Assembly: GCA_041685915.1 (NCBI GenBank)
Contig: JAWLEV010000003.1
Coordinates: 11,206 to 75,205 of the forward strand
Reading direction: 5' to 3'
Origin: Anaerolineae bacterium
GTDB lineage: Bacteria > Chloroflexota > Anaerolineae > UBA1429
DNA length: 64,000 bases
Shown: positions 1-64,000 of the stretch, piece after piece
Layout of the letters: each line of letters starts with the position of its first letter
Position numbering within the stretch: the first letter of the stretch is position 1
Notes under the pieces: model-generated
What the model saw: the letters and a program-made list of their open reading frames with translations, nothing else
The model's database searches: none
What the model was told of the DNA's origin: nothing
Position numbers and translations under genes: made by a program

Positions 1-1287
1 CAGCTTTAGGATATCCCTGTCCACATCGGGCCGCACCGCTCCATCTGTAACCTTTACCTTTTCCTCTCCCTTTTTGGTAACTATTTGCCCGGGGACGATT
101 TCGATAACCGGATAGGTTTCCTCGGCAGTTTCCCCGTCTCCCCCAAAAGAAGGAACTTTTAGCGATTCTGTTGTGAGTGACTCGATATGGACAGTATCCG
201 CCAACTCTGCGGTAACAGGGGGCAAGGACAGCGAAAATTCGCCCTCGCTGGCTACCAACTTTCCCCGATAAAACACTCTATCTATCTCTAATCGTGTCAG
301 GTCGCTGATAGTTATAAGATCGGCCATATAACCTGGGGCAATGGCTCCTCTATCATAAAGTCTGAAATATTCGGCAGCATTAATCGTGGCGAGTTGGATT
401 GCCCGAACCGGATCCAGACCTCTGCTGATGGCCTTTCGTACCACAGCGTCGATATCACCTTCGCAAAGTAGATCGGAACAACTGCGGTCATCGACCACAA
501 AGGAGCATCTCCTATATGTGTTGTCAGTGACCAAAGGAAGAAGGGTATCCAGATTCTTCTCTGAAGAGCCTTCCCGAATCATGAGATGCATGCCTCGCTG
601 CAGTTTTTCCCTTCCTTCTTCTAAGGCAGTGGATTCATGATCGGAGAGGATACCGGCAGCCAGATAGGCGTTCAGTTCTTTACCGCCGAGTCCCGGTGCA
701 TGTCCATCGATAACTTTGCCTCTAGACGCGTCGATTTTGCTCAGAACCCCTTTGTCTCCATTAACTACACCCGGAAAGTTCATGACCTCTCCCAGGCCAA
801 TCATCTTGGGGTAGGTTAAAAGTTCCTTTACTTCCTCAGGACCGATCTGTGCCCCTGATGTCTCCAGATGAGTTGCCGGCACGCATGAAGGAACCATAAA
901 TAACATATCCAGAGGAAGAGCCTGGGCCCAATCCATGGCAAATTTTAGGCCTTCAAGGCCGCAAACATTGGCAATTTCATGCAGGTCAGTGACCACGGTC
1001 AAGGTGCCTCTGGGGACGACAGCCTGAGCATACCGCGCCGGATGAAGCATAGAGCTTTCAATATGCGTATGCCCATTAATCAGACCGGGGGCCAAAAAAT
1101 CATGCTGCAAATCAATGACCTTCTCGGCTTCGTCATAAGCGCCTATTCCAGCAATCCTGTCGCCACAGATGGCTACGTCGGCCTGCTCTATTTCTCCGAC
1201 AAAAGTGTTTACTATCCGACCATTTTTGAGGACCACATCGGCTGCTGTTTCGCCCTTGGCCACAGAGATCAGTTCCTTTAGGCTCAT
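1..1287 (-). CDS. ade: Adenine deaminase (amidohydrolase family), partial. The C-terminal part lies beyond the window start.
   Basis: Manual reverse-complement translation from the ATG at 1285-1287 gives MSLKELISVAKGETAADVVLKNGRIVNTFVGEIEQADVAICGDRIAGIGAYDEAEKVIDLQHDFLAPGLINGHTHIESSMLHPARYAQA. This is a metal-binding HxH amidohydrolase motif typical of adenine deaminase. The frame stays open to position 1, so it is missing from the ORF track because no stop falls inside the window. An AAGGAT RBS lies upstream. Confidence 0.7.
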   Translation of the reverse strand, partial: MSLKELISVAKGETAADVVLKNGRIVNTFVGEIEQADVAICGDRIAGIGAYDEAEKVIDLQHDFLAPGLINGHTHIESSMLHPARYAQAVVPRGTLTVVTDLHEIANVCGLEGLKFAMDWAQALPLDMLFMVPSCVPATHLETSGAQIGPEEVKELLTYPKMIGLGEVMNFPGVVNGDKGVLSKIDASRGKVIDGHAPGLGGKELNAYLAAGILSDHESTALEEGREKLQRGMHLMIREGSSEKNLDTLLPLVTDNTYRRCSFVVDDRSCSDLLCEGDIDAVVRKAISRGLDPVRAIQLATINAAEYFRLYDRGAIAPGYMADLITISDLTRLEIDRVFYRGKLVASEGEFSLSLPPVTAELADTVHIESLTTESLKVPSFGGDGETAEETYPVIEIVPGQIVTKKGEEKVKVTDGAVRPDVDRDILKL

Positions 1288-1412
1288 CCCTATCCTTTCA
1301 GAATATACCAGAAAAGAAGCCCATACTTCAGTCCCACAGCCAGCACTCCCATTCTAGCACCTCTTGTTTTGTATTGTCAAAGATGAAGAATTACCTTTTC
1401 TGTCCGCTTCGA

Positions 1413-2924
1413 TTATCGATCCTGAACTTTTCTGGGGTAGGGGCGATACCATCCCTCTCGCCCAAATGCTGTCGTCTGGGACAGATCTTTGGTATAGACG
1501 CGCCGATCGTGGAAAGCGTCATTGAGAGAACGCATCAGGGCCGGTACAAGTTCCATATCAAGTTTTCGGAAGATCTGCGCGTATCGTTCGTCATCTATCA
1601 GGTTGTTTTGCTCTCTGGGATCCTCATGGAGATTGAAAAGCAGTTCTTCCCCCGTAGCGTACTTGGCCAGTCTCCATTCCCCATCGTATATCATCCAACC
1701 TCCTTGAAGGATGCCCATGATATGTTCTCGAGATTCTCGATCCCCGAGATCAAAACCTGGGAGGGGTATAGAGTCCATATAATCGGGAACCTGGCAGCCC
1801 GCAAACCGGAGCATCGTGGCGGTAACATCGGTAAGGGTCACGAGTTCCTGATTCGTCGCCGTGCCATCAGCCCAAGGAAGGTATACGAGGAGAGGAACAT
1901 GGCAGCTCGCCTCAAAGAATGTCCCCTTGCCGATCAGATCATGATCTCCCAAATAGTCGCCGTGATCGGAAGAGAAGATGATGATGGTATTATCGAGCAG
2001 ATCCTTCTCACGCAGCGCGTCGAGAATCTGTCCCATCTCATAGTCTATTTGCTTAACCAATCCCGCATAGTGTGCGCGAATCCTTTTCTTCTGCGTCACC
2101 GGGAACTCGGTATAGTCGACACCATTCCATGGGCGGCGATTACCTTCGATATTCTGTTGCTGGAGTTGGGGAGCCTGGCCTTCGACTTTGGGGACCGGCT
2201 CGGGCATATCCCGGGGGTCAAAGGGATCCAGGAACTCTGGCGAGGGATCATAGGGGCAATGGGGACCGGGGAATCCTATCATCATAGCAAAGGGACCCTC
2301 ATCGCCATATTCCCGAATAAAACGACAGGATTCCTGCCCCACAAAATGGTCCACAGAATATTCCCAGGGAATCTTGTTTATGATGGCTCCCTTATTCTCA
2401 AAATAGCCTTCGTGTTCTTTCCCATGCAGTTTTCTGTAACCGTGGCACCTGAGAAAGTGATAATAGTCATCCCGTATGTGGATCCAGCGTTTATCCTCCG
2501 CGATGACGCGATATTGGAATCCCAGTCGCAGATCCCAGGGATAAAAGTGCATTTTGCCGATTGCTGCTGTATAGTATCCGTTCTGCCTCAATATCTCCGG
2601 CCATGTGGAGATACCACAGTCACGATAGTCGGCACGTAAAAACTGTCCATTGCTCAGAACTCCTGTCCTGGCCGCGTTCATGCCCGTCAAGAGCGAGACA
2701 CGTGCGGGAACACAGAGGGGATGTGGCGAATAGGCATTACTGAACAAAACGCCCCTCTCCACAAGACTGTCGATGTGGGGCGTATCGATAAAAGGAGCAT
2801 CATAGCAACTCAAAAAGTCGGAGCGCAACTGATCCGGCATGATGAAGACAAGATTCGGTTTTTTAGACACTGCTTTCTCCCTCCTATTGGGGGACTTATT
2901 GTTTGGACTCTGGCAAAGGCTCAT
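1413..2924 (-). CDS. Cys-type sulfatase (arylsulfatase family)
   Basis: Contains LVFIMPDQLRSDFLSCYD and PLCVPARVSLLTG, i.e. the C-x-P-x-R formylglycine motif. The start is moved from the ORF-track start to the ATG at 2922-2924, which is preceded by GGAGGGAGGAG. Confidence 0.85.
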   Translation of the reverse strand: MSLCQSPNNKSPNRREKAVSKKPNLVFIMPDQLRSDFLSCYDAPFIDTPHIDSLVERGVLFSNAYSPHPLCVPARVSLLTGMNAARTGVLSNGQFLRADYRDCGISTWPEILRQNGYYTAAIGKMHFYPWDLRLGFQYRVIAEDKRWIHIRDDYYHFLRCHGYRKLHGKEHEGYFENKGAIINKIPWEYSVDHFVGQESCRFIREYGDEGPFAMMIGFPGPHCPYDPSPEFLDPFDPRDMPEPVPKVEGQAPQLQQQNIEGNRRPWNGVDYTEFPVTQKKRIRAHYAGLVKQIDYEMGQILDALREKDLLDNTIIIFSSDHGDYLGDHDLIGKGTFFEASCHVPLLVYLPWADGTATNQELVTLTDVTATMLRFAGCQVPDYMDSIPLPGFDLGDRESREHIMGILQGGWMIYDGEWRLAKYATGEELLFNLHEDPREQNNLIDDERYAQIFRKLDMELVPALMRSLNDAFHDRRVYTKDLSQTTAFGREGWYRPYPRKVQDR

Positions 2925-4632
2925 CTCCTCCCTCCTCTGAGAGGGCTTCCCTTCTTTTGGCATCCCGCAGATCATCATAGACGCTGAACCACTCTGCCAA
3001 TTCTGCCTGACGCCTCTGTGCCTCCCTTTCGCGCTGCGCCTCGCGAAAGGCTTCAATGCGCCGAAATATCTCATTTTGCACATCGTGGGGATTTGGAACT
3101 TTGTTGAATGTAAAACTACCTGCACCGGCGGTCTGGATGACGACGTCTCCATAGTCAAAGGCCGCTGCCAAAAAGCTGGGGACCTCTAGACTTACATGTT
3201 GGATCATACCCAAACTGGCCTCACGTCGCTCCTCCGATACAAAGAGGGGACGCTTATCAATATCTACGATCCGATCCTCCGTCACGATGTAAAGGTCATT
3301 GCCCCAATCGACCGTGTTCCACCAGAGCAGTCCTACGAGAAACGTGGTGACGGGAACCAACATGAAGGGATAATAGGGATACAACTCTGTAACCAAAGGT
3401 TGTGGGATACCAAAAAAGCCCAGAAGCATCGCCACGCTGACGATGAAGCACCAAAAGAGGGGAGCGACGGTTTCTCGTATAAGGAATATCCAATGTTTTC
3501 TCCACGTGGTGGCTTCTTCTGTCTGCATTCGCGTCCGTGGGATGAGGCCATGCTCTGCGATCCAGGTGAGAAAACGTGTGATCGGTCCAGGTTGCACCCT
3601 CACCATTGCAGGTCCAGCGGCACGGCTACTATCTTCCAATCCACCTCCCTCAGCCACGGCCTCAGAAGTATCCAGTCCCAGATGACGGGCCAGAGTATCA
3701 CGCACAGTTTGCCGCTGCTCGGCATGACGCGTGGCCTGGGCACGGGCCATCTCCTCCCAGATGGCATCCCTCGCCTCCTCGGGGCAGGATATATGGTCGA
3801 AGCGTATGGTGCCGACTTCGGCGGCCGTCTCGATGATCAAGTCCCCATAGTTCAACATCTGCCCCATAAAGTCACGCACGATTCGAAAGTCCTGAATCCG
3901 CGCCAAGGGCGCAGCGTTCCGCGACTCGTAGAGAAAGGCGACTTGTTCGCGATGGACAACTCTTTGGATGGAAGCGACAAAATAATCATTGCGCCAATCG
4001 ACCCAGTGCCAGAGAAAGCTCATTACATAAAAAGCAGATAAGAGGAAAAAGGGGATGAACAGGTTCGGTTTGCCCGCAAGCCACGTCCTCAACCACAGCA
4101 AGGCCGCAAAGCCGACAAGCACAACCAGGGTGATTATCATCATGGAGCGGACAAACACGGACCAGTGCCTGCGGCTATGATATATAATCACTTCTCCGGG
4201 TCCCAACCATGGATAATGGGGCGCCCGTAGTTTCTCCCGGATGTCCGGCCGGATAGCCAACTGCTGTCGCAGATTCTCGTATTCCGACAGCAACCTTTCA
4301 AATTCGGAGCGCGTCAGCATCCAGATACGCATCTCCGTCTTGGCAGTGACGGTAGCGTCTCGAGGCTCACTTAAAAAGAGGGAGGTAATACCAAAGTAAT
4401 CACCGCGTCGCATCATATCGACGGGACGCTGAAGGCCATTTTCATCGACACGATGGACGACCGCCTCGCCGCGGCGGATAAGGAAAAAGACACTCCCCAG
4501 ATCCGCCTGGCGTGTTAATACGGTCCCGGCGGGGATCTCGCGCTCTTCGCCCTCGTTGGCAACCAGCGCGAGATGGTGTTCTGAGAGCTGCTGAAAGAGG
4601 GGGACCCTGCAAAGCTCTTCTACTAGGCTCAT
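2896..4632 (-). CDS. Membrane protein with an N-terminal cyclic-nucleotide-binding (Crp-like) domain and two tandem modules of [TM hairpin + bacterial PH (YdbT/bPH_2-like) domain]
   Basis: N-terminus reads LFQQLSEHHLALVANEGEEREIPAGTVLTRQADLGSVFFLIRRGEAVV...RRGDYFGITSL, a cNMP-binding fold. Two hydrophobic hairpins are each followed by a module ending in YGDLIIETAAEVGTIRF and YGDVVIQTAGAGSFTF. The start may be 4632 (MSLVEE, preceded by AGGAAA) or 4656. Confidence 0.6.
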   Translation of the reverse strand: MSLVEELCRVPLFQQLSEHHLALVANEGEEREIPAGTVLTRQADLGSVFFLIRRGEAVVHRVDENGLQRPVDMMRRGDYFGITSLFLSEPRDATVTAKTEMRIWMLTRSEFERLLSEYENLRQQLAIRPDIREKLRAPHYPWLGPGEVIIYHSRRHWSVFVRSMMIITLVVLVGFAALLWLRTWLAGKPNLFIPFFLLSAFYVMSFLWHWVDWRNDYFVASIQRVVHREQVAFLYESRNAAPLARIQDFRIVRDFMGQMLNYGDLIIETAAEVGTIRFDHISCPEEARDAIWEEMARAQATRHAEQRQTVRDTLARHLGLDTSEAVAEGGGLEDSSRAAGPAMVRVQPGPITRFLTWIAEHGLIPRTRMQTEEATTWRKHWIFLIRETVAPLFWCFIVSVAMLLGFFGIPQPLVTELYPYYPFMLVPVTTFLVGLLWWNTVDWGNDLYIVTEDRIVDIDKRPLFVSEERREASLGMIQHVSLEVPSFLAAAFDYGDVVIQTAGAGSFTFNKVPNPHDVQNEIFRRIEAFREAQREREAQRRQAELAEWFSVYDDLRDAKRREALSEEGGDEPLPESKQ

Positions 4633-4770
4633 ATGGCATATCTGTTTCCTGTCCACAGCGACGAACCTATTCTAACAGAATATCCTCGTTGTTACAACCT
4701 GTCCCTCGCATAGGCATCGGTTCCTGCCATCCCCATCTGGCCAATGCGCAGGTTCAAAGAGCCGATTTGT

Positions 4771-4799
4771 TTGTGAGTGTGAGGCAGGTATGGTAGAAT
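4771..4799 (+). promoter_or_regulatory. Sigma70-like promoter (TTGTGA, 17 nt spacer, TGgTAGAAT extended -10) upstream of the LuxR/Kelch gene
   Basis: -35 at 4771-4776 and -10 at 4794-4799, about 27 nt upstream of the ATG at 4826. Confidence 0.4.
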
Positions 4800-4825
4800 G
4801 CTGGGTGACATATAGAGAGGGAGCC

Positions 4826-6166
4826 ATGAGCACCGAATCTCCGGACGAACTGAGTGCGCGGGAAAAGGAGATACTGGAACTGGTCGCCACGGGGGCGACG
4901 AACCGGCAGATCGCTGCCAAGTTGACCATCAGCATCAACACGGTCAAGACCCATCTCCGCAACGTCTTTACCAAGCTTTCCGTCGAGTCGCGGACGGAGG
5001 CAGCCTTGTGGGCCGTGAAATATGGTGTGGTTGAGGTCGAACAGGAGAACACCCACTCAACACACGAGGATGATATATCGAAAGAGCCCGTGGATTGGGA
5101 ACTGGAAAGTCAGTGGCCATTGCGAGTGGGCCAGTATCTGGCTTTAGGGATTTCGCTCCTCTTTATCCTTATTGTCACTTTTGGGGCCAAAAAGGTCCGG
5201 GGCACGGATGACCAAGAAAGTCCCTTTGTGGATCTTCCTCGGATGACGGAAAGCGATATTTCTGTGGGCTCCTCTTCGCGGTGGCGGTCAAAGACTCAGT
5301 TGCCCACACCTCGAGGTCGCTTTGCCCAAACACAGGTGGAAGACAAGATATTTGTCATCAGCGGTTCGGAGGATCAGGGATGGAGCGCGGCAGTCGAAGT
5401 GTATGACGTAACCCGAGATGACTGGGAACGGAAACGTGATAAGCCCACACCCGTGGCCAATGTAGGGGCGGTGGCTATAGATGGTCTGATCTATGTTCCG
5501 GGGGGACTGGATGCATCGGATCGGGTACGGGATATCCTTGAGGTTTATGATCCAGAGGCCGATGCCTGGCATACCTCGACCCCTTTACCAACGCCTCTAT
5601 GTGCCTATGCCATCGCACCTTTCGAGGATGGCTTTTATCTTTTTGGCGGCTGGGACGGGGAGATGTATCGCTCGTCCGTGTACTATTACGATGTGCCTTC
5701 CGAGACCTGGCGTGAGGAGGAATCCATGGAGACGGCCAAGGCATTTGCTGCAGCCGCCTTGCTAAAAGATCGCATTTATCTCGTGGGGGGATATGACGGT
5801 TCCCAGGAATTCGATCTATGTCATTCTTATACCCCCTCCCTCGCTGCGGAGGAAAGCGATCCATGGCAGGAACACGCCCCCATGAGCATCGGGCGGGCGG
5901 GACACGCCATGGCAGCATCTCAAGGAGGACTGTATGTCGTTGGTGGGGGATTGAAAAATACCTTTACATATAACGAACGCTATGATGTAGGAAACAATGC
6001 TTGGTCCAGCTTTGAAAGTCCCATCACTGATCGCTGGCGCACCTTGGGACTCTCAACCGCCAATTCCAAAGATGGCACGTTTCTCTATGCCATCGGAGGC
6101 TGGAATGGAAAGCATCTAGGTGCTGTGGAAACCTATCAAATATCTTTTCGAGTGTATTTACCATAA
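4826..6166 (+). CDS. LuxR/GerE-type HTH (N-terminal), single TM helix, then Kelch-repeat beta-propeller protein
   Basis: REKEILELVATGATNRQIAAKLTISINTVKTHLRNVFTKLSV is a GerE HTH. The hydrophobic segment is YLALGISLLFILIVTFGA. Kelch-like repeats are IYVPGG, FYLFGGWDG, IYLVGGYDG, LYVVGGG and LYAIGGWNG. The RBS GAGAGGGAG precedes the ATG at 4826. Confidence 0.7.
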   Translation: MSTESPDELSAREKEILELVATGATNRQIAAKLTISINTVKTHLRNVFTKLSVESRTEAALWAVKYGVVEVEQENTHSTHEDDISKEPVDWELESQWPLRVGQYLALGISLLFILIVTFGAKKVRGTDDQESPFVDLPRMTESDISVGSSSRWRSKTQLPTPRGRFAQTQVEDKIFVISGSEDQGWSAAVEVYDVTRDDWERKRDKPTPVANVGAVAIDGLIYVPGGLDASDRVRDILEVYDPEADAWHTSTPLPTPLCAYAIAPFEDGFYLFGGWDGEMYRSSVYYYDVPSETWREEESMETAKAFAAAALLKDRIYLVGGYDGSQEFDLCHSYTPSLAAEESDPWQEHAPMSIGRAGHAMAASQGGLYVVGGGLKNTFTYNERYDVGNNAWSSFESPITDRWRTLGLSTANSKDGTFLYAIGGWNGKHLGAVETYQISFRVYLP

Positions 6167-6182
6167 AGGAGAATGGAACGTA

Positions 6183-6617
6183 ATGCCCGGGGACAATATC
6201 TACAAGGCCGACGCGACCTTGGTTCAGGGGCTACAGTTTGTGGGGCGGGGCGCTCAGTCGGGGATTGCTGTGGTGTTGGACGGCGTGGAAAAGCATGGTG
6301 GTTTAGAGAGCGGGATACGTCCCATGGAGTGTTTGCTGGTCAGTCTAGCCAGTTGCACCGCTATGGACGTCATATCCATCCTGCGCAAAAAGCGCCAGGA
6401 GGTGACAGGTTTTCGTGTGGAGGTAAAAGGAGTCCGGGCTGAGGAACATCCCAGGCGCTATGAGCGGATCACCCTGCATTATGTTGTCCAGGGCCACGAC
6501 GTGTCGGAGGAAGCCGTGGCCCGTTCCATTGAGTTGTCACAGACAAAGTACTGTGGCGTGACGGCCAGTCTCAAGAGTGAGATCGATTACGAGTATACAG
6601 TAGAGGCGGGGAACTGA
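6183..6617 (+). CDS. OsmC/Ohr-family peroxiredoxin-like protein
   Basis: ECLLVSLASCTAMDVISIL...TLHYVVQGHDVSEEAVARSIELSQTKYCGVTASL matches the OsmC fold with two conserved Cys. AAAGGAGA RBS upstream. Confidence 0.8.
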   Translation: MPGDNIYKADATLVQGLQFVGRGAQSGIAVVLDGVEKHGGLESGIRPMECLLVSLASCTAMDVISILRKKRQEVTGFRVEVKGVRAEEHPRRYERITLHYVVQGHDVSEEAVARSIELSQTKYCGVTASLKSEIDYEYTVEAGN

Positions 6618-8026
6618 TGGCCTCAACATACGATATCGTTATCATCGGAGCCGGGCCGGGCGGGTATGTGGCTGCCATTCGGGGGGCCCAGCGGGGCGCG
6701 AAAGTAGCCCTTGTGGATAGAGAGGGTATAGGAGGCACCTGTCTGAACTATGGTTGTATTCCCACAAAAGCCTTGGTCCGCGATGCGGAACTTTACCGTG
6801 ATGCTACCTCGGGAGATTATTGTGTGGATGTGGAAGGCTCGTTCCACCTCGACTTTTCGCGGCTTATGGAACGCAAGCGCGAGGTTGTAGATACACTCGT
6901 TGGTGGCGTGGAGAGGCTTCTGGGCAGCTACGGTGTAGATGTGTTTATAGGTCATGGACGCATCGAGCGTCCGGGGCTGGTTGAGGTACATGGGGAGAAG
7001 AGTACACAGGAGTTGCCCTGCGACGCTATCATCATCGCCACGGGATCTATCCCTTCGCGGGCGCCCATTGCTGGCAACGGCTTGCCCGGCGTGGTTTCCT
7101 CGCGAGAGCTATTGGAGATCGATAGTTTACCCGAACGTCTGGTAATCGTGGGTGGCAGCGCTGTGGGTGTGGAATTCGCCTGCATCTTTCAGGCGTTGGG
7201 TACAAAAGTCACCCTGCTGGGACGGAAAAGTTTTGTCAAGGAAACAGAGCCCCAGATCAGCAGACGATTGCGGGCATACATGAAACGGCAAGGCATGTCC
7301 GTTACTATCGGTCTCACGTTCAAGTCCGTGAAGCCCAATGATAAGGGATCTCTGCTTGTAGAATATGAACGCAATGGCAAAGACTTGTATGCTGAGGGGG
7401 ATCTTGTTCTCCTGGCTACGGGACGTAGACCCAATACAGAAACGCTGGAACTGGAAAGGTTAGGGATCGAAATGGAGGGCTTGGCCATCAAAGTAGACGA
7501 ATCACTGCGAACCAACGTGCCGGATATATATGCCATCGGCGATTGCACCGGCGGATATATGTTTGCCCATGTGGCTTCCTATGAGGCAGAGGTCGCTGTG
7601 GAGAACATTTTGGGAGAGAAGCGCAAGGCAGACTATCGCGTCGTGCCCACATGCATCTTTACCATGCCCGAGATCGCGGACGTAGGGATGACCGAAGCGG
7701 AAGCGAAAGAGGCTAGACTGACATATACCGTAACCCGTTTTCCCTTCCGGGCCAACGGGCGGGCGTTGGCCGTAGGCGAGACATATGGTCAGATCCGTAT
7801 GCTTTGTGAGCAGACCCCCGAAGGAGAGGGAGGGAAGGTGCTTGGGGTGCATATCATTGGGCCTCGCGCGGGCGATCTGATAGCCGAAGCCGCTCTTGCC
7901 ATGCGCCTCGGAGCCACGGCAGAGGAGATTGCCCAGACTATCCATGCTCACCCCACAATGCCAGAGGCGATGATGGAAGCCGCGATGGCCCATTCCCTGG
8001 GCGCCATTCACTATGAGCGAAGATAG
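6617..8026 (+). CDS. lpdA: Dihydrolipoyl dehydrogenase
   Basis: YDIVIIGAGPGGYVAA, then GGTCLNYGCIPTKAL (redox disulfide), then a C-terminal HAHPTMPEA motif. The start overlaps the preceding stop (TGATGG). Confidence 0.9.
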   Translation: MASTYDIVIIGAGPGGYVAAIRGAQRGAKVALVDREGIGGTCLNYGCIPTKALVRDAELYRDATSGDYCVDVEGSFHLDFSRLMERKREVVDTLVGGVERLLGSYGVDVFIGHGRIERPGLVEVHGEKSTQELPCDAIIIATGSIPSRAPIAGNGLPGVVSSRELLEIDSLPERLVIVGGSAVGVEFACIFQALGTKVTLLGRKSFVKETEPQISRRLRAYMKRQGMSVTIGLTFKSVKPNDKGSLLVEYERNGKDLYAEGDLVLLATGRRPNTETLELERLGIEMEGLAIKVDESLRTNVPDIYAIGDCTGGYMFAHVASYEAEVAVENILGEKRKADYRVVPTCIFTMPEIADVGMTEAEAKEARLTYTVTRFPFRANGRALAVGETYGQIRMLCEQTPEGEGGKVLGVHIIGPRAGDLIAEAALAMRLGATAEEIAQTIHAHPTMPEAMMEAAMAHSLGAIHYERR

Positions 8027-8046
8027 ATAGGGGGCGAGGCTAGTAT

Positions 8047-8331
8047 ATGATCATCGGAGTATGTACGTTGGAGTTGCAGATCTATGGAAGCGCGTCGTTG
8101 AAGCAAAAGCGCCAGGTGGTGCAATCTGTGCTGGATAGAGTGCGCAATGAGTTCAACGTCTCTACGGCCGAGGTGGATCATCAGGATAGCTGGCAGCTTG
8201 CTACCTTGGCCTTTGCCTGTGTGGCCTCGGACGGGGGGTATGTACAGGGAATGCTGCAGCGCGTGGTGGATTTTGTGGATAGCAGGAGATTCAACCTCGT
8301 TCTCCTGGATTATCGGATCGAACTTTTCTAG
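8047..8331 (+). CDS. DUF503 (YlxP-like) family protein
   Basis: MIIGVCTLELQIYGSASLKQKRQVVQSVLDRVRNEFNVSTAEV matches the DUF503 pattern. Confidence 0.7.
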   Translation: MIIGVCTLELQIYGSASLKQKRQVVQSVLDRVRNEFNVSTAEVDHQDSWQLATLAFACVASDGGYVQGMLQRVVDFVDSRRFNLVLLDYRIELF

Positions 8332-8372
8332 ATCTACGGTGTCATGTTAGAGCGACGTAAAGGAGGAGATGC

Positions 8373-8660
8373 ATGGTGTTCAGAATCCTGGCCATCGCGA
8401 GGGACTGCTCCATCCTGCTTTTGGGCATAGAGATATTTGTCGTATTGCTCTTGCCCATTCTTGCTCTCTGGTATACAACCCGCTGGTTGAGGAGTTTCAT
8501 GCCCCAGATGATCCATACTCTGGAGGATGTGAAAGAAGAATGGTTTCACCTAGTCTCTCAGATCGATTCTGTCTTGGCTCGTATCAGAGCACCGGTTATC
8601 TGGATAGCGAGCAAGGGTGAAGGATTGAGAGTGTTTCTCTCACGGTTGAGGTCCACTTAG
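8373..8660 (+). CDS. Hypothetical small membrane protein
   Basis: AAAGGAGGAG RBS 5 nt before the ATG. One strongly hydrophobic segment (ILLLGIEIFVVLLLPILALWY). Confidence 0.4.
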   Translation: MVFRILAIARDCSILLLGIEIFVVLLLPILALWYTTRWLRSFMPQMIHTLEDVKEEWFHLVSQIDSVLARIRAPVIWIASKGEGLRVFLSRLRST

Positions 8661-8677
8661 GAAAAAGGAGGCTGGCT

Positions 8678-8869
8678 TTGCAAAAGAGTAAAAAGTACAT
8701 CGTGGAGGGCGCTGCACTGGGGGCTGTATTGGGGATCGTGGCAGGTTGGTTATACAGTCGCCGCATTGAAGAGACCGAAGACGAGGAAGTGGAAGAGATA
8801 GATACAAAGCGCGTGATGCGCCTCGTATGGTCGGGGCTGGGATTTGTAAGAGAGGTCGCCGAGTTGTAG
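8678..8869 (+). CDS. Hypothetical small membrane protein (TTG start)
   Basis: AAAAGGAGG lies 8 nt before the TTG. The N-terminal TM segment is GAALGAVLGIVAGWLY, followed by an acidic tail. Confidence 0.35.
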   Translation: MQKSKKYIVEGAALGAVLGIVAGWLYSRRIEETEDEEVEEIDTKRVMRLVWSGLGFVREVAEL

Positions 8870-8968
8870 TCCAGTTTTTAGAAGGATGGTAGAGGATAGC
8901 TTACGCTCGTGCCGTTCCCGTTTACTACCAGTCGTATTCGTTAATCGTACCTTTTTTCACAAGGATAT

Positions 8969-8996
8969 TTGACATAGACATCGCTCCATGTATAAT
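8969..8996 (+). promoter_or_regulatory. Consensus sigma70 promoter (TTGACA, 16 nt spacer, TATAAT) for the nfnAB-like operon
   Basis: Perfect -35 at 8969-8974 and perfect -10 at 8991-8996, about 50 nt upstream of the GTG at 9047. Confidence 0.6.
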
Positions 8997-9012
8997 CTCA
9001 CGCTGGTGCGTG
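8997..9012 (+). promoter_or_regulatory. 16-bp perfect palindrome TCACGC-TGGT-GCGTGA immediately after the -10 box (putative operator)
   Basis: The inverted repeat is read directly from the sequence and overlaps the predicted transcription start. Confidence 0.4.
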
Positions 9013-9046
9013 ATTTTCCAAGATTCGTTTATTAGGAGGCGTTTTC

Positions 9047-9889
9047 GTGTATCGCATTTTGCAAAAAGAGGTCCTGACGCCTGTGGCAAAGCTGTACGCT
9101 ATAGAGGCGCCAGAGATCGCCCAGAAGGCGCAGGCTGGACACTTTGTCATTTTGCGCGTGGATGAACCGGGGGAGCGCATCCCCCTCACGATTGCGGACT
9201 ATGATCGCGAAAAGGGCACAGTGACCATCGTCGTCCAGGAGGTGGGCAAGACGACCAAGTTGTTGGGCACGCTAGAGGAGGGGGAGAGCCTGGCCAGCTT
9301 TACTGGCCCCCTAGGCATCCCCACAGAGGTGGAGAATTATGGCACGGTTCTCGTCGTCGGGGGCGGATTGGGCATCGCGCCCATCTATCCTATTTGTCGC
9401 TCGTTACGCGAGGAGGGAAATACCGTCATCGGCATCATCGGCGCGCGGAGCGGCGATCTTCTCTTCTGGGAAGAGGAGTTGAGCAGTGTGACGGACGAAC
9501 TGATCGTCTGTACTGACGACGGAAGCTATGGGCGAGAGGCGTTGGTGACCGTGCCTATGAAGGAACTTATGGAGTCCGACAGGGAGATCGACCGCGTCTG
9601 GGCCATTGGTCCGGCGATCATGATGAAGTTTGCAGCCCTTACCACACAACCGTATGGCGTCAAGACGATCGTGAGCCTGAACTCTATCATGGTCGATGGC
9701 ACGGGGATGTGTGGTTCCTGTCGCGTATCCGTTGGGGGACGGACGCGCTTTGCTTGTGTGGATGGTCCCGAGTTCGATGGGCATGAGGTGGACTGGGATC
9801 TGCTTCTGAGTCGTCAGCGGATATATACGGACATGGAAAAGATAGCATTGGAACAGTACGAACACGAACTGGCTAACGTGCAGACGTAG
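9047..9889 (+). CDS. nfnA: NfnA-like subunit (sulfide dehydrogenase beta / PyrK-like FAD, NAD(P) and 2Fe-2S electron-transfer subunit)
   Basis: GHFVILRVDEPGERIPLTIADYDREKGTVTIVVQEVGKTTKLLGTL, then GGGLGIAPIYPI, then a C-terminal CGSCRV...FACVDGPEF cysteine cluster. AGGAGG precedes the GTG at 9047. Confidence 0.8.
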   Translation: MYRILQKEVLTPVAKLYAIEAPEIAQKAQAGHFVILRVDEPGERIPLTIADYDREKGTVTIVVQEVGKTTKLLGTLEEGESLASFTGPLGIPTEVENYGTVLVVGGGLGIAPIYPICRSLREEGNTVIGIIGARSGDLLFWEEELSSVTDELIVCTDDGSYGREALVTVPMKELMESDREIDRVWAIGPAIMMKFAALTTQPYGVKTIVSLNSIMVDGTGMCGSCRVSVGGRTRFACVDGPEFDGHEVDWDLLLSRQRIYTDMEKIALEQYEHELANVQT

Positions 9890-9904
9890 GAGATGACATA
9901 AAGT

Positions 9905-11338
9905 ATGGCAAAAGCCAACAAAAGAAGGATCCCGCGACAGGAGATGCCCAAGCAGGATCCAGAAGAGAGGATAAATAACTTTGACGAAGTACCCCTTGGT
10001 TTCACCATGGATCTGGCCGCCATCGAGGCCAATCGCTGCATTCAGTGCAAGCGCCCGGCCTGTGTTACAGGCTGCCCTGTGCAGGTGCGAATTCCCGAGT
10101 TTGTCAAGGCGCTGCGCGAGGGAGAGATGGAGGAGGCCGCTGACATCCTAAAGGATACCAACAGTCTCCCCGCCGTCTGCGGCCGTGTTTGTCCCCAGGA
10201 AACCCAGTGTGAGGAAAAGTGCGTATTGGGTCGGCGGGGTGAACCGGTAGCCATCGGGCGACTGGAACGCTTTGTGGCCGACTGGGAGCGGGAGCATGTT
10301 GAGAGCGATAAAGGTGTACCGCGAGAGAGGAACGGCAAGCGGGTGGCTGTCATCGGTTCTGGCCCGGCAGGGCTTACTGCTGGGGGCGACCTGGCCAAGC
10401 GAGGCTACGATGTGGACATCCTCGAGTCCTTGCACAAGCCGGGAGGAGTTCTGGTGTATGGAATTCCTGAGTTCAGATTACCAAAGGATATCGTGGCCGC
10501 CGAGATCGACTATGTGAAAAGCCTAGGCGTTGACATAAAGACAGACACGGTAGTGGGCAAATTATACACGTTGGATGAGCTTCTGGAAGAGTACGAGGCC
10601 ATCTTTTTGGCCACGGGAGCCGGCCTTCCCATCATGATACATATGCCCGGAGAAAACTATAATGGGGTTTACTCGGCCAACGAGTTGCTCACGCGCACCA
10701 ATCTGATGAAGGGGTACCTCTTTCCCGAGTGGGACACGCCGGTCAAGGTGGGGGGCAAAGTGGCCGTCATTGGCGCGGGCAACGTGGCTATGGACTCTGC
10801 CCGATGTTCCCTGCGTCTGGGCGCCGAGGAAGTACATATCGTCTATCGACGTTCGCGCAGCGAGGCACCGGCCCGTGAAGAGGAAATAGAAAATGCCGAA
10901 GCTGAGGGTATTCTTTTTGACTTTTTAACCAACCCCATCGAGATATATGGCGATGAGGATGGATGGGTGACGGGGATGCGTTGTGTCCGTATGGAGTTGG
11001 GCGAGCCCGACGAGAGTGGGCGGCCGCGTCCTATTCCCATCGAGGGTTCCGAGTTCGATATGGAGGTCGATACCGTGGTAATGGCCATAGGCACACGTCC
11101 CAATCCCTTGGTCTTTACCGATGCAAAAGGTTTGGAGCGTACTCGCTGGGGCACGGTTGTCGCGGACGAGGAGACCGGTCGCACCAAGGTGGAGCGGGTC
11201 TGGGCCGGCGGTGATATCGTGACGGGAGCGGCCACGGTAATAAGTGCCATGGGTGCAGGTCGTGTGGCCGCAGAGGATATACACCGATACCTTCGGAATG
11301 GAGCGGAAGGGCCGTGGTGGCCCAAGGAAAAAGAGTAA
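9905..11338 (+). CDS. nfnB: NfnB-like subunit (GltD-like, NADPH-dependent glutamate synthase small-chain family)
   Basis: CIQCKRPACVTGCPVQVRIPEF and CGRVCPQETQCEEKC (Fe-S), then VAVIGSGPAGLTAGGDLAKRGYDV and VAVIGAGNVAMD (two nucleotide-binding folds). Confidence 0.85.
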   Translation: MAKANKRRIPRQEMPKQDPEERINNFDEVPLGFTMDLAAIEANRCIQCKRPACVTGCPVQVRIPEFVKALREGEMEEAADILKDTNSLPAVCGRVCPQETQCEEKCVLGRRGEPVAIGRLERFVADWEREHVESDKGVPRERNGKRVAVIGSGPAGLTAGGDLAKRGYDVDILESLHKPGGVLVYGIPEFRLPKDIVAAEIDYVKSLGVDIKTDTVVGKLYTLDELLEEYEAIFLATGAGLPIMIHMPGENYNGVYSANELLTRTNLMKGYLFPEWDTPVKVGGKVAVIGAGNVAMDSARCSLRLGAEEVHIVYRRSRSEAPAREEEIENAEAEGILFDFLTNPIEIYGDEDGWVTGMRCVRMELGEPDESGRPRPIPIEGSEFDMEVDTVVMAIGTRPNPLVFTDAKGLERTRWGTVVADEETGRTKVERVWAGGDIVTGAATVISAMGAGRVAAEDIHRYLRNGAEGPWWPKEKE

Positions 11339-11346
11339 GGGGCGGG

Positions 11347-11371
11347 GGCGGCCATCATGGCCGCCCTTTTG
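11347..11371 (+). terminator. Rho-independent terminator after nfnB
   Basis: GGGCGGCCAT-C-ATGGCCGCCC hairpin followed by TTTT. Confidence 0.7.
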
Positions 11372-11432
11372 CATAGGCTAGATAGGGGCTATAATGTCCG
11401 CGGGTGTTTGAAAGCAGGAGGGGGCAAAGATC

Positions 11433-12179
11433 ATGACAGAGAAGATCCGCGTCACGGTGTGGAACGAGTATCGCCATGAGCAGACGCACGAGGAAGTGAG
11501 AGAGGTTTATCCCGAGGGTATCCATGGGCAGATCGCCGCTTTCCTCGGGGCACAAAAAGATATCGAGACACGAACGGCCATTCTGGATGAACCGGAGCAT
11601 GGCCTGATGGAGGAGGTTCTGAACAATACGGACGTGCTGACGTGGTGGGGGCACATGGCCCATGGGGAAGTTGAGGACGAGATCGTGGACCGCGTGCAAA
11701 AGCGGGTGCTTGATGGCATGGGATTGATCGTCCTCCACTCGGCCCATTTCTCCAAGATATTCAAGCGCTTGATGGGTACCAACTGTAGCCTCAAGTGGCG
11801 AGAGGTAGGGGAACGGGAGAGGATGTGGGTGGTGGATTCGGCGCATCCTATCGTTCAGGGTGTGGGTGAATATTTTGAGATTCCTCATGTGGAAATGTAC
11901 GGCGAGTTCTTTGATATCCCACAGCCGGACGCTCTGGTCTTTATCAGTTGGTTCCAGGGAGGCGAGGTGTTTCGCAGTGGAGCCGCCTATCATCGCGGTA
12001 AGGGCAAGGTATTCTATTTCCGTCCTGGGCATGAGACGCTGCCCATCTACTATCAAGAAGAGGTGCAGCGGGTTATGATCAATGCTGTCCGCTGGGCGGC
12101 GCCTGTAGATGGACCCTATACGGACCTCAGCGACTGCCAGCAGTACGAGCCCCTGGAAGAGTTTCAGGTAGAGGCATGA
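11433..12179 (+). CDS. ThuA-family (class-I glutamine-amidotransferase-like) protein
   Basis: [12 protein letters not shown]...[13 protein letters not shown]...GLIVLHSAH is the ThuA signature. Confidence 0.75.
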
Positions 12180-12216
12180 GTTAGCGGCTCACTTTAACAA
12201 GGAAAGGTTCAGGACA

Positions 12217-12249
12217 ATCAAGGGCACACCGTTTCGGTGCGCCCTTGAT
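12217..12249. terminator. Bidirectional terminator hairpin between the convergent thuA-like and bshA genes
   Basis: CAAGGGCACACCG-TTTC-GGTGCGCCCTTG imperfect 12-bp stem. Confidence 0.5.
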
Positions 12250-12280
12250 CTGGGTGTTCAGGATAGCCTGACGCCCCGGG

Positions 12281-13420
12281 CTATTTCCCGCTATTTGGCG
12301 TTGGGTTTTTCAGAAGACGCTCATACAGGGCTTCATACTGGGGAATGATGTCGTGGTAGTCGAACAGCTCTGATGCCCGTTTGCGGGCCGCTTCACAAAA
12401 CTTTTCATATAGGGCGTGATCCGTGAGCAACGTGATGGCATCCTCGGCCATGGCCTTTGTGTCCCCCACGCCCTCCAGGAACCCTGTCTCGCCATGCCGC
12501 ACTACCTCACGCAGTCCTCCAACATCGCTGGCGATGACGGGTACACCGCTGGCCATGGCTTCCAGGGCTGCCAGACCGAATCCCTCCAGTTGACTTGGTA
12601 ACAAGAACAGATCGGCTGTCCTCAAGAGGGACTCTACCTCTTCGGTCACGCCCGTAAAACGCACCCGATCGGAGATGCCCAGTTCCAGGGCTTTTTGCAG
12701 CGCATGGCAGGTGTCGGGGCCGTCGCCGACCATGATCAACCGGGCATCCACCTCCTCGGCCACGTACGAAAAAATCTCGATCACGTCGACCACCCGCTTG
12801 ACTGCACGAAAGTTGGAGATATGCATAAGCGTACGCTGTCCGGGCGAGTCCCTGGGGGGAACGCACGAGGGAGGATGAGCCTGATGCCTATCGAGATCCA
12901 CGAAATTGTAGATGACCTCTATTTCCTTTTCCACCTGAAACTGGCGATACGCCTCTTCTTTGAGAAAATGGGATACGGTAGTGACAGCATCCGATTGCTT
13001 CAGGGCAAGTCTCGTCACGGGGAGAAAGGCGGGATGGCTGCCCACTTCTGTCACGTCGGTGCCATGAAGGGTGGTCACCACCTTGAGATCTAGCTCCGAG
13101 GCGATCTGTTTCACCAACAGGGCGGCCGGTGCAAAGGGGAGGGCGTAATGGGCGTGCAAGAGTTGTAGATCTTTCATGCGGGCCACGGTGACCATCTTGG
13201 ATGCCAGTGCCAGGGTATGGGGGAAATTTTGAAGTAAGGGATATTCCACCACTTCCACCTCGTGGAAACTGACGCCGGCTGGCGGGTGCGAAAGACGCAG
13301 GGGCGCTGCGTAGCTGATAAAGGCTACCTCATGTCCCCTTTCGGCCAAGTGCTTGCCTAACTCTGTGGCCACGACGCCACTGCCACCATGTGTCGGATAA
13401 CAGATGATACCTATACGCAT
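12281..13420 (-). CDS. bshA: N-acetyl-alpha-D-glucosaminyl L-malate synthase (GT4), bacillithiol biosynthesis BshA
   Basis: MRIGIICYPTHGGSGVVATELGKHLAERGHEVAFIS is the characteristic BshA N-terminus, within a GT4 fold. Confidence 0.8.
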   Translation of the reverse strand: MRIGIICYPTHGGSGVVATELGKHLAERGHEVAFISYAAPLRLSHPPAGVSFHEVEVVEYPLLQNFPHTLALASKMVTVARMKDLQLLHAHYALPFAPAALLVKQIASELDLKVVTTLHGTDVTEVGSHPAFLPVTRLALKQSDAVTTVSHFLKEEAYRQFQVEKEIEVIYNFVDLDRHQAHPPSCVPPRDSPGQRTLMHISNFRAVKRVVDVIEIFSYVAEEVDARLIMVGDGPDTCHALQKALELGISDRVRFTGVTEEVESLLRTADLFLLPSQLEGFGLAALEAMASGVPVIASDVGGLREVVRHGETGFLEGVGDTKAMAEDAITLLTDHALYEKFCEAARKRASELFDYHDIIPQYEALYERLLKNPTPNSGK

Positions 13421-13487
13421 CTTTTCTCCCTACTTTGACTACAAAGTCAGATCTACTGAAAATCCCATAATGGAAGTAGCCGGGATA

Positions 13488-14204
13488 TTAAAAAGAAGAG
13501 AACTCCATCCCCAGGGGATCGGTGACTTCCAGAGTCCCTCGAATTAGAAAGCCTTCGCCATATTTCTTTCCGATCAAAGATCCATAGTACGCCATGCGGT
13601 GTCTGAGGGACCAGTTATACTCACGAGAGGTCAGCCGGGTTTGCTTGTAGAAATTATCCTCTGGCTTGAACTGTGTAGAATAGGCATATATGGCTTGCAT
13701 CTTTTGCTCATACTGTTCGCTGATGTCCACAATGAAAGTGGGCTCGAATTCGTGCCAGGCCATATAATAGGCGAGACGCTTGGGACGAAAACTCTCTTGT
13801 CCTGTTCTGTATCGTGTGAGTCCGGCAAGAAAAATCCCCTCATAAACCAGCGTGCTCGTATGGTAGTGATCGGGATGTCTATCCTCGTGGTAGGGAAGAA
13901 AGATAAATCCCGGTCGGTACTTGCGTATCACACGAGCCACTCGGCGCTTACCCTCTTTACCGGTACGTATATGCCCGTCCTCCAGTTCCAGATTCTCACG
14001 CGCCTCGCCGCCTATGATTTGCAGGGCCTTTGCTGCCTCCTGCCGGCGCGTTTCCACGGTTCCCCGGGTAGCCAGTTCCCCCTCTGTCATATCCACCAAC
14101 ACGACAGAGTACCCCCTGGAGACCAGTTTGATCAGGGTACCGCCACATCCCAGCTCGATGTCGTCGGGATGGGCGCCAAAGGCCATAACATCGACGTCAG
14201 ACAT
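13488..14204 (-). CDS. bshB: LmbE/PIG-L family deacetylase, bacillithiol biosynthesis BshB
   Basis: VMAFGAHPDDIELGCGGTLIKL...DRHPDHYHTS is a PIG-L zinc-deacetylase signature. It lies between bshC and bshA. Confidence 0.75.
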   Translation of the reverse strand: MSDVDVMAFGAHPDDIELGCGGTLIKLVSRGYSVVLVDMTEGELATRGTVETRRQEAAKALQIIGGEARENLELEDGHIRTGKEGKRRVARVIRKYRPGFIFLPYHEDRHPDHYHTSTLVYEGIFLAGLTRYRTGQESFRPKRLAYYMAWHEFEPTFIVDISEQYEQKMQAIYAYSTQFKPEDNFYKQTRLTSREYNWSLRHRMAYYGSLIGKKYGEGFLIRGTLEVTDPLGMEFSSF

Positions 14205-15771
14205 TCTTTCCCTCCATTACAAGAATGTGATGACAGAAGTCGTCCAGAGCACCGCCTGCAAAAAGTCTATCGAAAAGGCCGAGTCCGTGAATATTCATAA
14301 AGTGGGGCAGGGGTAACACACGTTCCTGCAGGCGATCGCGGGGTAGGACGACATTTTGCAGGATGTGTATCTCTCCCTTGGACAGCCCCTTCTGACTCAT
14401 GAGGGCGCTTGTACTGCTCTCCTCCAGCTTATCGATGCCACGTAGTGCGTTGTTCACCGCCCATTCCCAACTCTTGGCCATGCTGGGATCGATTTCTTTG
14501 ACGTACGGTTTCAGCGGCGCGAACGCCTTTCCCACGTGCTCCCGGGCCGTGTCAAAGAGGTCCGTTCCCGCTTCAAAGGTGAACTTGCGCAGCACGTCAC
14601 TTGGGTCGGGTTCTTGCGTCAGAAGCTGCTCTGGAGTGACACCATAACGTTCCATGTCGTCCCCTTCGCTCTCATGCACCAGGGTGTAACTCTTGCGGGG
14701 AAAAAGAATGGGTTGAGGAAGATCAAACAGTTTGTAGAGGGGTTTGAGCATGGCATGATACGTTATCTCGCCGGGACCCAACACACTGACCAAGATGGGC
14801 AGAATAGCATCGGCGAAAAGGGGCCGCAGAGCTGCATCGGTCGAATAGTCCTCGGGATGGGTGCCCGCTTCCTCCACGTGGGTTGCGGGATCCTGCACCC
14901 GTACCCGATGGCCTCGGGCGTCAAAGGTGAAGGGGCGGGTGGCATCCTCTACGGGCAGTGTGGCCTCATAGCCGGCAGCGGTCAAATCCTCGGCGACTCC
15001 TCGCAAACGACACGTAATTTCCTCCGTCTCTTTTAACGCGGTCTGAAAGATGTGGGCTCCGAAGGGGCGCAGGATGCGTGGCTCCACCATGACAAGTCCC
15101 TGATCAGCAAAGAGCTGTGACCACAGCCTGCCGTGCCAGGTACAGTAATCCTCTTCCTTTTGAGGTGAGAAGCGCTTCTTTGTGATAGCATGGTGTGTGC
15201 CCGGAGTTAATCTGCCAAAGTACGTTTGGAAGGCATCTTTTATTTCCTCTGTAATGTCCAGATCGGCGATGGGACACCCCTGTTCATCCCAGGAAAAGCT
15301 AACTTGTCCCACCTCCCCATCGGGTTGAAAATAATAGGCCTGATTGATCTCGCCAAAATCGTGATCCTCGGTAGCCATCCAGAACATGGGCACGACGTCG
15401 ACGGAAAGTATTTCGTCGAGATAGGCGGCCAGGCGGATCGTGGTGATGATCTTATAGGTAGTATACATGGGACCACCCAGAAACCCTACCTGCTGGCCGG
15501 CTATCACACAAAACGTAGAGGGATCTTGCAGCGCGCGAATGTTCTCAAGCGTCCGCTCGCTGGCTCCCAGCTTTCGATTGTAGGGCAACAGTTGTTCTAC
15601 AAGTCCTTTGCGAGGAAAGTTATGTGACCGGCGACCAGCGAGTGCTCCACCAAAATCGGTGGGTGCGTGGGTGAAAAAAGTGTTGGCTTCTCCCCTATTC
15701 TTGAGATAGTCGATATGGAGCCTGCTTTGGAACCGGGCCGGCAGATCGTCCCAATCCACGTCGACGATCAT
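14197..15771 (-). CDS. bshC: Bacillithiol biosynthesis cysteine-adding enzyme BshC
   Basis: VIAGQQVGFLGGPMYTTYKIITTIRLA matches the BshC hallmark (GQQxGLxxGPLYTxYK). It is ~524 aa and its stop overlaps the bshB start. Confidence 0.8.
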   Translation of the reverse strand: MIVDVDWDDLPARFQSRLHIDYLKNRGEANTFFTHAPTDFGGALAGRRSHNFPRKGLVEQLLPYNRKLGASERTLENIRALQDPSTFCVIAGQQVGFLGGPMYTTYKIITTIRLAAYLDEILSVDVVPMFWMATEDHDFGEINQAYYFQPDGEVGQVSFSWDEQGCPIADLDITEEIKDAFQTYFGRLTPGTHHAITKKRFSPQKEEDYCTWHGRLWSQLFADQGLVMVEPRILRPFGAHIFQTALKETEEITCRLRGVAEDLTAAGYEATLPVEDATRPFTFDARGHRVRVQDPATHVEEAGTHPEDYSTDAALRPLFADAILPILVSVLGPGEITYHAMLKPLYKLFDLPQPILFPRKSYTLVHESEGDDMERYGVTPEQLLTQEPDPSDVLRKFTFEAGTDLFDTAREHVGKAFAPLKPYVKEIDPSMAKSWEWAVNNALRGIDKLEESSTSALMSQKGLSKGEIHILQNVVLPRDRLQERVLPLPHFMNIHGLGLFDRLFAGGALDDFCHHILVMEGKNV

Positions 15772-16538
15772 CTTGCCTCTTCCTTCTGTGCTGTGATGAC
15801 TAGTCGCGGACTGTCAGGCGAGAACTCCTCTCCAGCAAGTGATCCATATCGGTGAATATTCACGAACCCGGCGTCTTTTAGCATGACCACTATCTCGGAT
15901 GGGCGATACGCACGAACTGACTCATGGAACACGTTTTCCTTTCCTTCAAGATTCACAAAAAGGGTATCCTTTTCCACACGCCGCCCATTCTGGCTCAGGT
16001 AACGCACATTTCTGACATAACCGGCGCAGAACCGATCCTCATCGCAGGGAACCAGATGTCGGAGGACGTGATAACGATTCAAGTAGTCTATGAGGAACTT
16101 GCCCCCCGGTTTGAGGACACGATACACCTCACGAAACACGGCCGCGTTTTCCTCATCCTCCCCAAAGTACCCAAAGGAGGTAAAGAGGGACGCCACGGCA
16201 GCAAAATAGTTCCTATACGGGATGGCGCGCATATCCGCTCGTACCAGCTGTATATCTTCCTGAGGAGTCTCTCTTTGCTCCGGCGTGGCAAGTTTTTCGG
16301 CTGCTACCTTTAGCAGGGCCTCCGATAGGTCCAAACCTACCAGACGTGTCAGGCCCAACTTACGAAAGACTTGTAGGTAGCGACCGGCGCCACAGCCCAG
16401 GTCGAGAAAGGGTTCGTCCTTGCGAGGATTAAGAAGTTCCATGATCCTTTGGGCGTTCTTCGCCGCCTCTTCCGCGTCCCGATGGGCATAGAGTTGCAGA
16501 TACGGCAGCCCAAAGCTTTCCTCGTACCACGGGCTCAT
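15768..16538 (-). CDS. Class I SAM-dependent methyltransferase (candidate N-methyl-bacillithiol-forming enzyme)
   Basis: LDLGCGAGRYLQVF...LVGLDLSEALL (motif I and post-I). It is translationally coupled (ATGA overlaps) to both bshC and the MBL hydrolase. Confidence 0.8.
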   Translation of the reverse strand: MSPWYEESFGLPYLQLYAHRDAEEAAKNAQRIMELLNPRKDEPFLDLGCGAGRYLQVFRKLGLTRLVGLDLSEALLKVAAEKLATPEQRETPQEDIQLVRADMRAIPYRNYFAAVASLFTSFGYFGEDEENAAVFREVYRVLKPGGKFLIDYLNRYHVLRHLVPCDEDRFCAGYVRNVRYLSQNGRRVEKDTLFVNLEGKENVFHESVRAYRPSEIVVMLKDAGFVNIHRYGSLAGEEFSPDSPRLVITAQKEEAR

Positions 16539-17176
16539 GCTATACCATGCTCCCGCTTATAATCCTCCCAATTCTTTTTCAGGTCAACAAACGATGAAAA
16601 ATCGGATCGAAGAACAAAGGGATTGTTCTCCTTTTCCTCTCCGATGGTGGACCGAGGAGAGGTGCCATAATCGTGCCCCGGAAACACTCTCGTGCCCTCT
16701 GGTAGGGTCATGAGTTTCTCATGCAGAGAGACATATTCGGCCTTTGCCCCTTGGCCAAAGTCTGTGCCTCCCACCTTTCCCACAAACAGGGTATCCCCCG
16801 TAAAGACCGCGTCGCCGATGTACAGACATACAGAGTCGGGGCTGTGCCCCGGCGTATGAAGGATTTCTATCTCCAGATCTCCCAGAGGAAATGTGGCGCC
16901 ATCCTTCACTTTCTGTCCTGTGCGAGGATCCTCGTCCTGCCACTGCAGGACATCCACTCCCGTCAACGCTGCTACCCTCTCATTACCGTTTGCGTGGTCG
17001 ACATGTCCATGGGTGTTAAAGACATAGACGATGTCATAGTCATGCTCGCGGGCATAGTCGACGATCTTTTTCGGAGAATAGGAGGGATCGATCACTACCG
17101 CCTTTTTCGTGTCCGGATCGGCGACGAGATAGCCAAAATTTCGATCGCCGCCCACACGAAATTGCTTGATAAACAT
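16535..17176 (-). CDS. MBL-fold metallo-hydrolase (glyoxalase II-like)
   Basis: FNTHGHVDHANG is the HxHxDH motif. It is the first gene of the five-gene minus-strand operon. The RBS AGGAGAG precedes its ATG. Confidence 0.8.
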   Translation of the reverse strand: MFIKQFRVGGDRNFGYLVADPDTKKAVVIDPSYSPKKIVDYAREHDYDIVYVFNTHGHVDHANGNERVAALTGVDVLQWQDEDPRTGQKVKDGATFPLGDLEIEILHTPGHSPDSVCLYIGDAVFTGDTLFVGKVGGTDFGQGAKAEYVSLHEKLMTLPEGTRVFPGHDYGTSPRSTIGEEKENNPFVLRSDFSSFVDLKKNWEDYKREHGIA

Positions 17177-17230
17177 CTCTTCTCTCCTATCGATGTGATG
17201 AAATATCGTACTTGATACACGCGCCTGATT

Positions 17231-17259
17231 ATTGTACTTCTTTGTTAAGTAACTCGCAA
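17231..17259 (-). promoter_or_regulatory. Sigma70-like promoter for the MBL-MT-bshCBA operon (TTGCGA, 17 nt spacer, TACAAT on the minus strand)
   Basis: The reverse complement of 17231-17259 reads TTGCGA gttacttaacaaagaag TACAAT, about 55 nt upstream of the ATG at 17176. Confidence 0.5.
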
Positions 17260-17437
17260 TTCTCGGTTTATAATCTGGGATGTTACAGGATTAGAGAGAG
17301 GCATTCCCTATGGAGGACGAATACGGGCAGCATGCCCAGCGTCCCATATGATACACATGACGTCGCTCGTTACCTATTATGCGAATGTCGGACATCCGGT
17401 CTCTATAGCCCGCTCGGTGTGTTGTTTCATTTCTCTC

Positions 17438-18787
17438 CTATTCCTGGAATTGCGGCATCCAGGGCAACAGGGCCTCGAACATCTCGTCCACCATCGCTTT
17501 TATCTTGTCCAGGGATAGTGTGGAGGCTGTTAGTGGATCCAGGGCTACGGCCTGGAAGAGGGCTGCACGATCTCCCTTTAGCGCTGCCTTGACCGCCAGT
17601 TCCTGTACGCTGATGTTGGAGCGGTTCAAGCCGGCGAGTTGGGGCGGCAGATCGCCTACGTGGCAGGGATGGATGCCCAAGGCGTCGACCAGACAGGGCA
17701 CCTCCACGACACAGTCCGGTGGGAGATTGGTGATCAAGTTCGTGTTACCTACGTTGCCGTTGATGCGTATCTTGCGATCGGTCTCACAGGCCTCGATGAT
17801 GCGCGAACTGTACTCTGTGCTGCGCTCCATGGAGATCGGTTCCTCGCCCTGCGCCTTGCGGGTGATCTCTTCCATCCGCTGCTCCCTGCGACTGGCGCCC
17901 GAGCGCTCGTTCATCCGCTCTTCACGGCGCGATAGGGCATAGGTTTCCATCAGTTCGGGCGTACGCCGGAAATAGGGCACGTACTCGGACATATGATGGG
18001 TGGACTCGGTCACATAGTAACCAAAGCGGCGAAAGATCTCCCGACGCACCGTGTCTCGCGCCCAGGAGCGTCGATCATGACTTGCGAGATCCTCGCGTTC
18101 GTCGCCTTCCGCCGCGTCCCATTTTTCGAGACGTTGACGCAGCAGAGGATAGACATCCTCGTGATTCCGCTGCAGGCGCAAAAACCAGGCCATGTGATTG
18201 ATCCCCGCCACCCAGTAGGAGAGTTCGTCATAGGGGATATCCATGTACTGGGCCAGGCGCTCCGATGTACCCTGTACACTGTGACAGAGACCCACAATGC
18301 GGACGCTCGTGGCCTCGTTCACGGCCCAGCAGAGCATGGCCATGGGATTGCTATGGTTGAGCAGTAATGCATCAGGGCAAAGCTCTTCCATGTCGCGGCA
18401 GATATCGATGATGAGGGGAATGTGGCATTGTCCATAAAAGATACCTCCCGGTCCCACCGTATCGCCCACGGCCTGATCAATGCCGTATTTAAGGGGGATA
18501 TTGATATCCAGACTGGTGGCCTCCATCCCGCCCACGCGGAAGGTGGTGACCACATAGTCCGCCCCCTCTAAGGCGCGACGGCGCTCTGTGGTGGCCTCGA
18601 TTGTGGTGGGTAGTCCTTCCTGATCCACCAGTCGTTGAGCAAAAGCCTCTATCCGATCCAGAGCCTCCCGATCGATGTCCACATAGACGATGGTCCCTTC
18701 AGTTAGTTCGGGCACACAGAGGATGTCGGTGGTCAGGCGGCTGGAAAAGACCATACTTCCTGCGCCGATGATGACGATTTTTGCCAT
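17438..18787 (-). CDS. Glycoside hydrolase family 4 (NAD+/Mn2+-dependent alpha-glucosidase/galactosidase family)
   Basis: MAKIVIIGAGSMVFSSRL (an NAD-binding start) together with GLCHSVQGT and GINHMAWF match GH4 hallmarks. Confidence 0.85.
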   Translation of the reverse strand: MAKIVIIGAGSMVFSSRLTTDILCVPELTEGTIVYVDIDREALDRIEAFAQRLVDQEGLPTTIEATTERRRALEGADYVVTTFRVGGMEATSLDINIPLKYGIDQAVGDTVGPGGIFYGQCHIPLIIDICRDMEELCPDALLLNHSNPMAMLCWAVNEATSVRIVGLCHSVQGTSERLAQYMDIPYDELSYWVAGINHMAWFLRLQRNHEDVYPLLRQRLEKWDAAEGDEREDLASHDRRSWARDTVRREIFRRFGYYVTESTHHMSEYVPYFRRTPELMETYALSRREERMNERSGASRREQRMEEITRKAQGEEPISMERSTEYSSRIIEACETDRKIRINGNVGNTNLITNLPPDCVVEVPCLVDALGIHPCHVGDLPPQLAGLNRSNISVQELAVKAALKGDRAALFQAVALDPLTASTLSLDKIKAMVDEMFEALLPWMPQFQE

Positions 18788-18876
18788 GATTTTCTTCTCC
18801 TTTATATCGGATTATTTGTGAGAAACAAGAAGGGGCGTGGCTTAACCGCTATAAGCGACACCCACTAACACAATCC

Positions 18877-21800
18877 CTACTCGCGTTGTACTCGCACCTG
18901 TCCCATGAGCCCCCAGGATTTGAGTACATAGTCGGGCGTATAGGTCTCATCGGTGCGCCGGAAGGAGCGCCAGTCCGTCCATGGCTCGCGCCCCGTTGCC
19001 AGATGGAGAGGCCCCAACATATTCCGAGGGCTACTCACCACCTCTATGCCCAACGCGTTCTGTCCGGGCACCAGATGGTCGGTGATGTCCAGGCCATTCG
19101 CCGAAGCCCAGGGGATGTGTCCGGCTAATTCCCCATTAACATGTATGGCCACATCCACCGCCTCATAGTCGCCCAGGTAAACGCGCACCCGCTCATCTTC
19201 CTTTGGCGTGTGATCTATGATATCCCGATAGATCATACTGCCAGCGTAATGCGGATAACCCTGTGTGGTCCAATCGCCCAAATGGAGCGTATCAGGTTCG
19301 GCAGTGATGACGCGCTCGATGCTCACGCCAAAATCTCCCAGCAGGTAACAGTCCTCCAGTTCCATATAGTTGGTATAGTTACAATGGAGGATCAGCACGT
19401 TTTTCCCCTTTTGGAGGGCGGGCAGTTTCACCTTGTGGAAGCTGCGGTCCAGGTACCATCCCACGGGTTCGTTGGATACGGACTCTCCGTTAAGGGATAT
19501 CTCGAACCATGAGGCGCCCTCCACCAAGAGGTAGATGGTCTCCTCTGGCACTTTTTCCACGTCGAAGGAGAAGCAGAGGGCCACCGGCGTTCCGTCATTC
19601 GGATGGGGTTCCAGAGCCCACTTGTAGCGCTGGGGTAACCCGTTGTAATAGTTCTGCCGCATGTCCAGGCGCTCCCGGATCTTGCTTTGCGCCCGCCAGA
19701 CCTCCTGCGTCTCCGACCAGGCGTCGTCTTCCTCCATGCGATACTGGCACATGTCCAGGGTCAAGAGGTTGGGATCCGTACGCGCAAAGGCACATTCGGG
19801 ACCGATGAGGTAGGCATCGGTGACCCGCCGCATCTGCCGGAAGGACTTTTCTTTTTCCTCGGCAACCTCTGCGCTTTCGCCTTCCGGATCGACGACGTAC
19901 AGGCGCGATCCCGAAGGGCCAAAATGGGCGTCGAATGAGAGCATACCGTCCACTTCTTTGGTCGGAATGCCCTCCATCTCTCCCGTCAGGGGGTCCCATT
20001 CTTCCACACGTCCGCTTCCCTGGAGAGAGACTTCTACGTCGTATCCGTTGTGTCTGTCTCCATTGAAGACAAAGCAGACGAACTTGTCGTCAAACTGCCG
20101 CTGCATATAAAGTAGCGGGGCCGCTTCTTGGGCCTGCACGTTCTGTAGGCTTATGCGGCGGGGCAGGGTGGTTTCCAGAGCGTTCTGCAGTTCCGACTCC
20201 TCGGAGAGGATCACCAAGCTTGATCCCGCCTTTTCTCGCAGCGCCTGCCACCCGTTCGCCAGGCGCTCGCTGGGTTGTGCCTCCACCATAGTAGGCAAGG
20301 GCTCAAAGGCGATAACGCGATCGCCTGCCTCCATAAAGGCCTCCAGCAGATCGAGGGTGGATTCCAGGAGGGTGTCAGTGTTGGGCGGGATGACCACTAC
20401 CTTGTAGGACGCCTGTCCTACCGCGAGAGCATCCTCGTCTATGTGGGCCTCAGCGGCCATGATCTGCTCGTCGCCGAAATCAAAGTCATAATGGGTGGCC
20501 AACAGGGCGCGGACGAAATCGTTCAGTTCCTCGCCGTAGGCGTCCACCTCCTGTACACTCTCCTCCCCTTCGCGTAGCATGGACCAGGCTGTGGAGACAG
20601 GATGCAGGAGTAACACGTCGCGTACGGCATCTCCCTGGCTAAGCATATATCCCACGCGGGCGAAATAGTCTTCTACGACATCGTTATACTTCCACCAGGT
20701 GGTATTGTAATTAAAGGAAGGAGGATAGTCCCGCTTACCACATCCCCGTAACGTATAGAGGGCCAGATGCTGGCAGCGAAGGTTCACGCCCAACGCGTAC
20801 TGCCAGTCGCCCACCCATTTCTGTCCTTCAAAAGTGAACTCCCAGCTTGAGCATCCGTAGGTCTCTGAGAGCACGCGATCGCGCCCCAGTTGGTTAGCCA
20901 CACTGGAACACTGTTTGATGGTCAGGAACTCGTGGTTCTGCTCGGTGAGCATGTCGATGCCGGGAACGTGCTGATAGCGATAGTGGGGCATGATGGCGCC
21001 CCCGCGCAGAATCCCCCGGCCCAGCTCGTTCTCACAGAGGTAGTGCCCTGTGAAAGCTAAGCCGTTATCGTCACACCACTCTCCCAGCTGTTTTGAGTAG
21101 GCTTCCGTAAAGCGCTCGCTGATAGTGTACCAGTAGTCGTGACGTGCCTTGGCCGCTTCCTCAGAGGTATGGGGAGCAGCACCTTCTTCACCACCATCGT
21201 AAAAGAGCCAGGGAACCACGTCCAACAGATCATAGCCACGCCTGTTTTCGAAACAGGCCGGCAACTCATCGGTCCAGGGGAGGGCGCGGCGCCCAGAGCG
21301 TACCTCGACGGCAAAGATGTTGGGCTCGTCGGTAAAGATGCCCGGGATTGCCTCTCCAAATTGGTCGCCGACCTCCTCCCGGTAGGCCTCATAGGTGATG
21401 TCGAGAAAGGCGGCCACGGCGTCGGGGTTCAGGTTATCGGTATAGGCGTCATCATTGAACCATTCGCTGGGCCCGGAAACCTCGCGCCGGAAGATCAGGT
21501 ATGTCTCATCAACAGCGAGTTCAGTTGGCGCGTCGGGATCCAGGCGCTCCAACGATGTCAGCGCATCGCCCTCCATGACGGCCTTGAATGTGGCCAGGAC
21601 CTCTTCCCGTTCGTCGGGCCACTCACCGGATTCCTCTACCGTCAGCACTTTGGCGCGAAAGGCATCCCCGCCACGGGCAGGCACCAACCCACCGGCCGCG
21701 CCCGAGGGCCAGCGATCTTCGTCGTAAAGCCAGGCCCCCATATCCTGCTCGGCTGCCAATTGGACTGTCTCACGTATGCATTTCATCCAATGAGAGCCCA

Positions 21801-21981
21801 TATACACCGTCTCCAGGCCCTCCCGAGAATGCATAAAGAAACCACCCATGCCGTGGGCCTTCATATCCCGCACCTGGCGGGCGAGTTCCTCCACTTCCAG
21901 CTTGTCATTCCAGGACCAGAAGGGAGCCCCCCTCAAATCCAGCGGGGGCTCCAGGAATCCTTGTCGCAGTTCATCTTCCAT
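18877..21981 (-). CDS. Large (1034 aa) glycoside hydrolase, family uncertain (possibly GH106-like)
   Basis: The N-terminus GAPFWSWNDKLEVEELARQVRDMKAHGMGGFFMHSREG resembles the N-terminal barrel of large rhamnosidase-like hydrolases. The family assignment is from memory only and is uncertain. Confidence 0.55.
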   Translation of the reverse strand: MEDELRQGFLEPPLDLRGAPFWSWNDKLEVEELARQVRDMKAHGMGGFFMHSREGLETVYMGSHWMKCIRETVQLAAEQDMGAWLYDEDRWPSGAAGGLVPARGGDAFRAKVLTVEESGEWPDEREEVLATFKAVMEGDALTSLERLDPDAPTELAVDETYLIFRREVSGPSEWFNDDAYTDNLNPDAVAAFLDITYEAYREEVGDQFGEAIPGIFTDEPNIFAVEVRSGRRALPWTDELPACFENRRGYDLLDVVPWLFYDGGEEGAAPHTSEEAAKARHDYWYTISERFTEAYSKQLGEWCDDNGLAFTGHYLCENELGRGILRGGAIMPHYRYQHVPGIDMLTEQNHEFLTIKQCSSVANQLGRDRVLSETYGCSSWEFTFEGQKWVGDWQYALGVNLRCQHLALYTLRGCGKRDYPPSFNYNTTWWKYNDVVEDYFARVGYMLSQGDAVRDVLLLHPVSTAWSMLREGEESVQEVDAYGEELNDFVRALLATHYDFDFGDEQIMAAEAHIDEDALAVGQASYKVVVIPPNTDTLLESTLDLLEAFMEAGDRVIAFEPLPTMVEAQPSERLANGWQALREKAGSSLVILSEESELQNALETTLPRRISLQNVQAQEAAPLLYMQRQFDDKFVCFVFNGDRHNGYDVEVSLQGSGRVEEWDPLTGEMEGIPTKEVDGMLSFDAHFGPSGSRLYVVDPEGESAEVAEEKEKSFRQMRRVTDAYLIGPECAFARTDPNLLTLDMCQYRMEEDDAWSETQEVWRAQSKIRERLDMRQNYYNGLPQRYKWALEPHPNDGTPVALCFSFDVEKVPEETIYLLVEGASWFEISLNGESVSNEPVGWYLDRSFHKVKLPALQKGKNVLILHCNYTNYMELEDCYLLGDFGVSIERVITAEPDTLHLGDWTTQGYPHYAGSMIYRDIIDHTPKEDERVRVYLGDYEAVDVAIHVNGELAGHIPWASANGLDITDHLVPGQNALGIEVVSSPRNMLGPLHLATGREPWTDWRSFRRTDETYTPDYVLKSWGLMGQVRVQRE

Positions 21982-22036
21982 CAGTTTGCTCTCCTTTCCC
22001 TCATGGTAAACGGATTATTTGTGAGGATAAAGCCCT

Positions 22037-22837
22037 CTATACTTTTTCCGCGACAACCTCGTTTTCAAGCACGCCGATGCCGTCGACCTCTATCTCCACC
22101 ACGTCACCGGGCTTGAGGAACACGGGAGGAGTGCGCGCAAATCCTACCCCCGAGGGCGTTCCTGTCATGATCACGGTGCCGGGCAAAAGTGTCATGCAAT
22201 CGGAAAGATAGGAGACGAGTTCTCGGCAAGAAAAGATCAGATCGTTGGTATTCGATTCCTGCATCAATGTGCCATTTAGGCGCGTGCGGATACCGACCTC
22301 ATCGGGGTTCATCTCTGTCTCAATCCAGGGGCCGAGAGGGGCAAAGGTATCAAAGGATTTACCCCGCGCCCACTGCACGTCGAGGCGGATCTGACAGTCG
22401 CGGGCACTGACGTCATTACCGCATGTGAAACCCAGGACATAGTCCAGCGCCTCTTCTTCGCTCACGTGCTTGGCCTCTTTGCCTATGACGATGGTCAATT
22501 CGCACTCATAGTCCACCTCATCGGGGGCCATATTGGGCAGGACGATCTCGTCCTCGGGCCCGCAGACGGCGGTTGTAGCCTTGAAAAAGATGACCGGGCG
22601 CTCCGGCAGGTCCATGCCGCTTTCTTCCGCATGGCCTGTATAGTTCAAGCCGATGGCGATCACGTTAGGTGGATCGACCGGGGGCAGGAGAGTGACATTT
22701 TTCTCTTCTACCTTATTGCCTGTCGGGTGCCAGTCCCCAAAGATGTCTCCTGTTACAAGATCGAATCTTCCTTCTCCATCCGGAATGCCGTACCGTATTG
22801 CTCCCTCCGTCGTCGAGAAACGGGCGATCTTGACCAT
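22037..22837 (-). CDS. Fumarylacetoacetate hydrolase (FAH) family protein
   Basis: GLNYTGHAEE...YECELTIVIGK...TGTPSGVG is the FAH-family pattern. Confidence 0.85.
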   Translation of the reverse strand: MVKIARFSTTEGAIRYGIPDGEGRFDLVTGDIFGDWHPTGNKVEEKNVTLLPPVDPPNVIAIGLNYTGHAEESGMDLPERPVIFFKATTAVCGPEDEIVLPNMAPDEVDYECELTIVIGKEAKHVSEEEALDYVLGFTCGNDVSARDCQIRLDVQWARGKSFDTFAPLGPWIETEMNPDEVGIRTRLNGTLMQESNTNDLIFSCRELVSYLSDCMTLLPGTVIMTGTPSGVGFARTPPVFLKPGDVVEIEVDGIGVLENEVVAEKV

Positions 22838-22890
22838 TGGTGGTTACTCCTGTATATGTTATAATTAGATGCTTGAGAGAATTGTAAACG

Positions 22891-22911
22891 TCTTGATGCA
22901 AAAGATCAAGA
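22891..22911. promoter_or_regulatory. Inverted repeat TCTTGAT-N7-ATCAAGA in the divergent FAH/AOR intergenic region
   Basis: Perfect 7-bp arms read directly from the sequence, about 100 nt upstream of the AOR start. Confidence 0.35.
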
Positions 22912-23010
22912 GGGGTCATCTCATCGACGAGCCACCAATCTCGCTATCCCCTTTTACATTTGGCGGCTGCCGAGACTTGGAGCCTGGTTCACAAAGGAGG
23001 CTTGAGCGAT

Positions 23011-24969
23011 ATGGCGGAAGAATATGGCGGCTGGGCCGGTCGCATCTTACAGGTAAACCTGACGACGGGAGAGTTTACGCATCGCGACACACTCGATTAT
23101 GCGCTGGAGTATATAGGCGGGCGGGGAATAGGCGCTGCTCTGGCTTGGGAGTTGTTGCGCCCGGGAATTGATCCTTTTGATCCCCAAAACCCTCTGATGT
23201 TCCTTAGTGGTCCTCTGGCCGGGACGGCTGCCCCTGCTGCCGGTCGTACTACGATATGTTCGTTGACTCCTCAGGGCTACCCTTATTCCTGGTTCTCACG
23301 GGCAAGCATGGGGGGAAACCTCAGTCACCAGCTCAAGTACGCAGGTTATGATGGCCTCATCTTTGTGGGCCAGGCGACGGTTCCGACCCTTTTTGCGCTG
23401 TCCGACGACGAGGCGAAACTGGTCGAGGCACAGGAGCTGTGGGGTCTGGATATCATGGAGACCCAACGTGTCCTGCGAAGGGATTGGGGGTCCGACGTAC
23501 AGATCGCGACTATCGGCTCTGCAGGAGAGAATCTCTCTCGCATCGCCTCCATCGGCACTAATGACGGGTCGGCGGCAGGTCAGGGAGGGTTTGGAGCCGT
23601 CATGGGAGCCAAGAACCTAAAGGCACTGGTGGTGCGTGGTACCGGGCGCCCCAATGTCGCTGATGAGAAAGGGTTCCGTTCCTTTGCACGCAAAGTGGCA
23701 CAGGAATACGTGCAGGATAACCGCAACCGTCCTCAGCGGGGATCGTCACGTAGCGCCTATGATGCCAAGCGAAATCATTGCAGTGCTGGATGTTTGCTGG
23801 GCTGCGGTACGCATTATGAGGACGTGCCCGGCACCGTCTTTTCCGATGCCGAGTATAGCGGCATTGTGCAATGCACGGCGGGCCGCTTTTCCGGTGCCGA
23901 AGATCATTACTGGAATCTGGGCTTCGAGGCCGGGTTTGAACTCAATGTGATGGCCAACCGGTGGGGCATCAACCACTGGGACCTGATGAAAGGTCTTTTC
24001 CCTTGGATCGGCATGTGCCATTGTGCCGGTCTGATGGACGAGATAGGCGGGCGCCCCATAGAGCGAAACGACCCCGAGTTCTGGTACGATATACTAAAGG
24101 CCATCGCCACCCACGAGGGTTCCATAGCAGAGATAGTGGGAGATGGAGGCAGGCGTGCCATAGCACGTACGGGATACCTGCCGGAAGAAGCGCGTCAACT
24201 CTACACGGCTTGGGGCTATGCCAACCACTGGGATGGACGAGGTCCTCGTGGAAACAAGATAAGCTATCCCTTTTGGTTGGCGAGTGCCCTTTTGTGGATG
24301 ATCGATACGCGTGATCCCATGGGCAGTACCCACGGGTATGTGCAGGATATGACCAGGGTGAGTCCCTTTGGACAGAATGTCCTCGATTGGGAGCAATTGA
24401 AAGGGCTTGGACAGTGCATCTATGGCGCCTCCGCGGCCATGGATCCGCTGAGCGATTATGAGGGGAAGGCGGAACCCGCTCTTTGGCATGCCAGGCGTTC
24501 CATGATCAAGGATAGTTTGCCCCTTTGTGATCGTACATTCCCTCGTCTTTTCACCTCTCTCACCGATGACGGGTTGCCCCGGGCCGATGGTGTAAGAGGC
24601 CCCGATTTCGAGGCTCACTTTTACACGTTGGTGACCGGCCATGAGATCGAACCCGAGGATCTGGAGCAGGCTGCGGAAAGGGCCCTTACCCTGGAACGCC
24701 TCGAGCAACTTCGCGACTTTGGGCGTACGCGCGACACCGATGACGGTGTGTTGGGCTTTTTCTGTGATACCCTCGAGGAATATACCAATCCACTCTTGGG
24801 GGAGCGAAAACGCGCTGAGCGCAAACCTTTGACCGAATTGGCGAGTTCTTTTTATGCGCTGCGAGGATGGGATACGAAGACAGGCATTCCTTCCAAAGAA
24901 CAGATAAAACGACTGAATTTGGACCATACGTTAAAAGTTTTGAAAGAACATGGGACACAGATTACATAA
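23011..24969 (+). CDS. Tungsten-type aldehyde:ferredoxin oxidoreductase (AOR family)
   Basis: EYIGGRGIGAALAWELL...DPFDPQNPLMFLSGPLAGT matches the AOR N-terminal domain. AGGAGG precedes the ATG at 23011. Confidence 0.85.
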   Translation: MAEEYGGWAGRILQVNLTTGEFTHRDTLDYALEYIGGRGIGAALAWELLRPGIDPFDPQNPLMFLSGPLAGTAAPAAGRTTICSLTPQGYPYSWFSRASMGGNLSHQLKYAGYDGLIFVGQATVPTLFALSDDEAKLVEAQELWGLDIMETQRVLRRDWGSDVQIATIGSAGENLSRIASIGTNDGSAAGQGGFGAVMGAKNLKALVVRGTGRPNVADEKGFRSFARKVAQEYVQDNRNRPQRGSSRSAYDAKRNHCSAGCLLGCGTHYEDVPGTVFSDAEYSGIVQCTAGRFSGAEDHYWNLGFEAGFELNVMANRWGINHWDLMKGLFPWIGMCHCAGLMDEIGGRPIERNDPEFWYDILKAIATHEGSIAEIVGDGGRRAIARTGYLPEEARQLYTAWGYANHWDGRGPRGNKISYPFWLASALLWMIDTRDPMGSTHGYVQDMTRVSPFGQNVLDWEQLKGLGQCIYGASAAMDPLSDYEGKAEPALWHARRSMIKDSLPLCDRTFPRLFTSLTDDGLPRADGVRGPDFEAHFYTLVTGHEIEPEDLEQAAERALTLERLEQLRDFGRTRDTDDGVLGFFCDTLEEYTNPLLGERKRAERKPLTELASSFYALRGWDTKTGIPSKEQIKRLNLDHTLKVLKEHGTQIT

Positions 24970-25054
24970 AAAGCGAGTGTCAACGAGGAATATGCTACGC
25001 ATGTTCCATCGACCGCTACAAGTCGTTTCCGGTGCCAATAGGGGGGTTGAGACG

Positions 25055-26353
25055 ATGGCGCGCGCTGAAAGTGGAATACTACGCTACGAGACAACACTAA
25101 ATCCAGAGGCCAGGGAGCGTGTCAAGGAGATCGGCCCAGCCGATCTCCTTGTTGGTATTCCCAGTTACCGCAATGGACGTACCATTGGGGAGGTGTTGGA
25201 GGCGGTGACGGAAGGTATTGCCACATATCTGCCCGACAAACGTGTCGTCCTGATGAACGCGGATGGGGATTCGACGGATAATACGGTTACCAAGGTCAAG
25301 GAAATAGAGATATCCCCCAACGTTAAAAAGTTGTGCATTGTCTACAAAGGCAAATCGGGGAAAGGTCTGGCCATCCGCTCTATTCTTGAGGCCGCCGCAT
25401 GCCTGGAAACCAAGGCTTGTGTGGTGGTCGAAGCCCGGGCGCCGGGTATCTGTCCCGAATGGCTTCCTCGCCTCGTCAAGCCCGTGTTAGCCGGCGATGA
25501 TATCGCTTTTGCCTGCTACAATAAGAGTGCTTATGGAGCCTCTCTTGCAGATAACCTCTTTTATCCCTTCTTGCGGGTCTTTTTGAGTGCTGATCTCCGT
25601 GAACCACTGTGCAGCGAGTTCTGTATCAGGACAGAGTTGGGGGAGAAGCTGGCGGGCAAGGATGTCTGGGAAACCGACGTGGCGCAGTTTGGTGTAAATG
25701 TCTGGATCGCAATTCAGGCTCTGGTGGAAGGTTGGGATATCTCGCAGGTCCCTCTGGGTTTCCGAGGCGATCCCAGTGGCGAACCCGGCGACCTTTTGGA
25801 TACACGGTTCGAGCATTCGGTGGGCACCCTGTTCCGCCTTTTAACAGTGCACGAGGATCTATGGCGTAAAGGACCACCTCATCGCCATCTTCCTTTTAGT
25901 CGCCCTTGGAACCTTGACGTCACACCACCTTGTAGGGATTGCATCGGCGATCTCATGGATGGCATGCACGAGGGCTGGGAGGTGTATGGAGAGGATTGGG
26001 AAGCGATTTTGTCCTCTGAAACCTTTTCTGAGGTCACGAATCTGCTTGCTCAGGACAAAGGGGAATTTGTCTTTTCCGAGAACTTGTGGGCCAGCGTGGT
26101 CATGGAGTTTGCCATGAGCCATAACAGAGGGGATGGAGATCCCGATAGGATAGGCAAATCCCTTCTTCCACTCTTTTATGGGAGGACGGCCACTTACGTG
26201 GAACAGACCAAAGAGTTGACACTGGCCGAGCGCGAAGCCATCGTACACAAGGTTGTCGCGGCCTTTTTGGATTTAAAGTCTTCCTTTATTCGTCAATGGA
26301 GCCAATACGATTCCTGGTTCGACACTGATTCGGGATTTTGGCTTGGGGCATAG
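25055..26353 (+). CDS. GT2-like glycosyltransferase (glycosyl-glycerate synthase-like?). The start is ambiguous (25001 or 25055).
   Basis: LLVGIPSYRNGRTIGEVLEAV, then VVLMNADGDSTDNT (a DxD-like motif). Confidence 0.5.
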   Translation: MARAESGILRYETTLNPEARERVKEIGPADLLVGIPSYRNGRTIGEVLEAVTEGIATYLPDKRVVLMNADGDSTDNTVTKVKEIEISPNVKKLCIVYKGKSGKGLAIRSILEAAACLETKACVVVEARAPGICPEWLPRLVKPVLAGDDIAFACYNKSAYGASLADNLFYPFLRVFLSADLREPLCSEFCIRTELGEKLAGKDVWETDVAQFGVNVWIAIQALVEGWDISQVPLGFRGDPSGEPGDLLDTRFEHSVGTLFRLLTVHEDLWRKGPPHRHLPFSRPWNLDVTPPCRDCIGDLMDGMHEGWEVYGEDWEAILSSETFSEVTNLLAQDKGEFVFSENLWASVVMEFAMSHNRGDGDPDRIGKSLLPLFYGRTATYVEQTKELTLAEREAIVHKVVAAFLDLKSSFIRQWSQYDSWFDTDSGFWLGA

Positions 26354-26410
26354 TTCGATAATACTCTCTCCCTTTCTTTTGCTGCTCTGATTACGGGACG
26401 GGTCTGGTAG

Positions 26411-29400
26411 ATGCGCAGAAAGCGGCGGCGTTCTCACATCTTGGACATAGTGGCAGAGGGCTGGCGATTCGCAGCCCTAGTAGCTCTAGTAGTTCCCCTG
26501 TTGCTTCTCCCTGTAACGGCTCGAGCCGGCACTCCAACATCTCTATCGGATGGAGTTGACAAGCGTCTTATCGTGGGTCTCGATACCCCCTCGCTCCTGG
26601 AAACGTTAAAAAAGAAGGACATCGCTCCCAAGGGTATGGGGAGCGATGTGGCTATGGAGCGAATACAGGAGATACAGGAAGCGCAGGACGCTCTGGCCAC
26701 ATCCTTGGCAAAGGTTTCGCCTGGAGCCGTGGTGGATCATCGATATCAGGTCACGTTAAACGGTCTCTCTATACGTTTGTCAGAACCCGTCAACGTGGCC
26801 ATGCCAAAGATACGGCAACTGTCCGATGTGAGTTATGTGTACGAGGAGACGGCGTATGAGCCCTCTTTATATGCCAGCGTTCCTTTTGTAGAGGCGGACG
26901 AGTTATGGCCCGCGCTTGGCGGCGAAAAGCAGGCAGGAAAAGGAATCAAGATTGCTGTGTTGGACAGCGGAATTGACATAAACCATCCCCTGTTTGATCC
27001 CACATCGTTTTCTTATCCTTCGGGCTTTCCCAAGGGAGATGAGCGTTACACTTCGCCAAAGGTCATTGCCGCCCGAACCTACTTTCGCCCCAATGATCCT
27101 CCACTACTGGGCGAGGAGACCCCGGTGCCTGGTTCGCTTGGATCCGGTCATGGCACACACATGGCCGGGATCATCGCGGGCCAGCCGGTCACTGCTACGC
27201 ACTGGGAACGGGAGCAGGAGTTGTCCGGCGTGGCGCCGGCAGCACAGTTGTTGAACTATCGCATTTTTTATCCCAGTGAGAAGACCGAACATGAGATTGC
27301 ATACACCACAGAGATCCTGGCGGCTATCGAGGATGCGGTGACGGATGGTGCCGACGTTCTCTGTAACAGCTGGTCCAGCGTGGCCCCGCGAGCTCCATTC
27401 GCCTGCCCTGAGACAGAGGCTTTGGAGGCGGCCATGGACGCCGGATGCGTTGTCGTGGCGCCTGTGGGTAACGAGGGGCCGGGCCAGGGCTCTGCCAGTC
27501 GTATCCCGGGCGGGATGGAACGCGCCATCACGGTAGGAGGACTTGGTAAGGACAGGATTTTGGCCCGCGATTTCGTCGACGTCACGGCTCCCTCTCCTGT
27601 CCCCCAGGAACTCGTACAAAACCCTTTTGCCCGCGCTCTCTTTGGCCCTTCTATCGATGCCCCCATAGGCCCTTTGCCTTGCAAGGATGTACGTCGGGTG
27701 GATTTCTCGGGAAGCGCTTTGGCGTGCGACAGTCTGCCTGCTAACTCGCTGATCGACCATGCGGTTCTTATCTCGCGGGGCGAATGCCCTTTTGCCGATA
27801 AAGTGTATCACGCACAGGCGGCCGGAGCAGAGTTGGCTCTGATATACAATGAGGAGGATCGCGTAGAGAAGATGGCCTGTGGGGGAGAGCACTGCGACCC
27901 CGGCGAGATTACCATTCCCTCCCTTATGGTCACGCGCTCGGTCGGCGAGGCGCTGCTTTCCAGATTGGAGGACCATCCTGATACGACCATACGCATCGAT
28001 CCCTACGGCCGGGTTATCTCCACGACGGAGAATGTGGTGTTCACGACCAGTGGACGGGGTCCCGCCTATCTTCGATATCTCAAGCCCGATCTCCTGGCCC
28101 CTGGCGTCTCTGTACTCTCGGCCGACCATATGGCAACTGAAGGAGAAACACCATATCAGCAGATGAGCGGCAGCAGCGTGGCCTGCGCACACGTGGCAGG
28201 CGTCGCCGCTTTACTGCGGCAGATGCATCCGCAATGGAGCCATGACGAGATCAAGGCCGCTCTCATGTCTACGGCACAATTCTCTGAACTGTATCTTGAT
28301 GATGCACGCTCTGAACCAGCAGATATCCTGGATCGAGGCGCTGGTTTGGTGAGAGCGGCGGAATCCGCAGAGGCATCTCTCTTTTTCTCCCCTCCTGCCA
28401 TATCTGTATCGGAGCTCAAACCCGGGGAAACTCTTTCCCTGTCTCTTACGCTGCATGATGCCCGCGCGGAAGGAAATCCTCGCACTTATACGGCTTCCAT
28501 TACCCAATGTTCGGGGATTAGTGTGACCGTTCCCGCCGAGGTGACCACAAGGCCTGGAACAGACACCGAGGTAGAGATAGCGATCACTGTGGAGGAAGAC
28601 TGTACGTTGGGGGAGCATGGCTTGGATGTATCTTATGTAGGAGAAAAAGGGAGAGGCAGCCTTCCCGTCTGGCTCCACGTGACCCCCAGGCTCGAAGAAG
28701 CCAGCGTCCTGTTGATTGATAACGATTTCTCCTTCTTTGGGCAATATACGGACTATGCCCCGTACGTCACGGAGGCCCTGGACCAAACATCCCTCTCTTA
28801 CAAAGTATGGAACGCTGATGAACATTTTGACAAGCCTCAAACGATCCCGGGCGTGAGTGAACTGCAGAGGTACGATGCCGTGATCTGGTTGACGGGGGAC
28901 AACGTTCATCCGGATCCTTACTACGCTGTCTCAGTTCCTCTCACAAAGGCGGACATGCACGTTCTCGCCGCCTATCTGGATGGCGGTGGGCGCCTGCTGG
29001 CCATGGGACAGAATCTGGCACAGGCTACCGATATCAACGAGGAGGACGACGATCCCACCTGGGGACGTGCTGATTTCTATCATGGATACTTGGGTGCCCA
29101 TTGGTTACAGCAAAGTCTTTTCGATCCCGAGGGTGAGGGGGCGCTCCCACCCCAGGATAGCCCGGCGGTAGTAGGGCTTCCCGCTTCCTTCTTGGGGGAT
29201 GCTACCCTGCACCTGGGCCCCAAAGGCGATGGCGCTGGCAATCAGACAGCGATAGATGAGATAGCGCCCGGAGGTGTACCCGACGGCTCGGATTTGGATT
29301 TGATAGAGCCTGTGCTTATGGCCCTGCAGGCGCAGCCGGTAGAAGCAGGATACGTGGGCCTGGCCAAGGCAGACGATCCCCATCTCGACGATCCCGTCTC

Positions 29401-29806
29401 TTCGCTTTCCTATCGCTCCCTTTACTATTCTTTTGGCTTTGAGGGCATCAACGATACGTCCGACACGACAAACAGGGCAGACTTTTTGTCAAGATCTCTG
29501 GACTGGTTGCTGGACGAGATCACAGTACAGCTACCGGATATTAGAGGCAATGTAAATGTACCAATACCTGTTACCTGCCATGCGGCTTCTACCCATAGCC
29601 AGATTCGTTCCTACCGGTGGCGTATTGAGGGAAAGGATGGAACAAGAACAACCACTAGCGAGTCTCCCAGCATTAGCTGTACGTGGGATGAGTATGGTAC
29701 TTATACTGTGACAGTGGAAGCAACTGACGTGTTAGGGCATACAGCGGTTGCTCGGGGCAAGGCGAGAATACTGGCTCCTATATATCTTCCCTTGACTCTC
29801 AAGTAG
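26411..29806 (+). CDS. Secreted S8 subtilisin-family serine protease (1131 aa) with a large C-terminal extension
   Basis: Signal peptide, then the catalytic triad contexts IAVLDSGID (Asp), GHGTHMAGIIAG (His) and MSGSSVACAHVAGVAALL (Ser). About 600 aa follow after the catalytic domain. Confidence 0.85.
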   Translation: MRRKRRRSHILDIVAEGWRFAALVALVVPLLLLPVTARAGTPTSLSDGVDKRLIVGLDTPSLLETLKKKDIAPKGMGSDVAMERIQEIQEAQDALATSLAKVSPGAVVDHRYQVTLNGLSIRLSEPVNVAMPKIRQLSDVSYVYEETAYEPSLYASVPFVEADELWPALGGEKQAGKGIKIAVLDSGIDINHPLFDPTSFSYPSGFPKGDERYTSPKVIAARTYFRPNDPPLLGEETPVPGSLGSGHGTHMAGIIAGQPVTATHWEREQELSGVAPAAQLLNYRIFYPSEKTEHEIAYTTEILAAIEDAVTDGADVLCNSWSSVAPRAPFACPETEALEAAMDAGCVVVAPVGNEGPGQGSASRIPGGMERAITVGGLGKDRILARDFVDVTAPSPVPQELVQNPFARALFGPSIDAPIGPLPCKDVRRVDFSGSALACDSLPANSLIDHAVLISRGECPFADKVYHAQAAGAELALIYNEEDRVEKMACGGEHCDPGEITIPSLMVTRSVGEALLSRLEDHPDTTIRIDPYGRVISTTENVVFTTSGRGPAYLRYLKPDLLAPGVSVLSADHMATEGETPYQQMSGSSVACAHVAGVAALLRQMHPQWSHDEIKAALMSTAQFSELYLDDARSEPADILDRGAGLVRAAESAEASLFFSPPAISVSELKPGETLSLSLTLHDARAEGNPRTYTASITQCSGISVTVPAEVTTRPGTDTEVEIAITVEEDCTLGEHGLDVSYVGEKGRGSLPVWLHVTPRLEEASVLLIDNDFSFFGQYTDYAPYVTEALDQTSLSYKVWNADEHFDKPQTIPGVSELQRYDAVIWLTGDNVHPDPYYAVSVPLTKADMHVLAAYLDGGGRLLAMGQNLAQATDINEEDDDPTWGRADFYHGYLGAHWLQQSLFDPEGEGALPPQDSPAVVGLPASFLGDATLHLGPKGDGAGNQTAIDEIAPGGVPDGSDLDLIEPVLMALQAQPVEAGYVGLAKADDPHLDDPVSSLSYRSLYYSFGFEGINDTSDTTNRADFLSRSLDWLLDEITVQLPDIRGNVNVPIPVTCHAASTHSQIRSYRWRIEGKDGTRTTTSESPSISCTWDEYGTYTVTVEATDVLGHTAVARGKARILAPIYLPLTLK

Positions 29807-29840
29807 TTGTGGTGTTCGATGGCGAACAAGAGAATGCAAA

Positions 29841-29871
29841 AAGGCCTGGCTGTTAGCAGCCAGGCCTTTTT
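29841..29871 (+). terminator. Rho-independent terminator after the S8 protease gene
   Basis: AGGCCTGGCTG-ttag-CAGCCAGGCCT followed by TTTTT. Confidence 0.7.
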
Positions 29872-29881
29872 ATCGATCCTT

Positions 29882-30276
29882 GTGGAGATGGCGGGAATCG
29901 AACCCGCGTCCAAAAAGTTCGGCCAGAGACATCTACAGGTTTAGTCGATCCACATCATCTCATAGATCCGTTTTTGCTCGACAAAACCCGTAATCTACCA
30001 GCCGACAGAGTCTTTGGTCAGCGATATCGGCGTCTCCCTGACCGCAGCCCGATTTAGCCGTCGCCCGTTACTTTCCTCTCAGGCTAAGGAAGAGTAAGGA
30101 CGTGACCGGCACTTCTTGGCCGATCAAGCTCGTATTTTAACTGGTGCTACGCAGCTAAAGCGAGCTCTGGAGTATAAGTGTCTTCGGCACTTAAAGTGTT
30201 GCCTCTGATTTACGAGGATGAGGCACCTCGACCTGCAGTCCCTAACCAGCCCTTTCTGTCGAATCCTGTCATCCCC
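29882..30276 (-). ncRNA. ssrA: tmRNA (transfer-messenger RNA)
   Basis: On the minus strand the 5' end is GGGGATGACAGGATTCGACAG and the 3' end is GGACGCGGGTTCGATTCCCGCCATCTCCA. The acceptor stem GGGGATG/CATCTCC carries the G3:U wobble alanine identity pair. The internal tag ORF reads GCC GAA GAC ACT TAT ACT CCA GAG CTC GCT TTA GCT GCG TAG, i.e. AEDTYTPELALAA followed by a stop. smpB lies 1.1 kb away. Confidence 0.85.
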
Positions 30277-30288
30277 ATTGCGAAATAA

Positions 30289-30317
30289 AGTATAACATAT
30301 CTGCCGCTTTATGGCAA
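30289..30317 (-). promoter_or_regulatory. Sigma70-like promoter for ssrA (TTGCCA, 17 nt spacer, TATACT on the minus strand)
   Basis: The reverse complement reads TTGCCA taaagcggcagatatgt TATACT, ending about 12 nt before the tmRNA 5' G. Confidence 0.5.
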
Positions 30318-30482
30318 ACGCGGGTCCTGCGAACACGTAGAGGTGCACAATCTGCCAATAACTGATGCAGTCTTGCTATGGAAAAGTGCCAAGGAAGACC
30401 GCGAACTGGTTTCCCCGCTTTCATGCTTATATCTCTCGAACTATAATCTGATGGATGAATTAGTCGAGGAGGTGTAGCTATC

Positions 30483-31355
30483 ATGCGAGATGTAAGAGTA
30501 GGAATTATAGGAGGTAGCGGCCTGTACGCGATGGAGGGGCTGGCTAACGTGGAAGAGATGACTGTGAACACCCCCTTTGGTCCCCCCAGTGATAATGTCG
30601 TCATGGGTGATCTTGATGGTGTGTCTGCTGCTTTCCTGCCTCGGCATGGTGAGGGACATCGAATTAGTCCCACTGAATTGCCCTCCCGCGCCAACGTTTG
30701 GGCCATGAGGTCGCTGGGGGTAACGCACCTGCTTTCCATCAGCGCTGTGGGCAGCCTACGCGAAGACTTTGCGCCCCGTGATGCTGTTATCCCCGATCAG
30801 ATTCTGGATCGTACCAAAGGCATACGTCCCGCCACCTTCTTTGAGGATGGATTGGTAGCACATATTGCCTTTGCTGAACCCTATTGTCCAGAATTCTGCA
30901 ACATCGTGTACGATGCGGCCGTCGATTTGGGGGTCGCCACGCCTCATAGAGGAGGCACCATGATCGTCATGGAAGGGCCACAGTTTTCGACCAAGGCTGA
31001 ATCCAGCTTTTATCGGCAGATTGGGGGAGACATTATCGGCATGACGGCCTTACCTGAAGCCAAATTGGCTCGAGAGGCCGAGATATGCTACTGTACGCTG
31101 GCCATGATAACCGACTATGATTGCTGGCACGAGTCGGAGGAGGCTGTCACGGTGGATATGGTTGTAGAAAACATGCAGGCCAATGCAAAAGCCAGCAGGG
31201 CAATTCTCAGGACAGTGATCCCCCGTATCGCCGAAGCGGAGCGAGACTGCGAGTGCGCCTCCGCTCTGGAAAATGCCATCATCACCAGCCCAGATGCTAT
31301 ACCAGAAGAGAGAAAACAAACTCTCGATCTGCTCGTCGGAAAGTACTTGGACTGA
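30483..31355 (+). CDS. mtnP: S-methyl-5'-thioadenosine phosphorylase
   Basis: VGIIGGSGLY...GVTHLLSISAVGSL...IIGMTALPEAKLAREAEICY is the MTAP/PNP-family pattern. GAGGAGG RBS upstream. Confidence 0.85.
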   Translation: MRDVRVGIIGGSGLYAMEGLANVEEMTVNTPFGPPSDNVVMGDLDGVSAAFLPRHGEGHRISPTELPSRANVWAMRSLGVTHLLSISAVGSLREDFAPRDAVIPDQILDRTKGIRPATFFEDGLVAHIAFAEPYCPEFCNIVYDAAVDLGVATPHRGGTMIVMEGPQFSTKAESSFYRQIGGDIIGMTALPEAKLAREAEICYCTLAMITDYDCWHESEEAVTVDMVVENMQANAKASRAILRTVIPRIAEAERDCECASALENAIITSPDAIPEERKQTLDLLVGKYLD

Positions 31356-31374
31356 TAGAAAAAGCCAAGGGGAG

Positions 31375-31394
31375 CATAGAGATGCTCCCCTTGG
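31375..31394. terminator. Bidirectional terminator between mtnP (+) and smpB (-)
   Basis: CCAAGGGGAGCAT-agag-ATGCTCCCCTTGG. There is a T-run on the minus-strand side (CTTTTTCT) and a weaker one on the plus side. Confidence 0.65.
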
Positions 31395-31421
31395 TTGTAA
31401 CAGCGCGAATCGCGTGTTTCC

Positions 31422-31904
31422 TCAGTATCTTCCTTCCCGCTCTGCACGCCGGATAGCGCGCTCTATGGCCCGCTCCGTTTCTCGCTCACGGATGGCGCGC
31501 CGCTTGTCGTATGCTCGCTTGCCTTTGGCCAGGCCAATCTCAACCTTTGCTATATCGTTCTTTAGGTAAAGTTTCAGAGGGACGATGGTATATCCCTTAC
31601 GCTCTGCACGTCCGAGCCAGCGGTCGATCTCTCTTCTGTGCATGAGCAGTTTTCTGTCGCGCTTGGGATCGTGATTCTCATAACTGGCCTGATCATATCC
31701 GGCGATATGGCTGCCCACCAACCAGGCTTCTCCATCACGAATCGTGACATAGGCATCGCGTAGGCTCACGCGCCCCGCGCGGACGGATTTTATCTCCGAG
31801 CCCTTTAGTGCGAGGCCGGCTTCCAACGTGTCCTCGATGGAATAGTCGTGAAATGCCTTGCGATTACGAGAGATAACGCGAACCCCTTTTCTCTTTCTAG
31901 CCAT
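31422..31904 (-). CDS. smpB: SsrA-binding protein SmpB
   Basis: ISRNRKAFHDYSIEDTLEAGLALKGSEIKS...KLYLKNDIAKVEIGLAKGKRAYDKR. Confidence 0.9.
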   Translation of the reverse strand: MARKRKGVRVISRNRKAFHDYSIEDTLEAGLALKGSEIKSVRAGRVSLRDAYVTIRDGEAWLVGSHIAGYDQASYENHDPKRDRKLLMHRREIDRWLGRAERKGYTIVPLKLYLKNDIAKVEIGLAKGKRAYDKRRAIRERETERAIERAIRRAEREGRY

Positions 31905-33170
31905 CTATGAGCCTTCCTCCTCCATCAAGTACTCCAAAGCGCGATCGAGTTGGGGGTCTTTTTCTTCGGTGGCGTCCTCTGCGGTCAACGGCACCTGTAT
32001 GTCGGGTGTGATCCCTTCCCCATCCAGATTTTGGCCGTCTGGCAAGTACCATCTGGCCACTGTGACGCGAACACTCGAACCATCCTGTAAGGTATGACTG
32101 TTCTGCACAGAGCCCTTGCCAAAGGTCTGTTCTCCTATCAGGGTACCCCTGCCACTATCGCGAATGCTACCAGCCACGATCTCAGCAGCACTGGCGCTGC
32201 CCTCGTCGATGAGGACGACGAGAGGTATTTCCGTTGCCATTCCTGTCTGCTTTACGCGATATTCTATTTCATCTTTTCCCTGTACTTGTTCCGTGAGTAG
32301 CAGTGTATCCTTGGGTAAGAATTCGCTGGCCACTTCCACTGCCGCATTCAAGTACCCACCAGGATTGGCACGCAGATCGAATACCAATCCTATAGGATCT
32401 TCCCGCAAAAGCTCTTTTAGAGTGTCACGCACGCGTTCTTTGGAGGCGGCGTTGAACTCGGTCAACCGCAGATAGGCGACGTCTTCTATCATGCGCGATT
32501 CGACAGTGGGAAGATCTACCTTTTCTCGCTTCACGCGTACGGTGAACGGTTCCGTTTTCTCCTCCCTTTTGACAAGCAACTCGACCGTGCTCCCTTTGGG
32601 ACCCCGAATCAGATTGACAGCCTCCAGGATGTCCTTGCCTTCTAGGGATTCACCATCCACAGCAAGGATCGTGTCTCCTGCTTGCAAGCCGGCCCTTAAG
32701 GCGGGACTGTTGGGCAGGGGACGAACGATGACAAGTTCCCCATCCACCATCTCGACGGTGGCTCCGATTCCTTCAAAGGACCCCTGCATGTCCTCCTGAC
32801 TGATCTTTGCTTCCAAAGGTTTCATAAAGCGCGTATTACGATCCCCCACAGAGGAAACGAGACCCTCTGCAGCACCCCATATTGCCTCTTGCGCGTCGAG
32901 CGCTTGGGGATCCACGTACTCGCGCTCGAGGATGTCCCAAGCCTCCCAAAGTATTTGCCCCCGTTCTCTGAGAGGTACATCCGTCTCCTGATGTGAATCG
33001 GGTGGCACTACGCTTCTGACAAACTGACGGATCTCGGGGCCAAAGAACCACATGGAGGCCATTCCGCCGCCGAAACCAGCCAACAGGAGGGAAGCAAGGA
33101 TGACGAGAATCAACAGGGCGCGCCAAAAGCCCAGACCGTTCTCTTCTTTATTACCGTTGCCGTTTATCAT
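31905..33170 (-). CDS. ctpA: Carboxy-terminal processing protease (S41) with PDZ domain
   Basis: PDZ domain: GIGATVEMVDGELVIVRPLPNSPALRAGLQAGD. S41 core: LVVLIDEGSASAAEIVAGSI...GEQTFGKGSVQ. The N-terminal TM anchor is present, and the stop abuts the smpB start. Confidence 0.85.
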   Translation of the reverse strand: MINGNGNKEENGLGFWRALLILVILASLLLAGFGGGMASMWFFGPEIRQFVRSVVPPDSHQETDVPLRERGQILWEAWDILEREYVDPQALDAQEAIWGAAEGLVSSVGDRNTRFMKPLEAKISQEDMQGSFEGIGATVEMVDGELVIVRPLPNSPALRAGLQAGDTILAVDGESLEGKDILEAVNLIRGPKGSTVELLVKREEKTEPFTVRVKREKVDLPTVESRMIEDVAYLRLTEFNAASKERVRDTLKELLREDPIGLVFDLRANPGGYLNAAVEVASEFLPKDTLLLTEQVQGKDEIEYRVKQTGMATEIPLVVLIDEGSASAAEIVAGSIRDSGRGTLIGEQTFGKGSVQNSHTLQDGSSVRVTVARWYLPDGQNLDGEGITPDIQVPLTAEDATEEKDPQLDRALEYLMEEEGS

Positions 33171-33289
33171 GATATTATTAATTATCCCATCACTCTTTTA
33201 TTCGATTGACAAAAACTTGAGTATGTCCCCAAAAAATTATAACACGTCTTTCTAAAAATCCCAAGCCTCTGACCGACAAAAACAGATGG

Positions 33290-35554
33290 TTACTCGTATC
33301 GCAGCGCCTCGACAGGACTGAATGTGGTGGCTCGCCATGCCGGATATAATCCCCCAAGAACCCCCATACCTATGCAAAAGGCCATGGATTTGAGGATGAC
33401 GCCAGGAGTCATCACCAACATTTCACTGTATACGCCAAGTGAGGACACACCGTGGAGGATTTTTATAACGACAAAGGAGAGGAGAATGCTGACTCCACCA
33501 CTGGCAACGGTTAGCACCAGCGACTCGCTTAGGATCTGGCGCAACACCATGGTCTTTCGCCAGCCGATGGCGCGCAGGATACCTATCTCGCGCGTTCGCT
33601 CGTAAACGCTCATGATCATGGTATTCATCAGGGCGACAGATCCTACAAAGGCAGCCATCACAAAGATGGCTCCTATACTCTGGTGCATCATCTCCATGTC
33701 AGGCAAGTTCTCGGTGAATTCAGCGCTTTTGGAGAAGAGAAGCTCGGGATATTCTGCGGAGAGCTTTTCCAGCATTGTGTCCGTCTCTTGTGGGTCCCTT
33801 AGTTTGAGTTCCATAATCATGACCTGACGCGGTTTATTGAGTAGACGTTGAGCCTCGCTGAGAGAGATGATGGCTCCATTGTCCTCAATGCCGCTCTTTG
33901 TCTCCACTATTCCCACGACGGTAAAGGAGGTTCCCAGCATGGTGATGCGATCCCCCGGACGCTTTTTCAGTTGTGAGGCTGCCCGCCATCCCAAAAGGCA
34001 TTGGCGTCGCCCCTTTATAAGATGGCCTTCGTTTAGAATATTAGACGTAAAATAAGGGTCATTTCGTGCCCGGGCCGTAATCATCAGGAATGGTGGGCCT
34101 CCAGGTAGGGTCACGGCGCTGACGATCACCCCATTTACATACTTGACCTCAGTGAGGGCCTCCAAACGCCTCAACGTACGTTCCTCGATGACGCTTAGTG
34201 AGGTATCGGGCTGGTCGGCCTCTACGGCAGTTATCTCTGCGTCAGATATCATATTGTTAAAACTCTCGACGGCTCCCTCGCCCAGGCTTCCTATCAGTAT
34301 CATGGCGATGACGCCAATACTGATCCCCAGCACGGTGAGTCCAGTGCGCGTTCTTTGCCGCCAGAGGTTCTTGAGTACCATACCCCCCCACCGAACTCCA
34401 GGGACACGTCGCGAGGGCGGTCCCGCCTCGGCACTGAGGGCTTCCATCGGCATCGATTTGGCCGCCCGCCAGGCTGGATAAAAGCCTCCGATGCCGCCAA
34501 GGATCAGGGCGGTGATAAAGGCTTGAAGTATCAATTCTGGCGGAAGCATACTTTGGGTGAATCCCGTCAAAACCGGCGCGCGCGCCGCGAGCCAGGTCAA
34601 TGTGGCGCCCAACCCTATTCCCATTGCCCCCCCCACGATGGCCAGGAGAAGTGACTCTCCCAATATCATCCGCAGGATATGTCCACGTCGCCAACCAACG
34701 GCTCTGAGAACTCCTATCTCCTGAGTGCGTTCAAAGACGCTCATTAGCATAGTGTTCATCATCCCCACACCTCCTACAATTGCGGCGATGAGGGCTACTC
34801 CCCAGGCGTATACGTCCAATAATTCCAACATATCCAGCATCATGCCGCCCAATTGGGTGCCCGCCACTTCTACATTTGGGGGAAGAATACGCGCTAATCT
34901 GGTCTTGAACTGCTCCGCGTGTTCCGGGTGGTAAAGTTGTAGACCGAGATACATGATCTGTTGGGGCATTCCAGCGAGCGCCTGGGCATCGTCCAACGAG
35001 ACCACACCGCCGGCATCCTCAAGGGCGATTCCCGTTTCATAGATACCCGCGACGCGAAATGCAGTTTTCCCCAGGAACACGGTATCGCCGACCCTTTTGT
35101 TCAAACTGTCCGCTGCTGTTTTGCCCAGAAGTATAGGCTTGCCCCCACGCCGGCTGCGAGGATCCACGTCAGCTAACGAGACTCCTTCGATGACTTTAAA
35201 GTGTCTGATGCCGATCTCGTCCGGCTCGTAACCAAAGACGATGAACATGGGTGACTCTAAAGCCTGTACCATGGTATATAGCATGCCGTAGGCGTTTTTG
35301 ACTTCCGGTAGGACACGCAGGCGATCGATCAGACTCTCGTCGAAACCCGTTCCCAGTGTGATGGCCTGTCCTTCATTTTGAACAGCCTGTATGGTGACGT
35401 CTGCTCCTGTCCGCTGGGTGATTTCCAAATAGTTGGCTACGATACCACGCGATAGCGCTACTAGGGAGACGATGGCGGCGATCCCCACGGCGATGCCGAG
35501 TAAGGTGAGAAGAGTACGCGTCTTTCGCCGCAAGAGATTGCGGATCAGCAGCAT
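33290..35554 (-). CDS. ABC transporter permease, MacB-like with duplicated FtsX domains
   Basis: 754 aa. There are two modules of [TM + large periplasmic domain + 3 TM] with the FtsX-type pattern (MLLIRNLLRRKTRTLLT..., then a second copy VLKNLWRQRTRTGLTVLGI...). Confidence 0.8.
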   Translation of the reverse strand: MLLIRNLLRRKTRTLLTLLGIAVGIAAIVSLVALSRGIVANYLEITQRTGADVTIQAVQNEGQAITLGTGFDESLIDRLRVLPEVKNAYGMLYTMVQALESPMFIVFGYEPDEIGIRHFKVIEGVSLADVDPRSRRGGKPILLGKTAADSLNKRVGDTVFLGKTAFRVAGIYETGIALEDAGGVVSLDDAQALAGMPQQIMYLGLQLYHPEHAEQFKTRLARILPPNVEVAGTQLGGMMLDMLELLDVYAWGVALIAAIVGGVGMMNTMLMSVFERTQEIGVLRAVGWRRGHILRMILGESLLLAIVGGAMGIGLGATLTWLAARAPVLTGFTQSMLPPELILQAFITALILGGIGGFYPAWRAAKSMPMEALSAEAGPPSRRVPGVRWGGMVLKNLWRQRTRTGLTVLGISIGVIAMILIGSLGEGAVESFNNMISDAEITAVEADQPDTSLSVIEERTLRRLEALTEVKYVNGVIVSAVTLPGGPPFLMITARARNDPYFTSNILNEGHLIKGRRQCLLGWRAASQLKKRPGDRITMLGTSFTVVGIVETKSGIEDNGAIISLSEAQRLLNKPRQVMIMELKLRDPQETDTMLEKLSAEYPELLFSKSAEFTENLPDMEMMHQSIGAIFVMAAFVGSVALMNTMIMSVYERTREIGILRAIGWRKTMVLRQILSESLVLTVASGGVSILLSFVVIKILHGVSSLGVYSEMLVMTPGVILKSMAFCIGMGVLGGLYPAWRATTFSPVEALRYE

Positions 35555-35584
35555 CTTGCTACCTCATAAAAGGGGTAAGGGAGA

Positions 35585-36433
35585 TCATGCCAGATCTGCC
35601 AGCAAATCGGCGAGCTGATCTGCTGTACGCGTCAACCGACCGTCACGCACAAAGGGAAAGTCTTTTAATCTTTCAATATCCCTTTGCATAAGCAGTTCTC
35701 CCAACCCTGAATGCGCCAGGTCTCGCAAATCCTCGGTCAGGGCATCGCGAACCATATGTTCGTCAACTATTGTCCCGTCGTGCATGGTCAGAATGCGCTC
35801 GGCTGCCCGTGCCACATAGCGATCGTGTGTTACCAATAACAGCGTTGTACCCCGTTCTTGGTTAAGTCTGACCAGCAGATCCATAAGTTCATTGCTGCTG
35901 GCGCTGTCCAGGTTTCCCGTTGGCTCATCTGCCAGAATCAGGCTCGGTTCATTTACAAGGGCGCGGGCGATAGCCACCCGTTGGCGTTGTCCTCCCGATA
36001 GTTGGTTGGGAAGATGATCTTGTCGTGCTACCAGATCCACGAGTTCGAGTACGGCACGGGCGCGCTCATGGCGCTCTTGTCTGTTCAATCCTTGGCCGCG
36101 AAGGGGCGTTTCAACATTTTCCAGGGCCGTCAGGGTGGGGATAAGATTGTACATTTGGAAGATGAAACCCACTGTCTGGGAACGAAAGTTATCTATATCC
36201 TTTATTGCGGAGAGATCCTGTCCCTCGATGTACACAGTACCTGACGTGGGAGTGTCCAGTGCTCCCATCATGTTCAATAGTGTCGATTTTCCGCTGCCCG
36301 AGGCTCCCATGACCGCCAACATCTCTCCCTCATAAACGTCGAACGTCACGTTGTTCAGGGCCCGTACCTTGATCCCACCGCCATATGTTTTTGCAAGATT
36401 CTCGATATGGACAAGAATTTTTCTATCGTTCAT
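35585..36433 (-). CDS. ABC transporter ATP-binding protein (MacB/LolD-type) with a ~60-aa C-terminal tail
   Basis: Walker A (GASGSGKST), signature ([15 protein letters not shown]) and Walker B ([12 protein letters not shown]). Confidence 0.85.
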
Positions 36434-36443
36434 GGGTATTCGT

Positions 36444-37769
36444 TCAATCCACCTCGATATCTACAAAGGCTGTCATTCCCCAGCGTAATCGTGGATCCAT
36501 TTCGTCGAGGGCTACAATCACCCGGTAGGTTATACCGCCTGCTGTTGTATCTGCTTTCAGGCCGATTTTCTGGACGGTGCCTGTAAGACGCACATCGGGT
36601 AACGCGTCAAAGGTCAGATCGACCCTCTGGCCCTCATCTACGCGGGCCACGTCGATCTCGTCAAGATCGGTTGTCTCGATATGAAACTGTTCAAGATCTC
36701 CAAGAGACACAACGGGTGTTCCTGCCATGATACTTTCTCCCAAGTCCAAATCGATTTGGGCCACCGTTCCCGCAAACGGTGCGCGAATAACCGTCTCGAC
36801 CAGGGCTGCTTTGGCCTTTTCAACCCCTGCTTCTGCTTGCGCTACCCTCGCCTCGGCTACGCGCAATTGCTCTTCGCGCACTGGGGCCCGCGTAAGGGCC
36901 AGATCGGCACGCGCGCGTTCCAGTTGGCCCTTGGTTATCGCCACTTGCTGCTGTGCCATCCCTTTCTGCGCTCTCGCGGCCTCGACGCCCGCTCGGGCCT
37001 GAGCGACTTGGGCCTCCGCTGCCTCAATGTCTTCTGCCGATGGCCCGGAAGCGAGAATACGATACTGGAGCTCGGTGATGGTTACGGCATTTTCCGCTGC
37101 CATCACCTGTCCCTCGGCTGCCTCATAGCTACCAACCTGATAGCCCGGTTTGTCTTTTCTTCCTCCTATGGCATCCCGCTGGCCCTGATAACCATAGAGT
37201 TGAGCCTTTGCCTGTTCGACTTTCTGCCGTGCGACTTCCAGTTCATCGGCTGTGGGGACGGCTTTCAGATCGCGCAAAGCGGCTTCTGCCTGGGTGAGGG
37301 ATGCTTGGACCGATTCTACGTTGGCCTCGGCCTGTTCCACAGCTATCTCAGCGTGACGTTTGTTCTCCTCAGCTATATGGACTGCCGCCTCCGCCACCTC
37401 GATCTGCTCCACTCTGGGACCGGCTTTGGTCAACGCGAGCTCTCGGCGCGCTGTAGAGAGTGCGGCTTCTGCCTCTGTCAGAGCAGTATCGAGTTGGGAT
37501 GCATCTAGACGGGCGAGAATCTGGTCCTGGGTGACCTCTTCTCCCTGTTCCACTGTCACTTCTGCTACTTTGCCCCCAGTATTGAAGGCCAGTTCTGCCT
37601 TTTGAGCGGGCATCACCTTGCCTGTCGCAGAGACGATGCCGGCGCCGATCGGCGCCGGAGGGGTGGGGGAGGGCTCCGATGGGGATCCGATAGGTGATTG
37701 GCAGGCCAACAGCACAATGGGGCAAAGGCAGAATACCAAGAACATAAGGGAGCTTATTCTATTACGCAT
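36444..37769 (-). CDS. Periplasmic adaptor subunit (HlyD/MacA family), lipoprotein-like N-terminus
   Basis: Lipobox-like LLAC, then a long Ala/Glu/Gln-rich coiled coil flanked by beta-barrel and lipoyl-like segments (ATGKVMPAQKAELAFNTGGKV...VRLTGTVQKIG). Confidence 0.75.
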   Translation of the reverse strand: MRNRISSLMFLVFCLCPIVLLACQSPIGSPSEPSPTPPAPIGAGIVSATGKVMPAQKAELAFNTGGKVAEVTVEQGEEVTQDQILARLDASQLDTALTEAEAALSTARRELALTKAGPRVEQIEVAEAAVHIAEENKRHAEIAVEQAEANVESVQASLTQAEAALRDLKAVPTADELEVARQKVEQAKAQLYGYQGQRDAIGGRKDKPGYQVGSYEAAEGQVMAAENAVTITELQYRILASGPSAEDIEAAEAQVAQARAGVEAARAQKGMAQQQVAITKGQLERARADLALTRAPVREEQLRVAEARVAQAEAGVEKAKAALVETVIRAPFAGTVAQIDLDLGESIMAGTPVVSLGDLEQFHIETTDLDEIDVARVDEGQRVDLTFDALPDVRLTGTVQKIGLKADTTAGGITYRVIVALDEMDPRLRWGMTAFVDIEVD

Positions 37770-37809
37770 ATGACACCATCCATCGGCTCAGGGGAAGACA
37801 GTGATCGCT

Positions 37810-37838
37810 ATTTTAGCATACCACCTAATTTCAAACAA
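37810..37838 (-). promoter_or_regulatory. Sigma70-like promoter for the macA-macB-like operon (TTGTTT, 17 nt spacer, TGcTAAAAT on the minus strand)
   Basis: The reverse complement reads TTGTTT gaaattaggtggtatgc TAAAAT, with an extended -10 TG. Confidence 0.4.
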
Positions 37839-37906
37839 AGCTACGCCAACTCAGCAACTCAAAGAATATGACGACGATGCACGCACTGGTTGACTTTACA
37901 TAATAA

Positions 37907-38983
37907 TTAGCCATTGCTTGCCTCGCTGGGATCGAGGCCATAGGTCTCCACCATGTCTGCCAGTCTTTCCTCATCCGTCTCCCATGCATAAACTGTGCGG
38001 GTGGTGTCAGGATGCTCATGTCCGAGTAGGGCGGCAACCCATTCCAGTGGCATGCCCTGATCCAGGAGATCCTGCGCGCGTCGGTGGCGCAAGGAATGTG
38101 GAGAGGTATTCTCATAGAGTCCTTCGGCCCGTGCGGCCTTTTTTATCAAAAGCCATGCGTGGCTTGGGGTGATGGCTGTGCCTTTATCACGGCCGTGGGA
38201 CACGAATAGGGGAGCATAGACGCTGTCCTTTCGCTCGCGCACATATTCCTGCAATAACTGTCGGGTTTCTTCTGACAGGAATACGGTACGGGGTTTGCCA
38301 TTCTTTGTCTCTGTCAAGCGTACTTTGTCGGCGCGTCCATCCAGTACGTCTTCTCGTGTAAGGGCCAGAGCCTCGCTGACGCGAGCTCCGGTGTCATAGA
38401 GGAAAGCCACAAAAGCCCGATTACGCAAAAGGACGAGGCGAGGCATTCCTCGTCTCTTGGGGAGGGGCTTGTTCATATAATGTGTCAATATCTTCATGAC
38501 GTCGGGATCGACCTTTCGTTGCTTATAGCCCTGGCGCTTTCTTCCGCGGGTGCCTTTTATGCGACGCAGCATGCGATCGTAAGATACGCCTTCGGGCAAG
38601 AGCTCATGTAAATCAAGCCAGTTTATGAGATGCTTGGTGGCTACCAGATAGGTACGACCGGTACGGCTTCCACGGACGCTTTGCTTCCCCTTGGCCTCTG
38701 CACGGGGATCGGGATAGGCCTCATGGAGCCAGCGGTTGAATGCAGATAGCGTTTCCTCATTTATGCGCTCGAGAGGGTAGGGATCGAGCGCTTCCGCGGC
38801 TTCGTCATCGCCCTCGGAGAGATGAAGAAAACGGATAAAGGCTTTTACGCCATAGAAATATGTCTGCCTGGTAAGCGGACTAAGTTCGAGGTCTTCCAGC
38901 ATGGCGTCGGCGGCTTGATTCACCGTTGTGATGGAAGAGGGAGATATATTTTCATCAGTAGGGTGGTGAGCCAAAGATTCCAT
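37907..38983 (-). mobile_element. Tyrosine-type site-specific recombinase/integrase gene (phage-integrase family, 358 aa)
   Basis: C-terminal catalytic domain: ...YDTGARVSEALALTREDV...HSLRHRRAQDLL...LLGHEHPDTTRTVY (R...HxxR...Y). The N-terminal SAM-like domain is present. It is adjacent to a 730-bp AT-rich non-coding stretch. Confidence 0.8.
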
Positions 38984-39715
38984 GGCAAAACTCCTTCTAC
39001 AAGTATATGATTTAATCTTTAATAAATATTATGAACCGCTATGTCCCATAATAGGCCTATCTTTCCCGATTGTCAAGTCCATCCTCAACTCAAATTCCCC
39101 ACCGCGCGCTGGACCAAATCAGGCCAGCTACGGTGGCCTTGAAGAGTTACGCAGCAATTCGCGTACGTGGATCCAAAGATCCCATTCATGATGGACGCAA
39201 TTCTAGCAACATCTGCATGCACCTTTTCACACATTGCTGACTTTGCCAAAAGATAATCAAGTGCCTTGCCCCCCTGATGGTGTTGAAGATGCCCAGTTCC
39301 TTGCCTAGCAAAAGTGACCCGTTGAGGCTCAAATCCGCTTATACACGCCATTCCACCGCTTTCATCCTAAAAAGTTGTACTCGACAAAGCATTCGTCGAA
39401 ACAGTACGGTTGGGCGTCTTCTCGATACTCTTTTCGAGTGTTACCCAACGGTCAGTTCTGAACTACCCTTCTCTGATCTGGCACGCACCCCCTTATCCTG
39501 GCACAATGAAAGCGTTATGTAAACTACGGTTCTACGCTAATTTCGTATAGTGCATACTTTCAACCAATATTAGCCATCAAGATCATGCATTAGAGACATT
39601 ATTGGTTGTAGTACTACACGAAAGAACTACATGAAGATAACGGCCAGCTTGAGCCCCAAAACACTTTATAGTACAATGAGGATGTCGGACGATACAAAGA
39701 AGGAGATAGTAGCCT

Positions 39716-40045
39716 ATGGCAGGTATTCTAGAAGCAATCAAAAATCTATTTCAGGGCGGCTTGGCCGGCGCAGGTACGCGCGATCCCAACGCCATATTCC
39801 TCTACTTCAAATGCGACAAGTGCGGGGCCGTCGTCCCGGTGCGCGTGGACAAACGCCATGACCTCAATCGCGAGGAAGGCCCGGGAACTTTTTTATTGAA
39901 AAAAGACGTCATGGACGACAATTGCTTTCAGCTCATGCGAGCCACTGTATGGCTGGACAATAGCTACAACGTCGTCTCCGCCGACGTCAGCGACGGCGAA
40001 CTGATATCCGAAGAGGAATATAACGCGATAACGCAGAAAGGATAA
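39716..40045 (+). CDS. Hypothetical small protein with CxxC motif
   Basis: AAGGAG RBS. Contains FKCDKCGAVVPVRV. No family recognised. Confidence 0.45.
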   Translation: MAGILEAIKNLFQGGLAGAGTRDPNAIFLYFKCDKCGAVVPVRVDKRHDLNREEGPGTFLLKKDVMDDNCFQLMRATVWLDNSYNVVSADVSDGELISEEEYNAITQKG

Positions 40046-40071
40046 ATTTCCTGCGTTCGCCGATGGCCTTC

Positions 40072-40653
40072 TCAACCTCCCGCCTCATGTGTCAGTATGA
40101 TCGCCTGCGCGATCTCTTTCATGGGCTTGCGCGTGTTCATGGACATCTTCTGAATACGCCGAAAGGCCTCAGACTCCGAAAGCTGCTGGCGGTCCATGAG
40201 AATTCCTTTGGCCCTGTCCACCAATTTTCGCGTCTCCAGTTGGTCTCGTAGATCGTCGACCTCCTTTTCAAGCTCGCGAAATTCTGCAAAACGCGTCAAC
40301 GCCACTTCTATGGCTGGCGACAGGTCATCTTCTTTGATGGGCTTGACAAGATATCCCACAACACCCGCCTCCCTGGCACGCTCCACCAGATCTCTTTGAC
40401 TGAAGGCTGTTAACAGAACTACAGGAGCTATCCGTTCCTCTGTCAGTATCCGGGCTGCCTCTATACCGTCCATGTCAGGCATCTTGATGTCCATGAGCAC
40501 CACATCGGGGCGCAATTCTCGCGCCAGGTTCACGGCGCTGCGCCCATCTCCCGCTTCACCTACGACGAGATATCCAAGATTATTGAGCATTTCTCTCAAA
40601 TCCATACAGATGACCGATTCGTCATCTGCTATTATGACACGTACGCGCTCCAA
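40072..40653 (-). CDS. Response regulator with ANTAR RNA-binding output domain
   Basis: REC domain: VIIADDESVICMDLREML...VVLMDIKMPDMDGIE...VGYLVKP. ANTAR domain: LETRKLVDRAKGILMDRQQLSESEAFRRIQKMSMNTRKPMKEIAQAII. Confidence 0.85.
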   Translation of the reverse strand: MERVRVIIADDESVICMDLREMLNNLGYLVVGEAGDGRSAVNLARELRPDVVLMDIKMPDMDGIEAARILTEERIAPVVLLTAFSQRDLVERAREAGVVGYLVKPIKEDDLSPAIEVALTRFAEFRELEKEVDDLRDQLETRKLVDRAKGILMDRQQLSESEAFRRIQKMSMNTRKPMKEIAQAIILTHEAGG

Positions 40654-40671
40654 CTCCTCACCCCCTTGAAA

Positions 40672-42174
40672 CTAACCAGATTTATCAAACTCTATGGTGG
40701 CCCTCGTACCACCCGTACTGCTTAACCTGAATTGACCGCCGAGATCCCTCTCAACCATACGCTGGACCATATTCAATCCCAGATGGGCATCTCTTTGTAG
40801 ATCGAACCCTGATCCCAAGCCCCGTCCACTGTCTGCCACCACCAACGTTACCTTCTCACCATGGTCGATAAACTCCACTTCCACACTACCGACATCCCTA
40901 TCTAGCATCCCATGCTCTATGGCATTTTGCACCAACTCGTTGATAATCAGTGCACATCGCGTGGCGCGCTCGGCAGAAAGCCAGATGTCGGGGCCTTTCA
41001 CCGTCAAGGCAATCGCCTTGTCTGGACCTATCAAACTTTCCTTGGTCTGGTTGACGATACGTCGGGCAATATCCTGAAGATTTATTGTACCTTTGGCATT
41101 ACTTGAGAGAAAATCATGGACCACTGCCACGCTCAAGATGCGGTTAACGCTTTCTTCCAACGCTATCCTGGTCTCCTCGCTCGTAGCACGACGGGCCTGC
41201 AATCGCATGATAGAGGCGATCACTTGCAGATTGTTCTTTACCCGGTGATGGACCTCGCGGACCATGGCCATCTTACTCTCAATCTCGCGCTGTGTCTCAA
41301 GTGCCTCTGTCGCATCGTGACAGAGTATAAGCACACCCCTGGGTTGGAGTTCCTTCCCGTCCCTCTTTTCCAATCCAAATAAACGCCCAAATAGGGAGGG
41401 ACGACGACAAACGCGAATGGGTAGAGCCTTTCGCACCCAGGTAAACTCCCCCTCTTTTGTCTCTCGCTCGATGCACTTGCCCTTATCCACCGCTTCCTGT
41501 ACCAGCTCCTCATCAACCGTCGCGATATCGCTGATTGAACGATCAAGTAGACTATCACGGTACCCGAGATGCCGATACAGTTCCGCCGCAATCCCGCTCA
41601 CATAGCGTATAACCCCCTTGGCATCAATATATACTATGCCATCATGTTCACCAAAGGAAGAGAGCGAATCTGCGCCAATAACGTCACCACGCAGAACCAT
41701 GCTGATAAAATCGCATAGAGCTTTTTGAAAGGCTTTTTTCCGCCTGCGATGACGCTCATGAGCCAGCCAATAGGCATCCTTGACCATGACGGCGATGAGG
41801 GTTTCATCATCCACACCATAGATAGGAAAGATCTGGCGCGCCACCGTCGCGCCCTTGATCTCCACCGTATGCACCTTTCGAGGCCTCACATTCCCTCGCA
41901 AAGCACAAAGGACCTGCGGGTATGTTTCCTCTCCTACACGCATACCAACTCGAGAGTCCTCATACAGAGGAGACGAGGAGTGAGGACGCCACTGGCCTAT
42001 CACGACAGCCTCCTCCTCCCCGATGGCGCAAACCAGAAGCAAGTCGGCCCGACACAAGTCGGACAGGATAGGCATATCCTGCCCTATCTTGCGCAACAGT
42101 CCTTTATCCTCTTTCCGAAGATCAACCTTGGAGAAAACGTTATCCGCAAACACAACAACATTATTATAGCACAT
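40672..42174 (-). CDS. Sensor histidine kinase (HisKA_2-type H-box, HATPase_c)
   Basis: EVHHRVKNNLQVIASIMRLQARRA is the H-box. C-terminal ATPase: INELVQNAIEHG...DSGRGL. It sits upstream of the ANTAR regulator as an operon. Confidence 0.8.
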   Translation of the reverse strand: MCYNNVVVFADNVFSKVDLRKEDKGLLRKIGQDMPILSDLCRADLLLVCAIGEEEAVVIGQWRPHSSSPLYEDSRVGMRVGEETYPQVLCALRGNVRPRKVHTVEIKGATVARQIFPIYGVDDETLIAVMVKDAYWLAHERHRRRKKAFQKALCDFISMVLRGDVIGADSLSSFGEHDGIVYIDAKGVIRYVSGIAAELYRHLGYRDSLLDRSISDIATVDEELVQEAVDKGKCIERETKEGEFTWVRKALPIRVCRRPSLFGRLFGLEKRDGKELQPRGVLILCHDATEALETQREIESKMAMVREVHHRVKNNLQVIASIMRLQARRATSEETRIALEESVNRILSVAVVHDFLSSNAKGTINLQDIARRIVNQTKESLIGPDKAIALTVKGPDIWLSAERATRCALIINELVQNAIEHGMLDRDVGSVEVEFIDHGEKVTLVVADSGRGLGSGFDLQRDAHLGLNMVQRMVERDLGGQFRLSSTGGTRATIEFDKSG

Positions 42175-42321
42175 ACGAATATACCAGGAAAAAGACGATG
42201 AAGATGATTCCTTGTTAAGACAAGATTGTCGCCAGACACCAGCTTTGATATAATGAGGCAGCCAGTCGAGAAGTGGCTAATAGCAGAACATCGATTAAAT
42301 TGACCGGCCTTGGAGGAGATA

Positions 42322-43404
42322 ATGCGCTACAGTTACGAGCATGAGGAAAGACTGCGTGTGGGCTATATAGGAGCAGGCGAATATTCGTATCGCACCATAC
42401 TGCCCTCATTCCGTTACGCCCCCATAAACCTCGTGGCCCTGGTGGATACGGACGAGGACAGAGGCCTTAATGTTGCACGACAGTTTGGGGCCCGGCACTT
42501 TTATCCCAATCACAAGGCCATGCTGGCCCAAGAGGAAATGGATGCCGTCTTTATCGTGGTGGGATTGGACGACAAAGGCCACTCCCGTTACCCGGACTTG
42601 GCCGACGAGACGCTACGCGCAGGGTTTCACACCTGGATAGGGACACCCCCCTGTACAAGCTCCGATGACATCACCACATTTACCAACGCCTGCCTCCCCC
42701 ATCACAAATACCTCATGGCCAACTTTAAAAAGATGTTCATGCCGGCTTATGTCAAGGCGTTGCAGATTATAGAAGATCCTGACTTTGGTGGCGTGTCGAC
42801 CTTTTCCATGCGCTATCCAGTATCCCTCCCGGCCTCAGAGAAGCGGGAAGATGATGCGGCCATGATACCCTTTTTGGAATTCGTCCACCCCTATTCCCTT
42901 CTCTTGCGCCTGTTCGGCGAATGTGAGGGCCTCACGTACATGAGAAGTCCTTTGACCGGAGGAGGGGTGATGAACATCCGCTATGCATCGGGCGTGGTGG
43001 GCACCTTGCATCTGACGGGAGGACAATCCCTCACCAGCCCGCTAGAACGCCTGGAGATCGTGGGAGACGATGCAAATCTGGTGGTAGAGAATGGTATTCG
43101 ACTGCTCTACTACAGAGCTGGGGGACGGCGAGGTGATGACGAGAAAGAACCAGAACGCCATACGTCCTTTGTCGGTCCAGATGATACCGCCCCCATCATC
43201 TGGGAACCCGAATTCTCCCTGGGACGCCTCTATAATAAACAGCTCTTTTTGCAGGGCTATGTGGGAAGCGTCACCCACTTTGCGGAACGACTGCTGGCGG
43301 ACGCTCCCCCCGTCCACGGCAACCTGGTGGATATACTTCATATCATGAACGTCTATGACAATATCCGCCACGGTCAGGAGAACGAATGGATTACGCCACA
43401 CTAG
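42322..43404 (+). CDS. Gfo/Idh/MocA family oxidoreductase
   Basis: LRVGYIGAGEYSYRTILPSF...NLVALVD is the Rossmann N-terminus of this family. GGAGGAG RBS upstream. Confidence 0.8.
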   Translation: MRYSYEHEERLRVGYIGAGEYSYRTILPSFRYAPINLVALVDTDEDRGLNVARQFGARHFYPNHKAMLAQEEMDAVFIVVGLDDKGHSRYPDLADETLRAGFHTWIGTPPCTSSDDITTFTNACLPHHKYLMANFKKMFMPAYVKALQIIEDPDFGGVSTFSMRYPVSLPASEKREDDAAMIPFLEFVHPYSLLLRLFGECEGLTYMRSPLTGGGVMNIRYASGVVGTLHLTGGQSLTSPLERLEIVGDDANLVVENGIRLLYYRAGGRRGDDEKEPERHTSFVGPDDTAPIIWEPEFSLGRLYNKQLFLQGYVGSVTHFAERLLADAPPVHGNLVDILHIMNVYDNIRHGQENEWITPH

Positions 43405-43435
43405 CCCTTCCCAAATCGGCGAAAAGGAGAGAAAA

Positions 43436-44206
43436 GTGACGGATATAACCATCGGTATCTGCACCAATCCCGACAGAGTAAACCAACTGCCTTCCGGATA
43501 TTGTTACTGGGAACCGGCTGTATCCTCGGCGCTGATTCCCCTGGAAGACGAGGAGCACTATATACCTCAAAGAGAAAACCTGCGCGCGGCCCCGCTCCCT
43601 ATTCGTGCCTTCAATGCCTTTGTTCCCAGCGAGGTGCGGCTCGTCGGTGACGACGTACAATGGAATCAAGTAGAACTTTATGTAAAAAGAGCCATCGGGC
43701 GGGCAGCCAGTCTGGGAGGAAAAGTCATCGTATTTGGTAGCGGCGGCGCCCGGGCCGTCCCGGAGGGCTATTCCCGAGAGCGCGCCTGGAAACAGCTCAT
43801 CCAGTTCCTGCGCCTCTGTGCAACCGAGGCGGCAAAGCACGACCTCACGATAGCCATTGAGCCCCTCAATCACTCTGAGACGAACGTCATCAATTCCTAC
43901 CTCGAAGCCATCAGATTGGCCCAGGACGTGGATCGAAAGCACGTCCAGGTGCTGGCAGACATCTACCACTTTATGATGGAAGAGGAGCCTTTGGAACATA
44001 TCCGGGAAGCGCCGGAGCGCCTGGTGCACGTTCACCTGGCAGATTCGGGTCGACACCACCCCGGCAGCGGGAGCTATCCATTGCAAGAACTCTTTGACCT
44101 TCTCCGGGAAGTGGATTACGAGGGGCGAGCGTCCATCGAGTGCAGATGGGGAGAGAACTTTTCTCAGGAGGCTGAACAGGCATTGCGCTTCCTGCAGAAT
44201 CTTTAA
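43436..44206 (+). CDS. Sugar phosphate isomerase/epimerase (xylose-isomerase-like TIM barrel)
   Basis: LTIAIEPLNHSETNVINS...VQVLADIYHFMMEEE...VHLAD. AAAGGAGAG precedes the GTG at 43436. Confidence 0.75.
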   Translation: MTDITIGICTNPDRVNQLPSGYCYWEPAVSSALIPLEDEEHYIPQRENLRAAPLPIRAFNAFVPSEVRLVGDDVQWNQVELYVKRAIGRAASLGGKVIVFGSGGARAVPEGYSRERAWKQLIQFLRLCATEAAKHDLTIAIEPLNHSETNVINSYLEAIRLAQDVDRKHVQVLADIYHFMMEEEPLEHIREAPERLVHVHLADSGRHHPGSGSYPLQELFDLLREVDYEGRASIECRWGENFSQEAEQALRFLQNL

Positions 44207-44285
44207 GAATGACAAAAGGTCCTCCCTCCCCGTATATCGCCCAGGAGAGGGAGAACCACCACACCGATCCGATCTTCATAATGCC

Positions 44286-45653
44286 TCAGACGGCGCCGGT
44301 GTGCGAGACCTCATACTTGCCCTGAATCCCCTTCACAGGAGCGCCCTTGAGGGCGTACAGGGAGCCAAACATCGCCGCCAACCGCTGGGCTTCCTCGGGA
44401 TGCTCGTCGATCAAATTGGTCGTCTCCTTCGGATCCTCCTGGAGATTGTACAGTTCGTCAGGCTGTCCCTCAGGACGGCGGATATAGCTCCAGACCTTGT
44501 CCCGAATGCAGCGGTCCGGCGCCTCAAAGTAACCACTAATGATCGCCTCCCGTATCTCGTCGACCTCGCCACGAATGAGGGGCATGAGACTTTTTCCCGG
44601 CAAAGCATCCAGGTTATTCCCCATGCCGATGGCGTCGAGCAGCGTGGGAAGCACATCATGGAAGGAAGAAAGAGCATCGAGATGCTGCCCGCCATACTCC
44701 CCCCCGGGGAACTTGATCATAAAGGGCACCTTGAGCAGTTCGCTGTACATGCGATCACCCCCCTTGAGGAATTTGCCATGATCGGCCAAGGGATGTCCAT
44801 GATCGGCGATAAATATGACCAGCGAATCGTCATACATCTCCAGGGCCTTTAATCTGTCCAGGAACTGCCCCACATAGTGATCGACGTAGGCACACTCGCC
44901 TGCATACAGGCCGCGGATATAATCGATCTCATTCTGACCAAAGTGCGTGGACGCCTGACCACCGGGCGGAAGTATACATTTCTTCCCTGAATAATCAGGA
45001 TCCGTGTACTTGTCAAATGCAGCCGGTGGCATCCAGGGCTCATGAGGATCAAAAGAATCCACCCATAGGAAAAAGGGGCGCTGAGAGACATTGGCCTCGG
45101 CCCATTCGCCGGCTCGCTTCATCAGGCGCGCACAATAGTGATCCTCGGCCGTTTCAAACTCCTCTACGTTCTTGAGCGCCGTCTTCACAATTCGGCGCCA
45201 TTCGGGAGTATAGGTATCCTTGCAATAATCATCGAGATTCAAGCGTTTGAGGGGAGCAGACCGATGAGCATCATACTCCTGCCCTCTGATCCAGTCCCAG
45301 ACCCTGAACCCACGATGAAAGTTCATTCCCGGCTTGAAATAATGGTAGCAGTCGCTAAAACAGGCACTCAGGTACCCCTCATCCGACAGCAATTCGGCCA
45401 AAGAGCGATCTTCGGCCGTTAGAGGCTGCCAGGGACGGTGCACCAATGTGCGTTCTCCGGTCAGCCAACATGTCCTCACTGGAATGGTAGGCAGCCCCTC
45501 AGGATAGCAATTATCAAAAACTACACTTTCGCGCGCAAGCGCGTCCAAATATGGCGTCTCACAGGGTGAATCGGGATTGTAAAAGCGTAAGTGATCCTGT
45601 CGAAAAGAGTCCGCGATGATAAAAACGACATCCGTCGCCCGTCTATCACTCAT
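44286..45653 (-). CDS. Sulfatase-like hydrolase (alkaline-phosphatase superfamily) with Thr in place of the formylglycine Cys/Ser
   Basis: VVFIIADSFRQDHL...GLPTIPVRTCWLTG. The motif reads T-x-P-x-R, not C/S-x-P-x-R. IFIADHGHPLADHG lies in the C-terminal half. Confidence 0.75.
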   Translation of the reverse strand: MSDRRATDVVFIIADSFRQDHLRFYNPDSPCETPYLDALARESVVFDNCYPEGLPTIPVRTCWLTGERTLVHRPWQPLTAEDRSLAELLSDEGYLSACFSDCYHYFKPGMNFHRGFRVWDWIRGQEYDAHRSAPLKRLNLDDYCKDTYTPEWRRIVKTALKNVEEFETAEDHYCARLMKRAGEWAEANVSQRPFFLWVDSFDPHEPWMPPAAFDKYTDPDYSGKKCILPPGGQASTHFGQNEIDYIRGLYAGECAYVDHYVGQFLDRLKALEMYDDSLVIFIADHGHPLADHGKFLKGGDRMYSELLKVPFMIKFPGGEYGGQHLDALSSFHDVLPTLLDAIGMGNNLDALPGKSLMPLIRGEVDEIREAIISGYFEAPDRCIRDKVWSYIRRPEGQPDELYNLQEDPKETTNLIDEHPEEAQRLAAMFGSLYALKGAPVKGIQGKYEVSHTGAV

Positions 45654-45726
45654 AGTATACCTCTCCTTTCCACATCATCTCCGATAGCCATTATATGTCA
45701 CGAACCAGGACCGCTCAAGTCACCCC

Positions 45727-45984
45727 CTAAGAGCGACGGCGTCCTACTCCAGTTATGACAAGAAAAACCACTGCACCGAGAACAGCCACAGCAAAACTGC
45801 GCGCGTTGAATCCAAACCGTAACCCCTGGCCCGTTATGATCTGCGTCAAAAAGCCACCGATAAACGCGCCGACGATGCCCACCACGATGTCGAACAGACA
45901 CCCCTGACGCCCGTCCGTGCCCGTGATGATACTTGCTAACCATCCTGCAAGCGCTCCAAAGATAATCCAAGCAAGCAGGCCCAT
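45727..45984 (-). CDS. GlsB/YeaQ/YmgE-family stress-response membrane protein
   Basis: MGLLAWIIFGALAGWLASIITG...VVGIVGAFIGGFL. Confidence 0.75.
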   Translation of the reverse strand: MGLLAWIIFGALAGWLASIITGTDGRQGCLFDIVVGIVGAFIGGFLTQIITGQGLRFGFNARSFAVAVLGAVVFLVITGVGRRRS

Positions 45985-46025
45985 GTATCCCCTCCCATTA
46001 TATAACGGCTATCCAGTTTTGCCTT

Positions 46026-46430
46026 TTACTCGTCATGGCGTGTTTGCTCATCGCGCGTACCTCGCTCACCCCGCCGACCATGCAAGATATCCTCTAGAAA
46101 ATCATCGATCTCTTTTTCTACCATCTGTCCCAATGTCTTCCAGTCGCTATCCGGCTGTGCCCCAAGGATGTCAGCAATACTACACCTGACCGAGCACTCC
46201 ACGTGTGCACCAATCTCCTCCCAGTTGGATCCCGCTTCCATATCCAGCGCCCTGGAAATTTTCTTGCGTGCAGCATCGTCGCTCTGGCGCCCGATCTCCT
46301 CCCAATCTGCCCCGTCATCAGCTCCCACAGTATGTGCCGCATCGCGGCGAATCTGCTCCTTGATCTGCTCAAATATACTATCCCATCCCTGTGCCTTATT
46401 CTCCCTATCTTGCTCTTGCCGATCCGTCAT
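46026..46430 (-). CDS. Hypothetical acidic protein with three DWEEIG-like internal repeats
   Basis: ADWEEIGRQSDDAARKKISRAL, SNWEEIGAHVECSVRCSIADIL and SDWKTLGQMVEKEIDDFLEDIL. Confidence 0.5.
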   Translation of the reverse strand: MTDRQEQDRENKAQGWDSIFEQIKEQIRRDAAHTVGADDGADWEEIGRQSDDAARKKISRALDMEAGSNWEEIGAHVECSVRCSIADILGAQPDSDWKTLGQMVEKEIDDFLEDILHGRRGERGTRDEQTRHDE

Positions 46431-46518
46431 CCTTTGCGCCCCCTGTCAACAAGAATCCCTTTACATTATACTACATACTCCACAAGTGAACAGATAAACT
46501 GACGAAACTTTTAATCTG

Positions 46519-46548
46519 TTGGACGCGTTCACCCAACTGTGCTATGAT
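46519..46548 (+). promoter_or_regulatory. Sigma70-like promoter (TTGGAC, 18 nt spacer, TATGAT) upstream of the selenoprotein gene
   Basis: -35 at 46519-46524 and -10 at 46543-46548. A ~140-nt leader separates it from the ATG at 46689. Confidence 0.45.
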
Positions 46549-46688
46549 GATTGACGAGGGAAAAGGGGGGATCTGATGCCACAAGTCGAGTCTTTGCCCC
46601 GCTTCAACCTCGATCTGTTAGACTCTCTTTACTCCGTCAACGCATTCTCCAATTGGCCCATTCAGTCATCTTATGCCAGGAGGTCCAG

Positions 46689-48605
46689 ATGAATAGCGCA
46701 AAGAGCACGCAGGAAGAGACGCGAATAAAGATCATCTACTGTGTCGAATGCAATTTAGAACCGGAGGCCAAACGTTTGGCGACGGCGATAAAGAACCGCT
46801 TCGGCCTCGAGGCAAAGCTGGAAGAAGGGCACGACGGCATCTTTGAGATAAGCATGGACGACCACGTCATATATAACAATCTGGCTCAGGGGGGACAATT
46901 ACCAACCGACAAAGAGATTCTTCAGAGGATTCAGCAACGCATGGAACCACCCTCCAGCATAAGAAGGGAAAAGCTGAAGGTCATGAACCCCATGGGTTAT
47001 CCCCCCGCGGTGACTCAGATCGAGATGGCGCCCCGGCTCGACACCCTGGAGGGCAAGACCGTGTATCTGGTCGATTGCCGCTTCGACGATGGCGATCTAC
47101 TCATGGCCCAGATGCAAGCCTGGTTTAAGGAATATATGCCCTCTGTGAAAACGGTGCTGCGCAGCAAATCCGGTATCTATACCGAGGATGATCCCGAACT
47201 CTTTGAGGAGATCGGCGAGAAAGGTGATGCCTTGGTTTTGGGAGTGGGCCATTGAAGCACCTGTGCTCCGGCGGTCGCCGAGCATTGCATCAATATTGAA
47301 GACGAATATGGTGTACCGACAGTGTCGGTACACACAGACGCCTTTGAGCAAGCAGTCAAGGCTGTGGCCCGTACACACGGTATGCCCCAACAGCGTCTCG
47401 CCTTTGTTCCCATGCCCGTGATGGGCAAGTCACCGACAGAGTTAAGGGAGTACATCGAGGGAAACGATCCCGTCACAGGTCAGCCCGTCATGCACGAGAT
47501 CGTCGATGCCCTCACACACCCTCTGAGCGAGGAGGAGAAAAAGGGCTTTCGCTTTGACCGCTCCACTCCCCGCTTTGTGGCACCCGACACTGAGGAGAAT
47601 CTGCGACGTCTGTTCGCCAAAAAGGGTCGGACGGACTATTTGCCCATCGTCCTCCCCACGGAGGAACGCGTCGACGCCATGCTGTCGGGCACAAGCCATG
47701 ATCCCCAGGAAATAGTGGGCCAGATGCGCCCCACCTCGACCCGTGAGGCGTGGGAGTACACCGTCGAAAAAGTAGCGGTGAACGCCGTGATGGCCGGAGC
47801 GAGACCAGAGTATCTCCCCGTCATATTGGCCTTGGCGGCCACCCAGATCTCAGCGCGCCCCAGCACCACAAGTTCAGCGGCCTGTATGGTGGTCGTGAAC
47901 GGGCCAATACGTCACGAGATCGACATGAATTGGGGCATCGGCGCCATGGGGCCCTACAATCACGCCAACGCCACCATAGGACGAGCCTACGGGTTGCTGT
48001 CGCAGAACCTGCAGGGCGGCTCGGAACCGGCCCTCACCTATCTGGGATCACAGGGTAACAACTATGCTTATAACAGCATCACCTTTGCAGAAAACGAGGA
48101 ACGTAGCCCCTGGACGCCCTTCCACGTCGAGCAAGGCTTCGAAGCGGAAGAAAGTGCGGTCAGCGTCTTCGGTGGCGTGCGCTCCACGGCCTACAATCTG
48201 GGCGTGCGGGAGAAACACTGGCGAGAGCACGTGCGCAACATGCTGCGCGGTATGAACCCCTATCTACCGCCCACGTTCGTTTTGGACCCCATCACAGCAC
48301 GTCAGTTCGTCGATCGCGGCGCCTTTGACACCAAAGAGAAACTCATCCATTGGATTTATGACAATGCCAGGATGCCCGCGGGTGTCTACTGGGATCATCA
48401 ACTGATAGAAAATTACGTATATCCTCGCGCCCTGAACGGCGTGGAACCCTATGCTACCATGCTAGAAGCCGCCGATGATGAATTGATCTCCGTCTTTCCC
48501 AAGGACACGATCCACATCGTCGTTGTAGGCGGCGAAACCAACGGATATTGGCGCATCATGGGCTGCAATTACGCTGAAAGCATGTCCGTCGACGCGTGGA
48601 GATAG
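46689..48605 (+). CDS. Putative selenoprotein (~638 aa). Domain order: Rdx/SelW-like CxxC domain, then a selenoprotein-B (GrdB/PrdB-family)-like core with U-x-x-C, then a ~430-aa unknown C-terminal domain. The in-frame UGA (Sec) is at 47253-47255.
   Basis: ORFs 46551..47255 and 47322..48605 share one frame. The only stop between them is the UGA at 47253-47255, and the frame is open from that UGA to 48605. Neither GTG 47322 nor ATG 47382 has an RBS. Read-through gives EEIGEKGDALVLGVGH-U-STCAPAVAEHCINIEDEYGVPTVSV, which parallels the PrdB Sec region (EEGVDAVLLTAG-U-GTCHRSAVIVQRAIEEAGIPTIII, recalled from memory). The N-terminal IKIIYCVECNLEPEAKRLATAIKNRFGLEAKLEEGHDGIFEI matches the Rdx (SelW/SelT) fold. 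AGGAGG lies 5 nt before the ATG at 46689. Confidence 0.55.
47265..47283 (+). promoter_or_regulatory. bSECIS-like hairpin (GCUC-C-GGC [GGUC] GCC-GAGC), 10 nt 3' of the in-frame UGA
   Basis: Stem of 7 bp plus a 1-nt bulge, with apical loop GGUC. The loop G/U sit at +22/+23 from the U of UGA. This is comparable to the E. coli fdhF SECIS, where the essential loop G23/U24 sit about 20 nt after UGA. Confidence 0.5.
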
Positions 48606-48808
48606 GATCAAAAAGAGCGTGAACATCAGCCCCCGGGCTGGTCCAAAAGCAGCATAACCCTTGGGCTGAGAATGGGTTACAACTATTGTGAGAGGGCTCT
48701 TGACGCGCGTGATGGTCCAGCCTTCAAAGTATGACCATAGGCTCACACAGAGCAATGCCTTCTCAAAACACGCCGAGGCCAGTAACCTACAGTTAGAGAG
48801 GATAATTG

Positions 48809-50605
48809 ATGGGTAAGGAACCACACGTTTTCAAATTCCTGAGAGATAAGGTCATCATACACTCCAGGGGTAGAATGTGCGAGACCCCCGACGAACTTTT
48901 GACAAGCGCACCTTTTAAAAGATTCCTGAGAATCATCCTGCAGCGCCTGTCGAAAAGGAACTCGCGATTCATGGGAATATTTGGCCCCCAGACTGACGTC
49001 CCCCCGGAGATAGACGAGGAAAGCATCACGCTTTTGATCCAAACCTTTCAACATCTGGCCAAACTGGACCGAGCCGTGGTTCCCAATATCCTGCCCGATG
49101 CAAAAGTCTTTTTTAGAGATCCGGACCTGCTGAACGACTTTGTCGAGTATCTCTATAACGCCTGGCGAGACTATGACCGCTTTATCATCATTTCCGGCTT
49201 TCAGGGAGATCAGCTGGACGAAAGACCTTATAGAACGTTTAACGAAACTGTGGAACAACTTATGCATCTGGTGCGAGGGACGTATCGCGATGTCCAGGAA
49301 AATATCACCCGTCAACATCCCCAAGTCTATCGCCAGGCGCGAGCGGGCGCAGACATTGCCACCATCGTCTCCCGCCAGAGCACCCGCGCGACATCCTGGA
49401 TAGAAGGAATCCCCTATAGCAAGCTAGAGCAAATACCCATCGTTCGTCAAGTATTGCTATATCCTCCACTGGTGCTCGATCCACCGATGAACCGCCGCAC
49501 AGGCCGATTCCGACGCGTCGAGGAAAATCCTCTCCTGCTTGTCCATCCCACAAGTGACGAATGGATCTGCTATCCGGCCAAGGTGGGCAAGTTACTTGTC
49601 CTTGTCTATATCCACGAAAAGTTTCTCGAATTGGGACTTTCCCTATGCAACCTGTTCAAAGTCGCCAGCGACAAGGATCTGCAAAGCAAACCAGACGCCA
49701 TCTACATGTTCGGTGTGCCCGGCGATGTGCTGGATCGCTTTGGGTCCCTGCCCACAGTCTTCTATGACGATCCCGATAACGAGATACTGATAGCCGCCGT
49801 ACCTAACGCCGACCGCTTCGGCTACTTTGGCTATCTAAAAAAGATGATACTTACGCTGCACAATGTCAAGATGATGACGATGGACCGCTTACCGTTCCAT
49901 GGCGCGCTGGTCAAGATCAGATTGCATAGTCAGACGCACACCATCCTCCTCATCGGCGATAGTGGCGCCGGCAAGTCGGAAACGTTGGAGGCCTTCCGTG
50001 TGCTGAGCGAGAACGAACTCCAGGACATGATCATCATCGCCGACGATATGGGCGCCATCGATATAGCCGATGGCGATGTCCTGGGATACGGCACAGAGAT
50101 CGGCGCCTTCATCCGATTGGACGATCTGCAACCCGGCTATGAATTCGGTCAGATGGGACGCGCCATATTCATGAGCCCTTCTAGGACGAATGCCCGCCTG
50201 CTTTTGCCTGTGACAACCTATCCCGATGTCGTGCAGGGTAATAAAATCGATATGATCCTCTATGCTAATAACTACCAAGAGGTGGACGAGGATCATCCCA
50301 TCATCGAACGATTCAAAGATCCCAGAGAAGCCCTCGAGGTGTTCGAACAGGGCAAAGTGATGAGCAAGGGCACCACCACCTCAAAAGGCATTGTACACTC
50401 CTATTTTGCTAATATTTTCGGTCCCCCACAATACAGGGACCTACACGACCGGATCGCCCGTCGCTACTTTGACCATTTCTTCGCCCATAGGATATTCGTG
50501 GCACAGATCAGGACGCGCCTGGGAATTCCAGGCTGGGAAACCAAGGGACCAGAAGAGGCAGCAAGGGCCCTGATCAAGCTGATGATGACCGACTACCGCT
50601 CCTGA
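48809..50605 (+). CDS. HprK-like P-loop kinase-domain protein with a ~380-aa unknown N-terminal region
   Basis: The C-terminal region HGALVKIRLHSQTHTILLIGDSGAGKSETLEAFRVL...IIIADDMG matches the HPr kinase/phosphorylase C-domain Walker A motif (GDSGxGKSE) and downstream ADD. GAGAGGA RBS upstream. Confidence 0.55.
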   Translation: MGKEPHVFKFLRDKVIIHSRGRMCETPDELLTSAPFKRFLRIILQRLSKRNSRFMGIFGPQTDVPPEIDEESITLLIQTFQHLAKLDRAVVPNILPDAKVFFRDPDLLNDFVEYLYNAWRDYDRFIIISGFQGDQLDERPYRTFNETVEQLMHLVRGTYRDVQENITRQHPQVYRQARAGADIATIVSRQSTRATSWIEGIPYSKLEQIPIVRQVLLYPPLVLDPPMNRRTGRFRRVEENPLLLVHPTSDEWICYPAKVGKLLVLVYIHEKFLELGLSLCNLFKVASDKDLQSKPDAIYMFGVPGDVLDRFGSLPTVFYDDPDNEILIAAVPNADRFGYFGYLKKMILTLHNVKMMTMDRLPFHGALVKIRLHSQTHTILLIGDSGAGKSETLEAFRVLSENELQDMIIIADDMGAIDIADGDVLGYGTEIGAFIRLDDLQPGYEFGQMGRAIFMSPSRTNARLLLPVTTYPDVVQGNKIDMILYANNYQEVDEDHPIIERFKDPREALEVFEQGKVMSKGTTTSKGIVHSYFANIFGPPQYRDLHDRIARRYFDHFFAHRIFVAQIRTRLGIPGWETKGPEEAARALIKLMMTDYRS

Positions 50606-50644
50606 TCACAATACTCTGCACACACATTAATGGAGACGTCGATC

Positions 50645-51940
50645 ATGAAAACCTACACCGAACCTGCACACGAAATACCTATCAGCCGGGACGTCGATGT
50701 ACTTGTCATCGGTGGTGGCCCCGCAGGGCTGGCGGCTGCCATCGCCAGCGCCCGCCACGGCGCCCAGACGGTGCTCGTCGAGCGCTTTGGCTATCTGGGC
50801 GGCACAGCCACAGCTTCCCTCATGGCCTGCATTAACGGCTTTCGCAACCAGGTGGAACCCGACACCACACAGACGGTGCGGGGCATCGCTGAGGAGATCG
50901 TGCTCCAGCTGAAGGAACTGGATGGTCTGGGAGTGAGCCCTTATCCACAGAAATCCTATCCCGTGGACTATGCTGCGCGTAGTCCATCGAAGAACCGAGA
51001 AGCGATTCTCCAACCTGAACCCGGACAGCTGGAATACAGCTACGCCATCGACACCGAAAAGTTCAAATATATCACCCTAAAGCTGTGTGTTGATGCGGGC
51101 GTGGATATCATGTTCCACACCTGGTTTTGTAACAGCATCGTGGAGGATGACGTCCTGCGAGGCGTAATCGTTGAGAATAAATCGGGACGCCAGGCCATGA
51201 TGGCCCGGGCCATAGTGGACGCCTCCGGCGACGGCGACGTGGCCGCGCGTGCGGGCGCTCCCTTTTGGCAGACGAGCCAAGACGAAGCACCGCGACTCAA
51301 CGACACCCTGATGTATCGTATCCAGTTCGGCAAAGAGCGGCCGGAAGCGCCCTATGCCTGCGACTTTGACACCCACGCCGTCGTCTGGGGACCGGGCGTA
51401 GGTCCACTCAACGGCGTCGACGCCGACGACCTCTCTCAGGGCGAGATTGAGGCCCGGCTGCGCGTCTACGAGGACTGGGCTGCAAAACAAAGAGAGGAAC
51501 CCAACCTGGCAGACGCCGAGGTCATCGCTACACCGCCGCTCCTGGGTATCCGCCAGACGCGCTTCATCGAGGGCGAATACAAACTGACCGCCGAGGACGC
51601 CATAGACGGACGTCGCTTTAGCGACGTGGTAGCCATCAGCTCCTGCCCCATCATCTCCTATTATGGCTACCGCCGCTACCTGGAACACGAGGGATATGAC
51701 ATCCCCTATCGCTCCTTGGTCCCAAAGAGAATCGACAACCTCATCGTCGCTGGCCGTTGCATCTCCAGCGAACAGCAACCCTACGAATCACACCGCGCTA
51801 TGGTGCCCATCATGGCCATCGGCCAGGCAGCGGGCCTCGCAGCCGCCCTTTCCGCATCAGAGGATGTCCCACCGAGAACTCTGAACGTGAAACATCTGCA
51901 GGATGCACTTATCGCCCAGGGCGCAGAACTGCGTAAATGA
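50645..51940 (+). CDS. FAD-dependent oxidoreductase (GIDA/FAD_oxidored-like)
   Basis: DVLVIGGGPAGLAAAIASARHGAQTVLVER (dinucleotide-binding), ...IVDASGDGDVAARAG. Confidence 0.75.
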   Translation: MKTYTEPAHEIPISRDVDVLVIGGGPAGLAAAIASARHGAQTVLVERFGYLGGTATASLMACINGFRNQVEPDTTQTVRGIAEEIVLQLKELDGLGVSPYPQKSYPVDYAARSPSKNREAILQPEPGQLEYSYAIDTEKFKYITLKLCVDAGVDIMFHTWFCNSIVEDDVLRGVIVENKSGRQAMMARAIVDASGDGDVAARAGAPFWQTSQDEAPRLNDTLMYRIQFGKERPEAPYACDFDTHAVVWGPGVGPLNGVDADDLSQGEIEARLRVYEDWAAKQREEPNLADAEVIATPPLLGIRQTRFIEGEYKLTAEDAIDGRRFSDVVAISSCPIISYYGYRRYLEHEGYDIPYRSLVPKRIDNLIVAGRCISSEQQPYESHRAMVPIMAIGQAAGLAAALSASEDVPPRTLNVKHLQDALIAQGAELRK

Positions 51941-52006
51941 TATGCTCACATTCCATCCTTCTATGGGGAATTATATTCCAAAATCATCAGGGGAAAGCCC
52001 TACAAA

Positions 52007-53014
52007 TTGACCCTCCCCTATCTCGATGATATAATCACCTTGTTACAGTTTATAACAAGTGAGCATATACAATTGAAAAACAAGATATATAGCCTGATAA
52101 AACTGACAATAAGCATAGGATTATTGCTTCTTCTCTTCACCCTATTCGATTTTCGTGAATCTTGGGAAGCCTTGCGGGGGATGGATTATCGCTATTTTGG
52201 ATTGGCCTTTCTTCTGTTCCAAAGTGGCCTGGTTATCCGATCTTTCCGCTGGCATTTCCTCCTTGACGCCGTTCAGGTGTCTGTCCCTATCCATCGTCTC
52301 CTATACCTCTATTATGTGGGAGAGTTCTTCAATACCTTTCTTCCATCGGGCCTCGGCGGGGATGCCGTCAAGATGTACGAACTCGCCCGCCACAGTCAAA
52401 AAAGATCTGAGGCTGTAGGTACCGTCTTTCTCGACCGTGTAGCCGGACTTGTCGTACTCTCGGCCATGGGCCTGGCAGTTTTACCGTTGGCCCCAAAATC
52501 TCTGCCCCAACAACAAATCGTCGTCTTGGGTCTTGCCTCGCTCATGGGGCTTGCTGGCCCGTGGCTCCTGCTCCAACGGCGTCTGGCCGAACGGATAATC
52601 GGAGTCATGCCAAATATCCTGCGTCACAAAGCGCAATCCCTGTACGATGCCGTGCATACCTCTGGCACCCACGCACTGTGGAAAGCGCTACTTGTCTCGA
52701 TTCCTTTCACCATAATACTTTTCGCCCTCAATTTTTCTCTCGCCCTGGGGCTGGGTATCGAGATTCCCTTTTTCTATTTCGTGATTTTTATGCCCCTCTT
52801 ATCCCTTACTTTACTCTTGCCCTCCGTCGGTGCCTTGGGAACAAGAGAGACGGCCTATGTATTGCTCTTTGGAAGTGCAGGGATCAGTGAGCCGATGGCC
52901 ATTGCCCTGTCTCTATCCCTGTACTTTATCACCGCCTGCAGCGGTATCATAGGAGCCTTGCTATATGCTCTCGATTCCATAGTTCGACTGAGATCGGAAA
53001 ACGAAACCACATAA
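52007..53014 (+). CDS. Flippase-like polytopic membrane protein (UPF0104 / LPG-synthase-TM-like). TTG start is uncertain.
   Basis: 6-8 predicted TM segments. FNTFLPSGLGGDAVKMYEL is characteristic of this family. It lies immediately upstream of the GT2 gene. Confidence 0.6.
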   Translation: MTLPYLDDIITLLQFITSEHIQLKNKIYSLIKLTISIGLLLLLFTLFDFRESWEALRGMDYRYFGLAFLLFQSGLVIRSFRWHFLLDAVQVSVPIHRLLYLYYVGEFFNTFLPSGLGGDAVKMYELARHSQKRSEAVGTVFLDRVAGLVVLSAMGLAVLPLAPKSLPQQQIVVLGLASLMGLAGPWLLLQRRLAERIIGVMPNILRHKAQSLYDAVHTSGTHALWKALLVSIPFTIILFALNFSLALGLGIEIPFFYFVIFMPLLSLTLLLPSVGALGTRETAYVLLFGSAGISEPMAIALSLSLYFITACSGIIGALLYALDSIVRLRSENETT

Positions 53015-53024
53015 GGAGACGGGA

Positions 53025-53996
53025 ATGGATCTATCCATCATAGTGCCCATATACAACGAAGAGGAGAATATCCCCCGTCTTTATGATGAGCTTACCGCCG
53101 TCCTGGATCCCCTCCAACGGGAATATGAGATCATCTGTGTGGATGACGGAAGCCAGGATCGTTCCTTTACCCTACTCAAGGAACTGGCCCAGAATGATTC
53201 CTGCGTCAAGGTCATTCGTTTTCGCAAGAACTTTGGACAATCGGCGGGGTTCAGTGCGGGATTCGACCATGCCAGGGGTGATATTGTGATCACCATCGAC
53301 GCTGATCTGCAAAACGACCCGTCCAGCATTCCCGATCTACTGGACAAGATGTCAGAGGGATATGATGTGGTCAGTGGCTGGCGGAAGGACAGGAAGGATG
53401 CTTTCCTCACTCGAAAACTTCCCTCCAGGATAGCCAACTGGTTAATCTCACGAACGACCGGCGTCGACGTGCACGATAGAGGATGCTCCCTGCGCGCACA
53501 CCGAAAAGAGATCGTCAAGGAGATCAACCTCTATGGCGAACTCCACCGTTTCATCCCCGATATGGCCGCCTGGATCGGCGCCTCCATGACCGAGATGCCG
53601 GTCGGTCATCGCCCCCGCATGTACGGTCAATCCAAGTACGGCATCGGCAGGACGTTCCGTGTGATCCTTGACCTGATCACGGTGCGCTTCCTGCAGGGCT
53701 ACTCCACACGACCCATCCACATCTTTGGCAAGTGGGGCTTGGGCTTTGGCCTGCTGGGCTTCCTCCTTGCTCTTTGGTTGAGTATCCAAAAACTCATTCT
53801 AGGGCAATCGATAGGGGATCGCCCCGCCCTCATCCTCTCCGTCCTCCTTATCCTTGTCGGCATACAACTGGTATCCATTGGCCTCCTGGGCGAGATGACC
53901 GTGCGCATTTACTATGAGGGCCAAAATATGCCCATCTACCGCGTGCGGGAGATCATAGGATATGCGGATGAAGGAAAAGAAGACACGCGGGATTAG
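53025..53996 (+). CDS. Polyprenyl-phosphate glycosyltransferase (GT2, DPM1/ArnC/GtrB-like) with two C-terminal TM helices
   Basis: LSIIVPIYNEEENI...EIICVDDGSQDRS...VITIDADLQNDP...VVSGWR. The C-terminal TM pair is typical of ArnC/GtrB. AAGGAGACGGG RBS upstream. Confidence 0.85.
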   Translation: MDLSIIVPIYNEEENIPRLYDELTAVLDPLQREYEIICVDDGSQDRSFTLLKELAQNDSCVKVIRFRKNFGQSAGFSAGFDHARGDIVITIDADLQNDPSSIPDLLDKMSEGYDVVSGWRKDRKDAFLTRKLPSRIANWLISRTTGVDVHDRGCSLRAHRKEIVKEINLYGELHRFIPDMAAWIGASMTEMPVGHRPRMYGQSKYGIGRTFRVILDLITVRFLQGYSTRPIHIFGKWGLGFGLLGFLLALWLSIQKLILGQSIGDRPALILSVLLILVGIQLVSIGLLGEMTVRIYYEGQNMPIYRVREIIGYADEGKEDTRD

Positions 53997-54001
53997 ATGA
54001 C

Positions 54002-56569
54002 ATGAGCCTTCAAGGCCCTAAGAGAGTAGCCCTCTCCCTTTGCGCTTTGGTACTCGCCAATCTGATCATCTTTTTCACCCAGATTACCGCGGTTCAGACG
54101 CTGGCCGCTTTCCTCCTGACCACTTTGCTGCCGGGATTCCTACTGTTATCTTTACTCCCCCTCCGACACAGCGGTCCCCACTATACCTTACAACATCTTG
54201 TCATCGGCCTCGGCTTGGGATACGCCATCGCCATCGCGGGAATCCTCTTCCTTCATTACCTCCCAGGTCCGATCACCAGAACGCGCGTCGCGTTCCTTTA
54301 TGACATGGCGATCATGAGCCTGTTAGCTGCACGATACCTGACCCATAGCCAAGAGCATACAGTTCTTATGGATATACCCCACCACAAAGCGCTCTTGGGC
54401 CTCGTGATCATCTTGGCCATAGCATTTTTCTTTCGCTTCTTCAGTCTGGAATACGCGGAATTTCAGGGAGACGAGGTGGCTGTCCTACACAAGGCGGCAG
54501 CCTGCATTCAGGGCCGCGAAGACACCCTCTTTCTGCATAAAAAGGGCCCCGCCGAGATACTTTTGCCCACCGGCTACTATGCCCTTGCCAGACGTACAAA
54601 TGAATGGGCTGCGCGCTTTCCTTTCTCCCTCGCTAATCTCATCGGCGTCCTGACATTGTATGCCCTGGGCCAAGCGGTCTTATCCCGGAAAGGAGCATGG
54701 TGGGCGGCCCTGCTCGTGGCCTTGAACGGTTTTTTCGTCGCCTTTGGGCGCATCGTGCAGTATCAGAGCCTCGTCTTTCTTTTCAGTACCCTGGGCATCC
54801 TCGCAGCCCTCGGCTTCGCACGAGGGGGAGAATCACAAAGCGACTCTGGGACTCGCCCCAAGGAGCATACTGAACACGTCTTACATAGCAGACGCGTCAA
54901 CCTTTACCTCACCGCCGTATTCCTGGCCATGGGTCTCCTGGCCCATACCGACGCCGTCTTTGCCGTGATTACATCGGCGTTTATCATACTGAAAGCCGCA
55001 TATCAGCGTCACCACGAACGCGTAACGCTCCCAACGCTGACGGCCCTTCTGGGACCGATCTTGCTCGCTGGCGCCCTGCTCGCCTCTTTCTATGTTCCCT
55101 TTGCCCTACATCCCCAGTTCGATACCACCCAGGGCTATCTCAAGCAGCGTATGGGCGTCCGTCCCCCTTACAATAATCTCAATGTTCTGCTGAATCTCGG
55201 CTCCGTCTATAACGCCATCTACTATCTCGTATTTCTCGCCCTCGTCCTCGCCTGGGCCCTGATCAGACACATAACACGGAGAAAAGCAACTGGATGGGCG
55301 ATTCTCGTTTCATGGGGCGCCCTGTCGGCCACGCGCCTCCTGTTTCCTAGCATATGGTGCATGGGAGAGCGGGACCTGACCGGCCTTCTCTTTATCCTCC
55401 CTATCATATTCTCATTCGTGACCGCCAGGGAGGATCTGGGATGGCAATTGGCATTGGTATGGTTCGGCGTCCCTTTTTTGATCTACATGTTTGGCTTCCG
55501 CGAACCACGGACGCACATCTACACCTTTTTCCCGGGGGCTGCTCTCCTCGCCGCCGGGGAACTGGACAGGCCCTACAAATCTCCCTGGAAGACGTGGCTT
55601 GTCTGCGGAGGAAGCGGCATCATCCTGCTCCTCTCCGCTGCTTATCTCCATATCACTTTTATCAGTCATACGCCCGAATACAAGCGCACCTATCCAGAGC
55701 ATCGCATCCCCTTCTTTTGGACGCCGTATGGAGAGGAGATGCCTGAACACGGCCTCTTTGGTTTCCCTTATCGCGCAGGATGGAAAGCAGTCGGCCAACT
55801 CTATGCCTCCGGTGCACTGGAAGGGGACTATGGCACCAACGAAGAAACCCACATCACCAGATGGTACACGCGAGGCGAGTACGCCTGCCAGGTCCAACCC
55901 CACTACTACTTTGTGGCTGAAAATGTACAGGATGAACAGGCCGTACCCATGTACGATATCCAGTCTGACTACACCCATTTTGGCACGGTCTGGGTGGGCG
56001 ATACACGCAAAATGCGTTTGTACGAAAAGGGGGAAGCCCGTTTGCCCTATCGAGATTATCAGGCCGCAGAAGCGGAAACGTACTTTGACCGGGAACTGAC
56101 AGATCCCCATTATCCCACGGGCCTTCCTCCCCAGGACCCCACATCCCACATCCAGCAACCCATGGATCGCAAACTGGGCCAGAACGTCGAGTTCTTGGGT
56201 TACGATATAAAAAAAACGCGCATCTGTCCGGGGGATACCATCGTCCTGACGCTCTACTGGCGCGCACTTGGCAAGATGACCGAATCATATACAGTATTCA
56301 CACACGTCGCAGATTCGGGAGGCATATGGGCCCAAAAGGATCATCCACCGTCTTGTGGAAACAATCCCACAGACGAATGGGAACCCGGACACGTATACGT
56401 GGACCCCTATGTCATCGTGACCGATTCGGACATGCCGTCGGGCACGTATCCCCTTCTCGCCGGCATGTACCGCTTCGACACCGGAGAGCGGCTTCCCGTA
56501 TCGGATGCAGAGGGCACGCAACTGGGACATGCGATGGAACTGGGAACCATCACGGTACTGGATAGATGA
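54002..56569 (+). CDS. GT-C fold membrane glycosyltransferase (PMT/ArnT-like, GT39/83-type) with a soluble middle domain and one copy of the ~130-aa C-terminal repeat domain
   Basis: About 12 TM helices in the N-terminal ~480 aa, with the family-typical periplasmic-loop motif (EYAEFQGDEVAVLHKAAA...LFLHKKGPAE). It is paralogous to the next gene (LLPGFLL...FRFxxLxYAEFQGDE...). The C-terminal domain is listed below. Confidence 0.75.
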   Translation: MSLQGPKRVALSLCALVLANLIIFFTQITAVQTLAAFLLTTLLPGFLLLSLLPLRHSGPHYTLQHLVIGLGLGYAIAIAGILFLHYLPGPITRTRVAFLYDMAIMSLLAARYLTHSQEHTVLMDIPHHKALLGLVIILAIAFFFRFFSLEYAEFQGDEVAVLHKAAACIQGREDTLFLHKKGPAEILLPTGYYALARRTNEWAARFPFSLANLIGVLTLYALGQAVLSRKGAWWAALLVALNGFFVAFGRIVQYQSLVFLFSTLGILAALGFARGGESQSDSGTRPKEHTEHVLHSRRVNLYLTAVFLAMGLLAHTDAVFAVITSAFIILKAAYQRHHERVTLPTLTALLGPILLAGALLASFYVPFALHPQFDTTQGYLKQRMGVRPPYNNLNVLLNLGSVYNAIYYLVFLALVLAWALIRHITRRKATGWAILVSWGALSATRLLFPSIWCMGERDLTGLLFILPIIFSFVTAREDLGWQLALVWFGVPFLIYMFGFREPRTHIYTFFPGAALLAAGELDRPYKSPWKTWLVCGGSGIILLLSAAYLHITFISHTPEYKRTYPEHRIPFFWTPYGEEMPEHGLFGFPYRAGWKAVGQLYASGALEGDYGTNEETHITRWYTRGEYACQVQPHYYFVAENVQDEQAVPMYDIQSDYTHFGTVWVGDTRKMRLYEKGEARLPYRDYQAAEAETYFDRELTDPHYPTGLPPQDPTSHIQQPMDRKLGQNVEFLGYDIKKTRICPGDTIVLTLYWRALGKMTESYTVFTHVADSGGIWAQKDHPPSCGNNPTDEWEPGHVYVDPYVIVTDSDMPSGTYPLLAGMYRFDTGERLPVSDAEGTQLGHAMELGTITVLDR
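56174..56566 (+). repeat. C-terminal ~130-aa domain of unknown function, copy 1 (protein-level repeat)
   Basis: VEFLGYDIKKTRICPGDTIVLTLYWRALGKMTESYTVFTHVADSGG...PTDEWEPGHVYVDPYVIVTDSDMPSGTYPLLAGMYRFDTGERLP. Confidence 0.6.
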
Positions 56570-56615
56570 ACACGATAACCTGGGAACACGCCAAGAGGAA
56601 AGAGAAATAGGCACC

Positions 56616-59570
56616 GTGTGTCTGCAACCTGATGATTGGGGCAAAGTGGGAAAGCCCTTCCTCATACTATGCATCGCCTTTTTGCTCATTCTGATCCCCA
56701 CCAATCTTTGGCTGCGGACAGCGGGAGCGTTTGTCCTGACCTGTCTTCTCCCCGGATTCCTCCTTGGAGAGATCCTCTTTGGAGATGACGTGGCATTGGA
56801 CGTAGTAGAGAGACTGGGGATCTATATGGGACAGGGATATGTCGCCATGGTACTTGGTACGCTCCTCCTTCACTATATTCCGGGCTCCCTTCCCCCCAAA
56901 TCTATTCTGGGATTTTATGGCCTTCTGACCGTCGTACTTTTACTCTTCAGAACTGGCCAGGAACCTGGTGCCCCATGGCACCTCTCCCTCTCAAGCAAAG
57001 CCACGATCTGCTTGGTGATTCTTCTGTTGCTGGCCGGCTTTTTCCGTTTCACCCACTTGGGCTATTCGGAATTTCAGGGCGATGAGGGAAGAGCCCTTCT
57101 CAGAGCCGCAGAGATCCTGCAGGGAAACGACGAGGTCCTTTTCCTACACAAAAAGGGGCCCGTGGAAATCCTCGTACCCGCCGCCCTCTATGCCTCCCTA
57201 AGGCGCATTACCGAGGCCGCAGCCCGCTTCCCTTTCACTATGGCCAATCTCGCTGGCGTTGTCGCCCTTTTTGCACTGGGGCGAAGGCTGTTCAATGTAC
57301 ACGTTGGCCTGCTGGCCATGGCCCTCGTGACCATCGATGGCTTTTGTATCGGCTTCTCCCGCATCGTGCAGTATCAGAGCATCGTGCTCCTCATGACCCT
57401 CCTGACCCTGTTTTGTACCTATAGATGGTACCAGACAGAGGGGCAGCGGTCATCCTACCTGCTGGCTGCAGCAGCCTTCGCCGGCATCGCCCTGCTCGCC
57501 CATTATGAAGGCTTTTTCATCCTGCCCGGCGCCTTTTACATAGTCTGGTACGTGGCTAAAAGGAGGGGCTGGCCCCTCGATCAAGTTGCACGACGCGTCG
57601 GCCTCCCCATCCTGGTCGGCTGCAGTATCGTGGGCATCTTTTATATTCCCTTTACTTTACATCCCAACTTCTCGGAAACCCTGGAGTATCTGACCGACAG
57701 GCGAGTGGGAGTGAGCGACGGGCTGCCCTATAATAACATCACCGATTTCTTCTGGCGGACAAGTTACTACAACGCCTCCTATTATCCCCTGTTGATGGGG
57801 GCACTCCTCCTCACCACCATACAGTCCCTCCTGTTGCGAACACATAAAAAGCGTCTCATACGCATAGGTATATGCATCTTGAGCCTCGGCGCCTGGTTGC
57901 TGATCACCCTTTTCCCTTCCTGGTGGCAATTTGGCTCCGTCAATCTGTCAGTCATCGTTTTTCTCATCACCGGCATCCTGCTCCTCCGCGCTCCCTTATC
58001 TATAGAAGAGCGTACCCTTCTCATATGGTTCGGCAGCGCCGCCCTGCTCTACTTCTTTCTCATGGTCAAAGTTCACACCCATTATTATGTCGCTCTAATT
58101 CCCTGGATACTGCTCGTTGCCGGTAGTCTTTCGAAAGGATGGCGTTGGATAGGCCGCCGATGGAAGTCCATAATCTGGGTAACTGCTCTCTTGGGCATAG
58201 GATTCTGGATTCTATGCGGCTACTATGTGTACATCGTCTTTGTGCGTCATTCTGTGGAATACCACCAGAACTATCCTGCGGCGAAACCGGCCATCTACTG
58301 GACGCCCTTCGATGAGCGTCCCCAGGGAGGCTACTTTGGCTTCCCCTACCGCACGGCCTGGAAGGCCGTTGGTGGCATGTACGACGCGGGGATACTACAG
58401 GGAACGTATGACAGCAATCAGAAGGAACGGATCACCAACTGGTACACCCGTGGCGCCATGCGCTGCCCACAGGGCGACTACTTCATTATAGCACGTGACG
58501 TGGAGGACCCCCACGAGATAATCCCTGGCGTGATCACCGGTGAGTATATGCCCGCCATGGAGGTCCTGTGCGAGGGCGAACCGGAACTTTGGATCTTTGA
58601 ACGTGGCTACGACGGCCCTCTACAAAGTTACGACTATGCGACATATGCTGCCGATTTCGATCAACGCCTCTCGGCCCCCGTCTTTCGCGTGGGCGCTCCC
58701 CTGGATGAGGTTTTCGAGCCCCCCCATCACATGGATGCCAGTTTCGGCGGACATTTCCAACTCGCGGGATGGGACCTGAATCCCACCATCGTCGCCAGAG
58801 ACGACAGGACAATTCTGAGCCTCTATTGGCGAACTCTGAAACCAACCTCGGCCAACTACCACGTTTTTGTACATGTAGGCGGGAGAGACACCGTGGCCCA
58901 GGAGGATAGCGTGCCACGGTGCGGTCAACACCCTACGTATCGCTGGAAACAGGGAGAGGAGGTTGTGGACCACTATCTTCTCGAAATTCCTCCAGAAACC
59001 CCTTTGGGCGTGTACCCCATCCGTGTGGGCATGTACGATTTTATGAGCAAGGATCGTCTCACCATCAAGGACGCGGAAGGACGCGAGACGGATAGCTTGC
59101 GCCTCGCCCATATGCGCATCGGCGAGCCCCAGACAGAGAGACCTGACGTCACAGATGAATACACGGCGAAGCTGGGAGAAAAGATCCGCCTCCTAGGATA
59201 CGATCTCCCCGATACCCAACTACAGCCCGGCCAAGATGTATCCTTGACACTATATTGGGAGTGTCTGGACAGCATGGAAACGGACTATACAGTTTTTGTG
59301 CACCTTCTGGGACCCGACGGGGAGATATATGGCCAGAGGGACACCTTCCCCTTGAACGGTCGCTTACCCACCACATTCTGGGTCCCTCAAGAGACCCTGT
59401 CCGATCCCTACAACATCGATGTGACCAAAGACGCACCGTCGGGAACCTACTCCCTTGCCATCGGAATGTACGACTTGCATAGTGGCGACCGGCTCCCGGC
59501 GACGAGCGTCGACGGCACTTCTCTGCCCAACGATCAGATTACGCTGCCTACCACACTTTCTCATGACTGA
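56616..59570 (+). CDS. GT-C fold membrane glycosyltransferase paralog with two tandem copies of the C-terminal repeat domain. Start uncertain (ORF opens at 56505; GTG 56616 precedes the first TM helix).
   Basis: Same architecture as 54002..56569 (HLGYSEFQGDEGRALLRAAEILQGNDEVLFLHKKGPVE). The ORF overlaps the upstream gene's last 65 nt. Confidence 0.7.
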   Translation: MCLQPDDWGKVGKPFLILCIAFLLILIPTNLWLRTAGAFVLTCLLPGFLLGEILFGDDVALDVVERLGIYMGQGYVAMVLGTLLLHYIPGSLPPKSILGFYGLLTVVLLLFRTGQEPGAPWHLSLSSKATICLVILLLLAGFFRFTHLGYSEFQGDEGRALLRAAEILQGNDEVLFLHKKGPVEILVPAALYASLRRITEAAARFPFTMANLAGVVALFALGRRLFNVHVGLLAMALVTIDGFCIGFSRIVQYQSIVLLMTLLTLFCTYRWYQTEGQRSSYLLAAAAFAGIALLAHYEGFFILPGAFYIVWYVAKRRGWPLDQVARRVGLPILVGCSIVGIFYIPFTLHPNFSETLEYLTDRRVGVSDGLPYNNITDFFWRTSYYNASYYPLLMGALLLTTIQSLLLRTHKKRLIRIGICILSLGAWLLITLFPSWWQFGSVNLSVIVFLITGILLLRAPLSIEERTLLIWFGSAALLYFFLMVKVHTHYYVALIPWILLVAGSLSKGWRWIGRRWKSIIWVTALLGIGFWILCGYYVYIVFVRHSVEYHQNYPAAKPAIYWTPFDERPQGGYFGFPYRTAWKAVGGMYDAGILQGTYDSNQKERITNWYTRGAMRCPQGDYFIIARDVEDPHEIIPGVITGEYMPAMEVLCEGEPELWIFERGYDGPLQSYDYATYAADFDQRLSAPVFRVGAPLDEVFEPPHHMDASFGGHFQLAGWDLNPTIVARDDRTILSLYWRTLKPTSANYHVFVHVGGRDTVAQEDSVPRCGQHPTYRWKQGEEVVDHYLLEIPPETPLGVYPIRVGMYDFMSKDRLTIKDAEGRETDSLRLAHMRIGEPQTERPDVTDEYTAKLGEKIRLLGYDLPDTQLQPGQDVSLTLYWECLDSMETDYTVFVHLLGPDGEIYGQRDTFPLNGRLPTTFWVPQETLSDPYNIDVTKDAPSGTYSLAIGMYDLHSGDRLPATSVDGTSLPNDQITLPTTLSHD
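58743..59130 (+). repeat. C-terminal repeat domain, copy 2
   Basis: FQLAGWDLNPTIVARDDRTILSLYWRTLKPTSANYHVFVHVGGRD...PTYRWKQGEEVVDHYLLEIPPETPLGVYPIRVGMYDFMSKDRL. Confidence 0.6.
59171..59567 (+). repeat. C-terminal repeat domain, copy 3
   Basis: IRLLGYDLPDTQLQPGQDVSLTLYWECLDSMETDYTVFVHLLGPDGEIYGQRDTFPLNGRLPTTFWVPQETLSDPYNIDVTKDAPSGTYSLAIGMYDLHSGDRLP. Confidence 0.6.
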
Positions 59571-60588
59571 AACATCACCCAAAAACGCGAACAATCTGAA
59601 AAAAGCCCTGTTCGGACTGCCCCATATCATCACATGGATCCTTATATTAGCCACCGTGGCCGCCTTTGGCCTGTGGGGCTTTTCACACCTCGATGGCTTC
59701 TCCTGGAGCTGGGACGAAAGCCTGCTCATTGCTACCGCACGGGCGGTGAATGCAGGGAACGCCCTCTATGAGGAGATTTGGTACGATTATCCTCCCCTAT
59801 TCCCTTTACTCCTGCAACCAGCATTCCGACTCGGCTCCGAACCCATACAGGCTGCTCGAGGCCTCATCGTCGTATGTAGCCTCGTAACCCTGATAAGCGC
59901 GGGCTGGATTACTCATCAGGTAAGCCATAGCGATCTGGCCTCTATAACAGCAGTTCTCCTGCTCCTGTTGGCACCCCCTTTTGTGGCCAACTCACGAGCC
60001 GCCCTGGCAGATCTCCCCGCCCTCACACTGGCTGCACTGGCACTGGCGACCACCTTGCACGGCAAAAAGTCAGAGGCCCGGCCATGGTTCGCTGTGGCCG
60101 GATTTCTCTACAGCGCAAGCCTGGCCATCAAACCAACCTCCTACTTTGTCATCTTGCCCATGATCGTCCTGTTGTGGACCGGAGATGGCGACACCGCTTT
60201 TCCTTTACAGGACTTGACGGCACTGGTTGAGCGGCTCCTCTTTGTCGCCGGAGGTTGCACTATCGGGCTCATTCTCTTTTTCGCCTGGGTGCCCATGAGG
60301 GCCTTTCTCCAACAACTGCTCCAAACCTATTGGGGTGCTCAACAACACCACGGTTTCGAGTTTGTGGAGAACTTGAGGCACGTATGGCTCTACTTTGTTG
60401 GAGACGAGTATGGCGGCTCACAATGCGGACTCTTTTCCCTGAGCGCTTTTGGATGTCTGGCCATGTTGATGCTTCTCGCCGACGGAGTCCTGACAATGCC
60501 GTCAGATTGGAGAGCAGGCCATACCCGTAACTGCAGGCAGCCACCTCCCTCCAAGGATATCTTTATCCAAATTGCTGTTAGTAGATAG
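59563..60588 (+). CDS. Short (341 aa) GT-C-like polytopic membrane protein without the C-terminal soluble domains
   Basis: Start ATG overlaps the upstream stop (ATGACTGA). The first loop FSWSWDESLLIATARAVNAGNALYEEIWYDYPPLF matches the loop of the partial gene at 63073 (FAWKYDEGINVSKAQLLLDRHHLYEDIWSDQPPLF). Confidence 0.6.
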   Translation: MTETSPKNANNLKKALFGLPHIITWILILATVAAFGLWGFSHLDGFSWSWDESLLIATARAVNAGNALYEEIWYDYPPLFPLLLQPAFRLGSEPIQAARGLIVVCSLVTLISAGWITHQVSHSDLASITAVLLLLLAPPFVANSRAALADLPALTLAALALATTLHGKKSEARPWFAVAGFLYSASLAIKPTSYFVILPMIVLLWTGDGDTAFPLQDLTALVERLLFVAGGCTIGLILFFAWVPMRAFLQQLLQTYWGAQQHHGFEFVENLRHVWLYFVGDEYGGSQCGLFSLSAFGCLAMLMLLADGVLTMPSDWRAGHTRNCRQPPPSKDIFIQIAVSR

Positions 60589-60676
60589 AGATGATATCAT
60601 AATTGCTCAGTAAAGAGCGAGCACATATACCTTCAGTTGAAAGAAGGGCTGATCGACTAGTGTTGACTATGCACCG

Positions 60677-63076
60677 ATGAACCTGAAAGAATACATAGCA
60701 GGTAAATGGGGGAAGGCGGGGATCATCATCCTGGTCATCGTCCTGGCCCTATCCCTGTTCCTCCGTCTCTATGCCATAGACGTCTTCCTCGCCGGCGACG
60801 AGACAAAGTGGATCTGCCGTAGCATCAATTTCCACAACGCCCTTGTAAACGGGGATTGGCCCTCCACTTATCAGTCGGAACACCCCGGTGTGATCACCAT
60901 GTTGACCGGAACCTTGGCCGTCCCCTTGAACAAGGCCGGGGAATGGATTGGTTTATGTCAGGAAATGGGTGGCAGCAAACTTACCCGCGTGGACGACAGG
61001 GCGACATTGCTATGTTTGCCATCGCTGATCTTTCAGGCCAGACGCGCCCTCGCTGTCATCACCTGGGGTGGCATCGTCGTCCTCTCTCTTCTTCTACAAA
61101 AACTGTTTGAAAAAAGCGTAGCCTTGCTCGCCACGACCCTGGTCGCCCTCGACCCCTTCCATCTGGCCCTGTCCCGCGTCCTTCATCTGGACGCCCTCCT
61201 TACCACCTTTATGACCCTCTCGATGATCAGTCTGTTGATATACGAACTGCGAGATCGACGTCGAGGATATCTTTACCTTTCGGGTATCATGTGTGGACTG
61301 GCCATAGCCAACAAGTCACCCGCCCTCTTTCTTCTCCCCTTCACGGCCATGATCCTTGCCCTCAAAGCGCTCCGTGGAAAAAGGGAGAACCGCCCCATGC
61401 GTCTCAAAGAGGCACTGCACACCATGATTATATGGAGCGGTATCGCCGGAGCCGTCGTGCTTTTATTATGGCCCTCCCTGTGGGCGAACCCCGTGGGAAC
61501 CTTGAAGAATGTGCTGGGGGCGGCCGTAGAGTACGCCGAAGAACCCCACGGCAACTCGAATTTTTTCTGGTTTGCCATACGGCCCGACCCGGGCCCGGCC
61601 TTTTATCCCGTTGCCTGGCTGTTCCGCACTACGCCGTGGGTTATCGTGGGTTTGATACTCTTGATAGTGAAGATGATCCGCCAGAAGGACCACAACCAGA
61701 GCGTCACCTCTATGCTCCTCTTTGTCCTCCTGTACACCCTCTTTATGACCACGGGGGCAAAAAAGTTTGACAGATACCTGCTCCCCGTCATCCCTACCCT
61801 GAATATCCTCTCCGCCCTGGGATGGATGTGGGGGCTGCGACGGATGACTGGGAAGCGCTTGCGCAATCGGCACACATGCGCTCCCCTTTTGCTTTGCGGA
61901 TTCTTGGCCATCACACAATTGGCGTTGATCTGGCCCACACAGCCCTACTATTTTTCCTATTACAATCCCCTCCTTGGAGGTGCACGGACGGCCACCAGGA
62001 TCCTCCTCGTTGGCTGGGGGGAGGGAATGGAAAAGGCCGCCGCTTACCTCAACGATAAGCCAGGGGCCGAGGAATTCCACGTCAATACCGCACACATCTC
62101 CCAGTTGGCCCCCTTTTTCAAAGGCCATACGAGCAGCGCCTCGGAACTCGATCTCGCCGAATCGGACTACTATGTCTTCTACTGGAATACCATCCAGCGT
62201 CGGCGCGAGCCAGAGGTTCTGAACCGCTTCTATAGTGTCGAGGAACCGGAGCACGTTGTACGCGTGAATGGCATCGACTACGTTTGGATCTATCCCAACA
62301 CCCTCTACCGCCCTGTGATTGACTACCTTGAGGAAAGGGCTGACCGTAAGCAAGACATCGTGCTCGTCGACGTGAATACGGCCCTCATGCGCCAATACGA
62401 GGGCCCCCTTGATCTGGTCGCCGTCGATGGCGCCCAGACAGAAGATGACATCGTACAGGAACTCTCCCAGGTTACAGCGGGGCGGCAAAGGGTATGGTTC
62501 CTGACCTTTCCAGAAACACCCGGAGATCCCCGTCAACTCGTTCGCCATCACCTGGAAAAGCAAGCACAAGGCGTGCAGAAAATAACCTTTGAGGGTATGG
62601 TTTTGGAGTGCTTCGAACTCGATGACGAGGCACACTTCACCCTCCCCACGCCCACAGTGCCACGAAAAGTCCGCCTTGGAAAAAAGATCCACCTGATCGG
62701 CTATGACCTGCCCCAGAGAACGATCACAGACGAGAAACCTCTGACGGTCCGCCTCTATTGGCGTACAGAGGCCCTCCTGGACACCAATTATACCGTCTTT
62801 GTCCACCTGCTGGGGCCAGATGGCGCCAGGTACGGCCAGAAGGACAGTACCCCACAGAACGGTGCGCGTCCAACGGACATCTGGCTCACGGATGAGATCA
62901 TCGCCGACGAGTACAGGATCGATGTGGCGGAGGATGCCCCCCCAGGAGCCTATGCGCTGGCTGTGGGAATGTACAATTGGGAGACGGGTGAACGCCTTCC
63001 CGCCCGGGAAGGACAGGAACACCTGGATGAGAACCGCATCCTCATTGAGGGCTTATACAAGGAAGAGACCCCATGA
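60677..63076 (+). CDS. GT-C fold membrane glycosyltransferase (PMT/ArnT-like) with one C-terminal repeat-domain copy
   Basis: Polytopic N-terminal domain (LRLYAIDVFLAGDETKW...) plus a C-terminal domain about 50% identical to the second domain copy of the 56616..59570 protein. Confidence 0.75.
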   Translation: MNLKEYIAGKWGKAGIIILVIVLALSLFLRLYAIDVFLAGDETKWICRSINFHNALVNGDWPSTYQSEHPGVITMLTGTLAVPLNKAGEWIGLCQEMGGSKLTRVDDRATLLCLPSLIFQARRALAVITWGGIVVLSLLLQKLFEKSVALLATTLVALDPFHLALSRVLHLDALLTTFMTLSMISLLIYELRDRRRGYLYLSGIMCGLAIANKSPALFLLPFTAMILALKALRGKRENRPMRLKEALHTMIIWSGIAGAVVLLLWPSLWANPVGTLKNVLGAAVEYAEEPHGNSNFFWFAIRPDPGPAFYPVAWLFRTTPWVIVGLILLIVKMIRQKDHNQSVTSMLLFVLLYTLFMTTGAKKFDRYLLPVIPTLNILSALGWMWGLRRMTGKRLRNRHTCAPLLLCGFLAITQLALIWPTQPYYFSYYNPLLGGARTATRILLVGWGEGMEKAAAYLNDKPGAEEFHVNTAHISQLAPFFKGHTSSASELDLAESDYYVFYWNTIQRRREPEVLNRFYSVEEPEHVVRVNGIDYVWIYPNTLYRPVIDYLEERADRKQDIVLVDVNTALMRQYEGPLDLVAVDGAQTEDDIVQELSQVTAGRQRVWFLTFPETPGDPRQLVRHHLEKQAQGVQKITFEGMVLECFELDDEAHFTLPTPTVPRKVRLGKKIHLIGYDLPQRTITDEKPLTVRLYWRTEALLDTNYTVFVHLLGPDGARYGQKDSTPQNGARPTDIWLTDEIIADEYRIDVAEDAPPGAYALAVGMYNWETGERLPAREGQEHLDENRILIEGLYKEETP
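62676..63073 (+). repeat. C-terminal repeat domain, copy 4
   Basis: IHLIGYDLPQRTITDEKPLTVRLYWRTEALLDTNYTVFVHLLGPDGARYGQKDSTPQNGARPTDIWLTDEIIADEYRIDVAEDAPPGAYALAVGMYNWETGERLP. Confidence 0.6.
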
Positions 63077-64000
63077 GCAAAGCGATGCGATCCCAAATCC
63101 TTTTCTGGACGCTGTTGATACTCCTCGTCGTGCTATTCATCCTTTGGCAATGGGGGCCCGTCCACAGCTTTGCCTGGAAATACGACGAGGGGATAAATGT
63201 ATCAAAAGCACAGTTGTTGTTGGATCGTCACCACCTCTATGAGGACATTTGGTCCGATCAGCCACCACTGTTCACCTTCATGCTCGCGACAACCTTTCTC
63301 CTGTTCGGTGAGAGCGTTGCCGTCGGACGCCTCATGGTACTTGCCCTGGCCGGATTGGCCTTGCTGTCGCTGGCCTGGATCGCGGAACAGGTGGCGGGCA
63401 AGGTGGCAGCGCTCCTGGCTGCCGTGGCTCTAGCATTGTTTCCCCACTTTCAGGAACTGTCCCAGTTGATCATGATCGGACTGCCAGCCATCAGCCTTGG
63501 GCTACTCGCCCTCGCCTTTGGATTTCGATATCGGGCAAAAGGTCGAATGCGCTGGCTGCTATTTGCAGGGCTTTCATTTGGTCTCAGTCTACTCGTCAAG
63601 CCCATCACAGCGCCCATGTTTCTGCCCCTCAGCATGCTATCCTTCGGAATATGGGAGGAAAGACTCCCTCTCCATAAGCGCATTCCGCCATGGACTTTCT
63701 TTGCCGCGGCGACCCTACTTCCCGTTATGGTCGCCCTTATATGTTGTAGCCCCCGTGCCTTTGTCCAGCAAGTAGCGGGTACGCTGTTCGGCGCACGGAG
63801 AGCACATAACCTTTCCCTGATCGAGAATGTCCGCCAAATTGGCATCTACCTTTCCCGTGATAAATGGGAACTGTCGCATGCCGGCCTTTCTATCCTGGCG
63901 CTCCTGGGCATGACCTCCCTGGTCCTGCATCGCCGCTGGCACCCACTCGCCATCCTCGGAACGTGGCTCGGCGGCGTATTAGGGGCCCTCGTCCTTCACA
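63073..64000 (+). CDS. GT-C-like membrane glycosyltransferase paralog, partial (continues beyond the window end)
   Basis: ATG overlaps the upstream stop (ATGA). I translated it manually to the window end with no stop. It is absent from the ORF track because it has no in-window stop. Confidence 0.6.
   Translation, partial: MSKAMRSQILFWTLLILLVVLFILWQWGPVHSFAWKYDEGINVSKAQLLLDRHHLYEDIWSDQPPLFTFMLATTFLLFGESVAVGRLMVLALAGLALLSLAWIAEQVAGKVAALLAAVALALFPHFQELSQLIMIGLPAISLGLLALAFGFRYRAKGRMRWLLFAGLSFGLSLLVKPITAPMFLPLSMLSFGIWEERLPLHKRIPPWTFFAAATLLPVMVALICCSPRAFVQQVAGTLFGARRAHNLSLIENVRQIGIYLSRDKWELSHAGLSILALLGMTSLVLHRRWHPLAILGTWLGGVLGALVLH

Follow-up and report, generated by a model that had tools for sequence, protein, structure and literature searches.

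What is made from a run of genes in which three bacillithiol biosynthesis genes are kept together with those of a methyltransferase and an MBL-fold protein? It has been suggested that, of the low-molecular-weight thiols of bacteria, bacillithiol and its N-methyl form are the most widely distributed, and Anaerolineae, the group considered here, occur in large numbers in anaerobic digesters, sediments, and wastewater. Surveys of thiol pathways rest on cultured RefSeq genomes, and in one such survey of 2025 the Chloroflexota were scored as being without a complete bacillithiol pathway. No pertinent work came up when we searched the literature for bacillithiol in Anaerolineae, Chloroflexi, or Chloroflexota. 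The answer that we favor, with a probability of roughly three in four, is that the genes are transcribed as one unit and that the Anaerolineae bacterium carrying them makes N-methyl-bacillithiol (N-Me-BSH).

An earlier note on this DNA had described five minus-strand genes in the order MBL, methyltransferase, bshC, bshB, and bshA. ORF calling over the window, by which we mean the whole 64-kb stretch that was analyzed, found five co-directional ORFs exactly there (Table 1). Three of them are bacillithiol genes, as BshA (485.1 bits, cut-off 273.7), BshB1 (279.4 bits, cut-off 182.5), and BshC (308.3 bits, cut-off 265.8) all exceed the cut-offs of their NCBIfam equivalog models.

Table 1. Features of the five-gene locus and its borders (positions counted from the first nucleotide of the window)
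Feature	Position	Strand	Remarks
MBL-fold protein (first gene)	16535-17176	-	213 aa; Pfam Lactamase_B
Class I SAM methyltransferase, nmbA candidate	15768-16538	-	256 aa; predicted bacillithiol cysteine-N-methyltransferase
bshC, cysteine-adding enzyme	14197-15771	-	524 aa; TIGR03998; Pfam Rossmann-like_BshC + CC_BshC
bshB, BshB1-type GlcNAc-malate deacetylase	13488-14204	-	238 aa; TIGR04001; Pfam PIG-L
bshA, GlcNAc-malate synthase, GT4 family	12281-13420	-	379 aa; TIGR03999
Promoter-like block, TTGCGA-17-TACAAT at 17259-17231	17228..17263	-	55 nt 5' of MBL start codon
GC-rich hairpin, 15 bp	12217..12249	-	32 nt past bshA stop codon; without U tract

Pfam matches the methyltransferase to the generic Methyltransf_25/11 families only. 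From its position, the earlier note had considered it a strong candidate for the NmbA step and had proposed a comparison with the CT1040 (NmbA) clade, which turned out positive. The best PDB match, over the full length, is the N-methyl-bacillithiol synthase of Chlorobaculum tepidum, CtNmbA (CT1040, 9RI2; E 1.4e-32, 116 bits), 20 orders of magnitude ahead of the next, 1wzn (E 2e-12, 50 bits). Identity to CtNmbA is 34.3% over 254 aa (coverage 97%, E 3e-41), the sole such match in the window and a level at which substrate specificity should not be taken for granted. Published thresholds for CT1040 orthologs are a BLAST E value of at most 1e-20, similar length, coverage above 80%, and identity above 25% (Hammerstad 2025, PMC12719100) or, alternatively, identity of at least 30% (Hiras 2018, PMC6282198); with these values and 256 aa against 266 aa, the window methyltransferase falls within both. 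Closeness to NmbA was gauged in two directions by profile or single-sequence scores against PDB chains. A Chlorobi NmbA HMM gave 165 bits to the window methyltransferase and 87 to the best non-NmbA PDB chain, and an Anaerolineae-only profile gave 171 bits to 9RI2 and 80 to the next PDB chain; both ways, the window methyltransferase is nearer to NmbA than to any other characterized methyltransferase. The NmbA proteins of Chlorobi have 52 invariant residues, of which the window methyltransferase keeps 40, cap-domain residues among them. Outside the generic SAM motifs, those kept include W16, F21, Y26, Y30, H32, R33, R70, R189, K198, E214, S215, and R254, and S252 is kept as well, while W20S, H71Y, N85L, and Q127S are changes at invariant positions. 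In their work on CtNmbA, the crystallographers made adjustments to W20, among other residues, at the substrate entry (PMC12719100). The class I motifs FLDLGCGAGR (motif I, V/L-L-D-x-x-C-G-x-G) and SFGYF (the Y-F pair, motifs IV/V) are present and align to 9RI2.

The AF2 model of the methyltransferase (pLDDT 90.8) has a Rossmann core and a beta-strand cap. Foldseek ranked 9RI2 first (E 2.6e-21), at a TM of 0.69/0.76 that is no better than for CypM, CcbJ, or 1wzn, and by this fold comparison NmbA was not separable from other cap-type N-/C-methyltransferases. According to the authors of the crystal structure, AlphaFold mispredicts the narrow "molecular basket" cap even for CtNmbA. Membership in the NmbA family thus rests on sequence and genomic context.

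This context is found well beyond the window. Metagenomic loci were taken as informative when the NmbA-family gene was followed by 800 nt or more. Of 66 such loci, which represent diverse lineages, 59 have a same-strand BshC homolog within 1.2 kb downstream, the NmbA-family gene being directly 5' of bshC; in two distant loci (L035 and L053) the neighboring BshC passes the TIGR03998 cut-off. The entire five-gene cassette is found again, between other neighboring genes, in L007, L009/L016, L011, L017, and L001, and the grouping of the genes is therefore not due to chance. The metagenome scan was done with an alignment and was far more informative than a scan of genome contigs with the single methyltransferase sequence, which was too narrow, as it recovered one true relative (L001).

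Could the operon nevertheless make plain bacillithiol, with the methyltransferase being an NmbA-like paralog that methylates some other molecule, for example an intermediate of the pathway, a different amine, or a conjugate of bacillithiol? We give little credence to this, for although identity to CtNmbA is modest, some Chlorobi-invariant residues are changed, and related cap-type methyltransferases use very different amines (peptide N-termini, amino sugars), the gene adjoins bshC across lineages and is here coupled to it in translation, any other characterized methyltransferase has reciprocal profile scores about half as high, the signature residues of the cap domain are mostly retained, and both NmbAs tested so far, from two phyla, are BSH-specific. 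CtNmbA N-methylates BSH in vitro, and not GSH, glycine, or BSSB (PMC12719100); the NmbA of Paenibacillus polymyxa has been validated biochemically as well. Considering the homology to NmbA, the profile scores, the retained residues, and the adjacency to bshC, we take an nmbA-bshC-bshB-bshA operon for N-methyl-bacillithiol to be the most likely identity of the locus. We infer that bacillithiol would be the substrate of the methyltransferase and that N-Me-BSH would be present in the cell.

All five genes had been thought to be coupled by overlaps of 4-8 nt. This is true of the three junctions from the MBL gene to bshB, with 4 nt (ATGA) shared at both the MBL/methyltransferase and the methyltransferase/bshC junction and 8 nt (ATGTCTGA) at bshC/bshB. 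It is not true of bshB and bshA, which are separated by a 67-nt spacer, so that the overlap-coupled genes are four rather than five; bshA is preceded by a GGGAG Shine-Dalgarno sequence of its own. The one promoter-like element that had been pointed out, TTGCGA-17-TACAAT, is present and agrees with the consensus at 9 of 12 positions, but the match alone is not above chance, since a promoter scan gave 7 such sites in the region and 5.4 +/- 2.2 in shuffles. The 36-nt block around it (AGAATTGCGAGTTACTTAACAAAGAAGTACAATAAT) is nearly invariant in the relatives L001 and L011, in which the flanking intergenic DNA diverges, and this conservation, seen in close relatives only, supports a role as functional promoter or operator. 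The block was not found in the more distant cassettes L007, L009, and L017, where the upstream sequences differ. At the other end, the hairpin in the 101-nt spacer between bshA and a convergent plus-strand ThuA gene has an RNA folding energy of -29.1 kcal/mol (z = -6.0), a stability reached by none of 200 shuffles. The hairpin was not called in a terminator scan because it has no T run; it is likely the end of the transcription unit.

The genome context had been judged not to be Firmicute-like, and in agreement with this, proteins of identical sequence bear the database label "MAG: Anaerolineae bacterium". Nfn-like and AOR genes are present in the window, and the host is probably anaerobic. 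No bacilliredoxin, YpdA/Bdr, or second BshB was found among the approximately 35 large ORFs scanned in the 64-kb window. A flavoprotein disulfide reductase (6617-8026), which is paired with an OsmC-family gene, was considered as a bacillithiol-disulfide reductase and rejected, as it passes the dihydrolipoyl dehydrogenase equivalog (495 vs 409).

Another pertinent question is what the MBL protein contributes. Only a generic family is matched in Pfam. Among PDB entries it is matched best by 4YSB, a persulfide dioxygenase from Myxococcus, and by 9RHQ, an entry for which our literature search found no paper; human glyoxalase II and ETHE1 come next. Similarity to the type I persulfide dioxygenases extends over 4YSB (35% identity, TM 0.83), 4CHL, and 8ZBD, and then to fusions such as CstB 3R2U. 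The dioxygenases also lead the fold ranking (4YSB and 4CHL on top), in which human glyoxalase II is fourth, and the fold comparison is therefore not decisive. The seven metal ligands of a binuclear site (H56, H58, D60, H61, H111, D128, and H168) show little or no variation, and the three that correspond to the His/His/Asp iron triad of persulfide dioxygenases (H56, H111, and D128) are invariant in 116 family members. New residues that are invariant in the family are GGDRN at the N-terminus, K134, E147-Y148, W203, Y206-K207, and H210. The protein belongs to a highly conserved family of 213 aa, an ETHE1/glyoxalase II-like subfamily that is closest to the ETHE1-type persulfide dioxygenases. Stand-alone copies of the gene adjoin an Ahr/AdhP-like aldehyde reductase in two genomes.

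A possible role, put forward in the earlier note and here considered tentatively, is that of a glyoxalase II-type thioester hydrolase, whose substrate would be S-lactoyl- or S-formyl-(N-methyl-)bacillithiol and whose product would be the free thiol. The conserved binuclear site is consistent with it, as are a core identity of 41% to human glyoxalase II and the fact that GloB (TIGR03413) is the top NCBIfam match. However, the GloB score of 103.5 is far under the cut-off of 200.8 (PRK10241 is below threshold too, 59.8 with a cut-off of 421), and the alignment to glyoxalase II 1QH3 stops at residue 172 of 213, the remainder following the dioxygenase pattern. The GxTDF loop after the bridging Asp is dioxygenase-like, two residues longer than in glyoxalase II, and it is persulfide dioxygenases that are the top matches by sequence and fold. 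There are further arguments for a hydrolase. In B. subtilis the gene for methylglyoxal synthase shares a transcript with bshA and bshB1, and an S-formyl-BSH hydrolase has yet to be identified (PMC5790435). The aldehyde reductase next to stand-alone copies points the same way, and the anaerobic look of the host disfavors an O2-dependent enzyme.

Somewhat more doubtful is a dedicated (N-methyl-)bacillithiol enzyme not yet described, of the ETHE1 lineage but with an invariant Gly and Phe in place of the glutathione-binding arginines. It could be an S-formyl-/S-lactoyl-bacillithiol hydrolase, a bacillithiol-persulfide dioxygenase, or a BshC helper, the lack of which has stood in the way of reconstituting BshC in vitro; the helper is the least likely of the three. 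Members of the MBL family are 65-70% identical across phyla (Zixibacteria, KSB1, Ca. Vecturithrix, and others), where they have no bsh neighbors, and operon-linked and stand-alone copies are equally similar, so the protein may be without any specific connection to bacillithiol. It could then be the product of a housekeeping gene that shares the thiol-gene promoter in this lineage and has no functional tie to the thiol, as the presence of the MBL gene 5' of nmbA in only 14 of 64 metagenomic loci would also suggest. We regard this as unlikely, because all Anaerolineae-type cassettes that were seen have the ATGA overlap with nmbA, although their flanks differ, and because the MBL gene recurs 5' of more distant nmbA genes (38-41% identity).

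Rather improbable is a persulfide dioxygenase adapted to (N-methyl-)bacillithiol persulfide, by which the thiol would be tied to sulfide detoxification, even though type I enzymes are the best matches, their TDF and EE-x-x-NP motifs are present, and S. aureus CstB oxidizes bacillithiol persulfide. Of the thiol-binding residues, R163 and Y197 (hETHE1 numbering) alone are conserved throughout the PDO types, and the AcPDO variant R139A, which matches R163, has 0.4% of activity left (PMC6060420; for the roles of these residues in the ETHE1 type see also PMC4383860). In the MBL family the equivalent of R163 is an invariant Gly137 and that of R214 an invariant Phe187, and Y197, which corresponds to Y170 in the window protein, is Val in 24% of members. 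The essential Cys of type I (C247) has no equivalent, since the protein ends at residue 213, and the probably anaerobic host also speaks against such an enzyme.

For the N-methyl-bacillithiol operon we envision the following sequence of events. BshA would join UDP-GlcNAc to L-malate, BshB would remove the acetyl group, and BshC would add cysteine to give bacillithiol, the cysteine amine of which would be methylated by the embedded class I SAM methyltransferase, a predicted NmbA ortholog. Translation of MBL, nmbA, bshC, and bshB would be coupled through the ATGA and ATGTCTGA overlaps, with bshA following from its own ribosome-binding site. As a best guess, and as conjecture, the metal-dependent MBL protein of the ETHE1/glyoxalase II lineage may recycle a modified form of this thiol. 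Its substrate could be an S-acyl adduct, either the S-lactoyl or the S-formyl thioester; a persulfide is a less likely candidate.

The locus and its many metagenomic relatives put a complete, operon-encoded pathway in Anaerolineae, within a phylum scored as lacking it. The linkage of nmbA and bshC across lineages lends independent genomic support to the NmbA assignment, which until now rested on two enzymes, and could serve as a simple marker to predict the organisms in which the thiol is methylated. In turn, the MBL family co-transcribed with these genes offers a concrete candidate for one unassigned bacillithiol-dependent activity.

How does the locus compare with known systems? Glyoxalase II (GloB; human HAGH, 1QH3) shares with the MBL protein the MBL core, all ligands of the binuclear site, and the top NCBIfam model, whereas the window protein reaches half the GloB cut-off, is without the C-terminal helical substrate-binding domain, and has the longer loop after the bridging Asp. 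The type I persulfide dioxygenases (ETHE1; M. xanthus PDO 4YSB) are its closest relatives by sequence and fold, with the HxHxDH, H, D, H ligands, the TDF loop, and EE-x-x-NP in common; it differs from them in having Gly for R163 and Phe for R214, in the absence of the essential C-terminal Cys, in a Tyr that is not universal in its family, and in being 20-40 residues shorter. CtNmbA and the window methyltransferase are both class I SAM methyltransferases of similar length (256 aa here), 34% identical end to end, with a common N-terminal cap signature (W-[FY]-E-E-x-F...Y-L-x-x-Y-x-H-R-D), R70, R189, K198, E214-S215, and R254, and both co-occur with BshA, BshB, and BshC. They differ at W20, H71, N85, and Q127, which are changed here, and in phylum, the host here being of the Chloroflexota. 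In Chlorobaculum nmbA adjoins no bsh gene, and the C. tepidum locus tags CT0548, CT1419, CT1558, and CT1040 are scattered (PMC12719100), whereas here all four genes are in one operon. The bsh operons of B. subtilis (ypjD-dapB-mgsA-bshB1-bshA and panE-bshC) likewise include a co-transcribed gene for thiol-dependent detoxification, mgsA in that organism and possibly the MBL gene here (PMC5790435). In B. subtilis, however, the bsh genes are distributed over two operons without a methyltransferase, while in the Anaerolineae bacterium all three stand together with the predicted nmbA.

The five co-directional minus-strand ORFs that an earlier note had read from the sequence as a bacillithiol operon were found where it had placed them, and all three Bsh proteins exceed their curated NCBIfam equivalog cut-offs. 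Its claim that the five genes are coupled by overlaps holds for four of them, the MBL/methyltransferase, methyltransferase/bshC and bshC/bshB junctions being ATGA, ATGA and ATGTCTGA, respectively, but not for bshA, which lies 67 nt from bshB and has its own GGGAG ribosome-binding site. The proposed promoter-like element is present, although a scan match alone is no better than chance (7 sites versus 5.4 +/- 2.2 in shuffles). The 36-nt block around it is near-invariant in L001 and L011, two related cassette loci where the surrounding intergenic DNA has diverged; sequences upstream of more distant cassettes differ from this block. At the other end, a hairpin with no U tract occupies the convergent spacer between bshA and a plus-strand ThuA gene. 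The earlier observation on the operon was essentially right.

Features of the bacillithiol operon, other features of the window, and related loci (prefixed L; positions within each locus)
Feature	Position	Strand	Remark
MBL-fold protein, 213 aa	16535-17176	-	only generic families matched
Class I SAM methyltransferase, 256 aa	15768-16538	-	only generic families matched
BshC, 524 aa	14197-15771	-	NCBIfam equivalog 308 vs cut-off 265.8
BshB (BshB1), 238 aa	13488-14204	-	NCBIfam equivalog 279 vs cut-off 182.5
BshA, 379 aa	12281-13420	-	NCBIfam equivalog 485 vs cut-off 273.7
Promoter-like element, TTGCGA-17-TACAAT	17259-17231	-	sequence scan and conservation in relatives
15-bp hairpin	32 nt past bshA stop codon		fold energy -29 kcal/mol, z = -6.0
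LuxR/GerE-Kelch protein	4790-6166	+	
OsmC ORF and dihydrolipoyl dehydrogenase	6120-8026	+	
Three ORFs of 427-599 aa	24950-26353, 47322-48605, 48806-50605	+	
tmRNA gene	29882-30276	-	
smpB	31422-31904	-	
Phage-type integrase	37907-38983	-	
Rdx/UGSC ORF	46551-47255	+	
LPG_synthase_TM and PMT/PMT_2 ORFs	54002-63076	+	
Inserted ORF	L007:10240-11202		
Stand-alone MBL gene and two preceding genes	L012:4892-7642, L014:4710-7642		
Distant nmbA locus	L035:4486-9054		order rlmH-nmbA-bshC-murJ
Distant nmbA locus	L053:3425-7490		order lpxK-rlmH-nmbA-bshC

The methyltransferase had been put forward as a candidate NmbA, and comparison with CT1040 bears this out. For METHYLTRANSFERASE of the operon (15768-16538) the highest-ranking PDB chain is 9RI2_A, the NmbA (CT1040) of Chlorobaculum tepidum, with residues 3-251 aligned to 15-260 (E 1.4e-32, 116 bits), and the second chain is 1wzn (2e-12). 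The C. tepidum and Paenibacillus polymyxa enzymes N-methylate reduced bacillithiol (BSH) using SAM and are inactive on BSSB, GSH and glycine (Hammerstad et al. 2025, PMC12719100). Pairwise BLAST against CtNmbA aligned 254 aa at 34.3% identity (E 3e-41), inside the thresholds that Hiras et al. 2018 and Hammerstad et al. (PMC12719100) each apply to orthologs; BLAST of CtNmbA against the window found no other resembling protein. With an HMM built from 116 Chlorobi NmbA sequences, the window protein reached 165 bits and the 120 relatives closest to it 146-200 bits, versus 87 bits for the best non-NmbA PDB chain with the same kind of profile; in the reverse search, an Anaerolineae-only profile gave 171 bits for 9RI2 and 80 bits for the next chain. 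The protein retains 40 of the 52 Chlorobi-clade invariant positions. Those outside the SAM-binding motifs include W16, F21, Y26, Y30, H32, R33, R70, R189, K198, E214, S215, S252 and R254, a set at least 93% conserved across 150 diverse representatives; W20, H71, N85 and Q127 are changed. The predicted model (pLDDT 90.8) has 9RI2 as its first Foldseek match, but the fold is uninformative on NmbA membership because its TM-score to 9RI2 is no better than to CypM, CcbJ or 1wzn and AlphaFold is reported to get the NmbA cap wrong (PMC12719100).

Gene order provides a separate line of evidence. The five-gene cassette recurs with differing flanking genes in L007, L009/L016, L011, L017 and L001; in L007 an inserted 320-aa ORF with no Pfam match separates bshB from bshA. 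When metagenomes were scanned with an alignment that combined Anaerolineae and Chlorobi sequences, 80 loci came back, their methyltransferases sharing 34-55% identity with that of the window. Where the downstream sequence extends for at least 800 nt (66 loci), a BshC homologue starts on the same strand within 1.2 kb in 59; where it extends for at least 3.4 kb (34 loci), 14 show the full nmbA-bshC-bshB-bshA order. Both distant cases checked, L035 and L053, pass the BshC equivalog cut-off; in each, the NmbA-family gene has rlmH before it and shares a 4-nt overlap with bshC, and neither bshB nor bshA lies within 5 kb. These lineages are apparently Gram-negative. The nmbA-bshC linkage is absent from both NmbA papers (Hiras et al. 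2018; Hammerstad et al. 2025, PMC12719100), in each of which the word "operon" occurs zero times. Its wide distribution is strong independent support for NmbA function, and the assignment of the methyltransferase as NmbA, with predicted N-methylation of BSH, has all the support that sequence and context can give.

The MBL protein of the locus comes from a strikingly conserved group of 213-aa proteins (62-88% identity over the top 120 clusters) encoded upstream of nmbA in only 14 of 64 metagenomic loci, mostly Anaerolineae-like. In two unrelated genomes a stand-alone copy follows the same two genes, for a sugar-epimerase-like AP_endonuc_2 protein and an Ahr/AdhP-like zinc alcohol dehydrogenase. 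We lean weakly towards an S-acyl-bacillithiol thioesterase because the host looks anaerobic and these two copies adjoin an aldehyde-reductase-like ADH; in addition, the S-formyl-BSH hydrolase is still to be assigned and mgsA is co-transcribed with bshA/bshB1 in B. subtilis, although the protein fails the GloB equivalog cut-offs. A bacillithiol-persulfide dioxygenase is another candidate, since the nearest solved relatives in sequence and predicted fold are the type I persulfide dioxygenases 4YSB, 9RHQ and 4CHL (human glyoxalase II is close behind), and the protein shares the dioxygenase pattern in its EE-x-x-NP motif and in the loop past the bridging Asp. However, with ETHE1 residue roles taken from PMC6060420 and PMC4383860, the R163 equivalent is an invariant Gly (an Ala variant at the matching position of AcPDO retains 0.4% activity; PMC6060420), that of R214 is an invariant Phe, Val replaces Y197 in 24% of members, and the essential C247 has no equivalent. 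A role without a tie to bacillithiol is also a candidate, as the family occurs without bsh neighbours in Ca. Vecturithrix, Zixibacteria, KSB1 and another genome, in copies as similar as the operon-linked ones. All seven metal ligands are invariant, and the family is a distinct subfamily, with substrate-binding residues unlike those of both known functions.

The genome context had correctly been called not Firmicute-like. Identical copies of the methyltransferase and MBL protein are deposited as "MAG: Anaerolineae bacterium", and the closest loci come from Anaerolineales MAGs. Upstream of the operon lie glycosidases of families GH4 and GH106 together with an FAA-hydrolase and an aldehyde:ferredoxin oxidoreductase; ThuA and an NfnAB-like pair lie on its downstream side. 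The proposed Kelch regulator is a LuxR/GerE helix-turn-helix domain fused with Kelch repeats. Beside it, an OsmC-family ORF (165 aa; 95 bits, below cut-off) overlaps by 1 nt a dihydrolipoyl dehydrogenase gene, the two apparently forming a lipoyl-dependent hydroperoxide reductase pair; a bacillithiol-disulfide reductase was rejected here, as the gene passes TIGR01350 (495 bits versus cut-off 409). Elsewhere, a 234-aa ORF carries an Rdx (SelW/SelT-like thioredoxin-fold) and a UGSC-family domain, both from families that include selenoproteins. The tmRNA gene (tag AEDTYTPELALAA) and smpB lie 1.1 kb apart, with the integrase 6 kb further, past a MacB/ABC/HlyD export operon. An LPG_synthase_TM protein is followed by three very large ORFs in succession (855, 1021 and 799 aa), all PMT/PMT_2-family and membrane glycosyltransferase-like, and the three ORFs of 427-599 aa had no Pfam match at E <= 1e-5.

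Chloroflexota are listed among the phyla without any RefSeq member holding a complete BSH or N-Me-BSH pathway (Hammerstad et al. supplement, PMC12719100), and full-text literature searches found nothing tying bacillithiol to Chloroflexi or Anaerolineae. For the methyltransferase alone, at least 120 distinct clusters (defined at 90% identity) reach 49% identity or higher; every named one is Anaerolineae or Chloroflexi, and the pathway is evidently common among uncultured Anaerolineae. In Chlorobaculum nmbA adjoins no bsh gene, unlike in the operon described here; the latter is compact in layout, and the locus extends the known system to a phylum previously not credited with it.

Follow-up and report, generated by a model that had tools for sequence, protein, structure and literature searches.

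The window analysed here, a 64,000-nucleotide stretch of DNA from an Anaerolineae bacterium (Chloroflexota), carries a tightly packed, operon-like cluster of seven co-directional genes on the + strand, running from 52,073 to beyond 64,000. The cluster belongs to the three-component systems, a kind known in outline, as a so far uncharacterised member, and we consider it fairly probable that it provides a three-component-type extracytoplasmic glycosylation pathway for envelope targets. Examples of such systems are GtrA/GtrB/Gtr* of Shigella and Salmonella, CsbB/GtcA/YfhO, and PgfS with PgfM. Like these, the cluster encodes together a GtrB/ArnC-type GT2 that would form a polyprenyl-P-monosaccharide, a dedicated candidate flippase gene (flp) and GT-C enzymes predicted to work outside the membrane. 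It differs from them in that the flippase candidate is a UPF0104/MprF-flippase-domain protein and not GtrA/SMR-like or MATE, in having four or five GT-Cs per donor synthase instead of one, in the unannotated C-terminal beta-sandwich module (Ct) of the GT-Cs, and in its monoderm-like, LPS-less host. Three-component systems have been defined as a class with varied and unproven flippase families; a ribofuranose system is another example, and MATE or SMR-like flippase candidates are used by other members (PMC11127046).

Gene order, junctions and promoter candidate

The seven open reading frames described in the sequence-only reading are all present on the + strand, and so are the tight packing and the two overlapping junctions reported there. 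Apart from these overlaps, ATGACTGA between C2 and C3 (59563-59570) and ATGA between C4 and C5 (63073-63076), the genes are separated by gaps of at most 89 nt. The flp stop lies 10 nt from the GT2 ATG, with GGAG in the gap, and 5 nt separate the GT2 stop from the C1 ATG; the C1 stop is followed after 46 nt by the C2 GTG (56616), and the spacing from C3 to C4 is 88 nt. The start of flp is most likely TTG 52073, matching the 313-aa gene call of both the source assembly and a relative. The TTG at 52007, proposed earlier as the flp start, forms instead the first bases of a -35 box in a sigma-70-like promoter candidate (52007..52035, + strand, TTGACC-17 nt-TATAAT with a TG-extended -10), 38 nt upstream of flp. 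With 11 of 12 hexamer matches this is the sole near-consensus site within 51500-64000, and it is regarded as a candidate only because promoter-like sites overall were not above shuffles (13 versus 8.2 +/- 2.5).

Putative donor synthase and candidate flippase

GT2 (53025..53996, + strand, 323 aa) is a polyprenyl-phosphate glycosyltransferase of the ArnC/GtrB type with a GT-A domain, D92-A-D94 and a C-terminal TM hairpin. It scored 128 bits against the PF00535 HMM and aligned end to end with solved ArnC (9hwj, 6.7e-63) and GtrB (5ekp, 3e-54), with the DADLQ (DxD) motif and the TM hairpin of these enzymes conserved. The earlier call of an ArnC/DPM1-like GT2 is thus confirmed, and the GtrB/ArnC/DPM1-type enzyme of a three-component system is present. 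ArnC is also its best-scoring solved relative and best NCBIfam model, and its motif DRGCSLRAHR resembles DYGCMLRAYR of ArnC. An Arn-like resistance pathway, in which GT2 makes Und-P-Ara4FN/Und-P-Ara4N and an ArnT-like transfer to a lipid anchor lowers surface charge, would fit these resemblances and the name 'ArnT family' that public sources give to homologues of C4. We nevertheless regard it as extremely unlikely. Equivalog-level membership was rejected for both enzymes (GT2 242.9 bits on NF007986, cut-off 529; C4 16.3 bits on NF009784, cut-off 567), arnA, arnB, arnD, arnE and arnF are absent from the locus and the ten upstream ORFs scanned (36444-51940), and one lipid modification needs no four or more different GT-Cs. 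Moreover, the statement in PMC13319060 that cites Sutcliffe 2010 describes Chloroflexota as lacking LPS biosynthesis genes.

The flp product (52073..53014, + strand, 313 aa) is a UPF0104/PplT/MprF-flippase-domain-like membrane protein. Both HMMs of this family were passed (PF03706 LPG_synthase_TM, 148 bits, cut-off 33.4; TIGR00374 'flippase-like domain', 66.2 bits, cut-off 43.2), in agreement with the flippase-like UPF0104 assignment made before; flp had no sequence match among PDB chains. No small 4-TM flippase of the GtrA family is encoded in 52073-64000, where the UPF0104/PF03706 protein is the only extra membrane protein. From its family we infer that flp is a candidate flippase for a lipid-linked sugar. 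To our knowledge, flipping of a polyprenyl-linked sugar has yet to be demonstrated for any UPF0104 protein. MprF is the only member with demonstrated lipid translocation; stand-alone members are unverified in this respect (PMC12713373; 10.1101/2022.03.11.483950), as is the flippase role of GpgF (PMC12713373).

UPF0104 proteins have been linked to phospholipid and glycolipid pathways (10.1101/2022.03.11.483950; PMC12713373), and flp and GT2 could form a self-contained glycolipid module, as proposed for gpgSDF/hexSDF. GT2 would then glycosylate a membrane lipid, flp would expose the end product, and the GT-Cs would be mere neighbours using other donors. Many GT2-anchored loci indeed contain flp and no GT-C detectable by the models used, although GT-C detection is insensitive in distant loci. 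We judge this module very unlikely, since GT2 is a full-length homologue of ArnC/GtrB, enzymes acting on polyprenyl phosphate, while GpgS is a GT4 (PMC12713373), and since closer Anaerolineae relatives have same-strand GT-Cs directly after or around flp-GT2 with minimal gaps. A flp homologue lies within 10 kb in 34 of the 80 GT2-anchored loci and is directly adjacent in only 9 of them. The pair flp-GT2 is followed or flanked by one to five GT-C genes in L003, L004, L005, L009, L012 and L083; in L046, GT2 is surrounded by five GT-C ORFs and flp lies at the far end. Clusters of like kind with three to seven GT-C genes recur in Chloroflexota.

The same three families share one neighbourhood in archaea, where UPF0104 (arCOG00899, 'AglD2'), an AglD-like GT2 and a PMT/STT3-like protein (arCOG00563/Agl23-type) have been predicted to belong together (Makarova et al. 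2015, PMC5898192). The present cluster differs in being bacterial and in its multiple GT-Cs with Ct, and the archaeal module is likewise a prediction. Scores on the Agl23 model TIGR03663 were weak (C4 42.1, C5 26.5 and C1 17.1 bits; cut-off 126), and an Agl23-type identity of the GT-Cs was rejected.

The GT-C array and the C3 remnant

All five polytopic ORFs exceed the Pfam gathering scores for PMT_2 and/or PMT; PMT (PF02366, cut-off 22.7 bits) is matched by C1 to C4, and C5 matches PMT_2 only. In each of the five an Asp-Glu pair stands just after a TM helix. Ahead of this helix lies a short positively charged N-terminus or, in C1 and C2, a set of four extra helices, and the Asp-Glu pair is therefore predicted on the outer face. 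The GT-C family assignments thus passed the HMM and fold tests: none of the polytopic ORFs fell into a non-glycosyltransferase family, and the loop Asp/Glu expected on the periplasmic face is present in every one.

C1 (54002..56569, + strand, 855 aa; PMT_2 28.4 bits, PMT 25.4 bits) begins with four extra TM helices, carries its Asp-Glu pair as D157-E158 (54470-54475), and continues through a periplasmic domain into a single Ct beta-sandwich at the C-terminus (about 56159-56566); its orthologue in the relative L083 is 72% identical. C2 (56616..59570, + strand, 984 aa from GTG 56616; PMT 37.6 bits) also has four extra helices, with D156-E157 (57081-57086) and Ct present twice (about 58743-59087 and 59142-59567); a start at the ATG further upstream (56505) would make the gene overlap with C1. 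C4 (60677..63076, + strand, 799 aa; PMT 51.2 bits, PMT_2 37 bits) has its Asp-Glu pair at D41-E42 (60797-60802), followed by a periplasmic alpha/beta domain and then a single Ct (about 62645-63073). Its 1777 homologues at E<=1e-10 are named 'ArnT family' or 'GT39' in the sources, and D41 and E42 are invariant in 46 homologous sequences. The structure model of C4 (pLDDT 90) contains the periplasmic alpha/beta domain followed by the beta-sandwich, and its top structural matches are all GT-C. C5 (63073..64000, + strand; PMT_2 56 bits) is the 5' part of a GT-C gene, 309 codons cut by the window end, with D38-E39 (63184-63189). Its homologues (47-53% identical) lie directly after a C4-like gene; where the contig continues past the gene, the stop-to-stop ORF spans ~790-835 codons and includes two Ct domains. 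In L083, other genes come after C4.

C3 (59563..60588, + strand, 341-aa ORF; PMT 24.8 bits) retains the N-terminal ~300 residues including D51-E52 (59713-59718) and is without the distal TM helices and any periplasmic domain. Its 66%-identical homologue P0002 runs >330 aa further and has a Ct domain at the end; residues 1-195 of P0002 align up to 60468, and residues 515-531 match frame +3 at 60471-60521, which places a deletion junction at ~60468/60471, followed by a frame shift. Judged from this comparison, C3 is the remnant of an internal deletion of ~320 codons that has decayed further in L083, where only residues 148-233 are left. As a copy in decay, C3 probably has no part in the pathway. 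Of the five GT-C genes claimed earlier, five PMT_2/PMT ORFs do exist and C3 among them is truncated; three complete GT-Cs and a partial one look functional. Likewise, the C2/C3 overlap taken as translational coupling is real, and what lies beyond it, given the deletion in C3, is a gene in decay.

An array made up largely of redundant, decaying copies that do little today would agree with the state of C3 here, with its still smaller counterpart in L083 and with the C5 slot, which is not conserved there. Such an array is most improbable, as C1, C2 and C4 are full length, keep their invariant catalytic residues and are represented in other genomes by orthologues of 48-85% identity. Compared with L083 (~80% identical in DNA), purifying selection was seen on flp, GT2, C1, C2 and C4 (dN/dS 0.10, 0.07, 0.21, 0.15 and 0.17, respectively). 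The claim of an expansion into a paralog series has to be abandoned: identity among the paralogs is 14-40%, each has orthologues of its own, and those of C1, C2, C4 and C5 as well as the C3 homologue occur in other Anaerolineae. On these identities the array is best described as three old lineages (C1 and C2, 35%; C3 and C5, 29%; C4 alone) with no recent local expansion.

Proposed pathway and acceptors

We propose that, on the cytoplasmic face, GT2 would use a nucleotide sugar to load a single sugar residue onto polyprenyl phosphate, probably undecaprenyl phosphate. The family and gene linkage of flp suggest that it would move the polyprenyl-P-sugar to the outer leaflet. There C1, C2, C4 and probably C5, with their GT-C fold and catalytic motif, may use this single donor for different positions or acceptors, the loop-1 Asp-Glu working as in PMT and ArnT; glycosylation by the array may be sequential or branching. 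Donors produced by other parts of the genome could also supply the GT-Cs.

EmbC and AftD have lectin-like C-terminal modules, and the Ct repeats would most likely hold the glycan acceptor in a similar way; the favoured target is therefore a polysaccharide or glycoconjugate in the envelope of this phylum, which lacks LPS. In EmbC the module is a C-terminal CBM (PMC3044687). At the C-termini of C1, C2 and C4, Ct occurs singly or in duplicate; it is a ~120-residue Ig-like beta-sandwich, so far unannotated and not mentioned in the sequence-only reading. By this analogy Ct is probably an acceptor-binding module. Since the fold is generic, with equally good matches including the lipid-binding NPC2/ML domain, Asf1 and RhoGDI, glycan binding is a plausible guess only.

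Alternatively, the donor pathway may be unchanged and the GT-Cs may be protein O-glycosyltransferases acting on Ser/Thr-rich stretches of secreted or membrane proteins, after the model of actinobacterial Pmt or of streptococcal PgfM1/PgfM2 with the GtrB-type PgfS. PMT and PMT_2 are the sole significant Pfam families of the GT-Cs, GT2 reaches 189 bits on the PgfS model, far below the equivalog cut-off, and PgfS-dependent protein glycosylation is documented (PMC12041528). However, Pfam searches of the cluster ORFs gave no match to the MIR beta-trefoil or the PMT_4TMC module, so that GT39 Pmt proper was rejected despite the PMT match and the loop-1 Asp-Glu; PMT scores are marginal for C1 and C3 (25 bits versus 22.7), and the tandem Ct is closer to the CBMs of glycan-elongating GT-Cs, although Ig-like domains might bind proteins just as well. 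Protein targets are, on balance, somewhat unlikely.

Returning to the envelope glycan, the array may be an extracytoplasmic assembly line that makes an envelope polysaccharide from one polyprenyl-P-monosaccharide instead of only decorating it, with Ct as a new CBM family and the UPF0104 protein as the first flippase of MprF type to act on a sugar carried by a polyprenyl lipid. This fuller version is unlikely as a whole; if true, it would be a monoderm Chloroflexota counterpart of mycobacterial Emb/Aft arabinan synthesis in which Ct holds the growing chain. Compared with Emb/Aft, the GT-Cs lie outside that sequence family, the donor synthase is a GT2 and not a PRPP-dependent phosphoribosyltransferase, and for Ct no related sequence was detected among solved chains. 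With Pmt (GT39) and ArnT (GT83) the enzymes share the GT-C(A) fold, the loop-1 Asp-Glu, the PMT/PMT_2 matches and, putatively, a polyprenyl-P-monosaccharide donor. The earlier comparison with Pmt, ArnT and Emb/Aft therefore holds as a functional analogy and fails as membership of GT39 proper or ArnT.

The Ct domain itself had no sequence match in Pfam, NCBIfam or PDB. Counted at 50% identity, about 30,000 protein clusters nevertheless contain it, following N-termini of the PMT_2, PTPS_related and TMEM260-like types, with one protein giving a below-threshold YfhO match.

Layout of the locus and its first two genes

Seven co-directional ORFs lie on the plus strand within 52,007-64,000: flp, encoding a UPF0104/MprF-flippase-like membrane protein, the polyprenyl-phosphate glycosyltransferase gene GT2 (53,025-53,996), and five GT-C ORFs, C1 to C5, beginning at 54,002, 56,616, 59,563, 60,677 and 63,073, of which C5 is cut by the window end. 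All seven were present where the sequence-only reading had placed them, and its interpretation as lipid-linked donor synthesis with transfer outside the membrane was right in kind, while the start of flp, the status of C3 as a remnant and the age of the paralogs had to be corrected. Gene calls for comparison came from the matching Chloroflexota/Anaerolineae metagenome-assembled genome GCA_051744105.1 (contig JBNJCR010000003.1, which ends 420 nt short of the window end). Since the gene calls of this genome and of a relative alike give flp 313 aa from TTG 52,073, and its Pfam match begins 8 residues past this codon, we set the start there instead of at the TTG 52,007 proposed before. The earlier start is overlain by the sole near-consensus promoter-like site of the region, TTGACC-17-TATAAT with an extended TG (52,007-52,035). 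Promoter and terminator scans gave counts not above those of shuffles, so that operon boundaries are drawn from spacing only. The gaps are 10 nt between flp and GT2, with a GGAG, 5 nt between GT2 and C1, 46 nt between C1 and C2, if C2 starts at GTG 56616 as also called in the source assembly and one relative, and 88 nt between C3 and C4; C2 and C3 overlap by ATGACTGA, C4 and C5 by ATGA. Rfam and tRNA scans had no match inside or adjoining the locus.

Upstream of flp, an FAD-dependent oxidoreductase gene and, before it, a 599-aa ORF (48806-50605, plus strand; no Pfam match at E<=1e-3) were rejected as locus members, being conserved only in L083, the closest relative (DNA identity about 80%), and not in the comparison loci L003 and L004. 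The L083 gene call matching the 599-aa ORF, by position, has 597 aa, is cut by the locus end and likewise has no Pfam match.

The flp product matches PF03706 (LPG_synthase_TM, 148 bits) and TIGR00374 ('flippase-like domain', 66 bits), and so belongs to the UPF0104/PplT family, which includes the flippase domain of MprF; a search of PDB sequences gave no match. GT2 matches PF00535 and aligns over its full length with solved ArnC (9hwj, 6.7e-63) and Synechocystis GtrB (5ekp, 3e-54), an alignment that takes in D92-A-D94 as well as the transmembrane hairpin at the C-terminus. Its predicted class, ArnC/GtrB type, is clear from these alignments and carries no assignment of the sugar; GT2 falls far short of the equivalog cut-offs set by NCBIfam, with 243 bits against 529 for ArnC and 189 against 500 for PgfS.

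Eighty genome loci were fetched with GT2 homologues of 52-77% identity as anchor. A flp homologue lies within 10 kb in 34 of the 80 and directly adjacent in nine, and at least one GT-C was detected by two local HMMs in 24. In several Chloroflexota loci arrays of GT-Cs adjoin flp-GT2 or surround GT2, with five members in L003, four in L009, five in L046, and five plus a C3 remnant in L083; the metagenome contig L086 (1-17354) holds at least six GT-C ORFs in succession. In L083 (12361-17769) the C4 orthologue is followed not by C5 but by a 123-aa ORF and a pair of other GT-Cs, of 713 and 940 aa. Array content changes quickly among related genomes.

The GT-C paralogs and the remnant C3

Each of the five polytopic ORFs scores above the Pfam gathering threshold for PMT_2 and/or PMT, and their core alignment contains an invariant Asp-Glu and a few further invariant residues; in C4 the Asp-Glu is D41-E42, invariant among 46 homologues. 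In C3, C4 and C5 the Asp-Glu stands a few residues past the first TM helix, which is preceded by a short Lys/Arg-bearing N-terminus, whereas in C1 and C2 it comes after the fifth helix, owing to a four-helix N-terminal extension. Since this number of extra helices is even, C1 and C2 would have the orientation of the other GT-Cs. Topology by hydropathy is crude, with unreliable TM counts and equivocal positive-inside totals, and the orientation is read instead from the N-termini, which are short and cationic, and from homology with solved GT-Cs. The extension itself (C1, 54002-54400; C2, 56616-57010) places about 130 residues before the GT-C core, matches no Pfam family, and is at least partly present in the homologues found in L083, L003 and L004. 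A 518-aa ORF antisense within C4 (61466-63022, minus strand), absent from the gene calls of the public assembly, is most likely spurious; such ORFs are common opposite G+C-rich coding sequence.

The five genes had been regarded as an expansion into a paralog series. C1 and C2 are 35% identical from end to end, C3 and C5 share 29%, and C4 reaches 21-27% against C1 and C2 across the membrane part. Relatives of each lineage exist outside this genome, of C1 at 72% in L083 and 48% in L003, of C2 at 79% in L083 and 52% in L004, and of C4 at 85%, about 60% and lower within 1,777 matches at E<=1e-10. Relatives of C5 (47-53%) occur in metagenomes, always immediately 3' of a C4-like gene, and those free of contig-end cuts span about 790-835 codons from stop to stop. 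By these identities C1-C5 are evidently long-specialised enzymes and not the product of a recent local amplification. The dN/dS values against L083 (flp 0.10, GT2 0.07, C1 0.21, C2 0.15, C4 0.17) indicate purifying selection on these five genes; that of the 85-codon C3 remnant is uninformative, as dS is saturated.

C3 found only two entries in an index of 5.8 billion proteins, itself and P0002 (66% identity), which is N-terminally cut, yet continues for more than 330 residues past the end of similarity and closes in a domain of the C-terminal (Ct) type described below. By tblastn, residues 1-195 of P0002 align with the window as far as 60,468, and residues 515-531 match frame +3 at 60,471-60,521 with 11/17 identical positions, a match that is not significant window-wide (E 0.5) and reaches an E of about 5e-4 when rescaled to the 200 nt past the breakpoint. 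The simplest reading is a deletion that removed about 320 codons from within the gene, together with a frame shift, leaving the N-terminal roughly 300 residues with the Asp-Glu and neither the distal helices nor any periplasmic domain. Since C3 is only partly recognisable in L083 (residues 148-233), we conclude that the gene is decaying in this lineage.

The C-terminal domain, the proposed pathway and its acceptor

The Ct domain, an Ig-like beta-sandwich of ~120 residues, occurs once in C1, twice in C2 and once in C4, as well as on homologues of C3 and C5, with the pattern LGYDL...LTLYW...YTVFVHL...Q.D..P..G..PT..W...D.Y......P.G.Y.L..G.Y.....RL, in which Gln-x-Asp ... Pro-Thr-x-x-Trp is invariant. 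It has no significant match in Pfam or NCBIfam and none among PDB sequences; members scanned singly against Pfam gave scattered sub-threshold matches (MG2, ML, Wzt_C, NPCBM_assoc), and Foldseek returned only generic Ig-like matches with a TM of 0.56 or lower. Its likenesses include RbmA, GH2 Ig-like domains and a porphyran-binding CBM. A word-indexed search found short fragments only, and the spread of the family was revealed by a full HMM scan of 1.84 billion cluster representatives, with 30,360 proteins at E<=1e-3 and 22,524 at E<=1e-10. The best matches mostly have 600-1,300 residues, many near 1,000, and carry two to four copies, usually C-terminal. The N-termini of eight scanned proteins belong to the PMT_2, PTPS_related or TMEM260-like GT-C families, save two, one with a below-threshold YfhO match only and one without Pfam match. 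The mycobacterial enzyme AftD carries CBMs. EmbC has a lectin-like C-terminal module (PMC3044687). By analogy with these modules, the Ct domain is likely to bind the acceptor. A very large C-terminal beta-sandwich family on bacterial GT-Cs, missing from Pfam and NCBIfam, is a testable lead.

The best-supported reading of the locus is a pathway of the three-component type, in which GT2 would charge polyprenyl phosphate, the UPF0104 protein would be the candidate flippase, and the GT-Cs would transfer the sugar outside the membrane. Two features define a three-component system, the lipid-linked monosaccharide as donor and the GT-C; the known ones use differing, unproven flippase families (GtrA/SMR-like or MATE), and mention has already been made of 'more elaborate systems containing multiple ... 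GT-Cs' (PMC11127046). As here, a UPF0104 protein is encoded with glycosylating enzymes in an archaeal neighbourhood with AglD-like GT2 and PMT/STT3-like proteins, predicted in 2015 (PMC5898192), and in gpgSDF, where it accompanies lipid-glycosylating enzymes in a putative flippase role (PMC12713373). The recurrent linkage of MprF-type flippase-like proteins with GtrB/ArnC-type synthases is a second testable lead, and would widen the substrate range of this flippase family to polyprenyl-linked sugars. Both leads leave current concepts standing and add detail to a pathway logic that is known, in a branch so far uncharacterised.

LPS biosynthesis genes are absent from Chloroflexota (PMC13319060). 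Since, in addition, the Arn equivalog tests failed and a scan of the locus and of ten upstream ORFs turned up no arn genes, an ArnT-like modification of lipid A is unlikely. A protein acceptor, as for Pmt/PgfM-like enzymes, is the rival to a glycan, and we prefer the glycan because of the tandem Ct modules. Chloroflexota show multilayered envelopes. In a phylum without LPS genes yet multilayered, such clusters are prime candidates for enzymes that build or decorate envelope layers.

Observations elsewhere in the window

At 46551-48605 (plus strand) two ORFs in one frame are parted only by a TGA (47253-47255), the first with an Rdx domain and the N-terminal portion of a UGSC domain, the second with the UGSC remainder and about 400 aa. 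Read-through would give ...GVGH-U-STC... and with it a redox motif, U-x-x-C, in the context of the Pfam UGSC family, which makes this a candidate selenoprotein gene; a hairpin starts about 10 nt past the UGA, with a stability not above shuffles (z -1.16).

A tmRNA gene (29880-30276, minus strand; Rfam 174 bits, tag AEDTYTPELALAA) lies 7.6 kb from a phage-type integrase gene (37907-38983, minus strand). This region may be an integrated element, as tmRNA genes often serve as sites of integration.

Follow-up and report, generated by a model that had tools for sequence, protein, structure and literature searches.

What is the domain of ~130 residues that recurs at the C-terminal ends of GT-C glycosyltransferases encoded in a 64,000-nucleotide stretch of DNA from an Anaerolineae bacterium (here called the window), and what does it do for the enzymes that carry it? 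We located four copies, all on the + strand. Copy 1 (positions 56174 to 56566; HMM i-E 5e-45) forms residues 725 to 855 of GT-C protein A, where it is the sole copy and lies at the extreme C-terminus. Copies 2 (58743 to 59129; i-E 2e-39) and 3 (59169 to 59567; i-E 1.5e-50) form a tandem pair in GT-C protein B, at residues 710 to 838 and 852 to 984, respectively, with copy 3 as the terminal copy. Copy 4 (62675 to 63073; i-E 8e-47) is the sole, C-terminal copy of GT-C protein C (residues 667 to 799). The original prediction had placed all four correctly, with two of the starts out of frame (59171 instead of 59169 and 62676 instead of 62675). An HMM scan of a six-frame translation of the whole window found no copies beyond these four.

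The four copies translate and align readily, with pairwise identities of 33 to 52%. Copies 3 and 4 share 51.8% identity over 110 amino acids (pairwise BLASTP; E value, 5e-43), in agreement with the predicted value of about 50%. The remaining five pairs share 33 to 44% identity (pairwise BLASTP; E values, 1e-22 to 2e-33). Copy 2 is the most divergent of the four (33 to 37% identity to the other three by BLASTP), and copy 1 retains the conserved H/Q/D/P/G/P/T/W/D/Y/R positions. An alignment of all four has 27 invariant columns and a mean column identity of 57%. Measured by these alignments, the similarity among the copies far exceeds chance. At the DNA level identity is low, reaching 68% over 199 nucleotides for the top pair; hence, the copies represent old duplications, and the same low identity led us to discard a recent DNA repeat and an assembly artifact as explanations.

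The genes that encode these copies belong to an operon, all on the + strand, that runs from a flippase-like gene through an ArnC/GtrB-like GT2 gene to five GT-C genes. The flippase-like membrane protein (LPG_synthase_TM/TIGR00374; 52007 to 53014) matches LPG_synthase_TM with an E value of 4e-43 and TIGR00374 with 66.2 bits (cutoff, 43.2), and it has homologues in 6 other loci. The GT2 polyprenyl-phosphate glycosyltransferase (53025 to 53996; Glycos_transf_2 E value, 4e-37) aligned over its full length with two proteins of the PDB, ArnC (E value, 7e-63) and GtrB sll0501 (E value, 2e-54), and it also matched the NCBIfam models for ArnC and PgfS, both under their cutoffs. Strong homologues of this GT2 adjoin GT-C arrays in 12 other loci. 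It is presumably the maker of a lipid-linked sugar donor, and its position corresponds to the arrangement that defines three-component extracytoplasmic glycosylation systems, in which a polyprenyl-phosphate sugar synthase lies beside a GT-C enzyme.

The prediction that the copies lie in three GT-C proteins was correct for the copies, which are found in A, B, and C; the array itself has five GT-C genes. All five products were assigned to the GT-C superfamily, the hallmarks of which are a multispan membrane module of GT-C fold and, in the first outward loop, an acidic motif. Protein A (54002 to 56569; 855 amino acids; PMT_2 and PMT matches over their cutoffs) is a paralogue of B along its whole length, with 34.5% identity over 851 amino acids. 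The open reading frame of B (56505 to 59570; PMT_2 E value, 8e-12) opens at ATG 56505 and encodes 984 amino acids if ATG 56616 is used; the alignment with its orthologue in the syntenic locus L002 (L002:309-3476; 72.6% identity) begins at window position 56535. Gene D (59563 to 60588; PMT_2 E value, 3e-08) is short, encoding ~341 amino acids from ATG 59563 with no domain copy, and probably represents a truncated paralogue. More distantly related proteins from other loci (E values, 1e-22 to 1e-29) are ~800 amino acids long and have two copies, and in L002 the orthologues of B and C have no counterpart of gene D between them. Protein C (60677 to 63076; 799 amino acids) exactly matches a protein that NCBI lists as [quoted passage not shown] Gene E (63073 to 64000) begins at an ATG overlapping the C stop codon and is incomplete because the window ends within it; its product is 66.6% identical to the protein encoded at L002:6216-8612, which has 799 amino acids and two copies of the domain.

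We asked whether the domain corresponds to an already described family. None of the four window copies matched Pfam at an E value of ≤10, and at an E value of ≤1 NCBIfam matched the membrane parts alone. Likewise, no Pfam or NCBIfam family matched the domain over threshold, whether the query was a single copy, a whole protein, or one of 73 diverse instances. Among 120 homologues of protein C, the precomputed Pfam annotations name PF02366, PF13231, and, in 1 of the 120, PF11028, all of them membrane-module families, with no family for the C-terminal domain; domain-only fragments have no Pfam annotation. A domain profile search of PDB sequences gave 0 matches at an E value of ≤10. Full-length A and B had no match in the PDB, and full-length C had one marginal match, to PMT (E value, 0.07). 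Membership in Pfam Wzt_C (PF14524) was rejected: the window copies do not match it at an E value of ≤10, and the faint matches seen in 7 of the 73 diverse instances (best E value, 0.0085) and in two full-length homologues (19 to 20 bits) fall well short of the gathering threshold of 30.4 bits. We found no description of the domain in the literature. The Pfam search that had been suggested as a check on the prediction assigned no family, and within the Pfam, NCBIfam, and PDB sequence searches the claim that this is not a recognized named domain held. We concluded that the domain is new and unnamed, whereas accessory carbohydrate-binding modules (CBMs) on GT-C enzymes are already known.

Structure prediction and fold comparison had also been suggested at the outset. 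An AlphaFold2 model of copy 3 (pLDDT, 97.5; pTM, 0.89) has seven strands, and in a full-length model of protein C (pTM, 0.82) copy 4 forms a beta-sandwich at residues 661 to 795. On these models, the fold of the domain is an Ig-like (E-set-type) beta-sandwich. The closest structural neighbors include carbohydrate-binding domains. They are generic Ig-like/E-set folds with ~5 to 19% identity, and they also include non-lectin proteins, namely, arrestins, ASF1, NPC2, RhoGDI, and macroglobulin MG domains; hence, the fold by itself does not imply sugar binding. The domain had been described as always C-terminal to the GT-C module and presumably periplasmic. Its order in the chain is as described, and in the model of protein C an alpha/beta region of ~230 amino acids (about residues 445 to 650) separates it from the membrane module. 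As for location, in protein C the last loop ahead of the final membrane segment contains 9 K/R residues versus 1 D/E residue, this last cytoplasmic loop alone being informative in a crude hydropathy topology that left some membrane helices unseen. The C-terminal domains of solved GT-C enzymes point outward (PMC11127046). From the loop and this precedent, we infer that the domain is probably extracytoplasmic.

We then determined how widely the domain occurs. A profile search matched 31,607 cluster representatives at an E value of ≤1e-3 and 9,762 at an E value of ≤1e-30. With clustering at 50% identity, the family thus numbers no fewer than 31,607 representatives and still lacks a Pfam or NCBIfam model. 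The best matches are proteins of ~1,000 amino acids with tandem copies at the end; all of the top 150 have 2 to 4 copies, with the array ending 0 to 32 amino acids from the C-terminus. We also gathered 79 Chloroflexota loci by using the pattern [DSN]YTVFVH[LVI]x[DGN], a narrow probe that biases the set toward close Chloroflexota relatives. Among 142 complete carriers from these loci, at least 5 hydrophobic segments precede the first copy in 132, no more than 10 amino acids follow the last copy in 126, and 43, 59, and 40 proteins have 1, 2, and 3 copies, respectively. Names from outside Chloroflexota were isolated ones, from Thermoplasmata and Fimbriimonadaceae metagenome-assembled genomes. Judged from these sequences, the domain is very common in Chloroflexota. 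Carriers are labeled merely "GT39" or "ArnT family," and the short proteins matched by the domain (≤250 amino acids), including domain-only fragments, are nearly all named "hypothetical protein."

The domain had been suggested to be possibly specific to one transferase family, and a survey of whether it occurs only in fusion with GT-C enzymes had been proposed. In a census of 54 carriers, the membrane modules fused to the domain were PMT_2/PMT (PMT_2 was matched in 42 carriers) and eight further families of GT-C type, namely, PTPS_related, DUF2142, DUF2079, TMEM260-like, YfhO, STT3, Glyco_transf_22, and DUF6077. The domain is thus fused to at least 9 Pfam families predicted to be of GT-C type, and one carrier in the census is a CotH protein. 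We rejected a module specific to a single GT-C family. One further carrier has a rhamnosidase-like C-terminal extension.

Conservation differs with position in the array. In terminal copies, the H, Q, D, P, T, W, E, D, Y, and R positions are 94 to 100% conserved, whereas the polar ones of these positions are 35 to 87% conserved in first and middle copies. Mean identity is 46% among terminal copies and 34% among first copies. We compared 98 pairs of paralogues from within the same loci: the last copies align in 94 pairs, with a median identity of 41%, whereas the membrane modules align over at least 250 amino acids in only 15. For B and C of the window, the last copies are 49 to 52% identical and the membrane modules 27% identical over 182 amino acids. 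Among colocated paralogues in these comparisons, conservation is much stronger in the domain than in the catalytic module. That last copies are ~40% identical on catalytic modules that are mostly unalignable argues for a shared target and against a role of the domain in setting the substrate choice of each enzyme.

The explanation that we prefer, to which we give an even chance, is that the domain is CBM-like and extracytoplasmic, targets its enzymes to a shared envelope polymer, and serves as a C-terminal accessory of many Chloroflexota GT-C enzymes; both ligand binding, for which the structural neighbors, host enzymes, and conservation pattern are indirect evidence, and the nature of the ligand are what we infer here. 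The ArnC/GtrB-like GT2 enzyme would put a sugar on polyprenyl phosphate, and the flippase-like protein would move this donor across the membrane to the outer face. The coencoded GT-C paralogues, with their unlike catalytic modules, would each pass sugar to a polymeric envelope acceptor. The beta-sandwich, chiefly the conserved terminal copy, would bind a common feature of this polymer and hold each enzyme on its substrate, and the more diverged internal copies may contribute avidity or reach. More tentatively, and with somewhat less than an even chance, we suggest that the domain is a new, very large CBM family whose terminal copy recognizes a backbone feature of an envelope polymer of monoderm Chloroflexota and acts as a common address tag, through which arrays of catalytically unlike GT-C enzymes would draw on a single lipid-linked donor pool to decorate a single polymer.

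Binding of the acceptor polymer by an extracytoplasmic CBM has precedent among GT-C enzymes (PMC11127046; PMC3044687). The C-terminal CBMs of EmbC/EmbA/EmbB, AftD, and ORF12 (GT136; Citrobacter youngae) occupy the same position as the domain described here. They are beta-rich and extracytoplasmic, are located on polyprenyl-phosphate-sugar-dependent GT-C enzymes, and bind a polymeric acceptor (PMC3044687; PMC11127046), and we propose the same logic, with the CBMs of EmbC, AftD, and ORF12 as the model for holding an enzyme on its substrate. We did not find homology of the domain, in sequence or fold, to the C-terminal CBMs of EmbC, AftD, or GT136, and the CBM of the GT136 enzyme is reported not to have been needed for catalysis in the conditions used (PMC11127046), which counts against a targeting role. 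ORF12 is part of a donor synthase, flippase, and GT-C system, as in the window operon. The operon also resembles the three-component systems (GtrA/GtrB/Gtr*; Und-P-sugar synthase, flippase, and GT-C) in having a full-length GtrB/ArnC homologue (E values, 1e-54 to 1e-63), a flippase-like protein, and GT-C enzymes. It differs from them in its flippase candidate, which is of the LPG_synthase_TM/TIGR00374 type rather than GtrA, SMR, or MATE, and in having five GT-C genes rather than the one of classical systems. The C-terminal O-antigen-binding domain of Wzt (PDB 6o14, 2r5o, 5hno, and 7k2t) has ~8 to 12% identity to the domain and, unlike this probably extracytoplasmic domain, is cytoplasmic and fused to the nucleotide-binding domain of an ABC transporter. 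Generic Ig-like/E-set sandwiches (GH2 beta-sandwich domain, macroglobulin MG2, CARDB, NPCBM_assoc, and ML/NPC2) have no significant sequence match to the domain, and their roles are unrelated or purely structural.

The conserved polar and aromatic residues could be a structural mini-core under the 58-72 loop instead of a binding site. The domains might be passive spacers or stalks that project into the multilayered envelope documented for Chloroflexota (PMC7332563), with copy number setting the reach. Copy number does range from 1 to 4 and varies even among close relatives of protein C, which have ~800 amino acids with one copy or ~1,080 with three; conservation is relaxed in internal copies, and the generic fold is known also in nonbinding roles. 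However, one would not expect a stalk to hold ten polar or aromatic positions nearly invariant in the terminal copy across very unlike hosts, or to show more conservation than the catalytic modules, and the domains lie at the free C-terminal end rather than linking the membrane to a distal functional domain. We consider a spacer quite unlikely. An intramolecular cap or regulator, in which the terminal copy packs on the periplasmic face of its own enzyme and shapes or gates the active site, would fit the strong constraint on this copy and the pTM of the protein C model, a value suggestive of a defined arrangement of domains in the full-length protein. The interface of such a cap should covary with the catalytic module, yet the domain is ~40 to 50% identical on unalignable modules of at least nine Pfam families, and the ~230-amino-acid alpha/beta domain, in many proteins together with one to three more copies, intervenes before the membrane module. 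Hence, we regard a cap as very unlikely.

A protein partner is also conceivable. The domain would then recognize an S-layer or other envelope protein as the acceptor for O-glycosylation, or it would dock GT-C paralogues together or to a common partner. The host modules match protein O-mannosyltransferase families (PMT, PMT_2, and TMEM260-like) and STT3, and the acceptor could be a protein since the GT2 resembles PgfS of the streptococcal protein O-glycosylation pathway (PMC12041528). One conserved domain on several paralogues of the same operon fits a common docking partner, and Ig-like folds often make protein contacts. We judge a protein-protein module unlikely and retain targeting to a shared envelope polymer as the preferred explanation.

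The picture of how a GT-C enzyme works is unchanged by this domain, since accessory CBMs on such enzymes were already known. The domain could become an additional CBM family, and defining it would improve annotation for a dominant environmental bacterial group. The cell envelope of Chloroflexota is still poorly understood, and a soluble, expressible domain would provide a handle on the envelope polymer that is built or decorated by multigene GT-C arrays.

Translation in frame placed the four copies of the unnamed ~130-amino-acid domain on three GT-C (membrane, lipid-carrier-dependent glycosyltransferase) proteins, whose open reading frames (ORFs) were as originally described: A (54002-56569), B (from 56505 or 56616 to 59570), and C (60677-63076). 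Copy 1 spans residues 725-855 of A, copies 2 and 3 lie in tandem at residues 710-838 and 852-984 of B, and copy 4 spans residues 667-799 of C. The original placement was right, except that two starts (59171 and 62676) were 1 or 2 bases out of frame; the in-frame positions are 59169 and 62675. An alignment of the four copies had 27 invariant columns and a mean column identity of 57%, and pairwise BLASTP gave identities of 33-52% (E values of 1e-22 to 5e-43). For the pair at 59171-59567 and 62676-63073, originally put at ~50% identity, BLASTP gave 51.8% over 110 amino acids. A six-frame HMM scan of the whole window detected no copies beyond the four. Translation, alignment, BLASTP, and HMM scan thus bear out the four repeats originally described on A, B, and C. 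DNA identity among the copies was at most 68% over 199 nt, which rules out a repeat artefact. We therefore concluded that the copies are old duplications.

The repeat had also gone unrecognised as any named CBM or lectin fold, and it is indeed no named family in Pfam or NCBIfam. Pfam-A searched with each of the four copies gave no match at an E value of ≤10; on the whole proteins, only PMT_2 and PMT were matched, both in the membrane parts. NCBIfam (E value of ≤1) likewise matched only membrane parts and left the C-terminal region without a match. A search of PDB sequences with the domain profile yielded nothing at an E value of ≤10. The Pfam families precomputed for 120 protein C homologues were PF02366, PF13231, and, in one protein, PF11028, all of the membrane module; domain-only fragments were named “hypothetical protein” and carried no Pfam annotation. 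Among 73 diverse instances scanned singly, faint sub-threshold matches were found to Wzt_C in 7 (best E value, 0.0085) and to ML in 7, followed by DUF4832, NPCBM_assoc, and MG2. The domain is not a member of Wzt_C, scoring at most ~20 bits against a cut-off of 30.4. Judged by sequence, it is a separate family covered by neither Pfam nor NCBIfam, and literature searches found no description of it.

We modelled copy 3 with AlphaFold2 from an input alignment of 37 sequences and obtained a beta-sandwich of seven strands, whose 60-72 loop contains two short helical turns (pLDDT, 97.5; pTM, 0.89). The Foldseek neighbours of this model were generic Ig-like/E-set folds only (NPC2, RhoGDI, ASF1, CARDB, Wzt CBD, and RbmA), with E values of ~1e-4 and TM-scores of ≤0.62, and no close solved relative was found by Foldseek. 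On this predicted structure, the fold class of the domain is clear. Modelled at full length, protein C (pLDDT, 90.3; pTM, 0.82) comprises a membrane module to approximately residue 425, an alpha/beta domain at residues ~445-650, and the beta-sandwich at residues 661-795. The alpha/beta domain (62009-62626; ~200-230 amino acids) was confidently modelled, has equivalent regions in A and B, and had no match in Pfam or NCBIfam.

An exhaustive HMM search over 1.84 billion cluster representatives identified 31,607 proteins at an E value of ≤1e-3, 23,431 at ≤1e-10, and 9,762 at ≤1e-30. All of the best 150 of the 31,607 had 2-4 tandem copies, with the array ending 0-32 residues from the C terminus; the full-length proteins among these 150 had ~450-750 residues ahead of the first copy. 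A genome scan gave at least 589 confirmed matches, of which the best 80 all came from Chloroflexota MAGs (Anaerolineae, Caldilineae, Thermoflexia, Ardenticatenia, and Chloroflexia); as the search pattern was narrow, the taxonomic range of the domain may be wider. The 79 loci of the best genome matches contained 185 domain-bearing ORFs, 142 of them complete. Among the complete ORFs, 132 had at least five hydrophobic membrane-type segments ahead of the first copy, 126 had a tail of ≤10 amino acids beyond the last copy, and 43, 59, and 40 had one, two, and three copies, respectively. In 49 of the 79 loci, 2-7 domain-bearing genes lay side by side.

A census of Pfam families in 54 complete carriers, each from a different locus, gave PMT_2 (42), PMT (16), PTPS_related (4), DUF2142 (4), DUF2079 (3), TMEM260-like (3), YfhO (3), STT3 (3), Glyco_transf_22 (1), DUF6077 (1), and CotH (1). 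Rare carriers included a CotH-kinase-like protein that has one membrane segment and bears a single copy at its C terminus (L061:37-3111) and a 1679-amino-acid protein with ten membrane segments and two copies, followed by a rhamnosidase-like six-hairpin extension (L007:6432-11468). On an 807-kb contig (L001:4295-6750), a 569-amino-acid PMT_2 gene is followed, with a 4-nt overlap, by a 249-amino-acid two-copy “stand-alone” ORF; the pair represents either naturally split GT-C and domain genes or a frameshift. From the architecture and the census, we concluded that the domain is overwhelmingly, though not exclusively, attached to the C terminus of membrane enzymes of the GT-C type, the CotH carrier being one exception. 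It is common to many GT-C families, and not specific to one transferase family as had been suggested.

The GT-C array of the window consists of five genes, A, B, D, C, and E, preceded by genes for a flippase-like protein (LPG_synthase_TM/TIGR00374; 52007-53014) and a GT2 enzyme (53025-53996) with full-length matches to ArnC (E value, 7e-63) and GtrB (E value, 2e-54). The genes are arranged as in three-component extracytoplasmic glycosylation systems (PMC11127046), but with the GT-C component multiplied. Strong GT2 homologues flank such arrays in 12 other loci and a flippase-like gene does so in 6, counting 6-kb flanks only. Gene D (59563-60588, + strand; ~341 amino acids) has no copy of the C-terminal domain. 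In other loci, its more distant relatives have ~800 amino acids and two domain copies, and D itself is probably what remains of a truncated paralogue. Orthologues of B (72.6% identity), C (74.3%), and E (66.6%) are present in a syntenic locus, L002, where D has no counterpart and the orthologue of B is followed by that of C with no intervening gene. Gene E (63073-64000, + strand), whose ATG overlaps the stop codon of C, runs off the window, and its orthologue (L002:6216-8612) has two domain copies; hence, the array and the copy count continue past the window end.

A short distance upstream of the glycosylation operon, a 599-amino-acid ORF (48806-50605, + strand) has a P-loop-like GDSGAGKSE motif and no Pfam or NCBIfam match. 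At 46551-48605 (+ strand), two listed ORFs form one frame broken by a single TGA (47253-47255). The first matches Rdx and the N-terminal part of UGSC, and the second matches the C-terminal part of UGSC. The surrounding residues (GVGH-TGA-STCAP) form a U-x-x-C redox motif, and the frame probably encodes a UGSC-family selenoprotein of ~640 amino acids. A hairpin beginning ~10 nt past the TGA (-18 kcal/mol) is unexceptional relative to shuffled sequences (z, -1.16), and the window contains no tRNA-Sec gene. A tmRNA gene (29882-30276, - strand) encodes the tag peptide AEDTYTPELALAA.

In multi-copy proteins, terminal copies (those nearest the C terminus) were on average 46% identical to one another, and first copies were 34% identical. 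Ten positions were 94-100% conserved among terminal copies (H45, Q56, D58, P61, T68, W71, E75, D79, Y101, and R108 in the numbering of copy 3); for the polar ones, conservation dropped to 35-87% among first and middle copies. For 98 pairs of same-locus paralogues, the last copies aligned in 94 (median identity, 41%), whereas the membrane modules aligned over at least 250 amino acids in only 15. Within the window, identity is 49-52% between the last copy of B and the single copy of C, and 27% over 182 amino acids between the membrane modules of B and C. Since the domain is better conserved than the differing catalytic parts to which it is attached, and occurs on different catalytic families, it would most simply recognise a feature common to its host enzymes; the same conservation disfavours an enzyme-specific acceptor epitope as its target.

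EmbC, AftD, and the GT136 enzyme ORF12 all have extracytoplasmic CBMs, and that of ORF12 binds the polymer through its unmodified backbone (PMC3044687; PMC11127046). Multilayered envelopes are present in Chloroflexota (PMC7332563). Together with the conservation pattern, the CBM precedents lead us to favour a CBM-like module that would target its host enzymes to a shared envelope polymer, a reading to which we give about an even chance. The GT2 enzyme of the window also resembles streptococcal PgfS (PMC12041528), which is consistent with protein-protein recognition, including that of a protein acceptor; we consider this role unlikely. It is similarly doubtful that the domain is a passive spacer, and quite improbable that it acts as an intramolecular cap.

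GT-C enzymes with an accessory beta-sandwich are already known as a kind. In sequence, the proposed CBM-like module shows no connection to those of Emb or AftD. Unlike the Emb, AftD, and GT136 precedents, the domain forms tandem arrays of 1-4 copies, is spread over nine or more Pfam families predicted to be of the GT-C type, and occurs in multi-paralogue operons. While no conceptual surprise, it can aid annotation and offers an experimental route into envelope biogenesis in Chloroflexota.
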